Positions 1 through 35,317 of a stretch of DNA of 35,317 nucleotides are shown piece by piece. The stretch is from a virus. Under the pieces are notes generated by a model. The model saw only the letters and a program-made list of their open reading frames with translations, was not told the DNA's origin and ran no database searches. Where the stretch lies: positions 1-35,317 of IMG/VR virus record IMGVR_UViG_3300045988_121885; one strand, written 5' to 3'. Numbering within the stretch: position 1 is the stretch's first letter; each line of letters starts with the position of its first letter. The translations under genes were made by a program, and so were the position numbers.

Positions 1-55
1 TCTTGCTTCTCAAGTAAGGAATTTTCAACATCTTTACTGTTCGCTTTTTCCGACA
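1..55. repeat. Terminal direct repeat, exact copy of 35263..35317 (circular closure / assembly overlap)
   Basis: Read directly: tcttgcttctcaagtaaggaattttcaacatctttactgttcgctttttccgaca occurs at both window ends. A reading frame continues seamlessly across the join. Confidence 0.95.
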
Positions 56-575
56 ACGCTTTTGTAACAACTTTATTCTGTACTGCGTTTTCAGAAGTTG
101 TGGACAATCCATCGTCAATAGTTATTTCGGGTACATTGGCAGATATAACATTATTGCCGTCAATGGTAATGTTATCGCCCGCTGTAAGTTTGTCTTGCTT
201 TGATTGTTTCAACTGTTCAATTTCGCTTGGCGTATAAGGTTTTGGCTCTGTTCCGATTGTATCAGTGCCATACTTAACCTTTATATCCTCGCTCCAAAGT
301 GTTGGCAGGACGGTATCAGTTTTAGTGCCGAATATACCAATTCGGAATGAGCCACTTTCAGCCATAACCTCATACGGTATAGTAACAGTATTAGATAGTT
401 TATCTAATATAATATTTATGGGCTGACCGTGACAGCGTTTGAAAACGGCAGTAACGGCATAGTCTGTCCAAAAATCGTCAAGACCAATTTGACAAGTTTT
501 GCCTACCGTCCCTCTTACAAATTCCTCGGCAGTAACAATGACTATATTTTTTTCGTGTACTTGTAATGTCAACAT
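1..575 (-). CDS. Tail fibre / baseplate-upper-protein-like receptor-binding protein, N-terminal part of a wrap-around gene (575..1 then 35262..34713, 374 aa in total)
   Basis: ATG at 575-573 follows the RBS GGTGA. Hand translation MLTLQVHEKNIVIVTAEEF...SENAVQNKVVTKALSEKANSKDVENSLLEKQ is open to base 1 with 2 nt left over. The frame is completed by base 35262 and runs on to the stop at 34713. BppU_N-like N-terminus and a fibre-type NAVQNKVV motif. Confidence 0.75.
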   Translation of the reverse strand, partial: MLTLQVHEKNIVIVTAEEFVRGTVGKTCQIGLDDFWTDYAVTAVFKRCHGQPINIILDKLSNTVTIPYEVMAESGSFRIGIFGTKTDTVLPTLWSEDIKVKYGTDTIGTEPKPYTPSEIEQLKQSKQDKLTAGDNITIDGNNVISANVPEITIDDGLSTTSENAVQNKVVTKALSEKANSKDVENSLLEKQ

Positions 576-589
576 TTATATCACCTACT

Positions 590-1183
590 TTAAGCCGTTC
601 TGCGCCACACATATGCGCCGTAATAAGGCGGCATATTGTTGTGTGACTGCCCGCCGCCTGTACTACCGGTGTTTAAAGCCGGAGACACGAGCGTGGCAGA
701 TGCCATTTCCTTACGCGCCGGGACTGCACCGACATTCCCTATTTTTGTGTTCCAAACCATGACCGCGCCGTTTTCCGTATGCGCGTGCGCCGGTATTTCG
801 TTAACCGTCAGCGTGTGAGCCTTCTCTCCGCCTGTCGTTCCCGCCGTTTCGCCGTCGTCAATGCCCCATATAAACGCACCTTTTATTCGTTCCCATGTGC
901 CGCCGAATAAGTCCGCTGGTGACGTTGTTGCTGTGCTTGAATATATGCTACCGATAGGATGAGCCATTAGCAACAATTGCGTTATGGATATAGAGCCTAA
1001 CTGTATGCCACTTTTTAAAGTTTGAATTGCTTCGGCATTTGCGGCAATGGCTAATTCGTTTGCATTGCCCTGACCGTTGCAATCCTCTATTCCTTTTTCC
1101 ATTCGGTTAAGCTGTGCGGCAGTTATTGGTGTTGCCGTACTTGGCACGTCCTGCCAGTTTGTTTTAGTATAACTTGTTGCCAT
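590..1183 (-). CDS. Phage tail-collar domain fibre protein
   Basis: Motifs HTLTVNEIPAHAHT and GGGQSHNNMPPYYGAYVW are typical of the phage tail collar domain. The start is moved to the ATG (MATSYTK) 9 nt after AAGGAG, because the GTG used by the ORF track lies inside that RBS. Confidence 0.8.
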   Translation of the reverse strand: MATSYTKTNWQDVPSTATPITAAQLNRMEKGIEDCNGQGNANELAIAANAEAIQTLKSGIQLGSISITQLLLMAHPIGSIYSSTATTSPADLFGGTWERIKGAFIWGIDDGETAGTTGGEKAHTLTVNEIPAHAHTENGAVMVWNTKIGNVGAVPARKEMASATLVSPALNTGSTGGGQSHNNMPPYYGAYVWRRTA

Positions 1184-1195
1184 TATATACACTCC

Positions 1196-2485
1196 TTAAT
1201 TAGATGTTATTTCACTGCTGACCGTTGCTCTTAGGGCATTTATGCCCGAAACGGAGCAGTTTAAAATCGGAATAATTATTGTTCTGCCGTCCGTGGTTGT
1301 TACCTGAATATTATCGCCCGGTTCAAGAAATGGCGCATAGGTATAATCTAGATTGGCTACGACATATTTTGAATTAAGCAGATAAGGGCAAATTTTCCTA
1401 ATAACTTGATAAATAAAACTGCTTTCAGTCCCGGAAGTCCCGCTCCAAAAGAGTGAGGCAAAAGCATTGTCACAAATCGTCATATCAAATTCATATGCGG
1501 GTGTTGCGTTAAATTGTCCTGCGGGGTTCGCCCACATATTCTGCCAGCTTGCGACTGTTGAGCCTGTTTCGTTTGACAGCCTTTTAACTCTGTAACAAGC
1601 ATAAGCAGTGTTCTGCAAATCGTCATAGTCTACGCTGATATAATACGGTAATTCATAAATGGGTTTTTTCGGTATTTGTGACAGCAAAGGAAATAAATTA
1701 CTTGACGGATAAAGTGTTTGAGACGGATAAACCAAATCTATTACATTATCAATTCGGATAAATTCAATTTCATCAGTAAAAAATAACTGTGGTGTGTTCA
1801 CAAATTCTGTTTCATCAGCAAATTTATGCTTTGTAATTTTAATGTGTGCACCTAGGGCATTACCAATAAAACTCAACAATTCTGATATGAGTATTCGCTC
1901 TACCCCCGATATTATTTTAAACTTGCCAACACCAAAAAATGGGAAATTCAATTTTGTTTTTTCAATGTCCAAGAAAAACGGTGCAACATCCGAACCAATC
2001 AAAGTGCCGATAAAATCTGCAAAAGTTATTTCCGTTCCAACGGCATAACCATTATAAACACTTGCACAGTTTGAATTAAGCCGTTCGGATAGCAAACTTG
2101 ATATAGTTGCCGATATTGCTTGTCTGTTATTTGTAAACCGTTCTTGTGTGATTGTACCTGTCATATAGACAATATATTCGGTGCCGATTTTTTGGTATAC
2201 GGTGCAGTATTTCCCTAAATACCGTTCTCCCTCATATCGCCATTGTATTGACATCTGCGGTAAAACGAATGTACCAAACTCAAATGTGTTGCTGTCTATA
2301 ACACCCTCGTTGAATTTCATACTCTCGCTTATTATTTGACCGCCCGTTATGCGTTTGACAATCTTATAATAAGTATCGCCCTCAATATCGGGGTTGTCTA
2401 CTAAATCATAAATCGCAACCGTTATAGGCTTTTCTACACTATCTTTAAAGCATAATGCTTTATTTTCGGCAGATAAATCTACCAT
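1196..2485 (-). CDS. Tail-tip / baseplate structural protein (Tal-like by position)
   Basis: 429-aa ORF two genes after the tape measure, with a GGGGG RBS 7 nt upstream. No motif recognised; the call rests on synteny only. Confidence 0.5.
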   Translation of the reverse strand: MVDLSAENKALCFKDSVEKPITVAIYDLVDNPDIEGDTYYKIVKRITGGQIISESMKFNEGVIDSNTFEFGTFVLPQMSIQWRYEGERYLGKYCTVYQKIGTEYIVYMTGTITQERFTNNRQAISATISSLLSERLNSNCASVYNGYAVGTEITFADFIGTLIGSDVAPFFLDIEKTKLNFPFFGVGKFKIISGVERILISELLSFIGNALGAHIKITKHKFADETEFVNTPQLFFTDEIEFIRIDNVIDLVYPSQTLYPSSNLFPLLSQIPKKPIYELPYYISVDYDDLQNTAYACYRVKRLSNETGSTVASWQNMWANPAGQFNATPAYEFDMTICDNAFASLFWSGTSGTESSFIYQVIRKICPYLLNSKYVVANLDYTYAPFLEPGDNIQVTTTDGRTIIIPILNCSVSGINALRATVSSEITSN

Positions 2486-2497
2486 AAAACCGCCCCC

Positions 2498-2917
2498 TTA
2501 ATATTCGATAAATGCAAGCCGCACTTTATCCATAAGCACCTCACCATTGCGAATAAGCAAGGGTGTAAATGTTATGTCGGGCATATAAAACTCCCCTTGC
2601 TCATATGTGTGTGTATCAAAACAATAGTGGATAATTTTCAGCTTTCGTTCCTTTGCGTTTATAATACCACTATTTAAGATATTTTGCAAGGACAATATCT
2701 CTCTTTCAAATAAGGGCGGTGTATTCCATTCCAGTTTTGACCTTGTGTGGGCTAAAGTGTTGCGGTGCAGTTTACCTAAATTATCTTGATAACTGTCAAG
2801 GTCTTGCCGTTGGTTCGGAGTGGAAACATAGCTTGTTAAAGATATATACTTATTTGGTATAGGTACAGCTGTGTTATCACTCGCCCTTATTACTTTTACA
2901 AAATATGTGTCAAACAT
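2498..2917 (-). CDS. Distal tail protein-like structural protein (by position)
   Basis: 139-aa ORF immediately downstream of the tape measure, RBS TAGGAGTGGGAG. Synteny only. Confidence 0.45.
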   Translation of the reverse strand: MFDTYFVKVIRASDNTAVPIPNKYISLTSYVSTPNQRQDLDSYQDNLGKLHRNTLAHTRSKLEWNTPPLFEREILSLQNILNSGIINAKERKLKIIHYCFDTHTYEQGEFYMPDITFTPLLIRNGEVLMDKVRLAFIEY

Positions 2918-2934
2918 ATGCTCCCACTCCTAAA

Positions 2935-4899
2935 TTAAAATGCACTTGCGCCAGTGCGCCGTTTAAAGTTATTGTTTTGGTTTCTAACAGCCGTGAATAC
3001 CTCTCTGCCGTCAATCTGTACCGTGATAGGCTGACTGCCACCGCTTGTTTTCCCCATAGCGTCCACAACGGCATTATATACACCCAGTGAAACGGCTTGA
3101 ACAATTTGGTCGTTATTTGCAACTGCCGTCCTGCCACCGATAGAGCCGACCATTTCAGGCTTGCCGTTTTCCCTTGTCATAAATAACTGCGCCGAATTAA
3201 CAAAACCGCCACTTGCGTAGCCTTTAATTTTGCTCGAATTTTTCTTAACAAAATCATCTTTCAACACATTGCCAGATGTTGAACCGAAAATTCGTTTTAC
3301 GGCTCCTGTTATAATACCTTGTGCGGCATTATATAATAATTCAACAACCTTTTTAATAGGGAATAAGACATTTACAAGGTTTTTTAAAAAAGTGCCAACG
3401 GAATGTGTCTCAAAATAATTGATGACTGATTTGCCAATGCCTTTTATCAAATCAACGACTGCATTAACAACCGCGCCACCTATTTTTTCCCAACTTTCGG
3501 GTTTAATCATAAAATCAGCTATTTTATCAAATAAATTTAAACAACTATCTATAGCTTTCTTGCCGACTTTTTCCCAATCTATGCCGTCTATAAAGTCCGC
3601 TATTGCATTGAAAATTTTCGTGTATGTTTCGGCATTTGTTATCCAATTAACAAATTCATCAGTAAAATCCAAAGCGCCAATCACTAAACCGCTAAATGTT
3701 GACCCCAAAGATTTCCAATCCAAACCTTCAATTAAATCGTTTATGCCGCCAAATAGTGTAGCCCCCAAATTGCCAAAATCAAAGTCATTTACCAATCCGT
3801 CAGCAAAGTTAATAGCCATATTAAGTTTATCGGCTATAGTTCGCCCCCATTTATTTTGGTCGAGACTGCTAATAACACCATTGATTTTCTGTGCTAACAA
3901 AGAGCCGACAGATTTCCAATCGCCGTTTTTAATGCTGCGTATAAGAGCGCCAGCAAAACCGCCTTTTACATTCACATCGGCGATTTCAAACATTTTAGAA
4001 TAATCGTCACCAGCGGTAGCCGAGCCGCCCATATTGCTTGTAATATTATTGATTTCATCAAAACTCGCCAGCGCATTACGGTTAGCCTTTGCAGTTTCGT
4101 TTGCAACTTCGGCATATTCTTTTTGATATTTGATAGCCTTTTTAAAAGTTTTTTGCCCCGTAAGTGCGGCAAATATTTCAGCTAAACGGTTAGCCATATC
4201 AGCCAATCTATCAACAGCTTGCTCAATGGCTGGTGTAAAGTAATTGATTATCGGCGCTGTTGCCGCTCCTATGGCATTTTTAAGATACAGAAAACTTGTA
4301 GATAGCCTATCCAAACTATTGGCAAATCTGCCGTCAATGGCTTTGCTATACTGATATAAATTAGCCGTTCCCTCTTGTATACTCTTTGTAATGGTTTGGA
4401 ATACAGATGATAACACACGGTATATCAAGAAAAATTGAATACTATCCGAAATTCTCCGCAATAGTTTATGAACGCCTGTAAGAGATTTATGTGCCTTATT
4501 GGAACGCTTAGAAATATCACTTAATGATTTTTTACCGTTTTTGCCGACTTTATCAAAACTTGCGGAAAGTTTGTTAGTAGACTTTGTAATAGGCTCAATA
4601 GCAGTGTTAATTTCTTTAATTTTTTCAGTGCTTTCCTCGGCAGAAGCAGATATTTTTTTTATACTGTCAGCGGTCTTTCCAAATTTATCTGATACGGTAT
4701 CTTGCCATTCTAATTTTGGCAATTTCATATCAGATATTTTTTCAACCGCTTCTTCCACACTAGAAAAATCCCAGCCTTTTGAAAGTGTCTGCTGCAGTTT
4801 TTCAAGCTTTTTATCGATTTCATCAATCTTTTCACTTGAATTTTTTGTATCGACTTCTATGTCAATGCCAATTCTATCAACATCATATTCATTTGCCAT
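2935..4899 (-). CDS. Tail tape measure protein
   Basis: 654 aa with a coiled-coil-rich N-terminus and hydrophobic/Gly-rich central repeats. It follows the chaperone pair. RBS AAGGTGGTGA. Confidence 0.85.
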   Translation of the reverse strand: MANEYDVDRIGIDIEVDTKNSSEKIDEIDKKLEKLQQTLSKGWDFSSVEEAVEKISDMKLPKLEWQDTVSDKFGKTADSIKKISASAEESTEKIKEINTAIEPITKSTNKLSASFDKVGKNGKKSLSDISKRSNKAHKSLTGVHKLLRRISDSIQFFLIYRVLSSVFQTITKSIQEGTANLYQYSKAIDGRFANSLDRLSTSFLYLKNAIGAATAPIINYFTPAIEQAVDRLADMANRLAEIFAALTGQKTFKKAIKYQKEYAEVANETAKANRNALASFDEINNITSNMGGSATAGDDYSKMFEIADVNVKGGFAGALIRSIKNGDWKSVGSLLAQKINGVISSLDQNKWGRTIADKLNMAINFADGLVNDFDFGNLGATLFGGINDLIEGLDWKSLGSTFSGLVIGALDFTDEFVNWITNAETYTKIFNAIADFIDGIDWEKVGKKAIDSCLNLFDKIADFMIKPESWEKIGGAVVNAVVDLIKGIGKSVINYFETHSVGTFLKNLVNVLFPIKKVVELLYNAAQGIITGAVKRIFGSTSGNVLKDDFVKKNSSKIKGYASGGFVNSAQLFMTRENGKPEMVGSIGGRTAVANNDQIVQAVSLGVYNAVVDAMGKTSGGSQPITVQIDGREVFTAVRNQNNNFKRRTGASAF

Positions 4900-4935
4900 A
4901 TAATCACCACCTTAATGGTTATTATTTAATATATA

Positions 4936-5660
4936 TTATCTTTTGCCTAAATTCTTAAAGAATATATAGGCTTTCAACCTCTCGGCTTTCAACTGTTCCT
5001 CGGTCATACATTCCTCGGATTGCGCCTTAAAATTGTCTGTAAACGGTTTTTCAGGATAGTCGGGTATTTTATTGGCTGTGTTCTTATCTGCCAGTGTAGC
5101 CACCAAAATGGACGAATTAAGGGCGTTCTTGAACCAAGCACCTAATTCCCACCGTTCTTGTGCTTTTATTTTCTGCCTTTGTTCGTAAGCCTCAAAGTCA
5201 ATTTGAATTGTTTTAGGTGTAAGCCCCCAAAAGTCGGAACGCAAACCGCCTATTACTAAATATGGGAGTAACCATTCGTGATAAACCCACTCTTTGATAC
5301 TCCCATACTCCTCAATAGTTTTTTGCTTTTTTGCGGTTGAGTTTATTCCTCGCTCGTTGCAGTTTCCTTTTTTTCCACCGACTGTTGGGCTGCGCGAAAA
5401 AAATCACTTTCGACAAAAGCTTCCATAAGCGGCGCACAATCGTCAAACGAGCCACCGTTTTTAAGATGTGCCATAATCTCCGCTCCTGCCTGTTCAACAG
5501 TAATGTCGCCAAACCACGCTAAAAGCGCTCTAAAAGCTGACATACTGGACTTTTTGAGAGCGGGGACACTCAGCCCTAAATCTTCAAGCTCACATATTGC
5601 ATTGAAGTCAATCGCCTTGTCGAGATTGTAGTCCTTGCTATTTATTGTTATTTTTTTCAT
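4936..5660 (-). CDS. Tail assembly chaperone gpGT-like fusion made by -1 programmed frameshift at 5373..5367
   Basis: The -1 frame is open from 5403 down to the stop at 4936. The slip gives ...SVEKK-GNCNERGINSTAKKQKTIEEYGSIKEWVYHEWLLPYLVIGGLRSDFWGL...KNLGKR. The listed downstream ORF 4936..5244 starts only with a TTG and has no RBS. Confidence 0.7.
5343..5660 (-). CDS. Tail assembly chaperone (gpG-like, zero-frame product)
   Basis: 105-aa acidic protein between the major tail and tape measure genes, RBS GAGGAG. It ends ...SVEKKETATSEE and contains the slippery heptamer in phase. Confidence 0.8.
   Translation of the reverse strand: MKKITINSKDYNLDKAIDFNAICELEDLGLSVPALKKSSMSAFRALLAWFGDITVEQAGAEIMAHLKNGGSFDDCAPLMEAFVESDFFRAAQQSVEKKETATSEE
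5367..5373 (-). other. -1 slippery heptamer A_AAA_AAG (dnaX-type), in phase with the gpG frame
   Basis: The minus strand reads GTG GAA AAA AAG GAA, so the heptamer phase is X_XXY_YYZ in the zero frame. Confidence 0.7.
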
Positions 5661-5710
5661 AATTAACTCCTCGGTTATAAAAAATGTTCAATCTTTGACT
5701 GATTATTTTA

Positions 5711-6202
5711 TTATTTGTTGAGTAATGACTGCGCTTTATAGGTCGGGTCAGTCGCAAATACGGGTTCGCCAGTAGGCGTAACATAGAGGGTTGTTTCATA
5801 AAGTGCATTAGCACTCGCCTCAGGTATTCCCATATGTGCAGGCTGAATAGTCACATAAGCCGATTTATCAAATCCCGGTATATCGAAACAAAGCCAAGTT
5901 CTTTTATTTGTAGCAATCCCGGCTTCATACGCCGTAACCATAGCTTCCCAAATGTTGTAAAGTTCCTGTGTAAAGTTTGCGGATATTTCAAGCGCACCGC
6001 CAAGGTCTTTCAGCAACTGAACATAGGAAGTATATTCTGTGTTATCAAAAGTAGTAGCGTCTGCCGTGTTAGGTGACGGGTTGAATGACGGGATAGATTT
6101 TAAATCAGGTATATGCGTATAATCAGCAGTGGGTCTTGTTCCCGCCGTTGCTTCTACTGCATAAGACACTTTAATGCCTATTGTAGATAATGCAATTCCC
6201 AT
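5711..6202 (-). CDS. Major tail protein
   Basis: 163 aa upstream of the chaperones. The sequence (MGIALSTIGIKVSYAVE...TFDNTEYTSY) resembles phi13-type major tail proteins. RBS AAGGAG. Confidence 0.75.
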   Translation of the reverse strand: MGIALSTIGIKVSYAVEATAGTRPTADYTHIPDLKSIPSFNPSPNTADATTFDNTEYTSYVQLLKDLGGALEISANFTQELYNIWEAMVTAYEAGIATNKRTWLCFDIPGFDKSAYVTIQPAHMGIPEASANALYETTLYVTPTGEPVFATDPTYKAQSLLNK

Positions 6203-6222
6203 AGTTATAACTCCTTTATAGA

Positions 6223-6660
6223 TTATTTATTAACAGTAAGATTAAATCTTAATATACTGTAATAGGTTGTAGTGCCGTTTTCATAGGGCGTACTATTCGT
6301 CCATTGCGCACGGCGTGTATTTAAAATTTTCGGTATGTTTTCTTTGATAGTGTTCTTAGCAAACCAATCACAAAGTTTTTCACTTAACAGACTGCAAGAT
6401 TTTTGCGCACTGTATTTCTTACCGCCTATATTCATTTGATTAGCCATAACAATTATTTGCAAATAGACATCTGCGACTTGTTCGCCCTCAAATGTAGTGG
6501 CTCGGTCAAGCTCCGCATTATCCATAATGGCAAGCAAGATTTCGGGTGGGTTAGGTTTAGAACCGTAAGGATATTGTTCTTTAATGCCGATTGACATACT
6601 CAATTCTTTATCTTCGGCTATTCTGCCATTGATATAGCTCTTTAGTTCGTCTATAAGCAT
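6223..6660 (-). CDS. Tail terminator / tail completion protein (by position)
   Basis: 145-aa ORF directly upstream of the major tail gene. Synteny only. Confidence 0.5.
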   Translation of the reverse strand: MLIDELKSYINGRIAEDKELSMSIGIKEQYPYGSKPNPPEILLAIMDNAELDRATTFEGEQVADVYLQIIVMANQMNIGGKKYSAQKSCSLLSEKLCDWFAKNTIKENIPKILNTRRAQWTNSTPYENGTTTYYSILRFNLTVNK

Positions 6661-6663
6661 TTA

Positions 6664-7167
6664 TCACACATCCTTTTCGTCTAAATACTGCTTAATGGCT
6701 TTTGTAGCTCCACCTTTTCTAATATGCTCGGCAGTGCGCCACATTTGTGCTTGCGCTTCCCAACCCTCAGAAAAGTTGTTCCCCCAAAACCAACCTTTAA
6801 CATTGTTGACGGTAGCTTTTGTGTCGGGGTTATCGTAATAATATTCCCAACCATTTGTGGTGTGGGTCTTGCCTGCGCTCTCAAATGTTATTGGCTTTGT
6901 AGGCAAATTCCCCTCATAAGAACCTTTACCGACCAAACCTGTACCATATTCAAGAAATGCAACTTGTTCGCCCTCGGCGGTTATCTTTGCTTTCCCATTG
7001 CCAGTGTTTTCGGTGCTAACCATTATGCTATCACCGCTGTAAAGCGATTGAGCATAATTACTCCCATATTTGGAAATAGCTAAGGCAAGTTCGTCACTTG
7101 TTGTCTGTTTAAGCTTTTGTAATCGGTTTCTAAAACCAGTTATGCCAGTTACAGTAACCTTGCTCAC
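6664..7167 (-). CDS. HK97 gp10-like neck/tail-completion protein
   Basis: 167 aa in the head-tail joining block, N-terminus MSKVTVTGITGFRNRLQKL. Its start overlaps the upstream stop. Confidence 0.5.
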   Translation of the reverse strand: MSKVTVTGITGFRNRLQKLKQTTSDELALAISKYGSNYAQSLYSGDSIMVSTENTGNGKAKITAEGEQVAFLEYGTGLVGKGSYEGNLPTKPITFESAGKTHTTNGWEYYYDNPDTKATVNNVKGWFWGNNFSEGWEAQAQMWRTAEHIRKGGATKAIKQYLDEKDV

Positions 7168-7526
7168 GGCTCTATCCTCTCCAATGTGATTGTATAGGAT
7201 ATTAAGTGATTAAGAACGGCAGTAACCATAGCGTTTGCACCGTCACCGTTGATATAATTTTTATCAGCAGTATTTGGCTCGTTGCCCTCAATGTAAAGCA
7301 AATCGCCCTCATTAAATATATTGTCAAAATAAGGCTTTTTGGCTTTCATATTCCAAACTCGGCTCAACTTTTCACCATACTGCAATGTGGCAAGATAACC
7401 GCTTGCAGAATTGATTGACAAATAGTTAAAGGCAAGTTTGTATTCTTTCGGGTCTTCGTAAACTACTATGCCCTCGTCATTCTCACCTATTTTCTTGCAA
7501 AGCCATATTGACTGCCCAATTTTCAT
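7164..7526 (-). CDS. Head closure / head-tail adaptor protein (by position)
   Basis: 120-aa ORF translationally coupled on both sides, in the connector block. Confidence 0.5.
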   Translation of the reverse strand: MKIGQSIWLCKKIGENDEGIVVYEDPKEYKLAFNYLSINSASGYLATLQYGEKLSRVWNMKAKKPYFDNIFNEGDLLYIEGNEPNTADKNYINGDGANAMVTAVLNHLISYTITLERIEP

Positions 7527-7876
7527 TGCTCTATCACCGACTTCGTAACAGCTTTTGCTTTAGGTGTAATAGTAGATAACAGTGTTCTTGAAATATGCGC
7601 GCTGTCAAAAGTAAAACTCATACCGTTTTCGGAATATGCCGTAACAGAAGACAAACCGTCACGCTCTAACGTTTCTTGCATTATACTACGCACAATGCTG
7701 ACATCTCGGGCATGTTCCTCGGGTATCTCCATTATTGTACGGTCAAAAGGAAAGGACAGCGACAGATATAAATTCAATGAGCAGTGGTATAAATCGTCGA
7801 CTTGTTCTTCCGTCAAATAGCTATACTTTTTATGGAAGTCTTCTTTCATCACACTTACTAAATCATTTACTTTCAT
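7523..7876 (-). CDS. Head-tail connector (gp6-like) protein
   Basis: 117-aa ORF just after the capsid gene. Its size and position are typical. Confidence 0.5.
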   Translation of the reverse strand: MKVNDLVSVMKEDFHKKYSYLTEEQVDDLYHCSLNLYLSLSFPFDRTIMEIPEEHARDVSIVRSIMQETLERDGLSSVTAYSENGMSFTFDSAHISRTLLSTITPKAKAVTKSVIEQ

Positions 7877-7914
7877 AAGTCGCTATCCTTTCAGCGTAAA
7901 TTATAGATTACTAA

Positions 7915-8874
7915 TTAGCCTTTTTTGGGCTTAATCTTAATGCCTTTAAGTACAGCCGCTTTAAGAGTGTTCTTGAGGACAGTACCAGCAACCAGCTCAA
8001 CCTCGCCTTTCTTAACTGCTCCGGGAGCGGTCATATCGGGCATATAGGTATTGATTACGTTGTTGCCAACGGGGGAAATGCCGTGGAAAGCGTCAAGCCC
8101 GAGAGCAACAGCATATATAGCGGTTGTACCCTCTGCGGCGGCTGTAGGTGTCGAGGTCGGTATAACATCAACAGTCTTTGTGCCATTGTAATAACCGCCA
8201 ACATCCATAAGCGGAATATCGTTGTAAGCCTCAACGGGTCTGCCAAACGCGTCTTCGCCGCGGGTGTAATAACCAGCTCTACGGGCGGCGCTTCTTAACT
8301 TAGACAGCATTTCTCTGTTCATAAGCAACATAGAGGGCTTGCCGTCAACCGCCGAAATAACGGTATCAAGCTCATCAAGGAACGCCGAATAATTGTTATC
8401 CATATTTGCCGAGGTGGTAAGGTCTACCGCGCTTGTAAACTCATTTTCAGTACCCTCAAGAGCTTTAGCAAGTCCGCTGGTAGTGTCGTTGATAGCCTTG
8501 TTATGGAAGAAGTTGGCGGTTGCTTTAATCTTCTGCTCAGCCTGAAAAGCAAGCTCATCAACAGCGCCGCTTGTATTCTGGAGAACACGGTCAACCTCAA
8601 ACGAACCACCCATAATTTCAGCCTTAGCGGTCTTTTCCTCGCGCTTAGCTTCACCGGGAGTGTACTCCGAGTTGATAGCACGAACAGCCGCGGTGGACGG
8701 GGTTTTAAGCTGAATATATCCATAAGTCAGCGTTGAACCACCTGTGCCGGGGGAAATTGCGTTGTCAAATGTCAGCGCGTCAAGCAACAGTGACGAACGT
8801 CTGAACATATCAATTATCTGCTGGTCGACTTTATCAGCCATACCAACCTTTGCTTCTGCGAGTGTAATAGCCAT
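7915..8874 (-). CDS. Major capsid protein
   Basis: 319 aa following the scaffold gene, with a strong RBS AAGGAG and an abundant-protein-like composition. Confidence 0.8.
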   Translation of the reverse strand: MAITLAEAKVGMADKVDQQIIDMFRRSSLLLDALTFDNAISPGTGGSTLTYGYIQLKTPSTAAVRAINSEYTPGEAKREEKTAKAEIMGGSFEVDRVLQNTSGAVDELAFQAEQKIKATANFFHNKAINDTTSGLAKALEGTENEFTSAVDLTTSANMDNNYSAFLDELDTVISAVDGKPSMLLMNREMLSKLRSAARRAGYYTRGEDAFGRPVEAYNDIPLMDVGGYYNGTKTVDVIPTSTPTAAAEGTTAIYAVALGLDAFHGISPVGNNVINTYMPDMTAPGAVKKGEVELVAGTVLKNTLKAAVLKGIKIKPKKG

Positions 8875-8888
8875 AGTAAAAAACTCCT

Positions 8889-9407
8889 TTATTTATCGTA
8901 TTTTTCGTGTAGGGCTTCTACCAATGAAGCAGGCTCTACATCAAGTTTGCCATTGCCTGCGGCGGGCGGATTGACATTATTTTTAATATCCTGCGCCGCT
9001 GATTTCTTAGAGGCACTTTCCACTCTGTCGGACATAACCTTTGCAAAAGCGGACGGTGACTGTTCATTTTCCATAAGGTATTTAATTTCCTCGCTGGAAA
9101 AGCCGTTGTCAACAAGCTGTTCTTTAGCTTTGAGAGCGGCAAGTTCTTTTTCCATTGCTTGCACTCTTGCTATCTCAGCCGCAGAGGTTTCAGCCTGTTT
9201 TTCTTCCTCTGTCTGCTTTGAAGCTTTATAATCGCTATATTCTTTTTTGATAGATTTAAGCGAATTTTCGGCTTCTGTCAGTCTGCCTTTAGCGACATAA
9301 TCGCCTTTTGATAGGTCGGCTAACTTCATTTTGGATATGATTTCACCGATTTCTTCGGCAGTCATACCCTCTTTGTAGGCTTCGCCTAATAGTTCTTGTA
9401 GTGTCAT
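8889..9407 (-). CDS. Scaffolding protein
   Basis: Charged coiled-coil protein between portal and capsid. The start is moved to MTLQELLGEAYK (ATG at 9407-9405) behind GGAAAGAGGA. The 24 upstream residues in the ORF track lack an RBS. Confidence 0.7.
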   Translation of the reverse strand: MTLQELLGEAYKEGMTAEEIGEIISKMKLADLSKGDYVAKGRLTEAENSLKSIKKEYSDYKASKQTEEEKQAETSAAEIARVQAMEKELAALKAKEQLVDNGFSSEEIKYLMENEQSPSAFAKVMSDRVESASKKSAAQDIKNNVNPPAAGNGKLDVEPASLVEALHEKYDK

Positions 9408-9514
9408 AGTTCCTCTTTCCTGTATCAGCCTTAATTTGTAAATCCGCAGTCGGCTCTGCGCTTGATACATTCCTACCATAAACGCTGATAGGGGAGCGAA
9501 TTTATAAAAATGCC

Positions 9515-11092
9515 TTATTCGGCAATTTTATCATTGTTCGGGTCAATTTGCTCATTCTGAACATCTTGACTTTCGGAATTGTCCGCATTAGCCACCGCAT
9601 TAAAAGCGTTGTTTTCAGCGGTTTTGCGTTCTTCCTCTTTTTTCTTGTTCACATTATCAATCCATTTTTGAGCGTCAGCACACGGGTCAAGTGACAAGTT
9701 TATATATTTAAGAATAAGTTCCTCGGGCATACCAATGTTATAAAGATTAACGGCACTTTGTGTCTTACTCAAAATATCGTCATTCGGATTGATGTTGTAG
9801 TGTATCTCAATCTGACTTGCGGTCAATTCATTAACTTTTGTTTGCGGTACAGTGTGGCAAACCGCTATAAGCTGTTTAAGTAACTTATAATCGGTCTTTT
9901 CACAGCCTATTATATCGCCTTTAATAATGGTGTAGGCATTTTCCCAACCGCCGCCTAAAAGCCTTGCTTTACCAGTATCACCACCGCTTGAAGTAACGCC
10001 ACTTGCAAGCGGAACGCCCGCTATATCATAAGCCTTTGATACTCTTTGCTCATAGAAGGTATTTATATCCTGTTGACTGAATTGAATGTCAACCGTGCTG
10101 AAATCCGCGGGAGTTTCAGGATTGTTTGTTGAAATGAGAACCGCGCCGCCGGCTATCATTTGGTCTACCGTGTTTTGGTCTGCTTCGACATTCTTAAATA
10201 CATACAATTTGTTGGCGTTATCATAAACACAGTCGGCGCAGTTTGAAACAACCATATTGATAGCATTAAATAGGCTTAAATTAAGTTCTATTATGCCTAT
10301 ACGCTCTTTGTTGAATATATGCTCTATAATCGGCAAATAGCGGTAGCTCTCGGGCTGTGAGTGTATTTCGGGCGTATTCGAACTTACAGTAATGCAATTT
10401 GGGAACGCCACATTGCTATACACGAAAACATTATCCCTTGTATAAACAGTGATTATATATCGTCTTCCGACAGTGTTAAATAACGCATTATCGGTAATAT
10501 CGGCTATGTTTACGCAGAAAAGCTCTATTTCACCGACATATGACGAATATACAACAAAGTTTTCAAGCGGGCTGACACAATGCATAGCAAACGGCGCTTC
10601 GGTATCTTTGTCATAGTCTATCGAATATGTACCGTCCACATTTATAATATCAGTCCTCGGCTGAACAAATGATGTGCCTACTCCATATTTAAACGCGTCC
10701 TTTTTAATTTCCATAAATTCAGTATGAAAACCACTATCGGACAAAAAGCGGTCAAATATGTGCAAATCGTCATTGCAATTATCACTTTTATGCGAAAACT
10801 GCATTTTATCGCCCAACATAAAGTTTACTTTAAAGTCAACCTGCCGTTTTGCGTGATTTTCAACGATTTTACTGTTGTTGTTAGACACATACGGTCTTGT
10901 TTTTGCTAAAATATCCTGCTTACCCTCGTAAACATCAGAATAATATTGCATTTTCTCAATATTATCTTTATGCGCGGCAAGGCATTGATTGAGATAGTTT
11001 TTAAATACTGCAATAGTCTGTTCGGGTGTGCGTATTTCGTCGGGCTTTATCGGAATTTTTATTTTTTTAATACCCTGATATGAAAAGCTCAA
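9515..11092 (-). CDS. Portal protein
   Basis: About 525 aa directly after terL and the Zn-ribbon ORF, with an acidic C-terminus. The likely start is the TTG at 11092-11090, 6 nt after GGAGTG. The ORF-track start at 11146 is a GTG without an RBS. Confidence 0.8.
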   Translation of the reverse strand: MSFSYQGIKKIKIPIKPDEIRTPEQTIAVFKNYLNQCLAAHKDNIEKMQYYSDVYEGKQDILAKTRPYVSNNNSKIVENHAKRQVDFKVNFMLGDKMQFSHKSDNCNDDLHIFDRFLSDSGFHTEFMEIKKDAFKYGVGTSFVQPRTDIINVDGTYSIDYDKDTEAPFAMHCVSPLENFVVYSSYVGEIELFCVNIADITDNALFNTVGRRYIITVYTRDNVFVYSNVAFPNCITVSSNTPEIHSQPESYRYLPIIEHIFNKERIGIIELNLSLFNAINMVVSNCADCVYDNANKLYVFKNVEADQNTVDQMIAGGAVLISTNNPETPADFSTVDIQFSQQDINTFYEQRVSKAYDIAGVPLASGVTSSGGDTGKARLLGGGWENAYTIIKGDIIGCEKTDYKLLKQLIAVCHTVPQTKVNELTASQIEIHYNINPNDDILSKTQSAVNLYNIGMPEELILKYINLSLDPCADAQKWIDNVNKKKEEERKTAENNAFNAVANADNSESQDVQNEQIDPNNDKIAE

Positions 11093-11167
11093 ATTATTCA
11101 CTCCAAAAACAAAAAATGCAAAGCCACAGCTTTTGTGACCTTGCACTTTAATACTTTTAAACCCGTC

Positions 11168-11335
11168 TTAGGGCTTATTTGTCATTTTCTGCACCGAATA
11201 ACTTATTTTTCTCTTGCAGTTCGGGCAAATAATGTTTTGATTGCTATTTTGTATGTTAAAATCTACATCAAATCCATATTTTACATAAACTTTTATAGAT
11301 TTTGTATGGCACATAGGACATTCTTTTACTACCAA
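11168..11335 (-). CDS. Small zinc-ribbon protein (CPMC...CPNC)
   Basis: Two CxxC pairs. The start is set to the in-frame TTG 7 nt after GGGGG, because the listed start overlaps a consensus -10 box. Confidence 0.5.
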   Translation of the reverse strand: MVVKECPMCHTKSIKVYVKYGFDVDFNIQNSNQNIICPNCKRKISYSVQKMTNKP

Positions 11336-11357
11336 AACACTGCCCCCTTTTAATTCT

Positions 11358-11385
11358 ATTATATGCAATGTTGCAAATTTGTCAA
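11358..11385 (-). promoter_or_regulatory. Sigma-A-type promoter TTGACA-16-TATAAT between terL and the Zn-ribbon/portal genes
   Basis: Minus strand: acTTGACAaatttgcaacattgcaTATAATag. Both hexamers match the consensus perfectly. Confidence 0.55.
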
Positions 11386-11393
11386 GTATTTTT

Positions 11394-14300
11394 TTAATTT
11401 GCTCGTCTGCGATTAAGAATTGTGATAGAATTTTGCCGTTTTTTGAAAGATAAATATTTTTGAGCGTACATTGCTATCACATCTATACTATCATCATAGG
11501 CATTGTGCGCCGTATATGAAAACGAGGTAAGGTACTTCATAAACTTGCCAAACTCTGAACCTTGCGCATATATCCCAAATTCCGGGAATACAATAGAAGA
11601 CTTTATGACAGCTTCATTATCATATATTTTATCCTCTTTATGCTTATAGCTATATACTTCCGTAATATTACAATAATCTATACCTCTTTCGTAAAGCATA
11701 CCGCGCAATAGTGTGGCAAGGCTTGTATCAGTGTTGCGCTCTATGTGCAATCGCGTAATGTGGTGCTGCTCTATTTTACGAATTATAGTAGGATATATCT
11801 TTTCCATAGGCTTCATTTCAAATATACAGTCTTTGAGATAATGTTTATCGCCTATGGGCAGACAAATAGCCATTGCTATATAGTTTGCGCCGGTACGCGC
11901 AGGGTCAAGCATAGCCCAACAGCTTTCCTCGTCTTTTTCTTCCTCAATATGTGGTATAGCCTTATATGTTAATAGATTATCATAGCTAAAAGCACAACCC
12001 TCAATAGGCATAGGCTCTTGCATATCCATAGCCATAAAAGTATTATAGTCGGCAAGTCTGTCAGCCCGAGCTTCCTCTGTGGTGTATTTATGCGGATATG
12101 TGCTTTCGTCAGTGTCCCAGTCAAGTTTAGGAACAGACACGAAAACTGCCTTATGCTGAGCATTAAACTTTGTGTATTTATTGATTTTACTCTGTTTAGC
12201 CGTATCACCGCCATATTTGCGCTTTATCGTAGACAGAAAGTCATAAATATGGTAGGTAGTGCCACTGAAAACCTCAAAACTGTTATTATCGTCATATTTT
12301 CGCTTTTTCCACTGGTCTTGATACCGCTCTATATCTTTTTCGTGCATATTGATATTGCCCTTGTCTTTTGACCGTGTAATATCATCGTAAAAGCGATATT
12401 TATATCGTCCACCGTCCACAGGGGTGTCTTTATTTGCCAATAGGAACGATGTGCCTTTAATACTTCCGTGGATAAGCAAGCGTGCCACTTGATTATTGCC
12501 ACCCTCACGCCGAACATCAAATATTTTGTCCTTATCACCCTCAAATTGAGCATAATATGGGAAAACCTTAGCATAATTAGGCTTGCACATATATTTTACC
12601 AATTTTGCGGACATATCGGTTATCAATGAGGGATTTCCAACTATTTTTAATACATCTGCGTTTATATCTATGCCAAATATATAGGATATTAGAACGGTAT
12701 CGGCATAGCTATTATGTGATACTACACCATTTGCAATGAAATTGTGCGTTTCTTCAACTTCAATGTCAACCATATCCGTTAGAGTTTCGTCAAATTCTAT
12801 GCTTTTTATCTTTTGCCATACAAAGTCATTTGAGACAACATCTTTAAGCAAACCTGTTTTTTCTGAAAATTCGTCAATCCATTGTTTTTTAAAAGATGAA
12901 GTTTTCGCCCAAGATTTATTTTTTATTTTCTTCAACTCTTTGCAATGACAAACAACGCTTTTAGGATAGTTTACATTGTTTGAATATGGCGGCATACTCT
13001 TTGAAAACAACCATTCAACTCTGTTTTTCAGATTTTCTTGCTTATGATAACAATAACAGTTTTTGTATAATTTGTTTATGAACTCATCGGGTATTGTAAG
13101 ATTGTAACAATCAAATGTTTTGCCCTCACACTTGCTTTTTCTATGACAATAATAAGAGTATATGCCACAAGTGCTTAAAAGTCTTTGTATGTCTTGTATA
13201 AGCCCCTCGTTAGCAAGCGATATTCCACAAGGGCTTTCACCTTTATTTATCCAACCGTCAGTAGCAAACATTATGCCGATAAATTTATATCTTTGTTTTA
13301 AACTCATTTCAAAAAACTGTTTAGGCAGTCTTTTGGTATAAGACAAATGATTTATAACGCCATAACGGGTAAGAACATCTGCCACTTTGCCATTTGCACT
13401 GTGTATTCTCACTTCGTACGCTTTTGAGGGGTGAGAAACACTATATGTTACGCCCCATTTATCAAGCACCGAAATAAATCTATCCAAAATTTCGTTCTTT
13501 TCTTTGATAAATCTAAATCTTGCCTGTTTGCAATGCCCATCAAAAATCATACAAGTGACAAAAAACAGTTCGTCTTCGTCAATTTCATAGCCATAATTCA
13601 ATGGCGAGCAGATTTCAAAAAGATAATCGCTAATGGTTATATCTTTACACATTTTATAACCTTTGTCGGTGTACAATCTATGCTCGGGACTGCAAATTAT
13701 CTCTTTGCCATTATTAAGCCTAATTTTGATTTGCTTTTTTTCTGTATTCCATTTATTCGTTATTCGCCTTACGACAGGTTTGTTTTCTTTCATAGAATAC
13801 ACAAAATCGCCAATATTAACATTTTTGATAGGTTTATAACCCTGTGTGGTTAAAATAGGCGTATCAGCTTTTAGGCACTTTCCATACCCGACTGGGCATT
13901 GTTTTTCAAGGTATTTCACAGTGCCGTCAAGCACCATTTTATCAGCATAATACCAAAATCCCTTAAAACAATTAAGGTTATATTTCCATACCTTGTCATT
14001 TTCAGGCATACCCCACTCCATATAAAGCGCAAAGTGTTCTATGTTGCGGAAAGCCGACAAAGCGTAAAAATTCTCGTACAATTTGCCGTATTCAGTATAA
14101 TTCTCTTGTAATTTCAGCAGCCGAGCCCTGTTTTCCTCGGTGAATTTCTCTTTTTTGAGTTTATCAGCCAAAACAGCCATTTTTTTCAGTTTATCACGCA
14201 ATGTAGGCAAAACAAATTTGCAGACATACTCAATATGCTTGCGGATTTCGTCCTCGCCCTCGTTATCACGCAACTGTGCCAAATAACCGTGTATCTGCGA

Positions 14301-14429
14301 ATGCATAGTGCGATATAAATTATCGCTGACAGCTAAAACATACTCGTCACTGTCTAAATACTTTGCATTTTTGCGCATTTCGCTAAATGCAACACAGCCT
14401 TCACGAACAATCTCGCCGATATTATCCAT
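11394..14429 (-). CDS. terL: Terminase large subunit precursor (622-aa extein plus 389-aa intein)
   Basis: The Walker A motif PVGYGK|S is split by the intein. Walker-B-like YRFYDDI, and nuclease-type acidic motifs AMLDPARTG and AYDDSIDVIAMY. Lies upstream of portal. RBS GGAGGTG 6 nt before the ATG. Confidence 0.9.
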   Translation of the reverse strand: MDNIGEIVREGCVAFSEMRKNAKYLDSDEYVLAVSDNLYRTMHSQIHGYLAQLRDNEGEDEIRKHIEYVCKFVLPTLRDKLKKMAVLADKLKKEKFTEENRARLLKLQENYTEYGKLYENFYALSAFRNIEHFALYMEWGMPENDKVWKYNLNCFKGFWYYADKMVLDGTVKYLEKQCPVGYGKCLKADTPILTTQGYKPIKNVNIGDFVYSMKENKPVVRRITNKWNTEKKQIKIRLNNGKEIICSPEHRLYTDKGYKMCKDITISDYLFEICSPLNYGYEIDEDELFFVTCMIFDGHCKQARFRFIKEKNEILDRFISVLDKWGVTYSVSHPSKAYEVRIHSANGKVADVLTRYGVINHLSYTKRLPKQFFEMSLKQRYKFIGIMFATDGWINKGESPCGISLANEGLIQDIQRLLSTCGIYSYYCHRKSKCEGKTFDCYNLTIPDEFINKLYKNCYCYHKQENLKNRVEWLFSKSMPPYSNNVNYPKSVVCHCKELKKIKNKSWAKTSSFKKQWIDEFSEKTGLLKDVVSNDFVWQKIKSIEFDETLTDMVDIEVEETHNFIANGVVSHNSYADTVLISYIFGIDINADVLKIVGNPSLITDMSAKLVKYMCKPNYAKVFPYYAQFEGDKDKIFDVRREGGNNQVARLLIHGSIKGTSFLLANKDTPVDGGRYKYRFYDDITRSKDKGNINMHEKDIERYQDQWKKRKYDDNNSFEVFSGTTYHIYDFLSTIKRKYGGDTAKQSKINKYTKFNAQHKAVFVSVPKLDWDTDESTYPHKYTTEEARADRLADYNTFMAMDMQEPMPIEGCAFSYDNLLTYKAIPHIEEEKDEESCWAMLDPARTGANYIAMAICLPIGDKHYLKDCIFEMKPMEKIYPTIIRKIEQHHITRLHIERNTDTSLATLLRGMLYERGIDYCNITEVYSYKHKEDKIYDNEAVIKSSIVFPEFGIYAQGSEFGKFMKYLTSFSYTAHNAYDDSIDVIAMYAQKYLSFKKRQNSITILNRRRAN
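12711..13877 (-). mobile_element. Class-1 intein with nested LAGLIDADG homing endonuclease, inserted in the terL P-loop
   Basis: - Cys1 (codon 13877-13875) follows GYGK.
- Block A CLKADTPILT; block B ICSPEHRLYT.
- LAGLIDADG-type motifs LFFVTCMIFDGHC and YKFIGIMFATDGWI.
- Blocks F/G MVDIEVEETHNFIANGVVSHN, with terminal Asn at codon 12713-12711 and +1 Ser.
- Removing the intein restores GYGKSYADTV. Confidence 0.9.
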
Positions 14430-14455
14430 TCATAGCACCTCCGCCAGTTTTTATT

Positions 14456-14484
14456 ATTATAGCAAATAAGCCAAACAATTTCAA
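14456..14484 (-). promoter_or_regulatory. Promoter P3: TTGAAA-17-TGcTATAAT immediately upstream of terL
   Basis: Minus strand: cacTTGAAAttgtttggcttatttgcTATAATaataaaaactggcGGAGGTGctatgaATG. Confidence 0.65.
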
Positions 14485-14490
14485 GTGTAT

Positions 14491-14534
14491 AAAAAGCGAC
14501 CGCCCAGCAGAGAGGTGTACAACTGCAGGCGGTC
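14491..14534 (-). terminator. Intrinsic terminator T2 (GACCGCC-GCAG / CTGC-GGCGGTC, then a T-tract)
   Basis: Minus strand: GACCGCCtGCAGttgtacacctctCTGCtgGGCGGTCgcTTTTTat. The stem is 7+4 bp. Confidence 0.7.
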
Positions 14535-14593
14535 AAAGAAAGGAGATAATGAAAACGTCTAAACAAAACTTAAATATCAGAGTTTTCAAATAC

Positions 14594-14622
14594 AATATAC
14601 CACATATTTTCTCATTTGTCAA
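14594..14622 (-). promoter_or_regulatory. Promoter P2: TTGACA-17-TGgTATATT
   Basis: Minus strand: ctaTTGACAaatgagaaaatatgtggTATATTgtatt. Confidence 0.6.
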
Positions 14623-14626
14623 TAGC

Positions 14627-14655
14627 AAAAAAGCAACAGCCATAATAGCCATTGC
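14627..14655 (-). terminator. Intrinsic terminator T1 (GCAATGGC / GCTGTTGC, then T6)
   Basis: Minus strand: GCAATGGCtattatgGCTGTTGCTTTTTTgc. The 8-bp stem includes two G-U pairs. Confidence 0.55.
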
Positions 14656-14690
14656 CTTTCCGCTATATCCAAAATTATTACTGTATAGCC

Positions 14691-14719
14691 ATTATATCAT
14701 ATCCATTATTCTTTGTCAA
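14691..14719 (-). promoter_or_regulatory. Promoter P1: TTGACA-17-TGaTATAAT, overlapping the 3' end of the 95-aa gene
   Basis: Minus strand: gagcTTGACAaagaataatggatatgaTATAATggc. Perfect hexamers plus an extended -10. Confidence 0.6.
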
Positions 14720-14993
14720 GCTCTAACAAAAACGCAACATTGCAAGCAATATGATACAAGTGCGGCAAGCCACTATCCTCATCAACCCCGTGTGGCTCTT
14801 TCAGCCATTTGCATATGTGCCGCATTAAAGCCGCTCTGTATCGCTTAGGGTCGACATTCTTATAACTGCCCTCGCCATATTTTTCAGCACCATGTGTCAT
14901 AACAACGCCCACAGCCTCTATTATCTCCGCAGGCACTAAATCCAACCTCGGCTTGCCACCGTCGTGCTTTAATCCGTCTGTAACAACATCCAT
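14706..14993 (-). CDS. Small nucleotide pyrophosphohydrolase-like protein (DUF5664 / dATP-dGTP diphosphohydrolase N-domain-like)
   Basis: Pattern KHDGGKPRLDLVP...GAEKYG...YRAALMRHICKW...DEDSGLPHLYHIACNVAFLLE matches my memory of that phage family. RBS GAGAGGTGG 7 nt upstream. Confidence 0.55.
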   Translation of the reverse strand: MDVVTDGLKHDGGKPRLDLVPAEIIEAVGVVMTHGAEKYGEGSYKNVDPKRYRAALMRHICKWLKEPHGVDEDSGLPHLYHIACNVAFLLELDKE

Positions 14994-15037
14994 TGTAATT
15001 CCACCTCTCTTAAATATCAGCCATAAGCCATACCGCC

Positions 15038-15067
15038 ATTATAGCACCCCGTCCCGGCGCTTGTCAA
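15038..15067 (-). promoter_or_regulatory. Promoter P0: TTGACA-18-TGcTATAAT for the 95-aa gene
   Basis: Minus strand: gggTTGACAagcgccgggacggggtgcTATAATggcgg. Confidence 0.6.
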
Positions 15068-15341
15068 CCCTTGCATAAATTCTGCATTTTTATTCATTTT
15101 CTATGCACAAGCCGGCAAAAAACAACTTTGTAAATTTTTAAAATTCGGGGGGGTAACCCGACCGCTGGCTGACCTTTTCGGAATAGGGTTCGGGGTGGTT
15201 TTCGTTCCGTGAACGCCTTTAAATAAAACGTTTTTGTGTTACAAATACGAACGATAAAGAAACAAACGCACATTTTAAACCCGCTTTATCAATTTAGCAC
15301 TTTATCGTGTTAAAGTTGATAGGTTTACTCCCTTTTATTTT

Positions 15342-15383
15342 TTTATACTTTTCTTTTATTTTTAGTTTATACTTTTCTTTTAT
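15342..15383. repeat. Two 18-bp direct repeats (tttatacttttcttttat) with 24-bp period
   Basis: Copies at 15342-15359 and 15366-15383, read directly, within an AT-rich non-coding stretch. Confidence 0.85.
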
Positions 15384-15414
15384 ATTATACTCATATAAAT
15401 ATTATATACTTGGT

Positions 15415-15448
15415 TATTGTTGTATATAGGCTTATAAAGACAACAATA
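15415..15448. repeat. 9-bp inverted repeat TATTGTTGT / ACAACAATA with 16-bp spacer
   Basis: Arms at 15415-15423 and 15440-15448. Flanking GTTATT/AATAAC extends the symmetry with an offset. Confidence 0.8.
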
Positions 15449-15480
15449 TAATAACACGGTGCAAGGCTTAATATTATGAA

Positions 15481-15492
15481 TAAATAGGCATA
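15481..15492. repeat. Left arm of the 12-bp inverted repeat TAAATAGGCATA bracketing the plus-strand cassette
   Basis: Its exact reverse complement TATGCCTATTTA lies at 17323-17334. Confidence 0.8.
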
Positions 15493-15524
15493 TAAAAATA
15501 TTTATTTGAAGATTAAAATTTTAC

Positions 15525-15553
15525 TTGACAATTATATAATATAGTGATATAAT
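15525..15553 (+). promoter_or_regulatory. Consensus sigma-A promoter TTGACA-17-TGaTATAAT for the plus-strand cassette
   Basis: Plus strand: ttacTTGACAattatataatatagtgaTATAATaaag, with an AT-rich UP-like tract upstream. Confidence 0.75.
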
Positions 15554-15586
15554 AAAGACAACGAAAGGAAAGGAGAAAAAAACAAG

Positions 15587-15703
15587 ATGAAAACGGAAGA
15601 TATTAAAAATTTGTTGCATTTGGTTGTTGAACTTCTAAAACGGTGTAAAACGGTCGACGAAGCTATAAAAGCAATCTGCAACGCTTACGACATCCACGAA
15701 TAA
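15587..15703 (+). CDS. Possible 38-aa leader ORF (MKTEDIKNLLHLVVELLKRCKTVDEAIKAICNAYDIHE)
   Basis: ATG lies 11 nt after AGGAG, which is a long spacing. Two short GC hairpins follow (15714-15745). It is below the ORF-track cut-off and may be a non-coding leader instead. Confidence 0.35.
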   Translation: MKTEDIKNLLHLVVELLKRCKTVDEAIKAICNAYDIHE

Positions 15704-15778
15704 CAAACGCCGAGCCGGGCGGCATAACCCGGCAGCCTTCGGGCTTGTTAATTAAAATAAATAAAAGAGGTTTTAAAA

Positions 15779-16165
15779 ATGAAAACAAACAACAAAAAAG
15801 CGCGCGAGAACATACGCAAATATGTTATTGCAAACTTTACCCCGGAGGGCTACACGGACAACCCGCCGCAGGAGTTCCCCGAAATAGCCCGCTTTATTTT
15901 ATCCACTTTCAGAAATGAAAAATACAGCACCCCGGAAGACTTCCATTATTATCGAAATAACGAGCTTGTAGCGTTCGCGGATTGGTGCGCGGGGCTTTGC
16001 GGTGTTCTCGATACTTGTTATTTTTATAACCGTTACGCCGTTGATGACCTCGGCGCAATTCTTAAAGAAACAGAAGAAGAAAAAGCGCGCTATACAGAAG
16101 AACAAGCCGAAAATACATTAACTTTTTTAATTTATCGCGAGTTAATAAAAGGGGCTACAGAATAA
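15779..16165 (+). CDS. Hypothetical 128-aa protein, first substantial gene of the plus-strand cassette
   Basis: RBS AAGAGG 8 nt upstream. Its stop overlaps the next start (ATAATG). No motif recognised. Confidence 0.7.
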   Translation: MKTNNKKARENIRKYVIANFTPEGYTDNPPQEFPEIARFILSTFRNEKYSTPEDFHYYRNNELVAFADWCAGLCGVLDTCYFYNRYAVDDLGAILKETEEEKARYTEEQAENTLTFLIYRELIKGATE

Positions 16166-17157
16166 TGTATAACGGCGAACAATTGGCGCAGGCGCTGACC
16201 GTTTTCGGTCTGCCCTGCGTTTTTAAAGAAATGAAACAAACCCCACGAAATACAATATATTATTTTGATTTTACGGACTGGAACAAAGTCACAGCGGGCA
16301 GGCGCAAAACAGCACTTGACCGTCTTTCACTATATGCCGAACATCAATTTAATTATATTGACAGTAATATATCACATTTTGCAATATATCACGCTGAAGA
16401 CAATTATAGTATTGTCCCGCTTTTCGAACTTGCCTTGCCTGCTGATGATACATATAAATTCATCGCGGGCATAAACGAGGACGGCGGACAAGTCAATATT
16501 TCATTAGACGGAATGACGCATGCATTAATTGCAGGTACTACCGGCAGCGGTAAAAGCGTATTTTTGAAAAGCTTTTTATATTCTTTATTGACTACCAATA
16601 GCCCGAATAAAGTAAAATGTGCTATTATAGATAAAAAACGCAGTTTGAATTATTGGAGCAGGGCGGCGCACTGTCTCAAAGTCGTTAATGATGATATTTC
16701 GGCAATAACTTTATTAAATACTTTTCAAAAAGAAATGTATAACCGATATGAAGAATTGCGGCGGCGAGGACTTGAAAAAAATATCGGGTTGTTTCCTAAG
16801 TGGGTATTGATAATTGATGAATTGGCGGATTTAATGCTGACCGAGCGCAAAACAGAAATTGAAAGTAAACTTGTTTCGCTTTGTCAGCTCGGGCGCGCTG
16901 CTGGTATTCATTGCATATTATGCACCCAGTCGCCCCGCGTTGCCGTTGTCAGTGGTTTAATTCAGGCAAATACCCCGACAAAGATTATATTTAAAACAGC
17001 GAACACGCGGGAAAGCGTGTTGTGTTTGGGTCATTCGGGAGCGGAAAAGCTGCTCGGGAATGGTGACTGCCTTATAAAACTTCCCGATAAAGTAAAAGAT
17101 ATTAGAGTACAAACGCCATTTGCAACTGATGAAGATTTCAGAAACTGTATAGAATAG
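16165..17157 (+). CDS. FtsK/SpoIIIE-family ATPase (motor domain only, no TM or gamma domain)
   Basis: Walker A LIAGTTGSGKSVFL, Walker B WVLIIDELADLM, then LGRAAGIHCILCTQSPRVAVVSGLIQANTPTKIIFKTANTRESVLCLG...GNGDCLI. This is the canonical order of FtsK motor motifs. Confidence 0.85.
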   Translation: MYNGEQLAQALTVFGLPCVFKEMKQTPRNTIYYFDFTDWNKVTAGRRKTALDRLSLYAEHQFNYIDSNISHFAIYHAEDNYSIVPLFELALPADDTYKFIAGINEDGGQVNISLDGMTHALIAGTTGSGKSVFLKSFLYSLLTTNSPNKVKCAIIDKKRSLNYWSRAAHCLKVVNDDISAITLLNTFQKEMYNRYEELRRRGLEKNIGLFPKWVLIIDELADLMLTERKTEIESKLVSLCQLGRAAGIHCILCTQSPRVAVVSGLIQANTPTKIIFKTANTRESVLCLGHSGAEKLLGNGDCLIKLPDKVKDIRVQTPFATDEDFRNCIE

Positions 17158-17168
17158 AGGTATAAAAA

Positions 17169-17285
17169 ATGATTTTTAGTGTTTTAGCTTATATTTTGGC
17201 AGTCGGTATTGGTTGTATATTCTTTGAGTGTACGAAAACAGGGCAGAAGCTATCCGATAAAATCTATAAGAAAATAATAAAATAA
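17169..17285 (+). CDS. 38-aa membrane peptide (MIFSVLAYILAVGIGCIFFECTKTGQKLSDKIYKKIIK)
   Basis: RBS AGAGG 8 nt upstream. Hydrophobic N-terminus and basic C-terminus. Followed directly by a terminator. Confidence 0.5.
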   Translation: MIFSVLAYILAVGIGCIFFECTKTGQKLSDKIYKKIIK

Positions 17286-17293
17286 TGCTTTTG

Positions 17294-17323
17294 ACCGTCC
17301 GCGGCTCGTGGGCGGTTCTTTTT
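17294..17323 (+). terminator. Intrinsic terminator closing the plus-strand cassette
   Basis: ACCGTCCGC ggctc GTGGGCGGT (9 bp including wobbles) followed by TCTTTTT. Confidence 0.6.
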
Positions 17324-17334
17324 ATGCCTATTTA
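17323..17334. repeat. Right arm of the 12-bp inverted repeat (TATGCCTATTTA)
   Basis: Reverse complement of 15481-15492. It overlaps the terminator T-tract. Confidence 0.8.
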
Positions 17335-17450
17335 AAACTATGCTTTAAAATGCTTTGTATTGCGCTTTAATATTCACTTTAGTATTTATATTCCCAAATA
17401 ATAAAAAAGCCGTACAGCCCCAAAAGAAACGATATTTTTAATATTTTAAA

Positions 17451-17491
17451 GCAAAAAGAAACTGCCGAAAGTGTTTTTAAACTCTCGACAG
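17451..17491 (-). terminator. Intrinsic terminator after the recombinase operon (weaker on the plus strand)
   Basis: Minus strand: CTGTCGAGAGTttaaaaacACTTTCGGCAGTTTCTTTTTGC. The stem is 11 bp with two G-U pairs. Confidence 0.7.
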
Positions 17492-17497
17492 TCTTTT

Positions 17498-17968
17498 TTA
17501 TTGTTCCGATGTGGCTTGTAGTTCGGCTTGCAGTCTCTCAAATACTGCTTGCCGGCTGATGTGATGTCTTCTTGCTATTTCCGATATATCGCCCCATATC
17601 GCTTTACCCTCTCTACGCATAAGAGCGGCTTTTTTTATTTCCTCGCATAGTTCCGCTTTTGGCGGTCGGGTTTTAATATTACAATAAGCATTTAAAGTAT
17701 ATCTCACATTATACCGAGATATATTTAATTTATGGGCTATCATATCAACATTATGCAGTCCGCTTTCCCACAAGGCTTTTATTTGCTCCTTGTTGGCTGT
17801 GCCGTCGTCGCTTACCGCTCTGCCTCGCCTTATTATTCCGCCGTTCGCCTTTATGGTATTGACAACATAATATCGCGATACTCCTACAATATCGGCGGTT
17901 CTTGTTACGGTATAGCCCTTATAATAACACATCATAATGTCGTCAATTTGATTTTGCGATAATTTCAT
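17498..17968 (-). CDS. DNA-binding protein with three HTH-like units
   Basis: HTH-like segments are GYTVTRTADIVGVSRYYVVNTIK, HNVDMIAHKLNISRYNVRYTL and ISEIARRHHISRQAVFERL. ATGA overlap with the upstream gene. Confidence 0.6.
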   Translation of the reverse strand: MKLSQNQIDDIMMCYYKGYTVTRTADIVGVSRYYVVNTIKANGGIIRRGRAVSDDGTANKEQIKALWESGLHNVDMIAHKLNISRYNVRYTLNAYCNIKTRPPKAELCEEIKKAALMRREGKAIWGDISEIARRHHISRQAVFERLQAELQATSEQ

Positions 17969-18228
17969 TCGTTGCCCTCATTGTTTGCAAAGTGATATCT
18001 TTCGTTTAATTCTACGGCGGTACGAGCGCAGTCGGCATATTTAGTATATATTTTTATTTGGTCGCTTAATGCCATTTTGTCTGCATTTTCTATACATTTT
18101 GTTAAAGTTTTACTTGCTCCGCGTATATAAGTCAGCAAATTTAAATACTCGTCCAACATTGCATTTATAATTATTTGCCGCTCTAAAAGTGTCTCATACA
18201 GTTCCTTGTAGTCAATTTCATTATCCAT
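17965..18228 (-). CDS. Hypothetical 87-aa helical protein
   Basis: The start is moved to MDNEIDYKELY (ATG at 18228-18226), 9 nt after GGGGG. The TTG start in the ORF track lacks an RBS. Confidence 0.55.
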   Translation of the reverse strand: MDNEIDYKELYETLLERQIIINAMLDEYLNLLTYIRGASKTLTKCIENADKMALSDQIKIYTKYADCARTAVELNERYHFANNEGNE

Positions 18229-18301
18229 TGTTTTTGCCCCCTGAATTTGTTTCGCCGTAATCTTCAAGCCAGTAAACGCCTATAACCGTATTCCGCCCAT
18301 A

Positions 18302-18478
18302 TCAGGTTTTAACTACTTCATCGCGACGATTTATTATATAGCCCTTGTTGCGTAAATGGTATATAATTCCGCTTAACCTTGTCGCGCCGTAGAGTTCTAT
18401 TGCCTGCATTGAGGTTAATTCTCTGCCTGATAATAAATGCTCTAATATGGCTTTTGTTTGCGTGTTGTCGCGTACCAT
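18302..18478 (-). CDS. 58-aa winged-helix protein (HTH_39-like)
   Basis: Hand translation: MVRDNTQTKAILEHLLSGRELTSMQAIELYGATRLSGIIYHLRNKGYIINRRDEVVKT. The start overlaps the recombinase stop (TAATG). Below the ORF-track size cut-off. Confidence 0.6.
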   Translation of the reverse strand: MVRDNTQTKAILEHLLSGRELTSMQAIELYGATRLSGIIYHLRNKGYIINRRDEVVKT

Positions 18479-19056
18479 TATTCTGCCCCCTTTAATATTC
18501 TACTTACCGTGGCTATGCTTATATTTAATATATTGGCTATGTCTCTGTAACTCTTATGCTCGGATTTCAAATTAAACACTTGTTGCCGAATTTCGTCTGA
18601 TATTGTTTTCGGTCTGCCGAGTGTAACACCCTGTTCCTTTTTGGCTTGTAAGGCTTGCTTTGTCCTATCGGCTATCAAGTCGCGCTCGAATTGTGCAAAG
18701 CTTCCCATAATGTTAAACACAAGTGCTGACATTGCGTCTGTTCCGCTCTCGCCACCAATGGAAAGATTTTCTTTAATAAATATAACTTTAGCTTTTTTTG
18801 TCTTAACAATAAAGTTTGTCGTATCTATTAAGTCCTGCATTGACCTTGCCATTCGGCTCATACTTTCAAAATAGACTTCATCACCTTGTTGCAGTTTTTC
18901 AAGCATTTTTTCAAATTCTTCACGATTACAAGCCTTTTTTGTACCTGATATTTTTTCCTCAAAAATCATATCCAAATTATAATCTTTAAGTATAAATTCC
19001 TGCCTTGTAAACTCCTGCTTGTCTGCCGTTGATACTCGCATATACCCGTATTTCAT
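18478..19056 (-). CDS. Small serine recombinase (resolvase/invertase family, 192 aa)
   Basis: N-terminal MKYGYMRVSTADKQ holds the catalytic Ser region. Also SRMARS, GSFAQFERDLIADRT and a C-terminal HTH SYRDIANILNISIATVSRILK. The start is set to the ATG at 19056 because the longer listed ORF runs through its own promoter. Confidence 0.85.
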   Translation of the reverse strand: MKYGYMRVSTADKQEFTRQEFILKDYNLDMIFEEKISGTKKACNREEFEKMLEKLQQGDEVYFESMSRMARSMQDLIDTTNFIVKTKKAKVIFIKENLSIGGESGTDAMSALVFNIMGSFAQFERDLIADRTKQALQAKKEQGVTLGRPKTISDEIRQQVFNLKSEHKSYRDIANILNISIATVSRILKGAE

Positions 19057-19087
19057 TTTCATTTCCCTTTCTTGCGATATAAATAAA

Positions 19088-19132
19088 AGCCTATAATATA
19101 TTACTTTTCTAACCGCAATTATATTATAAGCC
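19088..19132. repeat. Imperfect dyad aGCcTATAATATA (19 bp) TATATTATAaGCc over the recombinase promoter and leader
   Basis: Perfect 9-bp arms at 19092-19100 and 19120-19128. The right arm overlaps the -10 box. Confidence 0.7.
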
Positions 19133-19151
19133 TTTATGTAACATTTGTCAA
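19123..19151 (-). promoter_or_regulatory. Consensus promoter TTGACA-17-TATAAT for the recombinase operon
   Basis: Minus strand: ttgcTTGACAaatgttacataaaggctTATAATataatt. Confidence 0.7.
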
Positions 19152-19167
19152 GCAAAATATTTAATCT

Positions 19168-19338
19168 TTAAATGATTATTTCCAATAAAAAATAGGCAAA
19201 GGCAAAATCAACCATTGCTTGTGATAGAAAAAATGCCGTAATATAAGCGGGCGCTTTAGTCTTAAAGCCCATTACAGATAATGCCAAGCCCATAATGCCT
19301 ATTGTTATGCCAAATATAGCTAATATTGTTTTAAGCAT
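19168..19338 (-). CDS. 56-aa two-TM membrane protein
   Basis: Hand translation: MLKTILAIFGITIGIMGLALSVMGFKTKAPAYITAFFLSQAMVDFAFAYFLLEIII. The ATG lies 1 nt after the TerS-like stop. Below the ORF-track cut-off. Confidence 0.5.
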   Translation of the reverse strand: MLKTILAIFGITIGIMGLALSVMGFKTKAPAYITAFFLSQAMVDFAFAYFLLEIII

Positions 19339-19339
19339 T

Positions 19340-19972
19340 TCATTCCCCTTTCTTGTCTAACAGAGCTTTCATATTTGCTAATTCTTTTAGTTCATATCGG
19401 AATTGCCCCTCGTTCAATGCGTCACTTGCCTTATCGAGTATACTTTCCGCGTCGCCTATTTGTACCAATTCGTGACCGTAGCCGCCCTTGCTCTTTAACC
19501 GTAGCTTGCTTGTTGACTCTTTCTGTTGACCTTGTTCGGCTGCTGAAAGAGTAAAGTTTATTAAATCGGCTTCAATATCACCGCATACTTGCTTGACATC
19601 ATCAGCCGCATTGTTGCGTAAATGCTCAAATGCCGATACACTTATCCTTGCAAATGCCAAAAATTCAAGTTTATTCGGCGTATATGATATAGCCATATTT
19701 ATATATGCCATAAGTGATAGATAAGCATTATAGATATTATAAATATCGTCTGCCGACAGTTTAAGGGCAATATCGTTTGTGACCGTGCGTTCCTGCCGAA
19801 GTATTTCGCCAAGTTTTACTCTTACGCGGTATTCAAGGGTATCAGCTAAATACTTTTCGCCTTGCCTTGATTTATTCATAATATCCGAACGGCATATCTC
19901 AATAAATTCTTCAAGCTGTGACTTTATTGTTTCAACTTTAGCTTGATATTTTGTCAATACTTCATTATCCAT
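19340..19972 (-). CDS. Terminase small subunit-like protein (tentative)
   Basis: The central segment TPNKLEFLAFARISVSAFEHLRNN resembles the HTH of Terminase_2-type TerS. The C-terminal KLRLKSKGGYG resembles the TerS tail. Start at the ATG after GGTAGGTGA. It is not adjacent to terL. Confidence 0.45.
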   Translation of the reverse strand: MDNEVLTKYQAKVETIKSQLEEFIEICRSDIMNKSRQGEKYLADTLEYRVRVKLGEILRQERTVTNDIALKLSADDIYNIYNAYLSLMAYINMAISYTPNKLEFLAFARISVSAFEHLRNNAADDVKQVCGDIEADLINFTLSAAEQGQQKESTSKLRLKSKGGYGHELVQIGDAESILDKASDALNEGQFRYELKELANMKALLDKKGE

Positions 19973-19973
19973 A

Positions 19974-20438
19974 TTATTCACCTACCAACTGCACATACTG
20001 ACCGTAGCTTAAATAAGTGCCGTGCAATTTATTATATTCCGCTCGTTCTTTTTCTATCATTTGCAAAGACTTAAAAGCCTTGCCTTTAGCTTTCTTTGCA
20101 CGCGTAGGACGTGCAGATTTATATAATTCCAATTGTGCGAGGTCGCGCCTTTTCCGTGCGTCCTCTTTGCATATCGGGCATTTACGGTTATTGTTGTTAG
20201 TATAAAATTCCCTGCCGCAATCGTTACACGGTTTATGCTTTATATTATCCTCTATTAACTTATTTATAACTGCTATATCACTTACTACTATTACGGCGCT
20301 ATATCCTAAACTGTCGCATATTTCGTTTATTGACATATCCTTTGCATAATAAAGCCGTGTAATGGTTCTTTGCCGGGCGCTTTTTACTAAGTCTAATAGC
20401 CGTGATATTCCGCTATCGTCTATAATTGCCTTTTCCAT
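19974..20438 (-). CDS. Sigma-70 region-4-like HTH plus zinc-ribbon protein (possible late regulator)
   Basis: ARQRTITRLYYAKDMSINEICDSLGYS is r4-like. CNDCG...CPIC forms a Zn ribbon. The C-terminal LSYGQYV motif is one I recall from proteins encoded upstream of terS in Firmicutes phages. Confidence 0.55.
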   Translation of the reverse strand: MEKAIIDDSGISRLLDLVKSARQRTITRLYYAKDMSINEICDSLGYSAVIVVSDIAVINKLIEDNIKHKPCNDCGREFYTNNNNRKCPICKEDARKRRDLAQLELYKSARPTRAKKAKGKAFKSLQMIEKERAEYNKLHGTYLSYGQYVQLVGE

Positions 20439-20743
20439 TATTTCAATAACCCCTCCACATCAATTCCGCTTTCTTTAAGTTTTTGTTCGCATAACCACCA
20501 AGTGCAATCCTCGCCCATTTCGTACTTGTCTTCAAGGTCAATCTGCATTTGTTTTAACTTATCAGCGAATTTTTCTAACCGTTCCTGTCCGAAACCATAA
20601 TCAAAACGGAGAATGTATAATATCTGCGCCGCAACTTGATGATTATAACGGCTCAACAATTCGTTAAATTCTTTTACACATTCAGCCCTTAATGCTTTTC
20701 TCTGTGCGCTTGTGGGCTGTTCTTTATTTAACCTTACTTTCAT
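20438..20743 (-). CDS. Hypothetical protein (101 aa)
   Basis: ORF with RBS AAAGGATAAGAG. No motif recognised. Confidence 0.6.
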   Translation of the reverse strand: MKVRLNKEQPTSAQRKALRAECVKEFNELLSRYNHQVAAQILYILRFDYGFGQERLEKFADKLKQMQIDLEDKYEMGEDCTWWLCEQKLKESGIDVEGLLK

Positions 20744-20821
20744 TTTCTCTTATCCTTTTTACGCTTATTGAATAAGTATTTTTCTCGTTATCTATTTGTG
20801 TATTAAAATATGTCATTCTTC

Positions 20822-21322
20822 TTATTCTTCCTTCAGTAATTCAGGATTGTCGTGGATATTGCCGATTACATAAGCACCGTGCGAATCTACCAAATAATTT
20901 ATAGAGTTTCCACACTCATATAAATCATCTTCATCATAATCTTTGCCTAACGCCCAAAATCCCACATATTCAGATAAAGTGTCCATATCAGGATTACAAT
21001 GTCCAAATAAAACCCTATAATAAATATCCGTGCCAATAGGACATGCAAAGCCACCACCTCGATATGCTTTAAAGTGAAGTATATCTCCCTCAAAAATCTT
21101 TGTGCCATTTTTATCGGTTAAGCCCGTGTATTGTCCGATAGTTTTCGGGTCAACGGCATATCTTCCTAAAAAATTGAAATAACCGCCGTTCTGTATGGCA
21201 TTACAAACAATAAAATCTTCGTGTATGCCGTGTTTATGCCAGTGCATTGTAGCTTTAGCATAAAAACCATATACCCACTGACCGCTATTTATTCGTTTCC
21301 CTCTAAATAATATTTCTCTCAT
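20822..21322 (-). CDS. YopX-family protein
   Basis: N-terminal MREILFRGKRINSGQWVYGFY and C-terminal VIGNIHDNPELL are YopX hallmarks. Confidence 0.8.
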   Translation of the reverse strand: MREILFRGKRINSGQWVYGFYAKATMHWHKHGIHEDFIVCNAIQNGGYFNFLGRYAVDPKTIGQYTGLTDKNGTKIFEGDILHFKAYRGGGFACPIGTDIYYRVLFGHCNPDMDTLSEYVGFWALGKDYDEDDLYECGNSINYLVDSHGAYVIGNIHDNPELLKEE

Positions 21323-21708
21323 TCTTCCTCACCAACCATTTCTTTTAAGAGATTGTCAATAGCGATAACATAATCGTTACACTCGTAACAACATTCTCGG
21401 CAATTATAATCGCAATCATCTTCAAGGCGTATTTCCTCTTTTAGTTTCTTTGCAAAATCTTTGACTGCTTCGTTTGGTTTTTCAAGCAAACATTTAACCC
21501 AATATTCCTCGCCACTTTTACAACGATTGACATAGTTCTTTAGTTCCTCAATTTCCGCCTTTTGACGGTTGATAAAGTCGAGAACCAATTTGGTAAGAAT
21601 AATTTCGTCACACTGACCGAACATTTCACAGCCTACGCAATCCTCTGCGTTTATATGGCACTCTAATGCCTTTATAATTTCCTCGTCAGTAATTTTCTTA
21701 TCGGTCAT
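21319..21708 (-). CDS. Cys-rich hypothetical protein (129 aa)
   Basis: The start is moved to the second ATG (MTDKKITDEEIIKALECH), 7 nt after AAGGAGA. Several CxxC motifs are present. Confidence 0.55.
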   Translation of the reverse strand: MTDKKITDEEIIKALECHINAEDCVGCEMFGQCDEIILTKLVLDFINRQKAEIEELKNYVNRCKSGEEYWVKCLLEKPNEAVKDFAKKLKEEIRLEDDCDYNCRECCYECNDYVIAIDNLLKEMVGEEE

Positions 21709-21799
21709 ATCCATTCTCCTTATATTTGATAAAGCCTTTGCCATAAATTTCATTCAGAACATCAAAACAATGCCCCAAGCCTAAACCTTTGCTATTTGG

Positions 21800-22756
21800 C
21801 TACCAAATGCCGTCATCGTTGTACTCGCCACCACCGATACAATATTCGTACTGCCGAGGATGTGTCTTCTTTAATCGTAACCAACGGCTTTCCTTTTCAA
21901 GGTGACACCCAAATCCGCAAAACATACACCCCGTGCGCTTGCACCCTGTTGTAGTCAGTTTCCCGTTGCAGTCCTCAAACATGGGCTGTTGCTCAAATAT
22001 TTCGTTCCCTGGCTTGATTATTTTGGATTCATCAACAATATCGCCGTAAACGCTTGCTATTGACAGGCTGTCCCGCTTTATGTACTGAAGAACATCCTGC
22101 TCTGTCCAAAAGGACATGGGCTTGCTCATAGGGCGTTTACTGTCGAAAGCATTACAGCCCGTTTTTAGCCAAGCATCAGTTCTGCGGTTACTCTCTTCAG
22201 CCAAGAGAGCTATAATTGGTTTTTTCTCCTTTTCCTTTTGGCGAATGGGCTTTTCCTTCATTTCGAGACAGCACCAATTTGATATGTTAAAATCGACATT
22301 TAGAAGAGGCGCATATTTAACATAACGCTTCCGAAATTGAGAAGGCTCACCATTTGTTTTCAAACCTTTTATTTTCTTGAGCCCAAATTCCGCCCCCTTT
22401 TTGCCATAATAAATCGTTTCCGCCACATCCTTGCTAATTATCGGATACCCGTATTTTTTGATAACCTCGTCAAATCTCATTTTGGGGTGAAGAATTGTAA
22501 CATTCTCAAAGGTTTTTACAAACTTCCGAATTTCGGGATATTCCAATCCCGTGTCAACGAAAACCGCCTCTATATTCGGATACAACTCTCGGACAATATG
22601 GAGCAACACCGTGCTGTCCTTGCCGCCCGAAAAGCTCACATAAACGCCGTCTGTGCCGTACTCCTTTACCCATTCTCGGATACGCGTTTTAGTCATCCCG
22701 ACCTTTACTTCAAGTGGCATAGCTTGAAAATATTTCAAATCTTCTCTTGAAGGCAA
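21800..22756 (-). CDS. PAPS-reductase / PP-loop ATPase family protein with a C-terminal Cys cluster
   Basis: PP-loop VSFSGGKDSTVLLH. C-terminal TGCKRTGCMFCGFGCHLE. TTG start 7 nt after GGGAGGG. Confidence 0.8.
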   Translation of the reverse strand: MPSREDLKYFQAMPLEVKVGMTKTRIREWVKEYGTDGVYVSFSGGKDSTVLLHIVRELYPNIEAVFVDTGLEYPEIRKFVKTFENVTILHPKMRFDEVIKKYGYPIISKDVAETIYYGKKGAEFGLKKIKGLKTNGEPSQFRKRYVKYAPLLNVDFNISNWCCLEMKEKPIRQKEKEKKPIIALLAEESNRRTDAWLKTGCNAFDSKRPMSKPMSFWTEQDVLQYIKRDSLSIASVYGDIVDESKIIKPGNEIFEQQPMFEDCNGKLTTTGCKRTGCMFCGFGCHLEKESRWLRLKKTHPRQYEYCIGGGEYNDDGIW

Positions 22757-22758
22757 TC

Positions 22759-22845
22759 TTAATCCCTCCCGTTAGCGCTCAGTATTGCGCATACGCCGTA
22801 GCCGACTATCGCGCCGATTATTAGTCCGATTATAAAATTAATCAT
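22759..22845 (-). CDS. Possible 28-aa membrane peptide (MINFIIGLIIGAIVGYGVCAILSANGRD)
   Basis: Overlaps the upstream stop. Hydrophobic. Very short, so weakly supported. Confidence 0.3.
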   Translation of the reverse strand: MINFIIGLIIGAIVGYGVCAILSANGRD

Positions 22846-22963
22846 TTTCTTTGTACCTCTCCCAATTTTCAAATTCTACACAGTTTGCGCACGGCATATC
22901 CGAACGGTCATTATCGTAATATGCGCAATCCTCACAACACATTGGCTCATTCAAATTATCCAT
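22838..22963 (-). CDS. 41-aa Cys-rich peptide (MDNLNEPMCCEDCAYYDNDRSDMPCANCVEFENWERYKEND)
   Basis: RBS GGGGAG upstream. It is the first ORF downstream of the promoter at 23093-23121. Confidence 0.45.
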   Translation of the reverse strand: MDNLNEPMCCEDCAYYDNDRSDMPCANCVEFENWERYKEND

Positions 22964-23092
22964 ACTTATCTACTCCCCTTTCTCAATAAGAACGCCCCCA
23001 CAAATGATACGGCACTTGCAGGAGCGTTTATTCTATGCGGCATTACCCGGTTATAGACTATTTAATTGTTCAGAGCCGTATCTCTGTTAATT

Positions 23093-23121
23093 ATAATAGC
23101 ATATAGTAATTTATTTGTCAA
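23093..23121 (-). promoter_or_regulatory. Promoter TTGACA-17-TGcTATTAT (shares a 27-bp UP/-35 module with the early promoter)
   Basis: Minus strand: aaaatatttaaaaatattcTTGACAaataaattactatatgcTATTATaatt. Confidence 0.6.
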
Positions 23122-23140
23122 GAATATTTTTAAATATTTT
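23114..23140. repeat. 27-bp direct repeat tttgtcaagaatatttttaaatatttt (copy 1)
   Basis: Identical to 30394-30420. It contains the -35 box and the upstream AT tract of a minus-strand promoter. Confidence 0.9.
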
Positions 23141-23145
23141 TTGAA

Positions 23146-23370
23146 TTATAACATTTCTCCAAATATCGCTTCTAATACAGCCACTACGATTGAATTGCCT
23201 GCTTGCTTATATAACTGGCTATTTGAATTTACTTGCGCAACTTTTTCAAAATCTTCATCGTCAAAATCCATAAGCCTAAAGCACTCTTTTGGTGTTAGCT
23301 TGCGTATTCTCACTTGCTCTTTAACTTTCACTTCTTGTTTTAGTTGGCTTTTTCGGTATCTGCTTTTCAA
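23146..23370 (-). pseudogene. C-terminal remnant of a DNA (cytosine-5) methyltransferase
   Basis: IRKLTPKECFRLMDFDDEDF...LYKQAGNSIVVAVLEAI matches C5-MTase motifs IX-X (R-LTP-E-RL--F, GNS/AV). No N-terminal catalytic motifs (FxGxG, PCQ, ENV) occur anywhere upstream. It has only a TTG start. Confidence 0.65.
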
Positions 23371-23458
23371 TGGCAGAGATAGCTATATCTAAACTTTTGC
23401 CGCCAATAATAGGCTGTATGTTTTCGCGAATGTCAATTATCGCTTCTTCGTTTGTCAT
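23321..23458 (-). CDS. Possible 45-aa ORF (MTNEEAIIDIRENIQPIIGGKSLDIAISAIEKQIPKKPTKTRSES), perhaps itself truncated
   Basis: RBS GAGGAAG precedes the ATG at 23458-23456. It overlaps the dcm remnant out of frame. Confidence 0.35.
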   Translation of the reverse strand: MTNEEAIIDIRENIQPIIGGKSLDIAISAIEKQIPKKPTKTRSES

Positions 23459-23470
23459 TCTTCCTCACCG

Positions 23471-23923
23471 TTACCTTTCTTTTTTATGCCTTTTTTTATG
23501 GCAACTTTTGCATAATGTGATAAGATTTTCGGGTTCATCACCCCCACCATTGCAAACAAATTTGATGTGATGAACATTAAGATTTCCGTTATCTATCGGA
23601 ATATAAATACCGTGTTCGTTTTTAAATGCGTTAAATTCTCCGCAATCTTGACAAGTGAAATTATCCCGGTAGAGTATTCGCAATGAATAACTGTCACGAC
23701 CTCTATTCCATACGGTCATATTATTAAACAATCTGCTACATTCTTCCGAGCAAAAAGATGTTCTTCTCCCGCTTAATTCTTTACCACACCACCTGCAATG
23801 TTTTGGTTTAACGTATTGAGGTTTACGAAAATATACCCTTTCGCCCCATTGCTTACTTGCTTCTGACATTGAAGGGAAAGGTCGTCTTGTCCCGTCCCTT
23901 TCCCAATATTTTTGGTACATCAT
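23471..23923 (-). CDS. HNH endonuclease
   Basis: HHIKFVCNGGGDEPENLITLCKSCHKKRH is the HNH motif. Additional Zn-ribbon cysteines: CRWCG, CSEEC, CQDCG. Confidence 0.85.
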   Translation of the reverse strand: MMYQKYWERDGTRRPFPSMSEASKQWGERVYFRKPQYVKPKHCRWCGKELSGRRTSFCSEECSRLFNNMTVWNRGRDSYSLRILYRDNFTCQDCGEFNAFKNEHGIYIPIDNGNLNVHHIKFVCNGGGDEPENLITLCKSCHKKRHKKER

Positions 23924-24123
23924 TCCTCACCCCCTTGCTCAAAAAATCTACAAGCAAAATCTTTTAATCTAATATCGGTTGCCGCACTGCCTGTTATACC
24001 CATTATTTTACACTTATAATGGCTATGCATACCGCATTGTAAATTTATGCAATATTTGCAATCTTTACATCTGTGATAAGTATCATATCCTGCACCCATT
24101 CTAAATTTACTTTTAATTGTCAT
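23920..24123 (-). CDS. Cys-rich hypothetical protein (~67 aa)
   Basis: CKDCKYC...C...C motifs. ATG at 24123-24121, 9 nt after GAGGA. Confidence 0.5.
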   Translation of the reverse strand: MTIKSKFRMGAGYDTYHRCKDCKYCINLQCGMHSHYKCKIMGITGSAATDIRLKDFACRFFEQGGEE

Positions 24124-24125
24124 TT

Positions 24126-24983
24126 TCAATCATCCTCATTTAACATTTTTTCAAACAATTCAAGGTCATAAGCGGCACCTTGCACTTTCCCTTTTTCCAC
24201 TTTTTTATTATCATAATTGCCATCAAGCACTTTTGCAAAATTACTGTCTTTCATCAGCCAATCAAAATTTGCTTGCCAACTGTGATTATTATTTCCCTTT
24301 AAAAAATTGCTCGTTTCAGCTTTAGTAAAAACAGTTCGTATTTGTTCAATATCATATTTGTTTACAAGTGATTTTATGGCGGTTTTTTTCGCATTTGATA
24401 CAGTTTTCACTTTTGGCAATGATGCGCAAATTTCGTTGTATAAGCCAATAATATCGGCAATAATGTTTTCTTTTTTATCTTTTTCTTTATTAGATATATT
24501 ATTATTTTTATTATTTTCAAGCATTTCTATTTTTTTATTTAAGCACTTAATATGTTCTTTTAAAGCATTTGTCTCTTCAATGCTACTTGTTGGTTTTGAG
24601 AGTTGTTGGTTTTGAGAGTTCTTGCTATCTATAATTTTAATTTCAATATCTTCCGCAGATTTTTGCGAAACAATATAGCAGACTTCAATGTGCCAACCGC
24701 TTATTTTTTTCTGATTTCTCGCCTGCACAATATTTATTAAACCATTTTCTTTTAATGTTTGTTTTGTTTTTCTTATTTTTTCACTGCCCCATTTTAAGCA
24801 TTTTTTTACATATTCATCACTTGCTTTTATAACATTCGTTTTTTGCCATTTTGCCGTTTTGTAATAGAATAAATACAAAGCTATGCAATCCGCAGAGTTC
24901 TCAAATTGGTAAATTTTATCAACTGTTGCTTTATGCAAAATAAGTAGATTATCCGAAATATCATTTAGTTTTAATTCTACCAT
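24126..24983 (-). CDS. Replisome organiser / DnaD-like replication protein
   Basis: N-terminal winged-helix-like region. The C-terminal motif SWQANFDWLMKDSNFAKVLDGNYDNK is typical of the C-domain of phage replication-organiser proteins. Confidence 0.65.
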   Translation of the reverse strand: MVELKLNDISDNLLILHKATVDKIYQFENSADCIALYLFYYKTAKWQKTNVIKASDEYVKKCLKWGSEKIRKTKQTLKENGLINIVQARNQKKISGWHIEVCYIVSQKSAEDIEIKIIDSKNSQNQQLSKPTSSIEETNALKEHIKCLNKKIEMLENNKNNNISNKEKDKKENIIADIIGLYNEICASLPKVKTVSNAKKTAIKSLVNKYDIEQIRTVFTKAETSNFLKGNNNHSWQANFDWLMKDSNFAKVLDGNYDNKKVEKGKVQGAAYDLELFEKMLNEDD

Positions 24984-25116
24984 ATTAACTCCTTATAAAC
25001 AAAATCCGTATGCCCCTAATAGTTGCGGTATTAGAGACACGCGGAATTGTGGCTGTTATTCAGTTTTAATCGTTATCCGACCGCAACTCGAATAACAACC
25101 TTTTGTTGATACAATC

Positions 25117-25145
25117 ATTATATCACATATAAGTCATAAAGTCAA
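25117..25145 (-). promoter_or_regulatory. Promoter TTGACT-17-TGaTATAAT upstream of the replisome-organiser gene
   Basis: Minus strand: agataTTGACTttatgacttatatgtgaTATAATgattg. Confidence 0.6.
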
Positions 25146-25354
25146 TATCTTTTACGTTTAGTTCGGCGATTATATTCCTCTACAAAGTCGATTTTCATTC
25201 CACGAATATCACTCTCGGCTTTAGCTTTAACTTTAATTTTAGCCAGCAGTTCATCACGTTTGAGCTTCCATTCCTTGTATGTTTGGCAACACGAATGACA
25301 ATTTGCCGACCTGTTTGTACAGCCTAAGCACGGAGCATTATCATATAAAAGCAT
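25142..25354 (-). CDS. Cys-rich small protein (70 aa)
   Basis: CLGC...CHSCC cluster. ATG 6 nt after GAGGTG. The GTG in the ORF track lies inside the RBS. Confidence 0.55.
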   Translation of the reverse strand: MLLYDNAPCLGCTNRSANCHSCCQTYKEWKLKRDELLAKIKVKAKAESDIRGMKIDFVEEYNRRTKRKRY

Positions 25355-25475
25355 TATAATCACCTCGCAAACGTTCTCTAAATTGCCCTGTGAACAATTT
25401 TTAGTTTAAGACAAGTATTTTATCGCCTAAAGAATAAAAACCGCCACGGAGCCTAAAAGAATTAAGATTTTGGCA

Positions 25476-25916
25476 TTACCACGGCAAATCTCCCGAACCG
25501 TCAAGTATGCTGTCTAACTCATTGCCCGAATTTTTAACACTTACACCCGCATTGTTGAGATTGTTTGCGACTGCATTAAGCGGGTCAGCCTGAACATCAA
25601 CATTAGCCGATTTCTTGTTTTCGGCAAAATAGAAGTTATTGACATTGACCTCATATGCCGTGCGGTTGTTGCCGTCTTTGGCTTGATACTTTCGGGTATA
25701 CAATGAGCCGTCTACGGCAATAAGCTGACCTTTTTTAACATACTTGCTCATTACCTCTGCGCCTTTGTCCCAAATCGTACAAGGTATAAAATCGGTTGTA
25801 TCTTTGCTATACTTACGGTCAACCGCAAGCGTGAAAGAACATACAGATTTTCCACTTGTTGTAGTTTTAAGTTCCAAATCACTGGTTGTACGCCCTAACA
25901 ACTGAATATTATTCAT
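25476..25916 (-). CDS. ssb: Single-stranded DNA-binding protein
   Basis: OB-fold N-terminus MNNIQLLGRTTSDLELKTTTSGKSVCSFTLAV, a Gly/Asn-rich linker, and the acidic tip SGDLPW. Confidence 0.85.
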   Translation of the reverse strand: MNNIQLLGRTTSDLELKTTTSGKSVCSFTLAVDRKYSKDTTDFIPCTIWDKGAEVMSKYVKKGQLIAVDGSLYTRKYQAKDGNNRTAYEVNVNNFYFAENKKSANVDVQADPLNAVANNLNNAGVSVKNSGNELDSILDGSGDLPW

Positions 25917-25929
25917 AATTTATCCCTCT

Positions 25930-26418
25930 CTATACACTTTCGTGTAATATATATTGGTTTAATACTGCCTTGCAAATAGACCATATCATCAGCCCCATTT
26001 CCTCTTTAGGCAAAAAGCAAATGTGCAACCCATACTTAATTTCAAAAGTATGCAAAGCACCGTAAAAAGATTTGGGGTTATAATTGTTCTGATATTTTTG
26101 AGTTATAATATCGTGCCAACCACCGATTTGCTCGATTAAAAGGAATTTATGCGCTTTGTTTTGGGCTCGTTTTAACTCATAATGAAAAGTTTCATTTTGA
26201 ATATTTGTAGCAATCTCGCTAAGACTTGATTTCCTTTCTATCGCGAGTTCATCGGTAAAATAATAGTCAGTTGGAAAACCGAGTTCTTCATTCTTTGGTA
26301 TCATAAAACAATAATCGCCCTCTCTTAATTTACGGTGCTGATAATTTATTTTATGTTTTTCAAAATACGATATTATATGCTCGTTCTTTTTTTCAACAGT
26401 ATCACACACTATTGTCAT
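25930..26418 (-). CDS. ERCC4-type (XPF/Mus81-like) nuclease
   Basis: Motif order D..E (CDTVEKK), REGDYCF, then AIERKSSLSEIATNI. The start is uncertain: ATG at 26418 or TTG at 26430. Confidence 0.65.
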   Translation of the reverse strand: MTIVCDTVEKKNEHIISYFEKHKINYQHRKLREGDYCFMIPKNEELGFPTDYYFTDELAIERKSSLSEIATNIQNETFHYELKRAQNKAHKFLLIEQIGGWHDIITQKYQNNYNPKSFYGALHTFEIKYGLHICFLPKEEMGLMIWSICKAVLNQYILHESV

Positions 26419-26502
26419 ACTTTTTAACAAGGTTTCCCATTGTTTTTTTGTATAATAAGGCTTTATAATTTATAACCCCTTTCTTTTCGTCTTTGCAAAG
26501 GT

Positions 26503-26829
26503 TTATATAAAGTCGCTATCGTCACTGTCAAGGTCACTGGTTAATCCCTCAAAGTCCGCTGTCGGGCTTGCCCCTGTATTCCTCAATAGAGCCGATATGG
26601 AAAAATTATCATAATATTTATCCCCAACTTTATTTGTCTTGATATTGGCTGACTTTATTTCAAGTATTTCCACCATATCACCGACTTTGCACTTAAAATC
26701 GTGATTTTCAGCCCATATTGCAAGCTTTTTATTGCCCTCGGCTTTGAAAAAACACCAATCGCCTTTTGAGCCTGTGCCGGACCGTGTATCAGCCACGGTC
26801 AGTACTGCGCCCTTTTCTATTTTTGCCAT
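26503..26829 (-). CDS. 108-aa protein with an acidic SSB-like C-terminal tail
   Basis: Ends DLDSDDSDFI. The beta-rich N-terminal two thirds may be an OB-like fold (inference). RBS AAGGAG. Confidence 0.6.
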   Translation of the reverse strand: MAKIEKGAVLTVADTRSGTGSKGDWCFFKAEGNKKLAIWAENHDFKCKVGDMVEILEIKSANIKTNKVGDKYYDNFSISALLRNTGASPTADFEGLTSDLDSDDSDFI

Positions 26830-26832
26830 ATA

Positions 26833-27507
26833 TTATTGCTCCTTATTTAATTCGATTGTAACTGTTTGCGGGGTATCAGCTTGATTTGAATAATCAGTAT
26901 ATCCGTAAACATCTTGTATTTCATCTTGTGTTTGATAGCCATACAAAACTTCGGGGCAATATGCTCTTGCAAAAAAGCTGGCGGTTCTGTACCTCATCAT
27001 CTGTTGCGGGTAAACTTGCCATTTTGAGCCTTTTTTATCATACCACCCCTCTTTTTTGGCAAGGTCTATTGATATGACTTCCGAAGTTAAAACCTCGTTA
27101 TCGGATAACCTTGTGGCTTGCGCATAACAAGCCGTTTTTTCTTTGTTAAAAACAAACTTCAAAGGCGTGAATTTATGACAATTATTTATTGCCATAATAG
27201 CATACTGACCCGACCAACCAATTTGACCGTATACCGAATACATATTGTTGAGTATCATTGCCAAAGGCTGATTTGAGCGAATGGCAATATCCATAGCTAC
27301 AAGTATATCTCCTGCTCTGCCCTTAAATCGTTCGGGTATGCTATTACCCTGTGCTAAATTATTTGCAAGTTTAAATTGGAATTTCATTTGTGCCGTATCG
27401 TTCCAAGCTAAACCGCAACTATCGGTTGTTGACATACCGAGACTTGAATTATCAACGGTATTTTCTTCGGAAATTTCCGAGGTTTCAATTATGTTTTCTT
27501 TTTCCAA
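26833..27507 (-). CDS. recT: RecT-family single-strand annealing protein
   Basis: Central region resembles RecT: ...GNSIPERFKGRAGDILVAMDIAIRSNQPLAMILNNMYSVYGQIGWSGQ...MMRYRTASFFARAYCPEVLYG. TTG start 8 nt after AAAGGAGA. Confidence 0.75.
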   Translation of the reverse strand: MEKENIIETSEISEENTVDNSSLGMSTTDSCGLAWNDTAQMKFQFKLANNLAQGNSIPERFKGRAGDILVAMDIAIRSNQPLAMILNNMYSVYGQIGWSGQYAIMAINNCHKFTPLKFVFNKEKTACYAQATRLSDNEVLTSEVISIDLAKKEGWYDKKGSKWQVYPQQMMRYRTASFFARAYCPEVLYGYQTQDEIQDVYGYTDYSNQADTPQTVTIELNKEQ

Positions 27508-27552
27508 ATCTTAAATCTCCTTTATAAAAAACTTTTTTTAATGGCATTTTGT

Positions 27553-28302
27553 TTAACTTATATCTTTCCCAAATAGTACCCTCAATATAGTATTTTCTAA
27601 TTGTTTAATAATATCCCCGCCGTAGGCATTTCGGGTTATGTCGATAAATTCTTGAACAGTAAACATATCGTGTTCGAGGTCATAGCCGCCATTTTTGACA
27701 AATGAATTTCTGCCCATTTTGCACGAGCCAGTCAGTCGATTATGCCAAAGATAAAAGTCTTTTGCAGGATATTTTTTGTTGAGGTCTGAAAATTCTTTGA
27801 GAAATAACTCAATAGCCTCGTCAGTGTCTATATCCTCAAAAATTTTATCTTCCAAATCTTTAAGCGCTTTTTCCAAAGTCTCGCCGTGCGCGAATTTGTT
27901 GTGTCCCTTGACTATATAACAGGGCGATAAACTTAAATCACTATTTAATATAAATCCTTTAGCAACATTGCCTTTAATATGTTTAATTACGGTAGGTATA
28001 CTATCAATTTGATAAACAATATCACCATTTATTGACTTTATGCCGTAGCCGTAGCCGTAGCCGTAGCCGGAGCCGTCGCCGGAGCCGTAGCCGTAGCCGT
28101 AGCCGGAGCCGGAGCCGTAGCCGTAGCCGGAGCCGGAGCCGTCGCCGGAGCCGTAGCCGTAGCCGTAGCCGTCGCCGGAGCCGTAGCCGGAGCCGTAGCC
28201 GGAGCCGGAGCCGGAGCCGTCGCCGGAGCCGGAGCCGTCGCCGTAGCCGGAGCCGGAGCCGTTGTTGACAGACAAAAATTCTTTTATTTTTACCTCTTCC
28301 AT
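27553..28302 (-). CDS. Hypothetical protein with an N-terminal (Gly-X)36 low-complexity domain and a globular C-terminal domain
   Basis: Residues 15-87 alternate G with S, Y or D without a single break. No motif recognised in the C-terminal 160 aa. Confidence 0.75.
   Translation of the reverse strand: MEEVKIKEFLSVNNGSGSGYGDGSGSGDGSGSGSGYGSGYGSGDGYGYGYGSGDGSGSGYGYGSGSGYGYGYGSGDGSGYGYGYGYGIKSINGDIVYQIDSIPTVIKHIKGNVAKGFILNSDLSLSPCYIVKGHNKFAHGETLEKALKDLEDKIFEDIDTDEAIELFLKEFSDLNKKYPAKDFYLWHNRLTGSCKMGRNSFVKNGGYDLEHDMFTVQEFIDITRNAYGGDIIKQLENTILRVLFGKDIS
28042..28260. repeat. Hexanucleotide microsatellite (GCCGNN)x36 encoding the Gly-X tract
   Basis: Only three plus-strand units occur: gccgta, gccgga and gccgtc. 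These give Tyr-Gly, Ser-Gly and Asp-Gly on the minus strand, with a single codon used per amino acid. Confidence 0.95.
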
Positions 28303-28577
28303 TCGCCAACACCTTCAATAGATTTAATTGCGGCTTTACTGCAAGGTATAATTTCTATAACACCCAATATTGCAATTTCGGGAACAACAACAGTAAATTT
28401 GCAAGATGAAGCGGCGTGCGTACCGTCGACTGCTAATTGTGATAAACTCGCAGCGCCGTCCCAATACCATAAACGGCGACAATTAGTTAATGTAACCTCT
28501 GAACCGTTTTTCTCTTTTAGTGTTCCGAAAAACACTCCAGCTCTGTCTGCTCTTATAATTACTTTTTTACCAATCAT
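28290..28577 (-). CDS. Conserved phage protein (DUF6948-like)
   Basis: Pattern VIIRADRAGVFFGTL...CRRLWYWDGAASLSQLA matches my memory of a recurrent phage family. RBS AAGGAG. Confidence 0.6.
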   Translation of the reverse strand: MIGKKVIIRADRAGVFFGTLKEKNGSEVTLTNCRRLWYWDGAASLSQLAVDGTHAASSCKFTVVVPEIAILGVIEIIPCSKAAIKSIEGVGEWKR

Positions 28578-28591
28578 TTCAAAGTCTCCTT

Positions 28592-29341
28592 TTATTTGTT
28601 TTTAATTTTTAATTTTTTAGCAAATGCCTTGTGTAAAGTTAAACAAGCATAGAACAATGACAAATCGTCCTCATATGGTGTCAGCTTATATTTGCCGTCT
28701 TTTTTAAGGTGAAGAATACCTAAAAAGCCCACAGTATCTAGCGACCTTTGGGAAAATATAAACCTCGGGCATAACAAATTTGAATATGCAGGTAATTGTA
28801 TCTGTGCAAGCTGCTTTTTCACTGTACTGCTTGTTTTCAAATCTATTATGGCATATTGCCCAATAAATTCTGAAATATCCGTTTTGCACTGCTTTTTGAC
28901 AGTTTTTGCAAAGTCCTCATCAATCACATATACTCTGTCGAGAGTTCCCGCATAGCCCGCTTCTTCATCGGCGAGTGGTTTTTCAATATAGGTATATTCC
29001 TTGATTTTAAAGTCTTTGCGGAATTTGACATAGGCATTAAGATATTCCACATATTCGGGCGAAATTTCACATTTGCCAGTTTTGTCTAATTCTTCTGTTG
29101 CCTTATGCACCGCCGTTCCGCGCTCACAAGCCTTATCAAGCACATATTTGGATATATCGTTGCCGTATACTTCGCGGCTTGCAAACCTTGATATTTCGGA
29201 AACAGAGGGCAACTCAATGCCGTCAAGTTCGTACCTATGACCCTCGTCAAAGAATTTTAAATTTTTCAAGGTCAGTTTTCCCCCATTCGTCTGCAAGGTC
29301 TTCTTTGTGCATATCAATATATTTTGCTTTCTGCTCTGCAA
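28592..29341 (-). CDS. PD-(D/E)XK-family nuclease (recombination exonuclease partner of RecT)
   Basis: GHRYELDGIELPSVSEI, GTAVHKATEE, GTLDRVYVI and IIDLKTS fit the PDDEXK order. The start is uncertain, since the listed start overlaps the upstream gene by 95 nt; the TTG at 29269 is an alternative. Confidence 0.65.
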   Translation of the reverse strand: MQSRKQNILICTKKTLQTNGGKLTLKNLKFFDEGHRYELDGIELPSVSEISRFASREVYGNDISKYVLDKACERGTAVHKATEELDKTGKCEISPEYVEYLNAYVKFRKDFKIKEYTYIEKPLADEEAGYAGTLDRVYVIDEDFAKTVKKQCKTDISEFIGQYAIIDLKTSSTVKKQLAQIQLPAYSNLLCPRFIFSQRSLDTVGFLGILHLKKDGKYKLTPYEDDLSLFYACLTLHKAFAKKLKIKNK

Positions 29342-29717
29342 TTATTTTCGGATTTTCAATTTCGATAAACTTTAAGACCAATTTTAACAGAGAATTGATT
29401 TTGTCAACATTGCTAAATACTGACAAGGCAAACTCATTTATATTGCCTTTTGTAGTTATCTTTTGCGCAAAATCGAACAAATCATCAGTGCTGTCAAAAT
29501 TATACGCTATGCACTTGTCGCACAAGCCGTTAGTCAGTTCGTCCTCGGTGAAGTATTCCTCACACTCATTGCAAGGGAACGCTTCCTCAAACTCATCAAT
29601 TCCACAATAAGGGCAAATGCCTATTGAATATGCTGTTTGGCTTTCCCCATATGGTACAAATTGTTCGCTTGTTTCGGGCTTTTCAAATGTTCGACCGCAA
29701 TTTTTGCATTTAAACAT
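29247..29717 (-). CDS. Zinc-ribbon protein (156 aa)
   Basis: CKNCG...CPYCG...CNEC...CDKC. The start is moved to MFKCKNCG, 6 nt after GTGAGG. Confidence 0.55.
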   Translation of the reverse strand: MFKCKNCGRTFEKPETSEQFVPYGESQTAYSIGICPYCGIDEFEEAFPCNECEEYFTEDELTNGLCDKCIAYNFDSTDDLFDFAQKITTKGNINEFALSVFSNVDKINSLLKLVLKFIEIENPKIIAEQKAKYIDMHKEDLADEWGKTDLEKFKIL

Positions 29718-29973
29718 TGCTTGCCTCACTTCTGCGCTTTTCGTGTTCTTCCTCATAGGCTTTCGTTAAGTCTTCAAGCTTGCGGTTATAGTCTTCCGGC
29801 AAAAGAGCTTTTATAACATCAGAAGATACATAAAAATCAATGTTTTCATTGATATAATTAAACCTTACATTTGCAAATAAAGCTTCTCTTAACAAGCAAT
29901 GTCTAGTATTTGTTTCCATAATAGCATTATACCGCCCTAATGGAATTGTAACTATATCTGTGCGTTCTCCCAT
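29710..29973 (-). CDS. Hypothetical protein (87 aa)
   Basis: RBS AGGGAG. No motif recognised. Confidence 0.55.
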   Translation of the reverse strand: MGERTDIVTIPLGRYNAIMETNTRHCLLREALFANVRFNYINENIDFYVSSDVIKALLPEDYNRKLEDLTKAYEEEHEKRRSEASNV

Positions 29974-30177
29974 TTATTTCTCCCTCTTTCCTTTCGGCAC
30001 ATCCGGCACCTTATAAGTTAGTTTGTAGATTTCCTGTTGCAATTTAATGTTTTCGCTTTGAAGTTTTTGATAGCGTGCTTTAATTGAACAATATGCGTAA
30101 TGCCATTTATGCACCAATATATAAGCTATGCATATAGCTATTACTGCTAATATTGCAACTATTATAGCCCAAATCAT
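29974..30177 (-). CDS. 67-aa membrane-anchored coiled-coil protein
   Basis: N-terminal TM helix MIWAIIVAILAVIAICIAYILV, then a heptad-like QKLQSENIKLQQEIYKL. Confidence 0.55.
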   Translation of the reverse strand: MIWAIIVAILAVIAICIAYILVHKWHYAYCSIKARYQKLQSENIKLQQEIYKLTYKVPDVPKGKREK

Positions 30178-30342
30178 TTAACCACCCACCTTTCTAAGAA
30201 TTATTTGTTTCCCCACGGTCTCTGCCGTAATCAGCACTGTATCACCGCCGTCAATGCCAAGGGCTTCCCTTATTTCTTTTGGCAGATTGACCGTAACATT
30301 AGTGCCGCTTTTCTGCACTTTTGCCGTTGCTTGCAATTTCAA
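30178..30342 (-). CDS. AbrB/MazE (SpoVT-AbrB) fold DNA-binding protein, first early gene
   Basis: Hand translation: MKLQATAKVQKSGTNVTVNLPKEIREALGIDGGDTVLITAETVGKQIILRKVGG. TTG start 7 nt after GGGGG. Below the ORF-track cut-off. Confidence 0.6.
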   Translation of the reverse strand: MKLQATAKVQKSGTNVTVNLPKEIREALGIDGGDTVLITAETVGKQIILRKVGG

Positions 30343-30372
30343 TTTTTAACCCCCTTTCTTGATTGCAAACTA

Positions 30373-30401
30373 ATTATATCACACTAAAAATAGTTTGTCA
30401 A
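30373..30401 (-). promoter_or_regulatory. Early promoter TTGACA-17-TGaTATAAT
   Basis: Minus strand: aaaatatttaaaaatattcTTGACAaactatttttagtgtgaTATAATtag. Perfect hexamers, an extended -10 and a UP-like tract. Confidence 0.75.
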
Positions 30402-30420
30402 GAATATTTTTAAATATTTT
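30394..30420. repeat. 27-bp direct repeat (copy 2), identical to 23114-23140
   Basis: Read directly. Confidence 0.9.
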
Positions 30421-30440
30421 CAAATATTTTTTAGGATTAG

Positions 30441-30474
30441 AGAGAAAAGGAAAAAGCACCCCAAAATGGAGTGC
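30441..30474 (-). terminator. Intrinsic terminator separating the lysis-distal genes from the early promoter
   Basis: Minus strand: GCACTCCAttttTGGGGTGCTTTTTCCTTTTCTCTC. Confidence 0.7.
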
Positions 30475-30624
30475 CTTTCCCATTCAAAAGGAAATGAATT
30501 TGTAAGTATAGTATAAGCTATAAAGGGCTAAAAATCAATAGCCTTTTACAGTTTCCATACACCTTTTGAGGGTTTTAAAATAACCCATTCTGTAAAAAGG
30601 TGCGTAATTTCCGTAAGCCATAAT

Positions 30625-31008
30625 TTAACCCTCGTCTTTCTTAAAGTAATATTCAGGAATTTCATTCCCGCTATTCCAAATATCAAAATATTTGCCGTCT
30701 TTAACGCATAGGGCGTGTGTGCCGGTACCGAGAATGAATGTCCCCTCGGGATTGTCTTTGCAAAAGTCCTCAACGGTGTAACAGTCACAATCATTAGGAA
30801 TAGCATATCTCTTATAGCCCTTGTCTTTCAAATATGAAGCCCATACACCGTTACCGCTCGGCATATCGCAAAGCATAGCGCCTTGTAGGCATAGTCCCCA
30901 ATAAGTTGTATGCCAATCTTGATTGAGCGCCGTACTTATTGCTCTTATCACACAATCTCCAGTGCGACGATTAAGAGGATTTACATTAACCTCGTTAAAA
31001 TATTCCAT
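30625..31008 (-). CDS. Hypothetical 127-aa protein with a possible Cys/His papain-like dyad
   Basis: TGDCVIRAIS and GTGTHALCVKDG are spaced as in small cysteine-peptidase-like folds. The inference is weak. Confidence 0.5.
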   Translation of the reverse strand: MEYFNEVNVNPLNRRTGDCVIRAISTALNQDWHTTYWGLCLQGAMLCDMPSGNGVWASYLKDKGYKRYAIPNDCDCYTVEDFCKDNPEGTFILGTGTHALCVKDGKYFDIWNSGNEIPEYYFKKDEG

Positions 31009-31020
31009 AATAGCACCACC

Positions 31021-31179
31021 TCAAACGCTATCTTTCATTTCCATTTCGAGTTTTAACAATGCACATTCGTATAATTCTAATAGTTTTCCTTGCTCTTTTG
31101 CTTGCTCTATGCGGTCAATTACTTCTTTACGGCTCATACCGTATTTTGTCTGTAATGCCGCTTTCAAAATATCATTCAT
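31021..31179 (-). CDS. 52-aa helical protein
   Basis: Hand translation: MNDILKAALQTKYGMSRKEVIDRIEQAKEQGKLLELYECALLKLEMEMKDSV. RBS AAGGAG. Confidence 0.5.
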   Translation of the reverse strand: MNDILKAALQTKYGMSRKEVIDRIEQAKEQGKLLELYECALLKLEMEMKDSV

Positions 31180-31255
31180 TGGTAATCACTCCTTTGTTTA
31201 TATTATAACTCTAAATAAAACAAAAAAATCGCACGATAAACGCACGATTTACGCA

Positions 31256-31298
31256 TAAAAACTCCCCCACGGCGAAAGTATTTAAAATACCGTGGGGG
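31256..31298 (-). terminator. Hairpin CCCCCACGG (17-nt loop) CCGTGGGGG followed by AGTTTTTAT
   Basis: Read directly, downstream of the 66-aa HTH gene. The loop is long for a terminator. Confidence 0.5.
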
Positions 31299-31341
31299 AA
31301 TAGAAAGGAGGTGTCCGCCGATTGCGGAATTTCCGACATAA

Positions 31342-31542
31342 TTAAATTTCTTTTAAAATTTTCTTGCAGATAGAATTTATTCGTTTTGATACCGTTCTAT
31401 CGCAAATATTTAACTTAATAGCAATTTGCGTTATTGAATAACCTTTACGGCGCAAATCAAATATTTCGATTTCTTCTTCACTAAACGGACAGCGTTCAAG
31501 AAATCTTTGGTATTCATCATATGAAAAGTCAAACTTATTCAA
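31342..31542 (-). CDS. Sigma-70 region-4 / LuxR-type HTH small regulator (66 aa)
   Basis: EIEIFDLRRKGYSITQIAIKLNICDRTVSKRINSICKKI resembles region 4. TTG start after GGCGGTGA. Confidence 0.65.
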   Translation of the reverse strand: MNKFDFSYDEYQRFLERCPFSEEEIEIFDLRRKGYSITQIAIKLNICDRTVSKRINSICKKILKEI

Positions 31543-31619
31543 CGCTTCACCGCCTTTTTTGTTTAAGGCGAGTGACCTTTATTTTTCGTTTAATACGCTT
31601 ACGATTCTTCGGTGTGATT

Positions 31620-31901
31620 CTAATTTTTCGTATTCGTTGCCCCATTGTTAATATCTCCATCATTACCGATATAGTTATTAACACCATACCCGTCTCGCTC
31701 GATGTTATCTACTGCAATATCACTTGTTAAAACTACATATATGATACCACCAAGCACCGAGAGCAATGCAAGAAATGTTACAAGCCAAGCGATAAACCAC
31801 CGTTTAGATTGTTTGCGTGTATCTTGCACAAGCCGCATTGCGAGGCTTTCTTCAACCTTTTGCTTGCCTTTTTCTGCGACATCTTGACAATTACAAGGCA
31901 T
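31620..31901 (-). CDS. 93-aa single-pass membrane protein (lysis-cassette associated)
   Basis: Central TM helix WFIAWLVTFLALLSVLGGIIYVVL. Confidence 0.55.
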   Translation of the reverse strand: MPCNCQDVAEKGKQKVEESLAMRLVQDTRKQSKRWFIAWLVTFLALLSVLGGIIYVVLTSDIAVDNIERDGYGVNNYIGNDGDINNGATNTKN

Positions 31902-32129
31902 TTATATCACTCTCCCGATAAAATTGACTATCTCGGCGGCTAATATAGTTGTAGCAAGCCCAGTGATAAACTTAACTATATTAAATAAGGTTTTAATGCG
32001 CTCATTTATCTTTGCGTTATCCAATTCGTCGAGACGGACACGCTCTGCCAAATCGTTATAATCTTTGGCAATACTGGTTCGGCGTGCTTCGCATTCCTTT
32101 TGAGTAACATAATTGTGTTGCTCTGTCAC
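31902..32129 (-). CDS. 75-aa C-terminally anchored membrane protein
   Basis: GTG start 6 nt after GGGGGA. C-terminal TM helix FITGLATTILAAEIVNFIG. Confidence 0.5.
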   Translation of the reverse strand: MTEQHNYVTQKECEARRTSIAKDYNDLAERVRLDELDNAKINERIKTLFNIVKFITGLATTILAAEIVNFIGRVI

Positions 32130-32131
32130 TT

Positions 32132-32338
32132 TTATTCCCCCTTAACTTCGGGCAAGCCCGCAAAGCTGTTAAGGATTGAGAGAAGTCCTGCAAGGATTGA
32201 CGCTGATACAACAACTTTCCAATCAACCGAGGAAATAACCGCCGATGTGCCTATAGTGGCAACAGCTGTCTGTGCTACGGTTTTCAAGGCTCTCACACCC
32301 GCCGCTTTGAACCACTGCTTTGTAAATATCTTTTTCAT
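32132..32338 (-). CDS. Holin
   Basis: 68 aa with two hydrophobic segments and an LL-H-type pattern (ALKTVAQTAVATIG). Adjacent to the endolysin. Confidence 0.7.
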   Translation of the reverse strand: MKKIFTKQWFKAAGVRALKTVAQTAVATIGTSAVISSVDWKVVVSASILAGLLSILNSFAGLPEVKGE

Positions 32339-32342
32339 AATA

Positions 32343-33269
32343 TTACCTCACTTCAATTTGTATGCCGTCAATCTCTTGCCCGAGTATTCCAGCATATCCA
32401 TTATTGCTGTCTTTGGTGTTATAGCCTGTTACCCAAGGCAACCAAGCATTTCTGCGGCGCAAATGCGCTCTGTATCTGATTGTTTTGCCTGTATCGGTTT
32501 TCATCATAAGACCGTCAATTGGCTTATTGTAAAGACCTGCATAATCGGAACGATTAACCACTTCAGGCAACCATTTACCGCCTTTATAATGCACGGCATA
32601 GGTTATATTGCCCTTTGAAAGATTGGCGAATACACAACATACATCGTGACCGAACAACCCGGCATAATCTTCCGTATTCTTGACATTCGGCAACCAAACG
32701 TTTTTAACATCATCCCATATTTGATAGATTACATCTATCTTTGTGGGTTGAGGTGCAGGAGTAGGCTTAACAGGTTGCACAGGTTCACCCATTTTCGACT
32801 TAATGAGATTAAGGAAATTATCCCAACCGTATTCATCGAGTATTCTATGTGGGCAATGCTTGTGATTGCCGTAGTCCTGATGTTTGGTGACCCTATCAAT
32901 ACCCCAACCGTAGTCCTTTAAAAGCTTTGCGGTAAGTTCTGCGGCATTATCAAGCGCCTTTAACCAACGCTCACCGCCCGATTTTGAATAGCATATCTCA
33001 ATGGCTATTCCCTCACGGTTTCCCTTGCCGTTGCCATCACTTGCGTGCCAAGCATTGCGATTAAGGTCTATACCTTGAACAGCCTCTTTATCATCAACCG
33101 CAAAATGGAAAGAAGTCTCCATATTATTACGGTGCATATAGGCTATTTCATTTTCGGCGCTTGCGTCATTCGCCGTGTTGTGCATGACTATCAGTGTCGG
33201 TGTCATAGCATAAGGGCATTTAATACTAATTTTATCCACAGGGCAATCAATTTTTCTAATTGTTACCAT
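32343..33269 (-). CDS. Endolysin: N-acetylmuramoyl-L-alanine amidase (Amidase_2/PGRP) plus three C-terminal ChW-like repeats
   Basis: HNTANDASAENE...SFHFAVDD...AWHASDGNGKGNREGIAIEIC...KHCPHR. Three repeats follow with the pattern Y-x-[IVA]-[WH]...WLPxV...YAG[LI]... Confidence 0.85.
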   Translation of the reverse strand: MVTIRKIDCPVDKISIKCPYAMTPTLIVMHNTANDASAENEIAYMHRNNMETSFHFAVDDKEAVQGIDLNRNAWHASDGNGKGNREGIAIEICYSKSGGERWLKALDNAAELTAKLLKDYGWGIDRVTKHQDYGNHKHCPHRILDEYGWDNFLNLIKSKMGEPVQPVKPTPAPQPTKIDVIYQIWDDVKNVWLPNVKNTEDYAGLFGHDVCCVFANLSKGNITYAVHYKGGKWLPEVVNRSDYAGLYNKPIDGLMMKTDTGKTIRYRAHLRRRNAWLPWVTGYNTKDSNNGYAGILGQEIDGIQIEVR

Positions 33270-33299
33270 TTTTTCAACTCCTTTTATAATTCTATTTTA

Positions 33300-33327
33300 A
33301 TTATATCATTTATTTTTAATAAATCAA
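33300..33327 (-). promoter_or_regulatory. Promoter TTGATT-16-TGaTATAAT upstream of the endolysin
   Basis: Minus strand: ataacTTGATTtattaaaaataaatgaTATAATtaaaat. Confidence 0.5.
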
Positions 33328-33336
33328 GTTATTTTT

Positions 33337-34713
33337 TTAATTGCCGTCATATGTTCCTAAAATACCAAGGATTTTGACACCTTTTTTAATATTTTCAGGC
33401 TTTATATTACTATCTATTGTACTATCTACACTTGGTTGATACACTTTTGTTATACCATTTTTATCAGTAGAGGGCAATATCTCTTTATAGAACCCTCCCA
33501 TTACTTGTTCAAATAATACTCCTGCATTATCTGTTAAGAGCGTTGTGACGGGATATAGATTTGTTATACCCGTAACCTCGCCTGTTGCTGTCGGGGTATA
33601 TATTTGCCCTTGATAAGGTTCATAAGCAGTTGCTGTTGAGCCAAGCTCTAACTGTATATTTTCAAATGTCATAGTTACACCAATAGGTGCATTGTATGAA
33701 GCATAAAAATTCAATGAATATGTTTTACTTTCTGTTACCGTAAAGCTAATGTCGATAAAACCTCTAAAAGCGGTATTTATAATAAATTTCTTATTTTCAT
33801 TATCATATACAGCCCAACCACCATTATAACTTGTATCTGAACAGGCTACAGTACCACTACAATAATAAGTACCTGCTGGTAAATAAGTATAGCTTCCCAC
33901 GTTCATTAGTTTTGATGTTGCAGTAGTTTTAAAAGTAAACCCATTAGTTGTTTGAGTTAATTCTACTACACTTGTGCCAGCTGTTAAAGTAGATTTATTA
34001 AATAAATTCTTACCGCACCTTGTTACAGTAACAGTTGAGAAATCTGAAATGTAAGGAGTGTATGCAGTAGCGGTTGAGCCGAGTTCCAACTGAGGTTTTA
34101 AAGTGCCGCTTACAGTTCGGTTTGCCGGAATAACAAGATAACAATTTGTATTATTTGTGTTTTTTGTCGGAGTAAATGTTGTGGAAGTGTCTGTTAATAA
34201 CGGCATATAAGCAGACTGCCCTTGCGTTGAGTCGTAAATAAAGAATGTAGCACCGCCGCCGAAAGAATAATTTCCGCTTGCAGATAAAGTATAAGTTACC
34301 CGTTGTTTTAAGTTCATAGCTTTGTAAACAAAATAAAATGTTGCTTGAGCGGTCGAAGTTCCGCTAAAACTTATACTACCGTCTGCATTAACCGTAAAAG
34401 TAATTCCATTGAGTGTTTTTGTTGTATCAAAGTAGGGGTACGGTATTAAATTTTTACTACCCAATTTAGCATTTAATGTTTTAGGTGTATTATCAGGATA
34501 TTTCAACTGCACAACACTTTTATGCTCACTAAGAACATTAGTAAAATTTTCTAATATTCTTTCTTCGCCTTTGAGATTTTCTATTTGTGCGGCTTTATCA
34601 ACAAGGTCTTTATATTTTTCAGTAGCCGTTGCTGTGATACCTTTTGCGGTAATTATTTCAGCTAATCTTTTCTGTTGATTTTTGGCGTCTTGTAAATAAC
34701 CTGCTGTTGACAT
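33337..34713 (-). CDS. Tail fibre / receptor-binding protein with two tandem ~135-aa modules
   Basis: Each module starts GSKNLI or CGKNLF and ends QLELGSTATAY[TE]PY. The start overlaps the upstream stop (TAATG). Confidence 0.7.
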   Translation of the reverse strand: MSTAGYLQDAKNQQKRLAEIITAKGITATATEKYKDLVDKAAQIENLKGEERILENFTNVLSEHKSVVQLKYPDNTPKTLNAKLGSKNLIPYPYFDTTKTLNGITFTVNADGSISFSGTSTAQATFYFVYKAMNLKQRVTYTLSASGNYSFGGGATFFIYDSTQGQSAYMPLLTDTSTTFTPTKNTNNTNCYLVIPANRTVSGTLKPQLELGSTATAYTPYISDFSTVTVTRCGKNLFNKSTLTAGTSVVELTQTTNGFTFKTTATSKLMNVGSYTYLPAGTYYCSGTVACSDTSYNGGWAVYDNENKKFIINTAFRGFIDISFTVTESKTYSLNFYASYNAPIGVTMTFENIQLELGSTATAYEPYQGQIYTPTATGEVTGITNLYPVTTLLTDNAGVLFEQVMGGFYKEILPSTDKNGITKVYQPSVDSTIDSNIKPENIKKGVKILGILGTYDGN

Positions 34714-35317
34714 TATGCAATTACCTCCTCATCTGTCGGTTCTTCATCACTTTGTGTTGATACATCATTGAACATTGTGGCAAGAATAGAGTTTATATTA
34801 CCTATTGCATCATCTACATATTTCTTTGTAGCATAATCACTTAAATCAACCATACCTGCTAATACATCATACTTATATTCAGTACCTGTTGTATTGACTA
34901 TAACTACATTTGTCCCTGCTGGATAGGTCTTGCCAACGCCCTCGACAAAGTTTGAATTTGTGGTAAACTCACTCTCAATATTGTAGACAAAGCCCTCGGT
35001 TTCTTTACTCGGTGTAGGCAAGTCAGCTATTGTCGGTATAGAACCTTTAGCCTTGTAAACTGATGATACTTGTGTAGCTATTGCGTTTTCAACAAAGCCC
35101 TGATTTATAGCATAATCTTTTTGTGATGAAGATGTCGGGTTTTTGATATTGGTGAAAAATATGCCGTCATTTTGAATTATTATTTTCCCAACAGTATTAC
35201 CGTTAACATCTTTAAGGTCAAGTTCTCTATCGCTTGCACCGTCAACAATGTCAGCAAAATAATCTTGCTTCTCAAGTAAGGAATTTTCAACATCTTTACT
35301 GTTCGCTTTTTCCGACA
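34713..35317 (-). CDS. C-terminal part of the wrap-around tail fibre gene (35263..35317 duplicates 1..55)
   Basis: The frame is open from the window end to the stop at 34713. The listed ORF 34713..35021 begins at an internal TTG. Joined with 575..1 the gene is 1125 nt, or 374 aa. Confidence 0.75.
   Translation of the reverse strand, partial: SEKANSKDVENSLLEKQDYFADIVDGASDRELDLKDVNGNTVGKIIIQNDGIFFTNIKNPTSSSQKDYAINQGFVENAIATQVSSVYKAKGSIPTIADLPTPSKETEGFVYNIESEFTTNSNFVEGVGKTYPAGTNVVIVNTTGTEYKYDVLAGMVDLSDYATKKYVDDAIGNINSILATMFNDVSTQSDEEPTDEEVIA

What the first reader, a model, noticed from the sequence alone, without database searches (positions are those of the whole stretch)
12711..13877. 389-aa LAGLIDADG intein inserted exactly inside the Walker A P-loop of the large terminase
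TerL reads ...EKQCPVGYGK | C LKADTPILT ... VVSHN | S YADTVLISY.... The insert begins with Cys and has a TxxH-like block B (SPEH). It carries two LAGLIDADG-type motifs (CMIFDGHC, IMFATDGWI) and ends His-Asn with a +1 Ser. Excising it recreates GYGKS, the GK[ST] of the ATPase P-loop, so packaging depends on protein splicing. Inteins in phage terminases are known, but each insertion site and homing-endonuclease pairing is a distinct mobile-element lineage. In this small genome it sits with a free-standing HNH endonuclease and a dead dcm gene.
Basis: partly seen in the sequence, partly recalled or inferred. Interest (0 to 1): 0.7.

Follow-up and report, generated by a model that had tools for sequence, protein, structure and literature searches.

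The report
Homing intein splitting a phage terminase P-loop
The DNA-packaging enzyme gene of this uncultured gut phage is interrupted, exactly within its ATP-binding loop, by a self-splicing selfish protein element carrying its own DNA-cutting enzyme, which is a real but well-known kind of insertion.

Summary
The large terminase (TerL) precursor is 11394..14429(-), 1011 aa. Residues 185-573 (12711..13877) form a canonical class 1 intein: Cys1, SPEH block B, His-Asn end and +1 Ser. It carries a two-motif LAGLIDADG homing endonuclease. Intein and LAGLIDADG HMMs pass their curated cut-offs, and predicted folds match PI-PfuI, PI-SceI, VMA inteins and I-DmoI.

The strongest evidence is natural. Dozens of metagenomic TerL homologues, up to 99% identical, are 622 aa and read GYGK|S with nothing inserted. 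DNA alignment to one of them breaks exactly at the intein ends.

Related phages also carry this intein at the same site in full-length form. Four independently derived mini-inteins lack the endonuclease. One of these deletions lies between two 9-nt direct repeats that are still present in this window's copy. Endonuclease dN/dS is about 0.1-0.15, and the intein flank carries linked substitutions.

Together this shows all stages of the homing cycle in one uncultured, probably Clostridia-infecting, gut phage lineage. An intein between the Walker A Lys and Ser/Thr of TerL is already described (mycobacteriophage TerL1-a, Kelley 2016). This is therefore a new member of a known kind, and interest is modest.

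The parts
11394..14429 (-). Large terminase (TerL) precursor ORF, 1011 aa including the intein. The stop codon is at 11394-11396.
   Evidence: ORF list. The spliced extein matches phrog_38 terminase large subunit at E=2.9e-26 and PF22530 Terminase-T7 RNaseH-like at 33 bits against a cut-off of 27. The AF2 model's top Foldseek hits are the PhiV-1, T4 gp17, Sf6 and D6E TerLs.
13878..14429 (-). N-extein, TerL aa 1-184, ending ...QCPVGYGK (the Walker A Lys, K184).
   Evidence: G181, G183 and K184 are invariant in 17 diverse intein-free homologues.
13878..13898 (-). N-terminal part of the Walker A / P-loop (CPVGYGK). It is completed by the +1 Ser codon at 12708-12710 only after splicing.
   Evidence: The AF2 model shows strand 173-177, a loop, then helix 182-198. 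All 100 intein-free homologues in the list read QCPxG[YF]GK[ST].
12711..13877 (-). Intein, 389 aa (class 1; HINT splicing domain split by a LAGLIDADG endonuclease).
   Evidence: The blastn alignment to the intein-free relative L001 breaks at 13878 and 12705. Foldseek on the AF2 model finds the TliVMA intein at 9e-17, PI-PfuI at 5e-14 and PI-SceI at 4e-12. GC is 33.2%, lower than every one of 28 non-overlapping windows of the same size.
13668..13709 (-). Intein block B, GKEIICSPEHRLYT (S63-x-x-H66, a Ser variant of TxxH).
   Evidence: S63, P64, E65 and H66 are invariant in 6 intein copies. The same GKEIICS.EH block occurs in the solved gp41-1 intein, 6qaz, E=1.9e-10.
12858..13583 (-). LAGLIDADG homing-endonuclease domain plus linker (intein aa ~99-340). 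This is the segment missing from the mini-intein relatives.
   Evidence: Pfam LAGLIDADG_3. The model shows the alpha-beta-beta-alpha-beta-beta-alpha unit twice. I-DmoI matches with target TM-scores mostly 0.56-0.69. dN/dS is 0.10-0.15 between clades. The deletions in L002, L006, L009 and L010 map to this segment.
13530..13568 (-). LAGLIDADG motif 1 (LFFVTCMIFDGHC; putative catalytic D113, which is Glu in the relatives).
   Evidence: Alignment A2. It forms helix 101-112 in the model.
13248..13286 (-). LAGLIDADG motif 2 (KFIGIMFATDGWI; putative catalytic D207, invariant).
   Evidence: Alignment A2. The Pfam LAGLIDADG_3 match covers residues 198-261. It forms helix 193-206 in the model.
13575..13583 (-). 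First copy of the 9-nt direct repeat ATTGACGAA (codons I99-D100-E101).
   Evidence: It is the left end of the 705-nt deletion seen in the 154-aa mini-intein allele L002.
12870..12878 (-). Second copy of ATTGACGAA (codons I334-D335-E336).
   Evidence: It is the right end of the same deletion. The blastn segments of L002 against the window meet at 13575 and 12874.
12711..12776 (-). Intein blocks F and G (DMVDIEVEETHNFIANGVVSHN), ending with the penultimate His388 and Asn389.
   Evidence: TIGR01443 intein_Cterm scores 30.1 bits against a cut-off of 15.6. The block is invariant in 6 copies.
11394..12710 (-). C-extein, starting with the +1 Ser (AGC, 12708-12710). It holds the rest of the ATPase domain (a Walker B-like RFYDD and an SGTT motif) and the RNaseH-like nuclease domain.
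   Evidence: The first two codons are AGC TAT here, whereas the 99%-identical intein-free allele has AGT TTT.

Best explanation
This is a class 1 intein carrying an in-frame, two-motif LAGLIDADG homing endonuclease. It is inserted between the Walker A lysine and serine of the large terminase of an uncultured gut siphovirus-like phage.

Proposed mechanism, with each step marked as shown or inferred:
1. The 118-kDa precursor is translated as one chain. The single uninterrupted ORF is shown directly.
2. The HINT domain excises itself: Cys1 N-S acyl shift, transesterification to the +1 Ser, Asn389 cyclisation, then O-N shift. This is inferred from intact blocks A, B, F and G. Splicing joins K184 to S and recreates GYGKS, giving a 72.9-kDa TerL identical in layout to the natural 622-aa intein-free proteins (shown).
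3. With 389 residues in the P-loop, the precursor cannot bind ATP. Packaging therefore depends on splicing (inferred).
4. The released 45.6-kDa intein is a site-specific endonuclease. During co-infection it cuts intein-free TerL alleles at the GYGK|S codons. Repair from the intein-bearing copy then copies the intein, plus a few flanking bases, into the empty allele (inferred from population data).

The element has co-diverged with this TerL family. In each clade it is polymorphic: empty, full-length or endonuclease-deleted. This pattern is the classical homing cycle.
For: Boundaries and family:
- Pfam Intein_splicing scores 2.6e-19 and LAGLIDADG_3 6.8e-7. TIGR01445 and TIGR01443 exceed their cut-offs.
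- The HINT domain resembles the solved gp41-1 intein at E=1.9e-10.
- Foldseek on the AF2 model hits the TliVMA, PI-PfuI, PI-SceI and PI-TkoII inteins, and I-DmoI.

Host protein and site:
- The extein matches phrog_38 TerL at 2.9e-26. Foldseek top hits are TerLs.
- The model shows a strand-loop-helix at residues 173-198. G181, G183 and K184 are invariant.

Empty alleles:
- 100 of the 120 best homologue clusters are intein-free and read GYGK[ST]. Many are 98-99% identical to the spliced product.
- The DNA alignment to one of them (L001) breaks exactly at the intein ends.

Same intein, same site, in TerL clades 80, 76 and 54% identical and in still more distant TerLs. Identity of the intein core tracks extein identity.

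Endonuclease under selection:
- dN/dS is 0.10-0.15.
- Both acidic LAGLIDADG residues are conserved.

Recent spread and linked flank:
- Between the window and L003, the first 1000 nt of the intein differ by 0.7%, against 3.1% for the exteins (Fisher p=1e-5).
- All four intein-bearing alleles of the closest clade read S-Y (AGC TAT) after the intein, whereas 27 of 27 empty ones read S-F (the one empty allele examined as DNA, L001, has AGT TTT).
- The mini-intein allele L002 carries just these two changes and is then identical to the empty allele for 850 nt.

Decay stage: four independent in-frame endonuclease deletions have microhomology at their junctions (9, 6 and 2 nt for three of them). One lies between repeats still present in this window.

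Precedent: TerL inteins in the P-loop splice and cleave intein-free partner alleles in mycobacteriophages (PMC5050341).
Against: - No splicing or cleavage was observed. Both are inferred from sequence.
- The Walker A assignment rests on a predicted structure and on conservation. No residue-level alignment to a solved TerL ATPase domain could be obtained by sequence. The PDB profile search found nothing, and hhalign to T7 gp19 aligned only the nuclease domain.
- The motif starts with Cys rather than the consensus Gly/Ala.
- The intein model has moderate confidence (pLDDT 69), and residues 296-354 are unmodelled.
- dS is saturated in most comparisons between clades, so the dN/dS values are rough.
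- The linked S-Y/S-F flank could reflect shared ancestry of the few intein-bearing alleles rather than co-conversion. Only one empty allele was examined at the DNA level.
Confidence: 0.9

Rival explanations
1. The intein still splices, but its endonuclease is no longer active. This copy would then be an immobile passenger on its way to becoming a mini-intein, and the present/absent pattern would reflect ordinary phage recombination rather than homing.
For: Endonuclease loss is common in this very family: four independent deletions, and 15 of the 19 intein-bearing clusters listed are mini-inteins. This copy holds the two 9-nt repeats that mediated one such deletion. Its first LAGLIDADG acid is Asp where the other five aligned full-length copies outside its own clade have Glu. 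No activity data exist.
Against: The reading frame is intact and both catalytic acids are present. dN/dS is 0.10-0.15 over the endonuclease domain across clades, and 0.09 against its closest relative. Intein DNA is less diverged than the surrounding extein between two intein-bearing phages, as expected if the element still moves.
Confidence: 0.2
2. The intein has been co-opted as a conditional switch. Splicing, and with it terminase ATPase activity and packaging, would be gated by a signal such as redox state.
For: The intein blocks the P-loop, so activity is strictly dependent on splicing. The intein has co-diverged with the TerL family over a long period. It is Cys-rich, with 15 Cys in 389 aa. 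An invariant extein Cys lies at position -7 (QCPVGYGK|C). Regulatory roles for P-loop inteins have been proposed in the literature (PMC4760082 and PMC5050341).
Against: Most relatives, including 99%-identical ones, do without the intein, so it is dispensable. The -7 Cys is invariant in intein-free proteins too, so it is not an adaptation to the intein. The presence/absence/decay pattern is what a purely selfish element produces. No condition-dependence was tested.
Confidence: 0.07
3. It is not a mobile element at all. It would instead be a lineage-specific non-splicing insertion domain of TerL, an assembly chimera, or an intron with a homing-endonuclease gene misread as coding sequence.
For: None beyond the absence of experimental data.
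Against: The same 1011-aa architecture was assembled independently in several samples (L003, L004, L005, L007 and L008). All splicing blocks are present and invariant. The insert is in frame with no stop codon. No Rfam family, including group I and II introns, matches anywhere in the window. An insertion of 389 residues between the Walker A Lys and Ser would be incompatible with nucleotide binding if it were not removed.
Confidence: 0.01

Closest known systems
Mycobacteriophage TerL1-a/-b P-loop inteins (Kelley et al. 2016, mBio, PMC5050341)
   Same: These are inteins in the ATPase domain of a phage large terminase. TerL1-a lies between the invariant Walker A Lys and the following Ser/Thr, called the 'classic' P-loop insertion. 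They are sporadic among close relatives. Representative TerL inteins of that study (sites b, c, e, f and g) were shown to splice, and the b and c inteins to cleave intein-free partner alleles.
   Different: The terminase family is different: Terminase_1 of actinophages, against a phrog_38 TerL with a T7-type nuclease domain here. No detectable sequence similarity was found: tblastn of the precursor against 50,697 phage records listed no Mycobacterium phage among the top organisms. The host setting also differs, being gut and probably Clostridia. Nothing here has been tested experimentally.
gp41-1 intein (metagenomic cyanophage-like DnaB-type helicase; PDB 6qaz; Dassa et al. 2009, PMC2677866)
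   Same: This is the closest solved splicing domain by sequence (E=1.9e-10). It shares the same block B with Ser in place of Thr (GKEIICSEEH against GKEIICSPEH) and the same C-terminal ...HNF.AN....HN.
   Different: gp41-1 is naturally split, has no in-frame endonuclease, and sits in a helicase rather than a terminase.
PI-SceI / PI-PfuI / TliVMA (bifunctional intein-LAGLIDADG endonucleases with solved structures)
   Same: The two-domain architecture is the same: a HINT domain interrupted by a single-chain, two-motif LAGLIDADG endonuclease. These are the top Foldseek hits (9e-17 to 4e-12).
   Different: Identity is only 11-18%. Their hosts are archaeal or yeast, and their exteins are V-ATPase or RNR. 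The region linking the endonuclease to HINT-C (residues 296-354) is not confidently modelled here.
Twort-like Staphylococcus phage UvsW-helicase intein (for example Quidividi gp119)
   Same: It is also inserted between the Lys and Thr of a Walker A motif (TNGGK|C...HN|T) and carries a LAGLIDADG-type endonuclease. It is among the best hits in cultured phages.
   Different: Identity is 22-24%, and the extein is a helicase. The best cultured-phage hit, the Pectobacterium phiTE helicase intein, is not in a P-loop at all: it reads GHK|C...HN|CQG, a helicase motif.

Membership tests
Class 1 intein (HINT splicing domain) | N-terminal nucleophile (Cys/Ser/Thr) at intein position 1 | tested here: met
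   Cys1 is present and invariant in 6 full-length and 4 mini copies.
Class 1 intein (HINT splicing domain) | Block B TxxH motif | tested here: met
   S63-P-E-H66 is invariant. Ser replaces Thr, as it does in the solved gp41-1 intein.
Class 1 intein (HINT splicing domain) | Block F/G with penultimate His and terminal Asn, followed by a +1 Ser/Thr/Cys | tested here: met
   The sequence reads ...THNFIANGVVSHN|S. TIGR01443 scores 30.1 bits against a cut-off of 15.6.
Class 1 intein (HINT splicing domain) | Profile match above curated thresholds | tested here: met
   PF14890 scores 70 bits against 35.8. TIGR01445 scores 32.1 against 24.5.
Class 1 intein (HINT splicing domain) | In-frame insertion absent from orthologues, whose sequence is continuous across the site | tested here: met
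   100 intein-free homologue clusters read GYGK[ST]. The DNA alignment to L001 breaks at the intein ends.
Class 1 intein (HINT splicing domain) | Autocatalytic protein splicing | not testable with these tools
   This needs expression followed by SDS-PAGE or mass spectrometry. Indirect support: intein-bearing phages recur in many samples, and TerL is essential.
LAGLIDADG homing endonuclease (single-chain, two-motif) | Two LAGLIDADG helices, each ending in a conserved acidic residue followed by Gly | tested here: met
   FVTCMIFD113G and IGIMFATD207G. The first acid is Asp or Glu and the second is an invariant Asp in 6 copies.
LAGLIDADG homing endonuclease (single-chain, two-motif) | Profile match and alpha-beta-beta-alpha-beta-beta-alpha fold, twice | tested here: met
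   PF14528 scores 29.9 bits against 22.5. The secondary-structure order in the AF2 model fits, and Foldseek matches I-DmoI with target TM-scores mostly 0.56-0.69. The model has moderate confidence (pLDDT 69).
LAGLIDADG homing endonuclease (single-chain, two-motif) | Site-specific cleavage of the intein-free allele, and homing | not testable with these tools
   Only indirect evidence is available: purifying selection, intein DNA less diverged than extein DNA, and linked flank substitutions.
Phage large terminase (TerL) | N-terminal ATPase plus C-terminal RNaseH-like nuclease, with matches to terminase profiles and structures | tested here: met
   phrog_38 matches at 2.9e-26 over residues 78-613. 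PF22530 matches. Foldseek finds 8dgc_E PhiV-1 TerL at 3e-15, T4 gp17, Sf6 gp2 and D6E. The gene lies next to an SPP1-type portal gene.
Phage large terminase (TerL) | Insertion point lies in the Walker A motif, G/AxxxxGK[ST], at a strand-loop-helix | tested here: inconclusive
   The GK[ST] is invariant and located at strand 173-177 / loop / helix 182-198 of the model. A Walker B-like RFYDD follows at 290-294. However, the first position is Cys rather than Gly/Ala, and no residue-level superposition on a solved TerL ATPase was available.

The most novel reading that the evidence does not exclude
The intein is more than a parasite. Because it sits in the P-loop and has co-diverged with this TerL family, its splicing could be conditional and act as a checkpoint that times DNA packaging. 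Conditional control might involve its many cysteines and the invariant Cys at extein position -7.

A milder variant is that the S-F (AGT TTT) empty alleles, which dominate the closest clade, are cleavage-resistant target variants. That would imply an ongoing arms race between the endonuclease and the P-loop codons.
Probability: 0.08. Interest if true: 0.55.

Novelty: new member of a known kind. Interest (0 to 1): 0.3.

Why it matters
Inteins in terminase P-loops are textbook selfish elements, so this adds no new principle. It has three practical uses.

1. Annotation. The 1011-aa ORF should be annotated as a TerL precursor plus an intein. Phylogenies or clustering based on TerL must use the spliced 622-aa sequence.

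2. A natural series of the homing cycle. One uncultured gut phage family shows empty sites, full-length inteins and four independent endonuclease deletions, with near-isogenic backgrounds up to 99% identical. This could be used to measure homing, co-conversion tract length and endonuclease decay in metagenomic time series.

3. Possible reagents. The 133-177-aa natural mini-inteins, related to the fast gp41-1 intein, and a new LAGLIDADG specificity are possible protein-engineering tools.

Tried and rejected
- Plus-strand reading of the given coordinates: it is all stop codons, and the feature is on the minus strand.
- Megablast of the locus against 50,697 phage genomes: no match.
- tblastn of the precursor against the same phages: it hit only inteins in helicases, not the terminase. 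The spliced TerL finds only relatives at 27% identity or less (20-27%).
- Residue-level proof of the Walker A assignment by sequence. A profile of 17 homologues against all PDB sequences gave no terminase hit. hhalign against T7 gp19 aligned only the nuclease domain, with probability 0.5. The assignment therefore rests on the AF2 topology, conservation and whole-chain Foldseek hits.
- The idea that the best cultured-phage hit (the phiTE helicase intein) shares the P-loop site: rejected. It sits at GHK|CQG, a different helicase motif.
- Global pairwise identities for mini-inteins against full-length inteins were distorted by the deletion gap. They were replaced by an ungapped HINT-core comparison. 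This showed that each mini-intein derives from its own clade's full-length intein.
- A simple test of horizontal transfer, with the intein much more similar than the extein between clades: largely negative. Intein and extein divergence track each other; only the most distant clade differs (63-67% for the intein against 52% for the extein). Between-clade jumps are not supported.
- A group I/II intron or other RNA element: no Rfam hit and no tRNA in the window.
- The 'dead dcm' gene: there is no PCQxFS motif in six frames, and no DNA_methylase family hit among the 20 ORFs scanned against Pfam.
- A second intein-only homologue search did not return the known close copies. It did add more distant TerL inteins at the same site.
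Full report
**1. What is in the sequence**

The given coordinates translate to nonsense on the plus strand. On the minus strand they give an uninterrupted 389-aa stretch, CLKADTPILT...FIANGVVSHN. This stretch is embedded in one 1011-aa ORF, 11394..14429(-). In that ORF the insert occupies residues 185-573, which is exactly 12711..13877. The junctions read ...EKQCPVGYGK | C...SHN | SYADTVLISY.... Removing it leaves 622 aa reading GYGKS. The computed masses are 118.5 kDa for the precursor, 72.9 kDa for the ligated exteins and 45.6 kDa for the intein.

**2. It is an intein with a LAGLIDADG endonuclease**

- Pfam Intein_splicing matches the insert at E=2.6e-19 (70 bits, cut-off 35.8). LAGLIDADG_3 scores 29.9 bits (cut-off 22.5).
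- NCBIfam intein_Nterm scores 32.1 against 24.5, and intein_Cterm scores 30.1 against 15.6. Both pass.
- All class 1 landmarks are present: Cys1; block B S63-P-E-H66; blocks F/G DMVDIEVEETHNFIANGVVSH388N389; and +1 Ser. They are invariant in six full-length copies from different phage clades.
- The closest solved splicing domain by sequence is the gp41-1 intein (6qaz, E=1.9e-10). It has the same Ser-containing block B.
- An AlphaFold2 model of the intein has mean pLDDT 69, with residues 296-354 unmodelled. It shows a beta-rich HINT domain interrupted by two alpha-beta-beta-alpha-beta-beta-alpha units.
- Its best Foldseek matches are the TliVMA intein (9e-17), PI-PfuI (5e-14), PI-SceI (4e-12) and PI-TkoII. 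For the endonuclease part it matches I-DmoI with target TM-scores mostly 0.56-0.69.
- The two LAGLIDADG helices end in D113-G and D207-G. The first acid is Glu in the other clades, and the second is an invariant Asp.

**3. The host protein is a large terminase and the site is its P-loop**

- The spliced sequence matches PHROG 38 (terminase large subunit) at E=2.9e-26 over residues 78-613. It also matches the T7-type terminase RNaseH-like nuclease domain.
- The gene lies directly upstream of an SPP1-type portal gene in the window and in all relatives.
- An AF2 model of the 99%-identical natural intein-free protein has pLDDT 76.8. Its top Foldseek hits are TerL structures: PhiV-1 (8dgc_E, 3e-15), T4 gp17, Sf6 gp2 and D6E.
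- In the model, residues 173-177 form a beta-strand, 178-181 a loop, and 182-198 a helix. GYGK184-S185 therefore sits exactly where a Walker A motif should.
- G181, G183 and K184 are invariant across 17 diverse homologues. A strand ending in RFYD293D294 (Walker B-like) and an SGTT motif follow.
- Caveats: I could not obtain a residue-level alignment to a solved ATPase domain by sequence, and the motif starts with Cys rather than Gly/Ala. I rate the P-loop assignment as very likely but not formally proven.

**4. Natural intein-free alleles are the decisive test**

A search with the spliced sequence returned 651 homologues. I classified the best 120 cluster representatives at the site QCPxG[YF]GK:

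| State | Clusters |
|---|---|
| Intein-free, reading GYGK[ST] | 100 |
| Full-length intein (389 aa) | 4 |
| Mini-intein (133, 143, 154 or 177 aa) | 15 |
| Fragment lacking the site | 1 |

- Twenty-seven intein-free proteins are at least 95% identical to the window's exteins, many of them 98-99% identical.
- At the DNA level, the window aligns at about 94-96% with the genome of one such phage (L001). The alignment breaks at 13878 and 12705, so the 1167-bp insert is the only difference there.
- Independent assemblies from several samples carry the 1011-aa form, which rules out a chimera.
- No Rfam family, including group I and II introns, matches the window.

**5. Population picture: a complete homing cycle**

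- The same intein sits at the same site in TerL clades that are 80%, 76% and 54% identical to the window's. Related inteins occur at this site in even more distant TerLs.
- An ungapped comparison of the HINT core groups the inteins exactly as the exteins group. Each mini-intein is 95-98% identical to the full-length intein of its own clade. The endonuclease was therefore lost at least four separate times.
- The deletion junctions differ, and three of them show microhomology:
  - 705 nt lie between two copies of ATTGACGAA. Both copies are still present in this window's intein, at 13575-13583 and 12870-12878.
  - 738 nt lie between TTTTGT repeats.
  - 636 nt have a TG overlap.
  - One rearranged 768-nt deletion completes the set.
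- All mini-inteins keep blocks A, B, F and G.
- Where synonymous divergence is not saturated, the endonuclease domain has dN/dS 0.10-0.15 between clades and 0.09 within the clade. This argues that full-length copies encode a working enzyme.
- Between the window and another intein-bearing phage (L003), the first 1000 nt of the intein differ at 0.7% of sites, against 3.1% for the exteins (Fisher p=1e-5).
- In the closest clade, all four intein-bearing alleles read Ser-Tyr (AGC TAT) immediately after the intein. All 27 empty alleles read Ser-Phe (the one empty allele examined as DNA, L001, has AGT TTT).
- The mini-intein allele L002 carries just these two changes and is then identical to the empty allele for the next 850 nt.
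- AGCTATGCCGA(T/C) is also the flank in the 80% clade.
- This looks like a very short co-conversion tract travelling with the intein. Shared ancestry, or selection on the +2 residue, cannot be excluded from one empty-allele DNA sequence.
- Intein GC is 33.2%, against a window mean of 38.3%, and is lower than any of 28 non-overlapping segments of the same size.

**6. Mechanism**

Shown directly:
- a single in-frame precursor ORF;
- intact splicing blocks;
- an intact two-motif endonuclease under purifying selection;
- an exact empty site in close relatives;
- decay products in relatives.

Inferred from established intein chemistry and from homing-endonuclease biology:
- the four-step splicing reaction that joins K184 to S and restores the P-loop;
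- inactivity of the unspliced ATPase;
- cleavage of empty alleles at the GYGK|S codons during co-infection, followed by recombinational copying of the intein.

Direct precedent exists. Mycobacteriophage TerL inteins in the ATPase domain splice efficiently and cleave intein-free partner alleles. The TerL1-a site lies between the invariant Walker A Lys and Thr, described there as a 'classic' P-loop insertion (PMC5050341). Terminases are noted as common intein targets in phages (PMC4760082). A 2025 survey counts 293 TerL inteins in actinophages (bioRxiv 10.1101/2025.01.02.630785).

**7. Comparison and novelty**

In how it works, this is the same as the TerL1-a-type P-loop inteins and the PI-SceI/PI-PfuI class of bifunctional inteins. 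In membership, it meets every sequence and fold criterion for a class 1 intein and a two-motif LAGLIDADG endonuclease. The activity criteria cannot be tested here.

It is not a close relative of any described intein. The best matches among 50,697 phage genomes are helicase inteins at 22-26% identity. One of these (Twort-like UvsW) is also at a GK|T site, while the top hit (phiTE) is at a different helicase motif.

The phage itself is uncultured:
- Related contigs are 40-42 kb and come from gut metagenomes.
- More distant TerL relatives fall in Clostridia metagenome bins.
- The window encodes an Amidase_2 endolysin, an SSB, a weak below-threshold RecT-family match, an ERCC4 nuclease and a resolvase-type recombinase.

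Verdict: a new member, in effect a new intein lineage or 'allele', of a well-known kind.

**8. Scores**

The finding is real and well supported, but a specialist would not be surprised. Its added value lies in annotation, in a tidy natural series of homing-cycle stages within near-isogenic gut phages, and possibly in compact mini-inteins for engineering. Interest is 0.3.

The most novel reading not excluded is conditional splicing as a packaging checkpoint, or an arms race at the P-loop codons. Its probability is about 0.08.

Noticed in passing
window 23471..23923 (-): A free-standing HNH endonuclease gene (150 aa; Pfam HNH E=8.6e-10). It has no tblastn match in any of the related loci fetched (L001-L010), so it appears to be a variable, possibly mobile, gene in this phage group. 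The lowest-GC 1167-nt stretch of the window starts just beside it, at 23994.
   Followed up: partly
window 21722..22756 (-), stop codon at 21800-21802: The PAPS-reductase-like gene carries an in-frame TAG where a relative (L010) has Lys (...GEYNDDGIW*PNSKGLGLGH...). This cuts off the last ~26 residues. The homology continues past the stop codon, and relatives encode 394-398 aa. It is either a nonsense mutation or a sequencing error.
   Followed up: partly
There is no PCQxFS cytosine-methyltransferase motif in any of the six frames, and no DNA_methylase family hit among the 20 ORFs scanned against Pfam.
   Followed up: partly
window 27553..28302 (-): A 249-aa ORF whose first ~90 residues are an extreme Gly/Ser/Tyr/Asp low-complexity repeat (GSGSGYGDGSGSGDGSG...GYGYGYG), followed by an ordinary-looking C-terminal domain. 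It has no Pfam or PHROG match.
   Followed up: no
window 12816..12990 (-), intein residues ~296-354, and intein Cys274/Cys276/Cys312: The segment linking the endonuclease to the C-terminal splicing region is not confidently modelled (pLDDT <50). Invariant cysteines lie just before it and within it (NCYCYHKQ ... CKEL). The intein has 15 Cys in 389 aa. This could be a metal site or a DNA-recognition region, and it is unexplained.
   Followed up: no
window 16165..17157 (+) and 14706..14993 (-): An FtsK/SpoIIIE-type ATPase gene lies on the opposite strand, between the packaging genes and the replication genes. A small dATP/dGTP pyrophosphohydrolase-like gene lies just upstream of TerL. No obvious small-terminase gene sits next to TerL. 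A 156-aa HTH protein at 17498..17968(-) is a possible candidate.
   Followed up: no
P0109-P0120 / L010 against P0119 / L008 (the 54%-identity clade): In this clade the 133-aa mini-intein is much more widespread among cluster representatives (10 clusters) than the full-length form (1 cluster). The first residues after Cys1 vary among the mini copies (CSHP, CESP, CGHP, CQSP), which suggests relaxed constraint there.
   Followed up: no

What the first reader, a model, noticed from the sequence alone, without database searches (positions are those of the whole stretch)
14430..19339. A ~4.9-kb accessory island interrupts the packaging module between the TerS-like gene and terL
In most tailed phages terS directly precedes terL. 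Here the TerS-like gene ends at 19340 and terL starts at 14429. Between them lie:
- a 56-aa two-TM protein;
- a self-promoted serine recombinase operon with three HTH-type proteins;
- a convergent plus-strand cassette with an FtsK-like ATPase;
- a ~580-bp non-coding region rich in repeats;
- a nucleotide-pyrophosphohydrolase-like gene with its own promoter;
- two promoter-terminator mini-units.
The plus-strand genes also look more GC-rich by eye (codons such as GCG CGC GAG, CCG CCG CAG) than their neighbours; I did not compute this. The layout suggests a laterally acquired, possibly recombinase-mobilised, island.
Basis: partly seen in the sequence, partly recalled or inferred. Interest (0 to 1): 0.65.

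Follow-up and report, generated by a model that had tools for sequence, protein, structure and literature searches.

The report
Conserved accessory gene region before terL
The 4.9-kb stretch between a terminase-small-subunit-like gene and the large terminase gene is real, but it is a long-standing, constantly reshuffled accessory region shared by a whole lineage of uncultured gut phages, not a recently inserted foreign island.

Summary
Four perfect sigma-70 promoters lie in the block; six lie in the whole window against 0.08 expected.

The "laterally acquired, recombinase-mobilised island" reading is not supported:
- Block GC is 37.6% against 38.3% for the window, and codon usage is ordinary.
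- All 18 related contigs examined carry the same architecture. They span four sublineages, down to about 67% identity in the 210-aa protein.
- That architecture is: TerS-like gene; promoter, small serine recombinase, variable cargo, tri-HTH protein, terminator; a convergent cassette ending in an FtsK-like ATPase; a conserved C-rich non-coding element; terL with its own promoter.
- No empty site and no flanking att-like repeats were found.

Cargo genes between the anchors come and go (dGTPase, Pyr_excise, YopX, Lar, small ORFs). Recombinase alleles are swapped between backbones.

The 210-aa protein is TerS-like only indirectly, through fold hits and family members that match PHROG 606. Its distant homologues are never next to a terL in the contexts I could read.

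The phage looks non-integrating: circular map, one coding strand, no integrase, never on a contig over 50 kb.

Best reading: a hyperplastic early/accessory region with conserved anchors. The functions of the anchors are inferred, not shown.

The parts
19340..19972 (-). 210-aa all-helical, TerS-like protein, paired with the upstream 154-aa sigma-region-4-like protein (19974-20438)
   Evidence: - No direct family hit.
- AF2 model has pLDDT 70.
- BFVD fold hits: 'DNA-packaging protein small subunit' at E 4e-4, plus several weak 'Terminase small subunit' hits.
- 4 of 63 family members hit PHROG 606, a TerS family. P0090 hits at E 7e-6 over the conserved core.
19168..19338 (-). 56-aa small hydrophobic (two-segment) protein, co-transcribed with the 210-aa gene
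   Evidence: Translation. Present at the same place in L001-L010 and L011 (58 aa) and in L037. No family hit.
19123..19151 (-). Perfect sigma-70-type promoter of the recombinase operon. It sits in a roughly 60-nt stretch (19122-19181) that is an imperfect inverted copy of the FtsK-cassette promoter region.
   Evidence: (I1, I5). A 12/12 promoter is conserved at this position in L011, L037 and L038.
18478..19056 (-). Small serine recombinase (192 aa) of the resolvase/invertase type: N-terminal catalytic domain and C-terminal HTH
   Evidence: - Pfam Resolvase E 1e-32 and PHROG 125.
- Best PDB relatives are Gin, Sin, Tn3 and gamma-delta resolvase.
- RVST and SRxxR motifs are present in all alleles.
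18302..18478 (-). 58-aa winged-helix (HTH_39) protein; variable cargo (80 aa in most relatives, absent in L011)
   Evidence: Pfam HTH_39 E 2e-11.
17965..18267 (-). 87-100-aa ORF of unknown function; cargo found only in the window and L001
   Evidence: No family hit. Absent from L002-L010.
17498..17968 (-). 156-aa protein with three HTH-like repeats; conserved last gene of the recombinase operon
   Evidence: - HTH_7, HTH_23 and HTH_28 hits, and a Cbp1-like hit.
- Restricted to this lineage.
- 38-41% identical (global alignment; 40-46% in local BLAST alignments) in L011, L037 and L038, at the same position.
17459..17494 (-). Intrinsic terminator of the recombinase operon
   Evidence: 14-bp stem followed by a T run.
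17293..17317 (+). Intrinsic terminator of the plus-strand cassette
   Evidence: 11-bp stem with 7 GC pairs, followed by a T run.
17169..17285 (+). 38-aa hydrophobic peptide downstream of the FtsK-like gene
   Evidence: Sequence. Called as a gene in relatives. Weak homologues in L037 and L038.
16165..17157 (+). FtsK/SpoIIIE-like ATPase (330 aa): motor domain only, with no TM anchor and no gamma domain; conserved last large gene of the reverse cassette
   Evidence: - Pfam FtsK_SpoIIIE E 5e-29 and PHROG 1358 E 2e-56.
- Walker A GTTGSGKS and Walker B hhhhDE are present in all sublineages.
- 54-70% identical across sublineages.
15779..16165 (+). 128-aa protein (PHROG 11100, unknown function) whose stop overlaps the FtsK start; variable cargo
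   Evidence: Not detectably homologous to the L011 gene at the same position.
15587..15703 (+). 38-aa ORF, first gene after the plus-strand promoter
   Evidence: Sequence. Called as a gene in relatives.
15525..15553 (+). Perfect sigma-70-type promoter of the FtsK cassette
   Evidence: Conserved as 12/12 in L011, L037 and L038.
15120..15215 (-). Conserved C-rich non-coding element (CACCCCnAACCCTA ... GrTTACyCCCCC ... TAAAAAT). It always lies upstream of terL and in the same orientation.
   Evidence: Conserved between the window lineage and L011, although the rest of the intergenic DNA does not align. Not a stable RNA structure (z +0.6 and +1.2).
15335..15382 (.). 24-nt tandem duplication inside an AT-rich spacer
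   Evidence: D10, 88% identity.
14706..15067 (-). dGTPase moron: perfect promoter (15067-15038) plus a 95-aa dATP/dGTP diphosphohydrolase N-domain protein (14706-14993)
   Evidence: Pfam E 2e-26 and PHROG 801. Absent in L005 by a deletion running from one promoter's -10 element to the next promoter's -10 element, and also absent in L011.
14624..14719 (-). Mini-unit 1: perfect promoter (14719-14691), a roughly 60-nt transcript, a 19-bp hairpin and a T run
   Evidence: MFE -23.1, z -5.0.
14486..14622 (-). Mini-unit 2: 11/12 promoter (14622-14594), a roughly 95-nt transcript and a GC-rich hairpin terminator
   Evidence: MFE -29.2, z -5.0.
14456..14484 (-). terL's own promoter (TTGAAA-17-TATAAT with extended -10)
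   Evidence: Equivalent promoters precede terL in L011 and L038.
11394..14429 (-). terL (1011 aa), carrying a 389-aa intein with a LAGLIDADG domain in the P-loop
   Evidence: Pfam Intein_splicing, LAGLIDADG_3 and Terminase-T7_RNaseH-like; PHROG 38; boundaries.

Best explanation
The interval 14430-19339 is a lineage-wide, hyperplastic accessory region. It belongs to an uncultured, apparently non-integrating siphovirus-like tailed phage with a roughly 40-43 kb circular map, seen in gut-type metagenomes. It is not a recent insertion.

Structure: the region consists of self-contained transcription units read by the host's primary-sigma RNA polymerase.
1. A forward operon: consensus promoter, small serine recombinase, variable cargo, tri-HTH DNA-binding protein, terminator.
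2. A convergent operon: consensus promoter, variable small genes, FtsK-like ATPase, small hydrophobic peptide, terminator.
3. A conserved C-rich non-coding element.
4. Optional morons such as the dGTP/dATP pyrophosphohydrolase.
5. Tandem promoter/terminator mini-units.
6. terL's own promoter.

Shown: the anchors (recombinase first, tri-HTH last, FtsK last, C-rich element, terL promoter) are kept across four sublineages. The cargo between them is gained and lost, and recombinase alleles are exchanged.

Inferred, with lower confidence:
- The units are early or constitutive.
- The recombinase acts as a resolvase-type enzyme on a site next to its own promoter, keeping the circular replicating genome monomeric or helping to circularise it. 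The tri-HTH protein would serve as its DNA-binding accessory or regulator.
- The cargo is host-takeover or anti-defence material.
- The FtsK-like protein is a dsDNA translocase whose substrate is unknown.

The 210-aa protein is probably a diverged gp3-type small terminase. In this family that gene is habitually uncoupled from terL, which starts its own operon.
For: Synteny:
- The same architecture is present in L001-L010 and L016-L020 at 88-99% nucleotide identity.
- It is also present in L038 (210-aa protein 79% identical), L037 (71%) and L011 (68%).

Variable cargo:
- The dGTPase is absent in L005 and L011.
- A 77/78-aa ORF present in most relatives is missing here.
- Pyr_excise, YopX, DUF6440 and Lar-like genes lie inside the recombinase operon of L037 and L038. 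One to six extra genes sit upstream of FtsK.

Promoters:
- 12/12 promoters are conserved at both operon starts in all four sublineages.

Composition:
- It is indistinguishable from the rest of the genome.

Recombinase:
- It is an intact small serine recombinase.
- Its alleles are incongruent with the backbone. The window and L003 recombinases are 50% identical although their 210-aa proteins are 100% identical and FtsK 98%. L003 is 79% identical to L011, and the window is 78% identical to L037.

Non-integrating lifestyle:
- All genes are on one strand except the FtsK cassette, and there is no integrase or CI-type module.
- None of the 78 and 77 indexed blocks reaches a contig over 50 kb.
- The pattern-seeded scans of 185,579 species genomes (two short peptide patterns per query) gave no hit.
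- A 77-nt terminal overlap gives a 39,650-bp circle.
- Small serine recombinases are a known feature of non-integrating plasmid-prophage siphoviruses of Firmicutes (PMC8026635).

TerS-like identity of the 210-aa protein.
Against: - No recombination site has been identified. The candidate motifs (ATAGGCWTATAA, and the inverted repeat at 19080-19140) are weak and AT-rich.
- No partition genes (ParA/ParM) were seen, so a plasmid state is unproven.
- Timing of expression is only inferred from promoter sequence.
- The FtsK-like protein's role is unknown here and in the 395 other phage records that carry one.
- The TerS assignment rests on indirect links, and no distant homologue is adjacent to a terL.
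- The related contigs come from a handful of metagenome projects and may over-represent one population.
Confidence: 0.7

Rival explanations
1. One reading: a laterally acquired island, possibly moved by its serine recombinase, that recently split an originally contiguous terS-terL pair.
For: The content is accessory-type and a recombinase is present. The units carry their own promoters.
Against: - There is no GC or codon-usage difference.
- The block is present in every relative down to about 67% identity in the 210-aa protein.
- No empty site, flanking direct repeat or second context was found.
- Small resolvase/invertase-type enzymes do not normally mobilise 5-kb cassettes.
- Distant family members are also uncoupled from terL.
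Confidence: 0.04
2. The 210-aa protein is not the working small terminase. It would be a TerS-fold or merely helical protein of the replication/DNA-modification region. On this view nothing interrupts a packaging module: the block is simply the junction between the end of the early/middle genes and the start of the late operon at terL.
For: - The window protein has no direct Pfam, PHROG, NCBIfam or PDB hit.
- There is no Foldseek PDB hit.
- In L014, L024/25, L026 and L039/40 the homologue lies among helicase, primase, methylase, PAPS-reductase or glycosyltransferase genes, with no terL within 2.5-4 kb.
- terL has its own promoter.
Against: - BFVD fold hits with probability 1.0 go to a 'DNA-packaging protein small subunit', with several weaker hits to 'Terminase small subunit'.
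- Family members match PHROG 606 (TerS) over the conserved core, and two have weak GP3_package hits.
- No other TerS candidate is detectable in the window.
- The upstream sigma-region-4-like gene mimics the late-activator-then-terS order of Firmicutes siphoviruses. That comparison rests on my own knowledge.
Confidence: 0.3
3. A Hin-like invertible segment. The roughly 60-nt imperfect inverted repeats at 15496-15554 and 19122-19181 would be crossover sites. The recombinase would flip the 3.6-kb segment that holds both convergent operons.
For: - The top-scoring inverted repeat in the block brackets exactly the two operons (I1 and I5).
- The same holds in L011 (I1).
- The recombinase's best PDB relative is Gin invertase, and PHROG 125 is named 'DNA invertase'.
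Against: - All 18 contigs show one orientation.
- Most of the repeat identity comes from the two consensus promoters and their A/T-rich upstream regions.
- Inversion would have no obvious regulatory consequence, because both promoters face inward and terminators sit in the middle.
- The NCBIfam Mpi-invertase score is 88 against a cutoff of 272.
Confidence: 0.06
4. A maintenance module of a plasmid-like or carrier-state prophage. The resolvase would resolve multimers, and the FtsK-like ATPase with its small partners would move or segregate the phage genome, for example into daughter cells or forespores.
For: - The genome is non-integrating and circular.
- Small serine recombinases are typical of Firmicutes plasmid-prophages (PMC8026635).
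- The reverse-strand cassette has a constitutive-looking consensus promoter.
- FtsK-like genes are common in phages of spore formers: 268 Bacillus phage records.
Against: - No repressor, antirepressor, ParA/ParM or plasmid replicon features were seen.
- The FtsK-like protein lacks a TM anchor and a gamma domain.
- There are no data on any plasmid state.
Confidence: 0.12
5. The conserved C-rich element is the packaging or terminus site (cos or pac). The FtsK cassette would then be a leading-end, first-expressed 'pre-early' unit next to the genome end.
For: - The element is the only intergenic sequence conserved between the window lineage and L011.
- It is oriented and always lies upstream of terL.
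- It is not an RNA structure.
- The cassette reads inward from that side from a perfect promoter.
Against: - There are no data on the ends of the virion DNA.
- Contig ends do not coincide with the element.
- A circular assembly is equally compatible with headful packaging from a pac site inside the TerS-like gene.
- The element could instead be a late-promoter or activator site.
Confidence: 0.1

Closest known systems
Phage morons and hyperplastic regions (HK97/lambda morons; plasticity regions of T4-like phages) - from my own knowledge of the literature
   Same: - Independent promoter-gene-terminator units lie between conserved modules.
- Genes show presence/absence polymorphism among close relatives (dGTPase, 77-aa ORF, Pyr_excise, YopX, Lar).
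- The content is of the accessory or host-takeover type.
   Different: - There is no compositional deviation.
- The region has conserved anchor genes (recombinase, tri-HTH, FtsK-like) and a fixed convergent two-operon layout.
- It sits between a TerS-like gene and terL.
Small serine recombinases of the resolvase/invertase group (Gin, Hin, Sin, Tn3/gamma-delta resolvase)
   Same: It is 192 aa, with an N-terminal catalytic domain carrying the RVST serine and SRxxR, and a C-terminal HTH. PDB matches reach E 4e-17 to 2e-13.
   Different: - No res site or invertible segment has been demonstrated.
- It is co-transcribed with a lineage-specific tri-HTH protein.
- Alleles and catalytic domains are swapped between otherwise near-identical phages.
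Small serine recombinases of non-integrating plasmid-prophages (phiCD38-2; Bacillus cereus group plasmid-prophages; PMC8026635), and the small serine integrase of Ralstonia filamentous phages (RSM3 hit; PMC3816273)
   Same: It is a roughly 190-200-aa serine recombinase serving as the only recombinase, or one of few, of a phage that is not found integrated. It is 34-35% identical to the RSM-type enzymes.
   Different: No ParA/ParM partition pair was seen. No attP/attB or integrated copy was found. The phage may be simply virulent.
Phage FtsK/SpoIIIE-like proteins (PHROG 1358; cluster J mycobacteriophages such as Omega and Thibault; many Bacillus phages)
   Same: It is a stand-alone FtsK motor domain with Walker A and B motifs. 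It is 39-41% identical over 70% of its length to the mycobacteriophage proteins. Function is unknown there too.
   Different: - It is short (330 aa), with a novel N-terminal region of about 90 aa.
- It is always the last large gene of a reverse-strand cassette facing a recombinase operon.
- It is followed by a 38-aa hydrophobic peptide.
gp3-type small terminases (Pfam GP3_package, PHROG 606)
   Same: The conserved core (P-x-K-x-E/Q-F-x-x-F-x-x-I ... RLK-x-K-G-G-x-GH) aligns with PHROG 606 positions 63-167 in family members. The fold resembles virome proteins annotated as small terminase.
   Different: - It carries a roughly 95-aa N-terminal helical extension.
- The window protein itself has no direct HMM hit.
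- It is not adjacent to terL in any context examined.
P1 Cre/loxP placed near pac (from my own knowledge; not checked in the paper library)
   Same: A site-specific recombinase gene lies just downstream of the presumed packaging-initiation gene in a non-integrating phage. That position could put its site inside the terminal redundancy of the first headful and so aid circularisation.
   Different: The enzyme is a serine, not a tyrosine, recombinase. No lox-like site is known, nor a pac site or redundancy length. This is an analogy only.

Membership tests
Small serine recombinase (resolvase/invertase) | N-terminal catalytic domain with a nucleophilic serine and conserved arginines | tested here: met
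   Pfam Resolvase E 1e-32. The YMRVST and SRMAR motifs are present in the window protein, with equivalents in all alleles. PDB matches to Gin, Sin and gamma-delta resolvase.
Small serine recombinase (resolvase/invertase) | C-terminal HTH DNA-binding domain and an overall size of about 180-210 aa | tested here: met
   HTH_38 and HTH_7 hits at residues 180-222 of the long ORF. The protein is 192 aa from the ATG downstream of the promoter.
Small serine recombinase (resolvase/invertase) | Cognate res or crossover sites near the gene | tested here: inconclusive
   An inverted repeat at 19080-19140 overlaps the promoter. The ATAGGCWTATAA motif has 33 matches against 13 expected, and the best ones lie in the block's intergenic DNA. 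There is no functional or comparative proof.
DNA invertase subgroup (Hin/Gin/Cin/Mpi) | An invertible segment found in both orientations, flanked by inverted sites | tested here: not met
   Inverted repeats exist, but all 18 contigs show one orientation. The Mpi model scores 88 against a cutoff of 272.
Large serine integrase | More than 400 aa, with recombinase and zinc-ribbon/coiled-coil domains; attP next to the gene; integrated prophages | tested here: not met
   The protein is 192 aa and has only partial catalytic-domain hits to XisF and CcrA/B. No integrated copies were found.
FtsK/SpoIIIE translocase | RecA-like motor domain with Walker A and Walker B | tested here: met
   Pfam FtsK_SpoIIIE E 5e-29. 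GTTGSGKS and VLIIDE are conserved.
FtsK/SpoIIIE translocase | N-terminal membrane anchor and C-terminal gamma (KOPS/SRS-reading) winged helix | tested here: not met
   No FtsK_gamma or TM-domain family is among the Pfam or NCBIfam hits. The match covers only the motor region, residues about 90-329.
Small terminase (gp3-type; PF16677, PHROG 606) | Direct profile match of the protein | tested here: not met
   No hit at E <= 0.01 in Pfam, PHROGs or NCBIfam, and none by PDB sequence or profile search.
Small terminase (gp3-type; PF16677, PHROG 606) | Homology through intermediate sequences, and fold similarity | tested here: met
   - 4 of 63 family members hit PHROG 606, with a best E of 1.3e-6.
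- P0090 (E 4e-8 to the query) hits at 7e-6 over the core.
- 2 of 63 have weak GP3_package hits.
- BFVD hits go to annotated small terminases.
Small terminase (gp3-type; PF16677, PHROG 606) | Gene adjacent to, or co-transcribed with, terL | tested here: not met
   The gene is 4.9 kb from terL here and 4.5 to over 8 kb away in the sublineages. No terL lies within 2.5-4 kb in L014, L024/25 or L039.
Small terminase (gp3-type; PF16677, PHROG 606) | Ring oligomer that binds pac/cos DNA and stimulates TerL | not testable with these tools
   Only a monomer model was made.
Moron (autonomous accessory transcription unit) | Own promoter and terminator | tested here: met
   The FtsK cassette has its own promoter and terminator, and so does the recombinase operon. 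The dGTPase has its own promoter. The mini-units are promoter plus hairpin.
Moron (autonomous accessory transcription unit) | Present in some close relatives and absent in others | tested here: met
   This holds for cargo genes (dGTPase, 77-aa ORF, the 87-100-aa ORF, HTH_39, Pyr_excise, YopX, Lar). It does not hold for the anchors.
Moron (autonomous accessory transcription unit) | Atypical nucleotide composition | tested here: not met
Genomic island / site-specifically mobilised element | Empty site in relatives, flanking direct repeats (att), foreign composition | tested here: not met
   No empty site among the 18 contigs. No flanking direct repeats were seen. Composition is ordinary.

The most novel reading that the evidence does not exclude
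The conserved set may form a previously undescribed DNA-handling module of non-integrating phages, tied to the packaging start. The set is: small serine recombinase, tri-HTH protein, a facing FtsK-like ATPase cassette, and the oriented C-rich element upstream of terL. Two examples of what it could do:
- A Cre/lox-like circularisation and multimer-resolution system, placed just downstream of pac so that its site falls in the terminal redundancy.
- A leading-end, first-expressed cassette whose translocase helps bring in or position the phage genome.
Probability: 0.1. Interest if true: 0.7.

Novelty: new member of a known kind. Interest (0 to 1): 0.35.

Why it matters
- It corrects a tempting misreading. 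A block of recombinase plus accessory genes between packaging genes need not be a mobile island.
- It defines a tidy natural example of a phage plasticity region: fixed anchor genes and consensus host-type promoters between which cargo is exchanged. The cargo includes a restriction-alleviation-like gene (Lar), DNA repair and nucleotide-pool genes.
- It shows that in one family of gp3-like small-terminase homologues the gene is routinely uncoupled from terL. That matters for automated annotation and for predicting packaging strategy in virome data.
- The anchors (recombinase, tri-HTH, FtsK-like) are conserved yet unexplained. They are reasonable targets once a host is found.

Tried and rejected
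- Megablast of the region and tblastn of the 210-aa protein against 50,697 phage records gave no match. TerL's best phage hits are only 20-24% identical, so no cultured relative was available for synteny.
- Rfam at gathering thresholds and a tRNA scan of the window found nothing.
- PDB sequence and profile searches and Foldseek against PDB gave only noise for the 210-aa protein.
- The search for related loci failed with the distant family alignment, which had no conserved stretch. It found nothing in IMG/VR with the single distant members P0068 and P0071.
- Two genome-contig scans, one with 210-aa patterns and one with TerL patterns, found no prophage.
- The look-up of P0066 landed on a 1.2-kb contig and told me nothing.
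- Other 'Bacteriophage sp.' records with FtsK-like hits carry the domain inside 900-1000-aa proteins and share no other gene with the block, so they were uninformative for context.
- PADLOC matched only generic FtsK/HerA-type ATPase models (SspH C-terminus, mad8) and identified no complete defence system.
- The AF2 model of the tri-HTH protein was too poor to search (pLDDT 63, pTM 0.36), so no fold search was run on it.
- The C-rich element as a structured RNA was rejected (z > 0).
- The paper on an FtsK_gamma-TerS fusion (PMC8190038) concerns a different domain and does not apply here.

Full report
**What is in the interval.** All genes below are on the minus strand unless noted.

| Coordinates | Feature |
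|---|---|
| 19974-20438 | 154-aa sigma-region-4-like protein |
| 19340-19972 | 210-aa protein |
| 19168-19338 | 56-aa hydrophobic protein |
| 19151-19123 | Perfect TTGACA-17-TATAAT promoter |
| 18478-19056 | 192-aa small serine recombinase |
| 18302-18478 | 58-aa HTH_39 protein |
| 17965-18267 | 87-100-aa ORF with no family hit |
| 17498-17968 | 156-aa protein with three HTH-like repeats |
| 17494-17459 | Terminator |

Facing this operon, on the plus strand:

| Coordinates | Feature |
|---|---|
| 15525-15553 | Perfect promoter |
| 15587-15703 | 38-aa ORF |
| 15779-16165 | 128-aa protein (PHROG 11100) |
| 16165-17157 | 330-aa FtsK/SpoIIIE-like ATPase |
| 17169-17285 | 38-aa hydrophobic peptide |
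| 17293-17317 | Terminator |

Between the plus-strand promoter and terL:
- a 593-nt stretch with no credible gene;
- a perfect promoter (15067-15038) driving a 95-aa dATP/dGTP diphosphohydrolase-domain protein (14706-14993);
- two promoter-to-hairpin mini-units (P14719 and P14622), whose hairpins fold with z = -5 against shuffles;
- terL's own 11/12 promoter (14484-14456).

A strict scan finds six perfect 12/12 promoters in the window against 0.08 expected. Four of them are inside the block. These are real, non-random features.

**What is not confirmed.** The plus-strand genes are 40.9% GC, the block is 37.6% and the window is 38.3%. Individual genes elsewhere range from 29 to 50%. The codon-usage distance of the block from the rest (0.22) is smaller than that of 65% of random gene sets of the same size. 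There is no compositional sign of foreign origin.

**Relatives.** No cultured phage is close. Megablast and tblastn with the 210-aa protein find nothing, and TerL's best hits are 20-24% identical.

Metagenome and IMG/VR contigs fill the gap. Fifteen contigs (L001-L010, L016-L020) encode the same or a 97-99% identical 210-aa protein, and all carry the same block at 88-99% nucleotide identity. Their early regions, by contrast, are strongly mosaic.

Three further sublineages keep the same layout:
- L038 (210-aa protein 79% identical): recombinase, Pyr_excise, 164-aa tri-HTH. Facing them are a 49-aa ORF, FtsK-like and five more ORFs, then 777 nt of non-coding DNA, then terL.
- L037 (71%): seven small ORFs; then recombinase, Pyr_excise, YopX, DUF6440, a 58-aa ORF, a Lar-like gene and the tri-HTH. 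Facing them are FtsK-like and at least six ORFs.
- L011 (68%; about 71% nucleotide identity): a 58-aa TM protein, recombinase and tri-HTH. Facing them are FtsK-like and two ORFs, then 870 nt of non-coding DNA, then terL.

Perfect promoters sit at the start of both operons in all four sublineages. L038 also has tandem perfect promoters before terL.

No empty site, no flanking direct repeats and no second genomic context for the block were found.

**Anchors and cargo.** The conserved parts are:
- the recombinase slot, first gene of the forward operon;
- the tri-HTH protein, last gene of that operon, 38-41% identical across sublineages in global alignment (40-46% in local BLAST alignments) and found nowhere else;
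- the FtsK-like ATPase, 54-70% identical, with Walker A and B intact;
- terL's promoter;
- an oriented C-rich element (window 15120-15215, minus strand: CACCCCnAACCCTA ... GrTTACyCCCCC ... TAAAAAT).

The C-rich element is the only intergenic sequence that still aligns between the window lineage and L011. It does not fold as RNA better than shuffles, so a DNA-level role is more likely: a late-promoter or activator site, or a packaging site.

Everything between the anchors varies:
- The dGTPase is missing in L011. In L005 it is missing through a deletion that runs exactly from the -10 element of P15067 to the -10 element of P14719.
- A 77/78-aa ORF present in most relatives is absent here.
- HTH_39 and the 87-100-aa ORF are replaced elsewhere by Pyr_excise, YopX, DUF6440 and Lar-like genes.
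- The gene preceding FtsK is not homologous between sublineages.

The recombinase is exchanged independently of the backbone. The window and L003 phages share a 100% identical 210-aa protein and a 98% identical FtsK, yet their recombinases are only 50% identical. The L003 allele is 79% identical to that of the most distant sublineage, L011. The window allele is 78% identical to L037's. L038 carries a third type, 35-38% identical to all the others.

Between the window and L003 the swap covers only the catalytic-domain coding part (window 19053-18643). The promoter and the C-terminal HTH coding part stay about 94% identical.

**Is the 210-aa protein a small terminase?**

Direct evidence is negative:
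- No Pfam, PHROG, NCBIfam or PDB hit.
- Nothing from Foldseek against PDB.

Indirect evidence is positive:
- The AF2 model (pLDDT 70) matches BFVD entries annotated 'DNA-packaging protein small subunit' (E 4e-4, probability 1.0), with several weaker 'Terminase small subunit' hits.
- An exhaustive HMMER search found 68 relatives. Four of the 63 aligned hit PHROG 606, 'terminase small subunit'.
- One of them, P0090, matches the query at E 4e-8 and PHROG 606 at E 7e-6, over exactly the conserved core.
- Two members give weak GP3_package hits.
- No other TerS candidate is detectable in the window.

Against this stands the gene's context elsewhere. In every distant context I could read, the homologue lies at the end of a replication/DNA-modification gene run, with no terL within 2.5-4 kb. 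These contexts are L014, L024/25, L026 and L039/40. In L039 the homologue is followed by one small gene and then a convergent reverse-strand cassette, much as here. In L014 the pair of 154-aa-like and 210-aa-like genes is kept together.

I put the TerS assignment at roughly 50-65%. If it is right, uncoupling from terL is a family trait rather than the result of an insertion here.

**Lifestyle.** Whole-genome neighbourhoods show every gene on one strand except the FtsK cassette. Lysis genes run straight into early genes with no integrase or CI-type module.
- Among 78 indexed blocks for the 210-aa protein and 77 for the endolysin, none lies on a contig over 50 kb.
- Pattern-seeded scans of one genome per 185,579 species, with 210-aa and TerL patterns, found no prophage.
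- One IMG/VR contig has a 77-nt exact terminal overlap, which gives a 39,650-bp circular map.

The phage is therefore either virulent or extrachromosomal, and the 192-aa enzyme is its only recombinase.

That enzyme is a standard small serine recombinase, closest to Gin, Sin, Tn3 and gamma-delta resolvase. It falls below the cutoff of the Mpi-invertase model. Such enzymes are a listed feature of non-integrating plasmid-prophage siphoviruses of Firmicutes (PMC8026635). A small serine recombinase also serves as integrase in Ralstonia filamentous phages (PMC3816273; hits).

**Mechanism.**

Shown:
- a two-operon convergent layout under consensus host-type promoters with terminators;
- conserved anchors and variable cargo;
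- an intact catalytic recombinase and an intact ATPase.

Inferred:
- These units are expressed early or constitutively by host RNA polymerase.
- The recombinase acts as a resolvase on a site near its own promoter. An inverted repeat at 19080-19140 overlaps the -10 element and the 5' UTR, and an ATAGGCWTATAA-like motif recurs in the block's intergenic DNA. This would keep a circular replicating genome monomeric or help circularise it.
- The tri-HTH protein is its accessory or regulatory DNA-binding partner.
- The cargo serves host takeover or anti-defence.

The FtsK-like protein is a dsDNA-translocase-type motor without an anchor or gamma domain. 395 phage records carry relatives, mostly annotated only as FtsK/SpoIIIE-like proteins or DNA translocases with no specific role, so I cannot go beyond 'translocase of unknown substrate'.

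**Alternatives considered.**
- An invertible segment bounded by the roughly 60-nt inverted repeats that contain the two promoters. This is disfavoured because all 18 contigs show one orientation and inversion would change nothing obvious.
- A plasmid-maintenance module. This is possible, but no partition genes were seen.
- A genome-end or pre-early cassette with the C-rich element as cos. This is untestable without data on the DNA ends.

**Verdict.** The interpretation as a recently acquired, recombinase-mobilised island is not. What is there is a conserved, internally plastic accessory region with anchor genes of unknown function, in a novel uncultured phage lineage. It is a new member of a known kind of feature (phage plasticity/moron regions) and of modest interest.

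Noticed in passing
window 12711-13877 (inside terL, 11394-14429, minus strand): terL carries a 389-aa intein (residues 185-573) with a LAGLIDADG domain, inserted in the P-loop (GYGK|C...HN|S). Relatives show three states of the same site: no intein (622 aa), a mini-intein lacking the endonuclease (776 aa; window 12873-13574 absent), and the full intein (1011 aa). This is a population snapshot of intein gain and decay.
   Followed up: partly
window 30401-30373, 11385-11358, and the four sites in the block: Six perfect TTGACA-16/18-TATAAT promoters occur in 35 kb against 0.08 expected. One lies between terL and the 66-aa zinc-finger/portal genes, and one at the start of the early region. The phage appears to rely heavily on consensus host-type promoters, even in front of late genes.
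   Followed up: partly
window 18643-19053 compared with L003 10920-11351: Only the catalytic-domain coding part of the recombinase is replaced between phages that are otherwise near-identical. The promoter and the C-terminal HTH part stay about 94% identical. Recombinase alleles are incongruent with the backbone across sublineages.
   Followed up: partly
window 14700-15034 compared with L005: L005 lacks the dGTPase gene through a deletion whose ends fall just after the -10 elements of two successive consensus promoters. This suggests that the repeated promoters act as recombination points for gain and loss of cassettes.
   Followed up: partly
window 15120-15215; L011 14905-14985: An oriented C-rich non-coding element is conserved across sublineages whose other intergenic DNA no longer aligns. 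It always lies upstream of terL and is not RNA-structured. It is a candidate late-promoter/activator site or packaging site.
   Followed up: partly
window 19974-20438 and 19340-19972; L014 1438-2608: The 154-aa protein (sigma-region-4/YlxM-like HTH plus a CxxC...CxxC motif) and the 210-aa protein stay adjacent in a relative only 54% identical. They may work as a pair.
   Followed up: no
L019 and L034 (IMGVR_UViG_3300045988_129909): The two ends of this 39,727-nt contig overlap by exactly 77 nt, which gives a circular 39,650-bp map. The break happens to fall inside the recombinase gene.
   Followed up: yes
window 15426, 15484, 17320(-), 19124(-), 19083(-): The motif ATAGGCWTATAA has 33 matches with up to 2 mismatches against 13 expected, and no shuffle reached 33. 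Four of the five best matches lie in the block's intergenic DNA, one of them overlapping the -10 element of the recombinase promoter. It could be an operator or a recombinase site, or just AT-rich promoter context.
   Followed up: partly
L039 6001-10843: A distant member of the 210-aa family, one that matches PHROG 606, sits after glycosyltransferase/nucleotidyltransferase genes. It is followed by one small gene and then a convergent reverse-strand cassette of at least 11 small genes. This echoes the layout in the window.
   Followed up: no
window 23471-23923 and 21800-22756: The HNH endonuclease and PAPS-reductase-like genes upstream are themselves present/absent or truncated among close relatives. 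The whole stretch from the replication genes to the 101-aa gene is mosaic, in contrast to the stable anchors of the block.
   Followed up: no

What the first reader, a model, noticed from the sequence alone, without database searches (positions are those of the whole stretch)
14456..14719. Three tandem promoters and two intrinsic terminators in 264 bp upstream of terL: two candidate sRNAs or an antitermination leader for the late operon
On the minus strand I read, in order:
- P1: TTGACA-17-TGaTATAAT (14719-14691).
- T1: 8-bp hairpin plus U6 (14655-14627).
- P2: TTGACA-17-TGgTATATT (14622-14594).
- T2: 7+4-bp GC hairpin plus U5 (14534-14491).
- P3: TTGAAA-17-TGcTATAAT (14484-14456).
- The terL RBS and ATG.
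P1->T1 would give a ~55-60-nt RNA and P2->T2 a ~95-100-nt RNA. Neither contains a convincing ORF. The P2 RNA carries CUCCUUUCU (14545-14537) immediately 5' of its terminator. That sequence is complementary to the GGAGG-type RBSs used throughout this genome and resembles the 16S rRNA 3' end.

Possible roles:
- trans-acting sRNAs that mask RBSs;
- a leader in the lambda PR'-tR' or HK022 put style that gates late and packaging transcription by antitermination;
- structure associated with a pac site.
Basis: partly seen in the sequence, partly recalled or inferred. Interest (0 to 1): 0.65.

Follow-up and report, generated by a model that had tools for sequence, protein, structure and literature searches.

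The report
Two phage small-RNA genes before terL
The 276-base gap before this phage's DNA-packaging gene holds two small, conserved, separately transcribed non-coding RNA genes, and one of them displays a single-stranded copy of the ribosome's mRNA-docking sequence, so it probably blocks translation starts rather than gating transcription of the packaging genes.

Summary
Three near-consensus extended -10 promoters and two hairpin-plus-U terminators lie between a dATP/dGTP diphosphohydrolase-like gene and an intein-containing terL. The window has 8 promoters of this strength, against 0.11 expected by chance.

Relatives from metagenomes (31-99% terL N-extein identity) show the region is built from self-contained units, each with its own promoter, small RNA and terminator.
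- Unit B (P1-T1, about 58 nt) has a conserved 5' ACAGUA(A/G)UA and a conserved hairpin.
- Unit A (P2-T2, about 97 nt) has a 5' hairpin, a single-stranded (A/C)CCUCCUUUCU and a terminator hairpin.
- In unit A only the anti-Shine-Dalgarno-like stretch is invariant. Both hairpins change by compensatory substitutions.
- Unit order is A-B in most relatives and B-A here, and unit number varies.
- A consensus promoter always follows the last terminator.

This supports independent small-RNA genes. It argues against an antitermination gate, a pac site or a hidden ORF.

A second A-type module lies in the 3'UTR of an HTH gene (31253-31334). Similar modules occur in unrelated phage contigs.

The closest analogue is the streptococcal csRNAs, but this is not a member of that family. 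No target was identified, and expression and function are untested.

The parts
15038..15067 (-). P0: TTGACA-18-TGcTATAAT promoter for the upstream dATP/dGTP diphosphohydrolase-like gene
   Evidence: 12/12 plus TG. It follows the conserved non-coding block, at the place taken by the first leader promoter in L006, L080 and L082.
14706..14993 (-). 95-aa ORF with a dATP/dGTP diphosphohydrolase N-terminal domain. In this lineage it sits between P0 and the small-RNA units.
   Evidence: Pfam PF18909, E = 2e-26; PHROG 801. It is absent from this position in L006, L080, L082, L023 and L024.
14691..14719 (-). P1: promoter of unit B. Its -35 lies just upstream of the stop codon (14708-14706) of the preceding ORF, and that stop codon lies inside the P1 spacer.
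   Evidence: 12/12 plus TG. Conserved in L001-L005 and L021.
14627..14684 (-). Unit B small RNA, about 58 nt (predicted). 5' ACAGUAAUAAU, then a purine-rich tract, then the T1 hairpin and U6.
   Evidence: The 5' motif ACAGUA(A/G)UA lies 6-7 nt after the -10 in the window group, L080, L081 and L082. The hairpin is homologous in L006, L080, L082, L024, L025 and L081; its core 11 bp are 100% paired.
14627..14655 (-). T1: intrinsic terminator of unit B. Probably also ends the P0 transcript.
   Evidence: 8-bp stem plus U6, core dG -10.2 kcal/mol. Compensatory GG/CU to AA/UU change in L002, L005 and L021.
14594..14622 (-). P2: promoter of unit A
   Evidence: 11/12 plus TG.
14491..14587 (-). Unit A small RNA, about 97 nt (predicted). 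Hairpin H1, then single-stranded AUUAUCUCCUUUCUUU, then hairpin H2 (= T2), then U5.
   Evidence: MFE fold. Model R1, built only from L006, L080 and L023, finds it at 14487-14581. Covariation on A5: 91.5% of cells paired against about 45% when slid, and 20 of 28 pairs changed on both sides.
14550..14587 (-). H1 of unit A: stem with a U-rich loop
   Evidence: L001, whose terL N-extein is 99% identical, has a different H1 sequence that still pairs.
14537..14545 (-). CUCCUUUCU: anti-Shine-Dalgarno-like seed, identical to the last 9 nt of the Firmicute 16S 3' tail GAUCACCUCCUUUCU
   Evidence: Exact match. It is the longest run of invariant columns in unit A across lineages. Predicted unpaired probability is 1.0. 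The 16S tail sequence is as quoted in PMC3025663.
14491..14534 (-). T2 (= H2): intrinsic terminator of unit A
   Evidence: dG -19.2 kcal/mol, followed by GC and U5. 8 of its 15 pairs change on both sides across lineages.
14456..14484 (-). P3: promoter of the terL/packaging operon, downstream of both terminators
   Evidence: 11/12 plus TG. A 12/12 equivalent at a fixed 11-nt distance from the RBS is found in L006, L023 and L024; L080 and L082 have a 12/12 promoter with a variant RBS (GGTGGAGG / GTGGAGG).
14427..14445 (-). terL RBS GGCGGAGGUG and start codon ATG (14429-14427). Predicted 5'UTR is only about 20 nt.
   Evidence: GCGGAGGTGCT is conserved in the window group, L006, L023 and L024, with one- or two-base variants in L080 and L082.
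11394..14429 (-). terL: large terminase with a T7-type RNaseH-like nuclease domain, interrupted by an intein with a LAGLIDADG endonuclease (about aa 185-575)
   Evidence: Pfam PF14890, PF14528 and PF22530; PHROG 38.
31253..31334 (-). Second A-type module. A small hairpin, then GGACACCUCCUUUCUAUU, then a terminator hairpin and U5. It lies in the 3'UTR of a 66-aa GerE/LuxR-type HTH ORF (31342..31542).
   Evidence: Sequence. R1 hit at 20.5 bits, E = 0.015. Conserved with compensatory changes in L144-L147. HTH assignment from Pfam PF00196.

Best explanation
The spacer holds two independent small non-coding RNA genes followed by the promoter of the packaging operon. It is not a single regulated leader.

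- P1 transcribes unit B, about 58 nt, ending at T1.
- P2 transcribes unit A, about 97 nt, ending at T2.
- P3 then transcribes terL and the structural genes with a 5'UTR of only about 20 nt.
- T1 and T2 also shield the packaging operon from upstream transcription. T1 probably also ends the P0 (dATP/dGTP diphosphohydrolase-like gene) transcript.

Unit A is a two-hairpin RNA. Its unpaired linker carries CUCCUUUCU, the sequence of the 3' tail of Firmicute 16S rRNA. I infer that it pairs with Shine-Dalgarno regions of mRNAs, favouring AGAAAGGAG-type sites, and blocks 30S binding in trans. This is how the streptococcal csRNAs are thought to work. A paralogous module in the 3'UTR of an HTH regulator gene would act the same way, in cis or after processing.

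The role of unit B is less clear. It may be a small RNA in its own right, or a 5' leader hairpin that became a separate terminated transcript in this lineage.

Shown by sequence and comparison: the promoter and terminator signals, the modularity, the covariation, and the invariance and predicted accessibility of the seed.

Inferred only: that the RNAs are made, that the terminators work, that unit A acts by base pairing, and what its targets are.
For: Promoters:
- Three near-consensus extended -10 promoters lie within 264 nt.
- The window has 8 such promoters against 0.11 expected, all co-oriented with the genes.

Conservation of the architecture:
- It holds across relatives with 57-99% terL N-extein identity, while the sequence between the signals diverges: L006, L080, L082, L023 and L024.
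- The units are permutable and vary in number. Order is A then B in L006, L080, L082 and L024, and B then A in the window group. L024 has extra units. L023 shows unit A only. In L025 and L081, unit B lies in a 5'UTR with a degenerate U-run.

Unit A:
- Every lineage folds as H1, then an unpaired linker that carries the seed, then H2 and a U-run; in some predicted folds a few seed bases are paired.
- Model R1, built from three distant relatives, recovers the window's unit A and a second copy at 31253-31334.
- On A5, 91.5% of cells are paired against 41-51% when slid. 20 of 28 pairs change on both sides, and 0 of 500 shuffles reach the observed values.
- The only invariant block in unit A is CTCCTTT.
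- The seed has unpaired probability of at least 0.94 at every position in 4 of 8 versions and at 8 of 9 positions in a fifth.
- Identity to the 16S tail reaches 12-13 nt in L023 and in the 31310 module.

Unit B:
- The hairpin core is 100% paired, with GC to AU changes. The 5' end motif is conserved.

Second module:
- It is conserved with compensatory changes in relatives, including one whose HTH protein is only 68% identical.

Same layout elsewhere:
- Promoter, H1, ACCUCCUUUCU, terminator and next promoter occur in unrelated viral contigs L101/L117, L126 and L133.
- The forward motif after a consensus promoter gave 54 stretches. The reversed 10-mer gave 8.

Analogue:
- csRNAs have two stem-loops and an unpaired anti-SD/anti-AUG region (PMC3091779).
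Against: - There are no expression data. The host is unknown, and no isolate genome or GenBank phage matched.
- No specific target was found. The seed flanks do not covary with the terL translation start region.
- The best non-self duplex in the window is with the start region of the + strand 38-aa ORF at 15587, at -23 kcal/mol. This is not clearly above background.
- The window's own seed is the weakest version: UCUCC instead of CCUCC, with 9 nt of identity to the 16S tail.
- T1 is a modest hairpin (-10.2 kcal/mol, 2 G-U pairs).
- The alignment used for the covariation count was fitted to the model's structure, which inflates pairing. Several rows are near-identical relatives.
- R1 E-values for the window hits are marginal (0.015-0.14).
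- In L025 and L081 unit B behaves as a 5'UTR element, so a cis role for B cannot be excluded.
Confidence: 0.55

Rival explanations
1. Attenuation or antitermination leader. T1 and T2 are regulated terminators. A phage factor, either a protein or the nascent RNA itself as in lambda Q/PR'-tR' or HK022 put, lets upstream transcription from P0, P1 or P2 read through into terL late in infection. The short RNAs are by-products.
For: - The region lies directly upstream of the packaging and structural operon.
- The unit B hairpin sits inside the 5'UTR, with a weak U-run, in L025 and L081. It can therefore work as a leader element.
- The conserved 5' ACAGUA(A/G)UA could be a protein recognition site.
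- In Stx phages the terminated PR' transcript is both a late-leader product and a small RNA (StxS; review PMC12197685).
Against: - P3 is a near-consensus sigma-A promoter. It lies downstream of both terminators, about 20 nt upstream of the terL start, and is conserved in all relatives that have terminated units. The operon therefore does not depend on read-through.
- Each unit has its own consensus promoter.
- Unit order is swapped between lineages.
- No Q-like or other antiterminator family was recognised in the 35 ORFs scanned.
- No Rfam family matched.
Confidence: 0.12
2. Plain promoter stacking with insulating terminators. The hairpins only stop upstream transcripts, and the promoters only raise or buffer expression. 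The short RNAs and the CUCCUUUCU stretch have no function of their own.
For: - Tandem strong promoters are common in phage control regions (my own knowledge: T7 A1-A3, phi29 A2b/A2c).
- T1 is placed to end the P0 transcript.
- No target was found for the seed.
Against: - An insulator needs only a terminator. It needs neither H1, which covaries, nor an invariant unpaired CCUCCUUU when everything around it diverges.
- The same H1, anti-SD and terminator design recurs in a 3'UTR of this phage, with covariation, and in unrelated phage contigs.
- A promoter whose transcript ends after 58-97 nt adds nothing to terL expression.
Confidence: 0.15
3. DNA-level packaging signal (pac or cos). The inverted repeats are binding or bending sites for the small terminase.
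For: - The region is next to terL.
- Several relatives' contigs break a few hundred bases upstream.
Against: - The stems change by compensatory substitutions, including G-U pairs. That pattern fits RNA, not DNA recognition.
- The promoter hexamers are the conserved DNA elements here.
- A better DNA-site candidate lies upstream at about 15090-15260. It is conserved in sequence and has no consensus fold.
Confidence: 0.05
4. Hidden small protein gene or type I toxin-antitoxin pair. The candidates are the + strand ORF that starts at ATG 14549 behind AGAAAGGAGATA, and the minus-strand 39-aa hydrophobic ORF at 14533..14652. Unit A would be the antisense regulator.
For: - The + strand has a perfect SD followed by ATG, and stays open across the whole spacer.
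- Both ORFs are hydrophobic in part.
- Indels among close relatives are multiples of three.
Against: - The + strand ATG is missing in L001, L006, L023 and L082.
- Where the ATG exists, the peptides are unrelated (L080 against the window).
- The SD-to-ATG spacing is only 3 nt.
- The ORF would run antisense through the neighbouring gene.
- The minus-strand ORF crosses T1 and P2. It is cut to 20 aa in L001 and extended in L022.
Confidence: 0.03

Closest known systems
Streptococcal csRNAs (cia-dependent small RNAs; PMC3091779)
   Same: - Small RNAs of about 50-200 nt, each with its own strong promoter and an intrinsic terminator.
- Typically two stem-loops with an unpaired region between them that carries an anti-SD sequence.
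- Often present in several copies.
- One copy is plasmid-borne.
- The proposed action is to block translation start regions.
   Different: - The promoters here are canonical -35/-10 sigma-A promoters, not CiaR-dependent ones.
- The csRNA nonamer [A/C]UCCUAAA[A/C] is absent.
- There is no Rfam hit.
- The seed extends into the UUUCU part of the 16S tail.
- The genes are phage-encoded and sit in tandem in front of terL.
- An anti-AUG (CAU) is present only in some lineages, and there it lies inside the H1 stem.
3'UTR anti-SD elements such as S. aureus icaR (my own knowledge, not checked here)
   Same: A pyrimidine-rich anti-SD motif lies in a 3'UTR just before the terminator, as in the module at 31253-31334.
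   Different: No pairing with the gene's own 5' SD was shown here. The element has the same two-hairpin design as the free-standing unit A.
Lambda PR'-tR' 6S RNA and StxS of Stx phages (PMC12197685)
   Same: A short terminated transcript from a strong promoter lies just upstream of late genes. In Stx phages that transcript also acts as a trans-acting small RNA.
   Different: In those phages the late genes depend on Q-mediated read-through of the same terminator. Here a separate consensus promoter follows the terminators, there are two units, and no Q-like gene was recognised.
P1/P7 c4 and P22 sar antisense RNAs (PMC12197685)
   Same: Phage-encoded small RNAs that repress translation by covering a ribosome-binding site.
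   Different: Those RNAs have a defined, locus-specific target with extended complementarity. Here the conserved seed is the generic anti-SD, and no specific target was found.

Membership tests
Sigma-70/sigma-A promoter with extended -10 | -35 TTGACA, spacer of 17 +/- 1, TGn, -10 TATAAT | tested here: met
   P1 is 12/12, P2 is 11/12 and P3 is 11/12, all with TG. The window has 8 such sites against 0.11 in shuffles. They are conserved in relatives.
Sigma-70/sigma-A promoter with extended -10 | Initiation by host RNA polymerase at the predicted +1 | not testable with these tools
   No transcript data and no known host.
Intrinsic (Rho-independent) terminator | G+C-containing stem-loop followed directly by a U-run | tested here: met
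   T1 has 8 bp, dG -10.2 kcal/mol and U6. T2 has dG -19.2 kcal/mol, then GC and U5. The stems are kept by compensatory changes. The tool's simple scan did not list either.
Intrinsic (Rho-independent) terminator | Measured termination | not testable with these tools
   Needs in vitro transcription or Term-seq.
csRNA (Streptococcus cia-dependent sRNA) | Two stem-loops with an unpaired anti-SD region between them | tested here: met
   Predicted folds in all lineages. Seed unpaired probability is at least 0.94 at every position in 4 of 8 versions and at 8 of 9 positions in a fifth. Feature definition from PMC3091779.
csRNA (Streptococcus cia-dependent sRNA) | Conserved nonamer [A/C]UCCUAAA[A/C] (PMC3091779) | tested here: not met
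   Not present in the unit A sequences read.
csRNA (Streptococcus cia-dependent sRNA) | CiaR-dependent promoter: a direct-repeat box in place of a -35 (my own knowledge of the CiaR box) | tested here: not met
   All unit promoters carry a canonical TTGACA -35.
csRNA (Streptococcus cia-dependent sRNA) | Match to a curated RNA family model | tested here: not met
   No Rfam match at gathering score. Only chance-level hits at E up to 10.
Lambda-type late antitermination leader (PR'-tR'/Q) | The late operon has no promoter of its own downstream of the terminator and depends on read-through | tested here: not met
   P3 (11/12 plus TG) lies between T2 and terL and is conserved.
Lambda-type late antitermination leader (PR'-tR'/Q) | A Q-type antiterminator is encoded by the phage | tested here: inconclusive
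   None was recognised among 35 ORFs scanned with Pfam or PHROGs. Many ORFs have no family.
HK022 put-type cis-acting antiterminator RNA | Two stem-loops in the nascent RNA that modify the transcribing polymerase so that it ignores downstream terminators | not testable with these tools
   No model of put was available to me, and the activity needs transcription assays. Each unit here ends at its own terminator, which argues against this.
Type I toxin-antitoxin | A conserved small, usually hydrophobic, ORF whose start region is covered by the antisense RNA | tested here: not met
   The opposite-strand ATG is absent in L001, L006, L023 and L082. The peptides are not conserved.
pac/cos packaging site | Site of terminase binding or cleavage | not testable with these tools
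   Needs virion end mapping. Conservation here is RNA-like. A DNA-like conserved block lies at about 15090-15260.

The most novel reading that the evidence does not exclude
A-type RNAs may be mimics of the 16S rRNA 3' tail that form a recurrent, undescribed class in phages of Firmicutes.

- Each is a strongly transcribed two-hairpin RNA that presents (CA)CCUCCUUUCU.
- It would soak up Shine-Dalgarno sites, or a factor that recognises the ribosomal tail.
- This would re-programme translation during infection. For example, it could separate AAAGGAG-type starts (capsid, endolysin, RecT in this phage) from GGAGGUG-type starts (terL).

Two observations are in keeping with a class rather than a one-off: the same design in unrelated viral contigs (L101/L117, L126, L133), and a paralogue in a 3'UTR of this phage.
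Probability: 0.15. Interest if true: 0.8.

Novelty: new member of a known kind. Interest (0 to 1): 0.55.

Why it matters
Few phage-encoded regulatory small RNAs are characterised. In the 2025 review I consulted (PMC12197685), the examples are mostly from Gram-negative hosts, and none carries an anti-Shine-Dalgarno seed.

This locus offers a compact, well-delimited pair of candidates with clear promoters, terminators, covarying structure and an obvious seed. They come from an uncultured group of Firmicute phages, and similar modules occur in other phage contigs.

If the seed acts as inferred, the phage carries its own tool for shutting down or re-ordering translation initiation. Synthetic RNAs and reporters could test this even without the native host.

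The result also corrects the annotation. The terL operon has its own constitutive-looking promoter and is not gated by these terminators.

Tried and rejected
- Rfam gave nothing at gathering score. At E up to 10 it gave only chance-level hits: MCS4 at 24 bits against a gathering score of 56, and Plastid-psbJ-2.
- GenBank phages (INPHARED) gave no match to 14300-15100 with distant blastn, and none to the terL N-extein with tblastn.
- GTDB species genomes hold no relative of the terL N-extein, so no prophage and no host could be identified.
- Loci found with the dATP/dGTP diphosphohydrolase-like protein (L012-L020) do not carry the leader. That gene is a mobile neighbour.
- The RBS-anchored pattern TATAAT-N9-13-GCGGAGGTGCT found only the six known IMG/VR contigs and chance hits.
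- A MAFFT-only alignment of unit A gave no consensus fold because the stems were out of register. I switched to a covariance-model alignment.
- Target search with RNAduplex against both strands of the window found no hit clearly above background. The terL start region is not specifically complementary in any lineage, and A-B pairing is not consistent.
- The opposite-strand ORF and the minus-strand 39-aa ORF were rejected on conservation.
- The upstream conserved block has no consensus RNA structure.
- R1 does not detect the look-alike modules in other phages above chance. They are analogues, not shown to be homologues.
Full report
**Observation**

Promoters:
- The consensus scan lists P1 (14719-14691, 12/12, TG), P2 (14622-14594, 11/12, TG) and P3 (14484-14456, 11/12, TG).
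- It also lists a fourth promoter of the same quality, P0, at 15067-15038.
- Across the whole 35-kb window there are only 8 sites of at least 11/12 plus TG. Seven are on the minus strand and one is on the plus strand. Each points the same way as the genes next to it.
- 300 dinucleotide shuffles gave a mean of 0.11 such sites and a maximum of 2.

Terminators:
- The simple terminator scan did not list T1 or T2, but both are present.
- T1 is GCAAUGGC-UAUUAUG-GCUGUUGC followed by U6. Core dG is -10.2 kcal/mol.
- T2 is GACCGCCUGCAG-loop-CUGCUGGGCGGUC followed by GC and U5. dG is -19.2 kcal/mol.

Other points:
- The 276-nt spacer folds much better than shuffles, with z = -5.4.
- CUCCUUUCU is at 14545-14537.

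**Context**

The flanking genes:
- Downstream is a large terminase of 1011 aa. It is interrupted by an intein with a LAGLIDADG endonuclease.
- It is followed by a portal gene and a major capsid gene.
- Upstream is a 95-aa protein with a dATP/dGTP diphosphohydrolase N-terminal domain. Its stop codon lies inside P1.

The rest of the window is a phage genome that reads almost entirely on the minus strand:
- endolysin;
- recombination and replication genes;
- a small serine recombinase;
- HTH proteins;
- a short divergent plus-strand operon with an FtsK-like gene;
- an AT-rich non-coding stretch;
- then P0.

The nearest known phage proteins come from phages of Firmicutes. The portal is about 24% identical and the amidase about 55%. 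No GenBank phage and no GTDB genome holds a close relative.

**Relatives**

The terL N-extein recovered three sets of relatives:
- Close relatives at 96-99% identity: L001-L005, L021 and L022.
- Diverged relatives: L006 (74%), L023 (73%), L024 (67%) and L025 (68%), with L026-L028 at 31-44%.
- Three more found through the protein database: L080, L081 and L082.

The region upstream of terL is modular.
- L006, L080, L082 and L024 read: conserved non-coding block, promoter, unit A, promoter, unit B, promoter, RBS GGCGGAGGUGCU (with one- or two-base variants in L080, L082 and L024), terL.
- L024 has extra units.
- L023, L024 and L081 have an HExxH ORF between the last promoter and RBS and terL.
- In L025 and L081 a single promoter is followed by the unit B hairpin with a degenerate U-run, and then the RBS.
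- The window group reads P0, dATP/dGTP diphosphohydrolase-like gene, P1, unit B, P2, unit A, P3. The two units are therefore in the opposite order.
- Every unit keeps its own TTGACA-17-(TG)nTATAAT promoter. The sequence between the signals diverges.

**Unit A**

Structure and covariation:
- In every lineage the RNA predicted from the promoter to the U-run folds into three parts. These are a 5' hairpin with a U-rich loop, an unpaired stretch, and a long terminator hairpin.
- The unpaired stretch holds (A/C)CCUCCUUUCU. In the window it is UCUCCUUUCU.
- In a plain alignment the CTCCTTT core is the longest run of invariant columns; the other invariant columns are isolated.
- I built a covariance model from L006, L080 and L023 alone. 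It then found L024 and L082, and the window-group unit A at the expected place, with E = 0.013-0.14.
- It also found an unexpected second site in the window at 31253-31334, with E = 0.015.
- On the resulting alignment, 91.5% of cells form pairs, against 41-51% when partners are slid. 20 of 28 pairs show changes on both sides, and no shuffle out of 500 reaches the observed values.
- The alignment was fitted to the model and some rows are near-duplicates, so these numbers are generous. The raw pair table nevertheless shows many independent compensatory changes.
- One such case is L001. Its terL N-extein is 99% identical, yet it carries a different H1 sequence that still pairs.

The seed:
- The seed is predicted unpaired in most lineages.
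- It equals the end of the Firmicute 16S tail, GAUCACCUCCUUUCU, as quoted in PMC3025663.
- Identity runs 9 nt in the window's unit A, 11 nt in L006 and L080, 12 nt in the 31310 module and 13 nt in L023.

**Unit B**

- The hairpin GGC(A/G)AU(G/A)G...C(U/C)(A/G)U(U/C)GYC is shared by the window, L006, L080, L082, L024, L025 and L081.
- Its core 11 pairs are paired in all sequences, and two positions switch between GC and AU.
- The predicted 5' end, ACAGUA(A/G)UA, lies 6-7 nt after the -10 in four lineages.
- B can be a free-standing terminated RNA or part of a 5'UTR. Its role is therefore less certain than that of unit A.

**Second A-type module**

- It lies just after the stop codon of a 66-aa GerE/LuxR-type HTH ORF (31342..31542).
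- It reads UUCCGCAAUCGGCGGA, then CACCUCCUUUCUAUU, then CCCCCACGG...CCGUGGGGG, then UUUUU.
- It is conserved in four relatives, including one whose HTH protein is only 68% identical. Both hairpins show compensatory changes there.
- On the coding (minus) strand of this window, CTCCTTT occurs only three times. Two are these modules. The third is the antisense of the RBS of a plus-strand ORF.

**What the region is not**

Antitermination gate:
- This is unlikely. P3 lies after both terminators, is near-consensus, and leaves a 5'UTR of only about 20 nt.
- P3 is conserved in all relatives that have terminated units.
- The units have their own promoters and swap order.
- No antiterminator family was recognised.

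pac site:
- This is unlikely for this interval, because the stems evolve as RNA helices.
- A block conserved in DNA sequence with no consensus fold lies upstream at about 15090-15260, next to AT-rich repeats. Several relatives' contigs break in that area.

Hidden ORFs:
- The plus-strand ORF behind AGAAAGGAGATAATG loses its ATG in L001, L006, L023 and L082, and has no peptide conservation.
- The minus-strand 39-aa ORF crosses T1 and P2. It is truncated in L001 and extended in L022.

**Mechanism**

The best-supported reading is this:
- P1-T1 and P2-T2 are small-RNA genes.
- P3 is the packaging-operon promoter.
- The terminators also insulate that operon.
- Unit A acts through its exposed anti-SD stretch on translation start regions.

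The closest described analogue is the streptococcal csRNA family. Those RNAs have two stem-loops and an unpaired region complementary to SD and start codon, several copies per genome, and one plasmid-borne copy (PMC3091779).

Unit A is not a member of that family:
- The promoters are canonical rather than CiaR-type.
- The csRNA nonamer is absent.
- Rfam finds nothing.

I could not name a target.
- The seed flanks do not track the terL start region in any lineage.
- The best duplex in the window is with the start of the plus-strand 38-aa ORF at 15587, at -23 kcal/mol. It does not stand clear of background.
- Six minus-strand genes, including the capsid, endolysin and RecT-like genes, use AAAGGAG-type SDs. 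These match the conserved CUCCUUU, whereas terL uses GGAGGUG. This is suggestive only.

**Beyond this phage**

- A pattern scan of IMG/VR searched for a consensus extended -10 promoter followed within 35-65 nt by CCTCCTTTCT. It gave 54 stretches in about 23 sequence families. The reversed 10-mer gave 8 stretches.
- Several unrelated contigs show the same promoter, hairpin, ACCUCCUUUCU, terminator and next-promoter layout: L101/L117, L126 and L133. In L124 the motif sits in the terminator loop.
- Two larger families place the motif upstream of phage tRNA arrays.
- R1 does not link these to unit A above chance. They are analogues at most.
- I found no paper describing anti-SD small RNAs of phages.

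**Verdict**

- The small-RNA interpretation is supported by comparative evidence.
- The antitermination and pac interpretations are not supported.
- Expression, termination, targets and host remain untested.

I rate it a new member of a known kind, a base-pairing small RNA with an anti-SD seed, of moderate interest. There is a smaller chance that it marks a wider, undescribed class of phage 16S-tail mimics.

Noticed in passing
window 11394-14429 (-): terL is interrupted by an intein carrying a LAGLIDADG homing endonuclease (about aa 185-575). In relatives L080 and L081 the gene calls around terL are split into short ORFs, which suggests other insertions or breaks there.
   Followed up: partly
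window 31253-31334 (-): A second hairpin, CACCUCCUUUCU and terminator module lies in the 3'UTR of a 66-aa GerE/LuxR-type HTH ORF (31342..31542). It has 12 nt of identity to the 16S 3' tail and is conserved with compensatory changes in L144-L147.
   Followed up: yes
window ~15090-15560 (-): A conserved non-coding DNA block (...ACGGTCGTTTGTGTAACA......TTACCCC..CAATTTTCAGA...) is shared with L006, L080, L082, L024 and L025. It has no consensus RNA fold and sits next to AT-rich direct repeats (15300-15560). Several relatives' contigs end here. It is a candidate cos, pac or origin region. The 59-aa ORF at 15094..15273 overlapping it is probably not a gene.
   Followed up: partly
L023:260-730, L024:760-1180, L081:119-508: In three relatives an ORF of about 130-160 aa with an HExxH motif (HEITHAF / HEIVHAF / HELVHAF) sits between the last leader promoter and RBS and terL. 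It uses the RBS that terL uses elsewhere.
   Followed up: no
L101, L117:6269-6420, L126, L133:11891-12010, L124: Unrelated IMG/VR phage contigs carry the same layout: consensus promoter, hairpin, unpaired ACCUCCUUUCU, terminator with U-run, next promoter. In L101 and L117 this lies upstream of a dUTPase-like gene. In L124 the motif sits in the terminator loop.
   Followed up: partly
L098:331-1792, L122, and L085/L088/L094 etc.: Two multi-member families of viral contigs have CCTCCTTTCT 35-65 nt after a consensus promoter, upstream of phage tRNA gene arrays. Their meaning is unknown.
   Followed up: no
window 15525-17157 (+): A 12/12 extended -10 promoter on the plus strand drives a short divergent operon: a 38-aa ORF with the SD GAAAGGAAAGGAGA, a 128-aa ORF and an FtsK/SpoIIIE-like ATPase. 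The 38-aa ORF's start region is the best predicted non-self partner of the unit A seed, though not convincingly so.
   Followed up: partly
window 14706-14993 (-) and L012-L020: The dATP/dGTP diphosphohydrolase-like gene occurs in quite different neighbourhoods in other viral contigs. It is missing from this position in the diverged relatives, so it looks like a mobile insertion between P0 and the small-RNA units.
   Followed up: partly
window 14511-14519 (-): The loop of T2 holds a second pyrimidine-rich CACCUCUCU stretch. It is present in the window group only.
   Followed up: no

What the first reader, a model, noticed from the sequence alone, without database searches (positions are those of the whole stretch)
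15525..17323. Self-contained opposite-strand cassette (consensus promoter, 128-aa unknown, FtsK/SpoIIIE-like ATPase, 38-aa membrane peptide, terminator): candidate exclusion, defence or partition system
This is the only plus-strand transcription unit in the genome. It has a perfect TTGACA-17-TGaTATAAT promoter, a ~220-nt leader (possible 38-aa ORF plus two GC hairpins), two translationally coupled genes, a tiny TM peptide and its own terminator. That is moron architecture.

The 330-aa ATPase has the complete FtsK motor motif set but no membrane anchor and no gamma (KOPS-reading) domain. It has an unrecognised ~110-aa N-terminal domain. I do not recognise the 128-aa partner.

A soluble dsDNA-translocase-like ATPase expressed independently of the lytic programme could act in several ways:
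- superinfection exclusion or defence, pumping or stripping incoming DNA;
- plasmid-like segregation or dimer handling together with the neighbouring resolvase;
- DNA transfer.
I do not know of a described system with this gene trio.
Basis: partly seen in the sequence, partly recalled or inferred. Interest (0 to 1): 0.7.

Follow-up and report, generated by a model that had tools for sequence, protein, structure and literature searches.

The report
Phage FtsK motor cassette, swappable cargo
A gut-Clostridia phage carries a self-contained reverse-strand operon whose conserved core is a stripped-down FtsK DNA-pumping motor plus a 38-residue membrane peptide, while the 128-residue 'partner' is only one of several interchangeable cargo genes; its role is untested but it most likely acts in conflicts between mobile elements.

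Summary
It comprises a consensus promoter, a 38-aa leader gene, a 128-aa gene, a 330-aa ATPase, a 38-aa membrane peptide and a strong terminator. It is the only + strand unit in the window.

I make three corrections.
- The ATPase has no unknown N-terminal domain. All 330 residues form an FtsK alpha+beta motor (AF2 pLDDT 93; TM 0.89 to FtsK 6t8b). It has no membrane anchor and no gamma domain.
- The 128-aa protein is not a dedicated partner. It belongs to a large uncharacterised phage family (628 clusters at 50% identity). That family lies near the small-terminase gene without any FtsK in about 70% of 50 related phages. In close relatives it is replaced or reduced to a 31-aa stump.
- The parts conserved across this lineage (FtsK 46-99% identical) are the promoter, FtsK, the membrane peptide and the terminator, with a variable cargo slot between promoter and FtsK. 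The unit converges on an HTH/small-terminase-position gene.

The closest non-phage FtsK homologues (68% identical) pair with a RES NADase-family protein that elsewhere sits in restriction-modification/defence-type operons.

Function is inferred only. The likeliest role is a membrane-tethered DNA translocase in an inter-element conflict module. It is a new variant of the known but unstudied phage FtsK/SpoIIIE-like accessory genes. Interest is moderate.

The parts
15525..15553 (+). Sigma-70/sigma-A consensus promoter: TTGACA, 17-nt spacer, TG, TATAAT.
   Evidence: It scores 12/12 with TG. It is conserved in L056 and L062, and a similar 'cttgacaa...tgatataat' promoter heads the cassettes of L156, L157 and L158. 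The ~30 nt upstream of the -35 box closely resemble the resolvase promoter at 19123-19181 on the - strand.
15587..15703 (+). lead38, a 38-aa leader gene. It is probably a real small protein and is specific to this lineage.
   Evidence: The ORF has a GGAG ribosome-binding site. It is 92-97% identical in L005-8 and L056. Substitutions by codon position are 19/2/34, with 35 synonymous against 15 non-synonymous codon changes. It has no family match.
15707..15743 (+). GC-rich hairpin region in the leader, directly before the ribosome-binding site of the first cargo gene.
   Evidence: The fold has an energy of -21.5 kcal/mol with z = -1.5, which is not exceptional. It is invariant in L056 and L062. 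A related GCCGAGCCGGGCGGC...CCCGGC element is in the L158 leader. There is no Rfam match.
15779..16165 (+). P128, a 128-aa acidic, all-helical protein of unknown function. It occupies the variable cargo slot.
   Evidence: - It has no Pfam, NCBIfam, PADLOC or PDB match.
- It matches phrog_11100 (unknown function) at 4.8e-6.
- The family has 628 clusters at 50% identity.
- It sits between terS and resolvase/terL in 50 viral loci, with FtsK in only 10.
- It is replaced in L056 and is a 31-aa remnant in L157.
- Its pI is 4.9.
- The AF2 model is poor, with pLDDT 57.
16165..17157 (+). A minimal FtsK alpha+beta dsDNA-translocase motor of 330 aa, with no membrane domain, linker or gamma domain.
   Evidence: - PF01580 matches at 5e-29.
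- A family profile aligns over positions 10-336 to E. coli FtsK 2ius residues 52-418, E = 7e-88.
- The AF2 model has pLDDT 93.3.
- Foldseek matches 6t8b_C with TMq 0.89 and rmsd 2.5.
- Walker A G124-K130, Walker B D218/E219, R244 and Q255 are invariant in 53 homologues.
- The maximum 19-residue hydropathy is 1.37, so there is no transmembrane segment.
17169..17285 (+). tm38, a 38-aa single-pass membrane peptide with a basic amphipathic tail. It is the conserved companion of this FtsK lineage.
   Evidence: It has a GAGGT ribosome-binding site 8 nt upstream. Peptides of similar length and layout (N-terminal hydrophobic helix, basic tail) follow FtsK in L062, L152, L156 and L157, and one lies upstream of FtsK in L158, where FtsK identity falls to 46%. 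No such peptide occurs in the more distant FtsK lineages.
17293..17317 (+). Intrinsic terminator of the cassette.
   Evidence: It has an 11-bp stem with 7 GC pairs and a T-run. Equivalent GC hairpins with T-runs follow the membrane peptide (L152, L156, L157) or the last cassette ORF (L158).
17459..17968 (-). Convergent neighbour: a 156-aa multi-HTH protein with its own terminator (17494-17459). It holds the position that the small terminase holds in related phages.
   Evidence: HTH_7 matches at 1.4e-9 and the terminator is. The same HTH_7 / HTH_39 / Resolvase gene set converges on FtsK in L062, L156 and L157; L158 has an HTH gene plus Resolvase without HTH_39, and in L152 the equivalent genes are present but not contiguous. 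Homology to GP3_package TerS is not shown; hhalign probability is 25%.
15481..15492 (.). Left arm of a 12-nt inverted repeat (TAAATAGGCATA). The right arm is at 17323-17334. The two arms bracket the cassette exactly. Significance is doubtful.
   Evidence: Each arm occurs once in the window. Both arms are kept in L005-7 but not in L008, L056 or more distant lineages. By my estimate, about two such pairs are expected by chance in 5 kb.

Best explanation
**Shown: anatomy and evolution**
- The cassette is an autonomous operon in a hypervariable slot between the packaging-gene region (small-terminase position) and the large terminase. The phages are siphovirus-type phages of gut Clostridia (Oscillospirales/Lachnospiraceae).
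- Its conserved core has four parts: a host-type consensus promoter, a minimal FtsK alpha+beta hexameric dsDNA-translocase motor, a ~38-aa single-pass membrane peptide, and an intrinsic terminator.
- Between the promoter/leader platform and FtsK lies a slot whose genes are exchanged by recombination. The exchange points are exactly at the first start codon and at the last ~10 codons before the FtsK ribosome-binding site. In this window the slot holds the 128-aa gene, so that gene is cargo, not an obligate partner.

**Inferred: mechanism**
- The motor forms a hexamer on duplex DNA and uses ATP to pump DNA or strip proteins, as FtsK does.
- It has no gamma domain, so it cannot read polarity sequences or activate XerD. 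It has no membrane domain of its own, so the co-encoded peptide plausibly tethers it to the membrane in trans.
- The likeliest role is in conflict between mobile elements. This could be excluding or disabling incoming or competing DNA at the membrane (superinfection exclusion/defence), with the slot genes as interchangeable payloads or modulators.
For: **Motor identity and integrity:**

**Independent unit:**

**Conserved architecture in this lineage (FtsK 46-99% identical)**
- In L062, L152, L156, L157 and L158, variable genes precede FtsK, and a hydrophobic ~38-aa peptide of the same layout follows it (it lies upstream in L158).
- The unit converges on an HTH_7-type gene, with an HTH_39 gene (absent in L158) and Resolvase on the same strand beyond it.

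**Wider position conservation**
- In 23 of the 24 FtsK-bearing viral loci that also hold a GP3_package small terminase, FtsK ends a + strand block convergent with terS.

**Cargo exchange**
- The leader platform is identical up to the ATG in the window, L062 and L056, and a different gene follows in each.
- L157 keeps only a P128 remnant.
- Upstream genes share no homology.
- The P128 block is 89% identical between L025 and L027, while the flanks are 70-74% identical and inverted.

**Conflict context**
- FtsK homologues 68% identical sit next to a 302-316-aa RES-domain protein at the edges of integrated elements. One such locus lies beside a large serine recombinase and WYL, dynamin-like and DUF87 genes.
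- In three other sampled contexts that RES family is embedded in Type I R-M or SNF2-DUF4391-methylase operons.
- FtsK-clade ATPase domains occur in the Ssp, Dnd and MADS defence systems (PMC10853773).
- Effector plus HerA/FtsK-superfamily hexamer is an established defence design, as in DUF4297-HerA (PMC11291478) and Sir2-HerA (PMC11514289).

**Dispensability**
- FtsK is absent from all 34 related loci in which the P128 block is co-directional with the lytic genes. It is therefore accessory, not core.
Against: - There is no experimental or expression evidence.
- No PADLOC system matches, and no recognisable effector (nuclease, NADase) is in this window's cassette.
- Lysogeny is not shown for this phage. 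No integrase or repressor was found in the window, and equally strong promoters precede lytic genes. Expression in a lysogen is therefore an assumption.
- The peptide-as-tether idea rests only on co-occurrence. The peptide could instead be a small toxin or regulator.
- The strictly conserved position next to the small-terminase gene, and frequent neighbouring recombinases, would also fit a role in the phage's own DNA handling.
- The RES pairing is in other genomes, not in this window.
Confidence: 0.4

Rival explanations
1. The motor serves the phage's own DNA metabolism. The gamma-less FtsK would process replicated phage DNA near the packaging step, for example by clearing proteins, resolving or positioning concatemers, or helping the neighbouring small serine (or tyrosine) recombinase resolve multimers.
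For: - FtsK converges on the small-terminase gene in 23 of 24 loci.
- A resolvase lies in or beside the conserved neighbourhood.
- In L111, L117, L142 and L145 the gene directly after FtsK belongs to one family; its L117 member is a ~195-aa Phage_integrase tyrosine recombinase, echoing FtsK-XerCD.
- A similar idea was proposed for B. cereus-group phages, without a test (PMC3335513).
Against: - The gamma domain that activates XerD and reads KOPS is absent.
- FtsK is missing from about 80% of the related P128-bearing viral loci; most of these have TerL, TerS and/or resolvase homologues of the same families within the surveyed flank, so it is dispensable.
- It is transcribed against the lytic genes as an insulated unit.
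- The resolvase is present regardless of whether FtsK is.
Confidence: 0.2
2. The cassette is an early counter-defence or host-takeover operon. A host-type promoter fires on DNA entry. The motor strips host nucleoid or defence proteins (R-M, SMC-like complexes) from phage DNA, and the slot carries interchangeable anti-defence proteins.
For: - The cassette has a consensus host-type promoter.
- The slot is hypervariable among near-identical phages, as is typical of anti-defence loci.
- Several cargo proteins are strongly acidic: P128 net charge -6, L152_79 -12, L156_148 -20, L156_212 -32. This is reminiscent of DNA mimics.
- PHROGs file phage FtsK-like proteins under 'moron, auxiliary metabolic gene and host takeover'.
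Against: - Other cargo proteins are basic.
- No cargo protein matches a known anti-defence family.
- The RES-FtsK pairing in bacterial elements points to defence rather than counter-defence.
- This reading gives the membrane peptide no obvious role.
Confidence: 0.2
3. The protein is a DNA-transfer motor like the conjugative FtsK-type proteins (Streptomyces TraB, Clostridium TcpA). It would move phage or other DNA between cells or cell compartments, for example into the forespore of a sporulating host.
For: - TcpA is the second-best structural match, with TM 0.65 (6o1w at 1.6e-13).
- Many FtsK-type plasmid proteins exist.
- The hosts belong to gut Clostridia lineages; members of such lineages can form spores (my general knowledge, not tested here).
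Against: - It is far closer to FtsK proper (TM 0.89, alpha domain present) than to TcpA.
- It has no transmembrane segments.
- No relaxase, T4SS or clt-type repeat was seen in the window.
- Plasmid relatives are at most about 33% identical over the full length (up to ~41% locally). One inspected example sits in a dnd-like operon, not a transfer module.
Confidence: 0.05
4. The unit is an invertible or mobile segment driven by the neighbouring small serine recombinase.
For: - The P128 block occurs in both orientations relative to terS and terL, with several switches on the P128 tree.
- A resolvase/invertase is adjacent (phrog_125, 1.6e-57).
- A 12-nt inverted repeat brackets the cassette.
- A ~59-nt imperfect inverted repeat links the cassette promoter and the resolvase promoter.
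Against: - No consistent inverted repeats flank the block in 12 other opposite-strand loci.
- The 12-nt repeat is lost in L008, L056 and more distant lineages.
- All close relatives share one orientation.
- The long inverted repeat is simply two similar promoters.
Confidence: 0.05

Closest known systems
Cellular FtsK/SpoIIIE DNA translocases (E. coli / P. aeruginosa FtsK motor; PDB 2ius, 2iuu, 6t8b)
   Same: It shares the alpha+beta motor fold over the whole 330 aa (TMq 0.89, rmsd 2.5 A). The Walker A, Walker B, arginine and sensor motifs are invariant. It includes the FtsK-alpha domain, which PMC10853773 reports only in the cellular FtsK clade and its derivatives.
   Different: It has no N-terminal membrane domain, no linker and no gamma winged-helix domain, so there is no KOPS/SRS reading and no XerD activation. 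It is encoded by a phage in a variable accessory operon with a separate 38-aa membrane peptide.
Phage FtsK/SpoIIIE-like accessory proteins (PHROG 1358 and 3551; B. cereus-group temperate phages such as phIS3501 p50; mycobacteriophage cluster J, e.g. Thibault gp178)
   Same: It is a phage-borne FtsK-family ATPase outside the packaging module, filed as a moron, with no experimentally known role (PMC3335513).
   Different: Identity is only 30-41%. This lineage is the bare alpha+beta motor. It has a fixed position convergent with the small-terminase-position gene, a conserved membrane micro-peptide and a cargo-exchange slot. None of these features was mentioned in the papers I read.
Effector + HerA/FtsK-superfamily hexamer defence systems (Sir2-HerA, DUF4297-HerA) and 'HerA/FtsK capture' systems (DndH, SspH, MADS mad8)
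   Same: It is a two-gene design with a variable upstream gene followed by a hexameric pumping ATPase. Its ATPase domain matches SspH at 1.8e-39 and mad8 at 4.6e-24. Close homologues pair with a RES NADase-family protein, which parallels Sir2 (NADase) plus HerA.
   Different: - It has the FtsK alpha domain where HerA has its HAS domain (PMC11291478).
- None of the partner proteins of those systems is present.
- The upstream gene here is dispensable.
- PADLOC recognises no system.
Conjugative FtsK-like coupling proteins (TcpA of pCW3; Streptomyces TraB)
   Same: It has a related ATPase fold (TM 0.65 to TcpA; NF041214 TraB at 5e-4).
   Different: It has no transmembrane helices and no C-terminal DNA-recognition domain. 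There are no transfer genes nearby. It is much closer to FtsK proper.

Membership tests
FtsK/SpoIIIE family ATPase (PF01580; FtsK-HerA superfamily) | P-loop motor domain with Walker A, Walker B, arginine finger and sensor glutamine | tested here: met
   PF01580 scores 101.8 bits against a cut-off of 24. G124-K130, D218/E219, R244 and Q255 are invariant in 53 homologues.
FtsK/SpoIIIE family ATPase (PF01580; FtsK-HerA superfamily) | Alpha+beta motor fold as in solved FtsK structures | tested here: met
   The AF2 model has pLDDT 93.3. Foldseek matches 6t8b_C with TMq 0.89. The family profile aligns from position 10 to 336 with 2ius.
Cellular chromosome-segregation FtsK/SpoIIIE | N-terminal membrane domain that targets the septum | tested here: not met
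   The protein starts in the alpha domain. The maximum 19-residue hydropathy is 1.37.
Cellular chromosome-segregation FtsK/SpoIIIE | C-terminal gamma winged-helix domain (KOPS/SRS reading, XerD activation) | tested here: not met
   The protein ends at the end of the beta domain, at 2ius residue 418.
Conjugative coupling protein (TcpA / Tn916 Orf21 type) or Streptomyces TraB | Transmembrane anchor, plus association with a relaxase/T4SS or clt repeats | tested here: not met
   There is no transmembrane segment. No transfer genes appear among the window proteins scanned. TraB and TraD models score far below their cut-offs.
Type VII secretion EssC/EccC | Membrane protein with three tandem FtsK-like ATPase domains | tested here: not met
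   There is a single ATPase domain. The NCBIfam EssC/EccC scores of 46-75 bits fall far below the cut-offs of 347-778. TM to EccC is about 0.62.
Sir2-HerA / DUF4297-HerA defence systems | HerA ATPase with a HAS domain, plus a Sir2 or DUF4297 effector gene | tested here: not met
   Only local P-loop matches to the HerA models are found (7e-9 and weaker). No Sir2 or DUF4297 is in the cassette.
SspFGH / DndFGH / MADS defence systems | A large multidomain SspH/DndH protein, or the mad1-8 gene set, around the FtsK-like domain | tested here: not met
   Only the C-terminal ATPase part of SspH (model positions 1538-1760) and mad8 match. The partner genes are absent from the cassette.
Moron (autonomous accessory transcription unit in a phage genome) | Own promoter and terminator, placed between conserved genes, present in some relatives and absent in others | tested here: met
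   The promoter and terminator are present. FtsK is present in 10 of 15 opposite-strand loci and in 0 of 34 co-directional loci. The cargo genes are swapped.
Moron (autonomous accessory transcription unit in a phage genome) | Expression from the prophage, independent of lytic genes | not testable with these tools
   This needs RNA-seq of a lysogen. No integrase was found in the window.
Serine-invertase-controlled invertible segment (Gin/Hin type) | Conserved inverted crossover sites flanking the segment, and both orientations within one phage population | tested here: not met
   There are no consistent inverted repeats in 12 other loci. Close relatives all share one orientation.

The most novel reading that the evidence does not exclude
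The FtsK alpha+beta motor and its ~38-aa membrane peptide form a 'split' membrane-tethered DNA pump. That pump would be the core of an undescribed family of conflict systems with a plug-in effector slot. Phage versions would carry small cargo proteins such as P128. Chromosomal or integrated-element versions would carry a RES NADase. The result would be an FtsK-based analogue of Sir2-HerA that senses or expels invading DNA at the membrane.
Probability: 0.2. Interest if true: 0.75.

Novelty: new variant of a known kind. Interest (0 to 1): 0.45.

Why it matters
Phage-encoded FtsK/SpoIIIE-like genes are common. tblastn at E<=1e-5 finds them in 395 GenBank phage records, and two PHROG families cover them. 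PHROGs file them only as morons, and a 2012 study of a B. cereus-group phage stated that their role had not been studied experimentally.

This lineage offers a compact, 1.8-kb, naturally dissected case.
- It is a bare motor with intact catalytic motifs.
- It has a conserved micro-peptide companion.
- Natural variants have the upstream gene swapped, deleted or replaced by a RES toxin-family protein.

That makes the question 'what does a phage do with a DNA pump?' directly testable. It could reveal either a new exclusion/defence design or a new step in phage DNA handling.

The work also defines a large uncharacterised phage protein family, P128, with 628 clusters at 50% identity. In the 50 viral loci surveyed here it lies close to the small-terminase gene.

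Tried and rejected
1. **P128 as an obligate FtsK partner: rejected.** It occurs without FtsK in most loci, is replaced in L056 and is a remnant in L157.
2. **Unknown N-terminal domain of the ATPase: rejected.** It is the FtsK alpha domain.
3. **Invertible segment driven by the resolvase: not supported.** The 59-nt inverted repeat is two similar promoters.
4. **Structure-based annotation of P128: failed.** The AF2 model has pLDDT 57 from a shallow alignment, and Foldseek gave nothing below E = 1.7. Both AF2 jobs were then spent. A deep profile of 140 representatives hit no Pfam or PDB family.
5. **Leader as a riboswitch or attenuator: no support.** There is no Rfam match and the fold is not exceptional.
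6. **Membrane peptide as a general companion of phage FtsK: not general.** It is found only in this lineage, not in more distant FtsK loci.
7. **The 156-aa HTH protein as a GP3-type small terminase: homology not shown.** hhalign probability is 25%, so it is only a positional analogue.
8. **Shared domain among the variable upstream genes: none found**.
9. **JGI metagenome scan for the RES protein: found nothing**. The protein search found 32 clusters instead.
10. **Literature search for a tested function of phage FtsK-like proteins: none found**.


Full report
**1. The observation**

The window is almost wholly coded on the - strand. It carries a SPP1-type portal, a T7-type large terminase interrupted by an intein, a RecT-like protein, an ERCC4 nuclease, a PAPS-reductase-like protein and an amidase.

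The one exception is 15525-17317.
- A perfect TTGACA-17-TG-TATAAT promoter.
- A 38-aa ORF.
- A GC hairpin region.
- A 128-aa ORF whose TAA overlaps the ATG of a 330-aa ORF.
- A 38-aa hydrophobic ORF.
- A terminator with an 11-bp stem that ranks first in two of the three scans and second in the third.

GC skew turns positive across this stretch, and only weakly at about 33.5-34.5 kb, where the long ORF is on the - strand. All other promoter matches of 11-12/12 are on the - strand.

Two caveats apply. Equally perfect promoters precede - strand lytic genes, including the large terminase and portal. Promoter quality therefore says nothing about expression outside the lytic programme. The leader hairpin is not exceptional (z = -1.5) and matches no Rfam family.

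**2. The ATPase**

The 330-aa protein matches FtsK_SpoIIIE (5e-29), phrog_1358 'FtsK/SpoIIIE-like protein' (2e-56) and solved FtsK motors.
- A profile of 53 homologues aligns from position 10 to the end with E. coli FtsK residues 52-418 (E = 7e-88).
- The AF2 model is confident (pLDDT 93.3).
- The model superposes on the translocating FtsK hexamer subunit 6t8b_C with TM 0.89 and rmsd 2.5 A over the whole chain.

The Walker A, Walker B, arginine and sensor residues are invariant. There is no hydrophobic segment. The chain stops where gamma would begin.

According to PMC10853773, the alpha domain is found only in the cellular FtsK clade and versions derived from it. This places the phage protein in that clade and not with HerA, TraB or the coupling proteins. 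TcpA (TM 0.65) and EccC (about 0.62) are clearly more distant.

**3. The 128-aa protein**

It has no Pfam, NCBIfam, PADLOC or PDB match. It hits only a weak unknown-function PHROG and no GenBank phage record.

It nevertheless belongs to a large family. There are 664 clusters at 90% identity and 628 at 50% identity. Nearly all members are stand-alone proteins of 120-140 aa. None of 140 representatives hits a Pfam family convincingly. The protein is acidic (pI 4.9) and predicted to be all-helical. The model is poor (pLDDT 57) and the fold search gave nothing.

**4. Comparative anatomy**

*P128 loci.* In 50 viral contigs that carry P128, the gene always lies between a GP3_package small terminase and a small serine recombinase and large terminase.
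- In 34 loci it is co-directional with these genes, and none of these has FtsK.
- In 15 loci the P128 block is on the opposite strand and converges on terS. Ten of these end with an FtsK gene.
- The FtsK genes fall into two lineages only 32% identical to each other.

MAGs of Ruminococcus, Acutalibacteraceae, Fimenecus and Faecousia carry P128 homologues, all in the opposite-strand layout. A Lachnospiraceae MAG (L148) gave a tblastn hit, but no P128 ORF was called there. The Ruminococcus locus, and the L064 relative, lie inside contigs of 250-534 kb, which suggests integrated prophages.

*FtsK loci.* Starting from FtsK instead, I examined 78 viral loci with relatives 30-47% identical. In 23 of the 24 that also hold a terS homologue, FtsK closes a + strand block of variable small genes and converges on terS. 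A resolvase sits on the far side in 6 of these 23.

*This window's own lineage (FtsK 46-99% identical).* The relatives are L005-8, L056, L062, L152, L156, L157 and L158. The constant parts are:
- the consensus promoter;
- FtsK;
- a ~38-aa peptide with one N-terminal hydrophobic helix and a basic tail, similar in length and layout among L152, L156, L157 and L158 (in L158 it lies upstream of FtsK);
- a GC-hairpin terminator;
- a convergent HTH_7-type gene, with a resolvase and usually an HTH_39 gene on the same strand beyond it.

The genes between promoter and FtsK differ in every lineage and share no homology.
- The window, L062 and L056 are more than 90% identical through the promoter, lead38, the hairpin and the ribosome-binding site. 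They then diverge exactly at the ATG into P128, a 77-aa gene followed by P128, or an unrelated 145-aa gene.
- L157 keeps only a 31-aa fusion of the first ~20 and last ~10 P128 codons, still coupled to FtsK.
- L156's unrelated 212-aa gene ends with the same '...EKG..' junction.
- The P128 block of L025 is 89% identical to that of L027, while the flanks are 70-74% identical and inverted.

P128 is therefore exchangeable cargo. The pairing that is actually conserved is FtsK with the membrane peptide.

lead38 shows a clear coding signature (substitutions by codon position 19/2/34) but is confined to close relatives.

**5. Context outside phages**

FtsK homologues 64-68% identical lie directly downstream of a 302-316-aa RES-domain protein, in two different genomic settings at the edges of integrated elements. 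One of these loci sits beside a large serine recombinase and WYL, dynamin-like and DUF87 genes.

That RES family has 32 clusters. In three other sampled contexts it is embedded in Type I R-M operons or SNF2-DUF4391-methylase-helicase operons. NCBI names one member 'RES family NAD+ phosphorylase'. The pair is not in PADLOC.

Plasmid relatives of the phage FtsK are at most about 33% identical over the full length, and up to about 41% locally. One inspected example sits in a dndC-dndD-FtsK-TusA operon.

**6. How it most likely works**

*Shown.* The cassette is an insulated operon with a catalytically intact alpha+beta FtsK motor. The motor lacks the two elements that give cellular FtsK its address (the membrane domain) and its direction and XerD control (gamma). 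A membrane micro-peptide companion is conserved. There is a cargo slot. The unit is accessory, because many sister phages lack it.

*Inferred.* The motor hexamerises on duplex DNA and pumps it or strips proteins. The peptide tethers it to the membrane in trans. The module acts in conflicts between mobile elements. Several observations favour this reading:
- the arms-race-like turnover of the slot;
- the defence-associated RES partner of close homologues;
- the repeated recruitment of HerA/FtsK ATPases by defence systems (PMC10853773, PMC11291478).

I put this at about 0.4.

*Rivals.*
- A role in the phage's own DNA handling near packaging or recombination (0.2). The conserved terS adjacency and neighbouring recombinases support it. 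Dispensability and the missing gamma domain count against it.
- An early counter-defence operon (0.2). Some acidic cargo proteins and the host-type promoter support it.
- A DNA-transfer motor (0.05).
- A recombinase-driven invertible or mobile segment (0.05). No consistent flanking repeats were found.

**7. Comparison with what is known, and novelty**

Phage FtsK/SpoIIIE-like genes are known and annotated (PHROG 1358 and 3551; 395 GenBank phage records). A 2012 paper on B. cereus-group phages says the module's role 'was not yet experimentally studied' (PMC3335513). I found no later functional test.

The cassette is a member of the FtsK family by every motor criterion. It fails the defining features of cellular FtsK (anchor, gamma), the coupling proteins, EssC, HerA systems and Ssp/Dnd/MADS.

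It is best described as a new variant of a known kind. It is a bare alpha+beta motor with a trans membrane peptide and a cargo-exchange slot, fixed at the terS-terL junction of gut Clostridia phages.

That condition is not met.

Interest is moderate (0.45). The find is not surprising in kind, but it gives an unusually clean and testable handle on an open question.

Noticed in passing
window 11394-14429 (- strand): The large terminase is 1011 aa because it carries an intein with a LAGLIDADG homing-endonuclease domain (Intein_splicing 5.5e-18, LAGLIDADG_3 3e-6). Relatives have 552-776-aa versions, and the 776-aa one has a smaller intein.
   Followed up: partly
window 14706-14993 (- strand); also L001, L062, L064: A 95-aa protein matches the dATP/dGTP diphosphohydrolase N-terminal domain (MazZ-like, 2e-26). 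A PAPS-reductase/DndC-like gene lies at 21800-22756, and relatives carry DNA methylases. This hints at a modified-nucleotide or DNA-modification pathway. I did not look for PurZ.
   Followed up: no
window 15496-15554 and 19122-19181: The cassette promoter and the resolvase-operon promoter share about 30 nt of near-identical sequence upstream of the -35 box (ATTTrAAGATTAAA(T)ATTTTrCTTGACAA). They form a 59-nt imperfect inverted repeat around two convergent units. This may be a shared UP element or operator. The other perfect promoters lack it.
   Followed up: partly
window 15335-15382: Two tandem 24-nt direct repeats (TTATTTTTTTATACTTTTCTTTTA / TTTTTAGTTTATACTTTTCTTTTA) lie in the AT-rich region between the - strand promoter at 15067 and the cassette promoter. 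Their function is unknown.
   Followed up: no
window 17971-18261 (- strand ORF 17965-18267, 100 aa): This stretch lies between the HTH_7 and HTH_39 genes and has no DNA match in five otherwise ~92-96% identical relatives (L005, L006, L008, L056, L062). It looks like a small gene insertion.
   Followed up: no
L002 9042-11005; L153 4968-6937 (Clostridia MAG and metagenome contigs): A RES-domain (NADase-family) protein of 302-316 aa sits directly upstream of an FtsK alpha+beta gene 68% identical to the phage's, at the edges of integrated elements. The same RES family also sits inside Type I R-M and SNF2-DUF4391-methylase operons. This is a candidate undescribed two-gene conflict system and is not in PADLOC.
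   Followed up: partly
L111, L117, L142, L145 (viral contigs): In another phage group the gene co-directionally following a 416-446-aa FtsK relative belongs to one family. Its L117 member is a ~195-aa tyrosine recombinase (Phage_integrase 4.6e-20). The pairing is reminiscent of FtsK-Xer.
   Followed up: no
L157 5909-6004: A 31-aa ORF is an internal-deletion remnant of P128: the first ~20 residues joined to the last ~10. It is still translationally coupled to FtsK. This is a natural experiment showing that P128 is dispensable in that phage.
   Followed up: yes
L159 (Aureimonas plasmid pAU20f, 24826-26349): An annotated 'DNA translocase FtsK' lies inside a dndC / small protein / dndD / FtsK / TusA operon. 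This example links FtsK-type motors to DNA phosphorothioation machinery.
   Followed up: no
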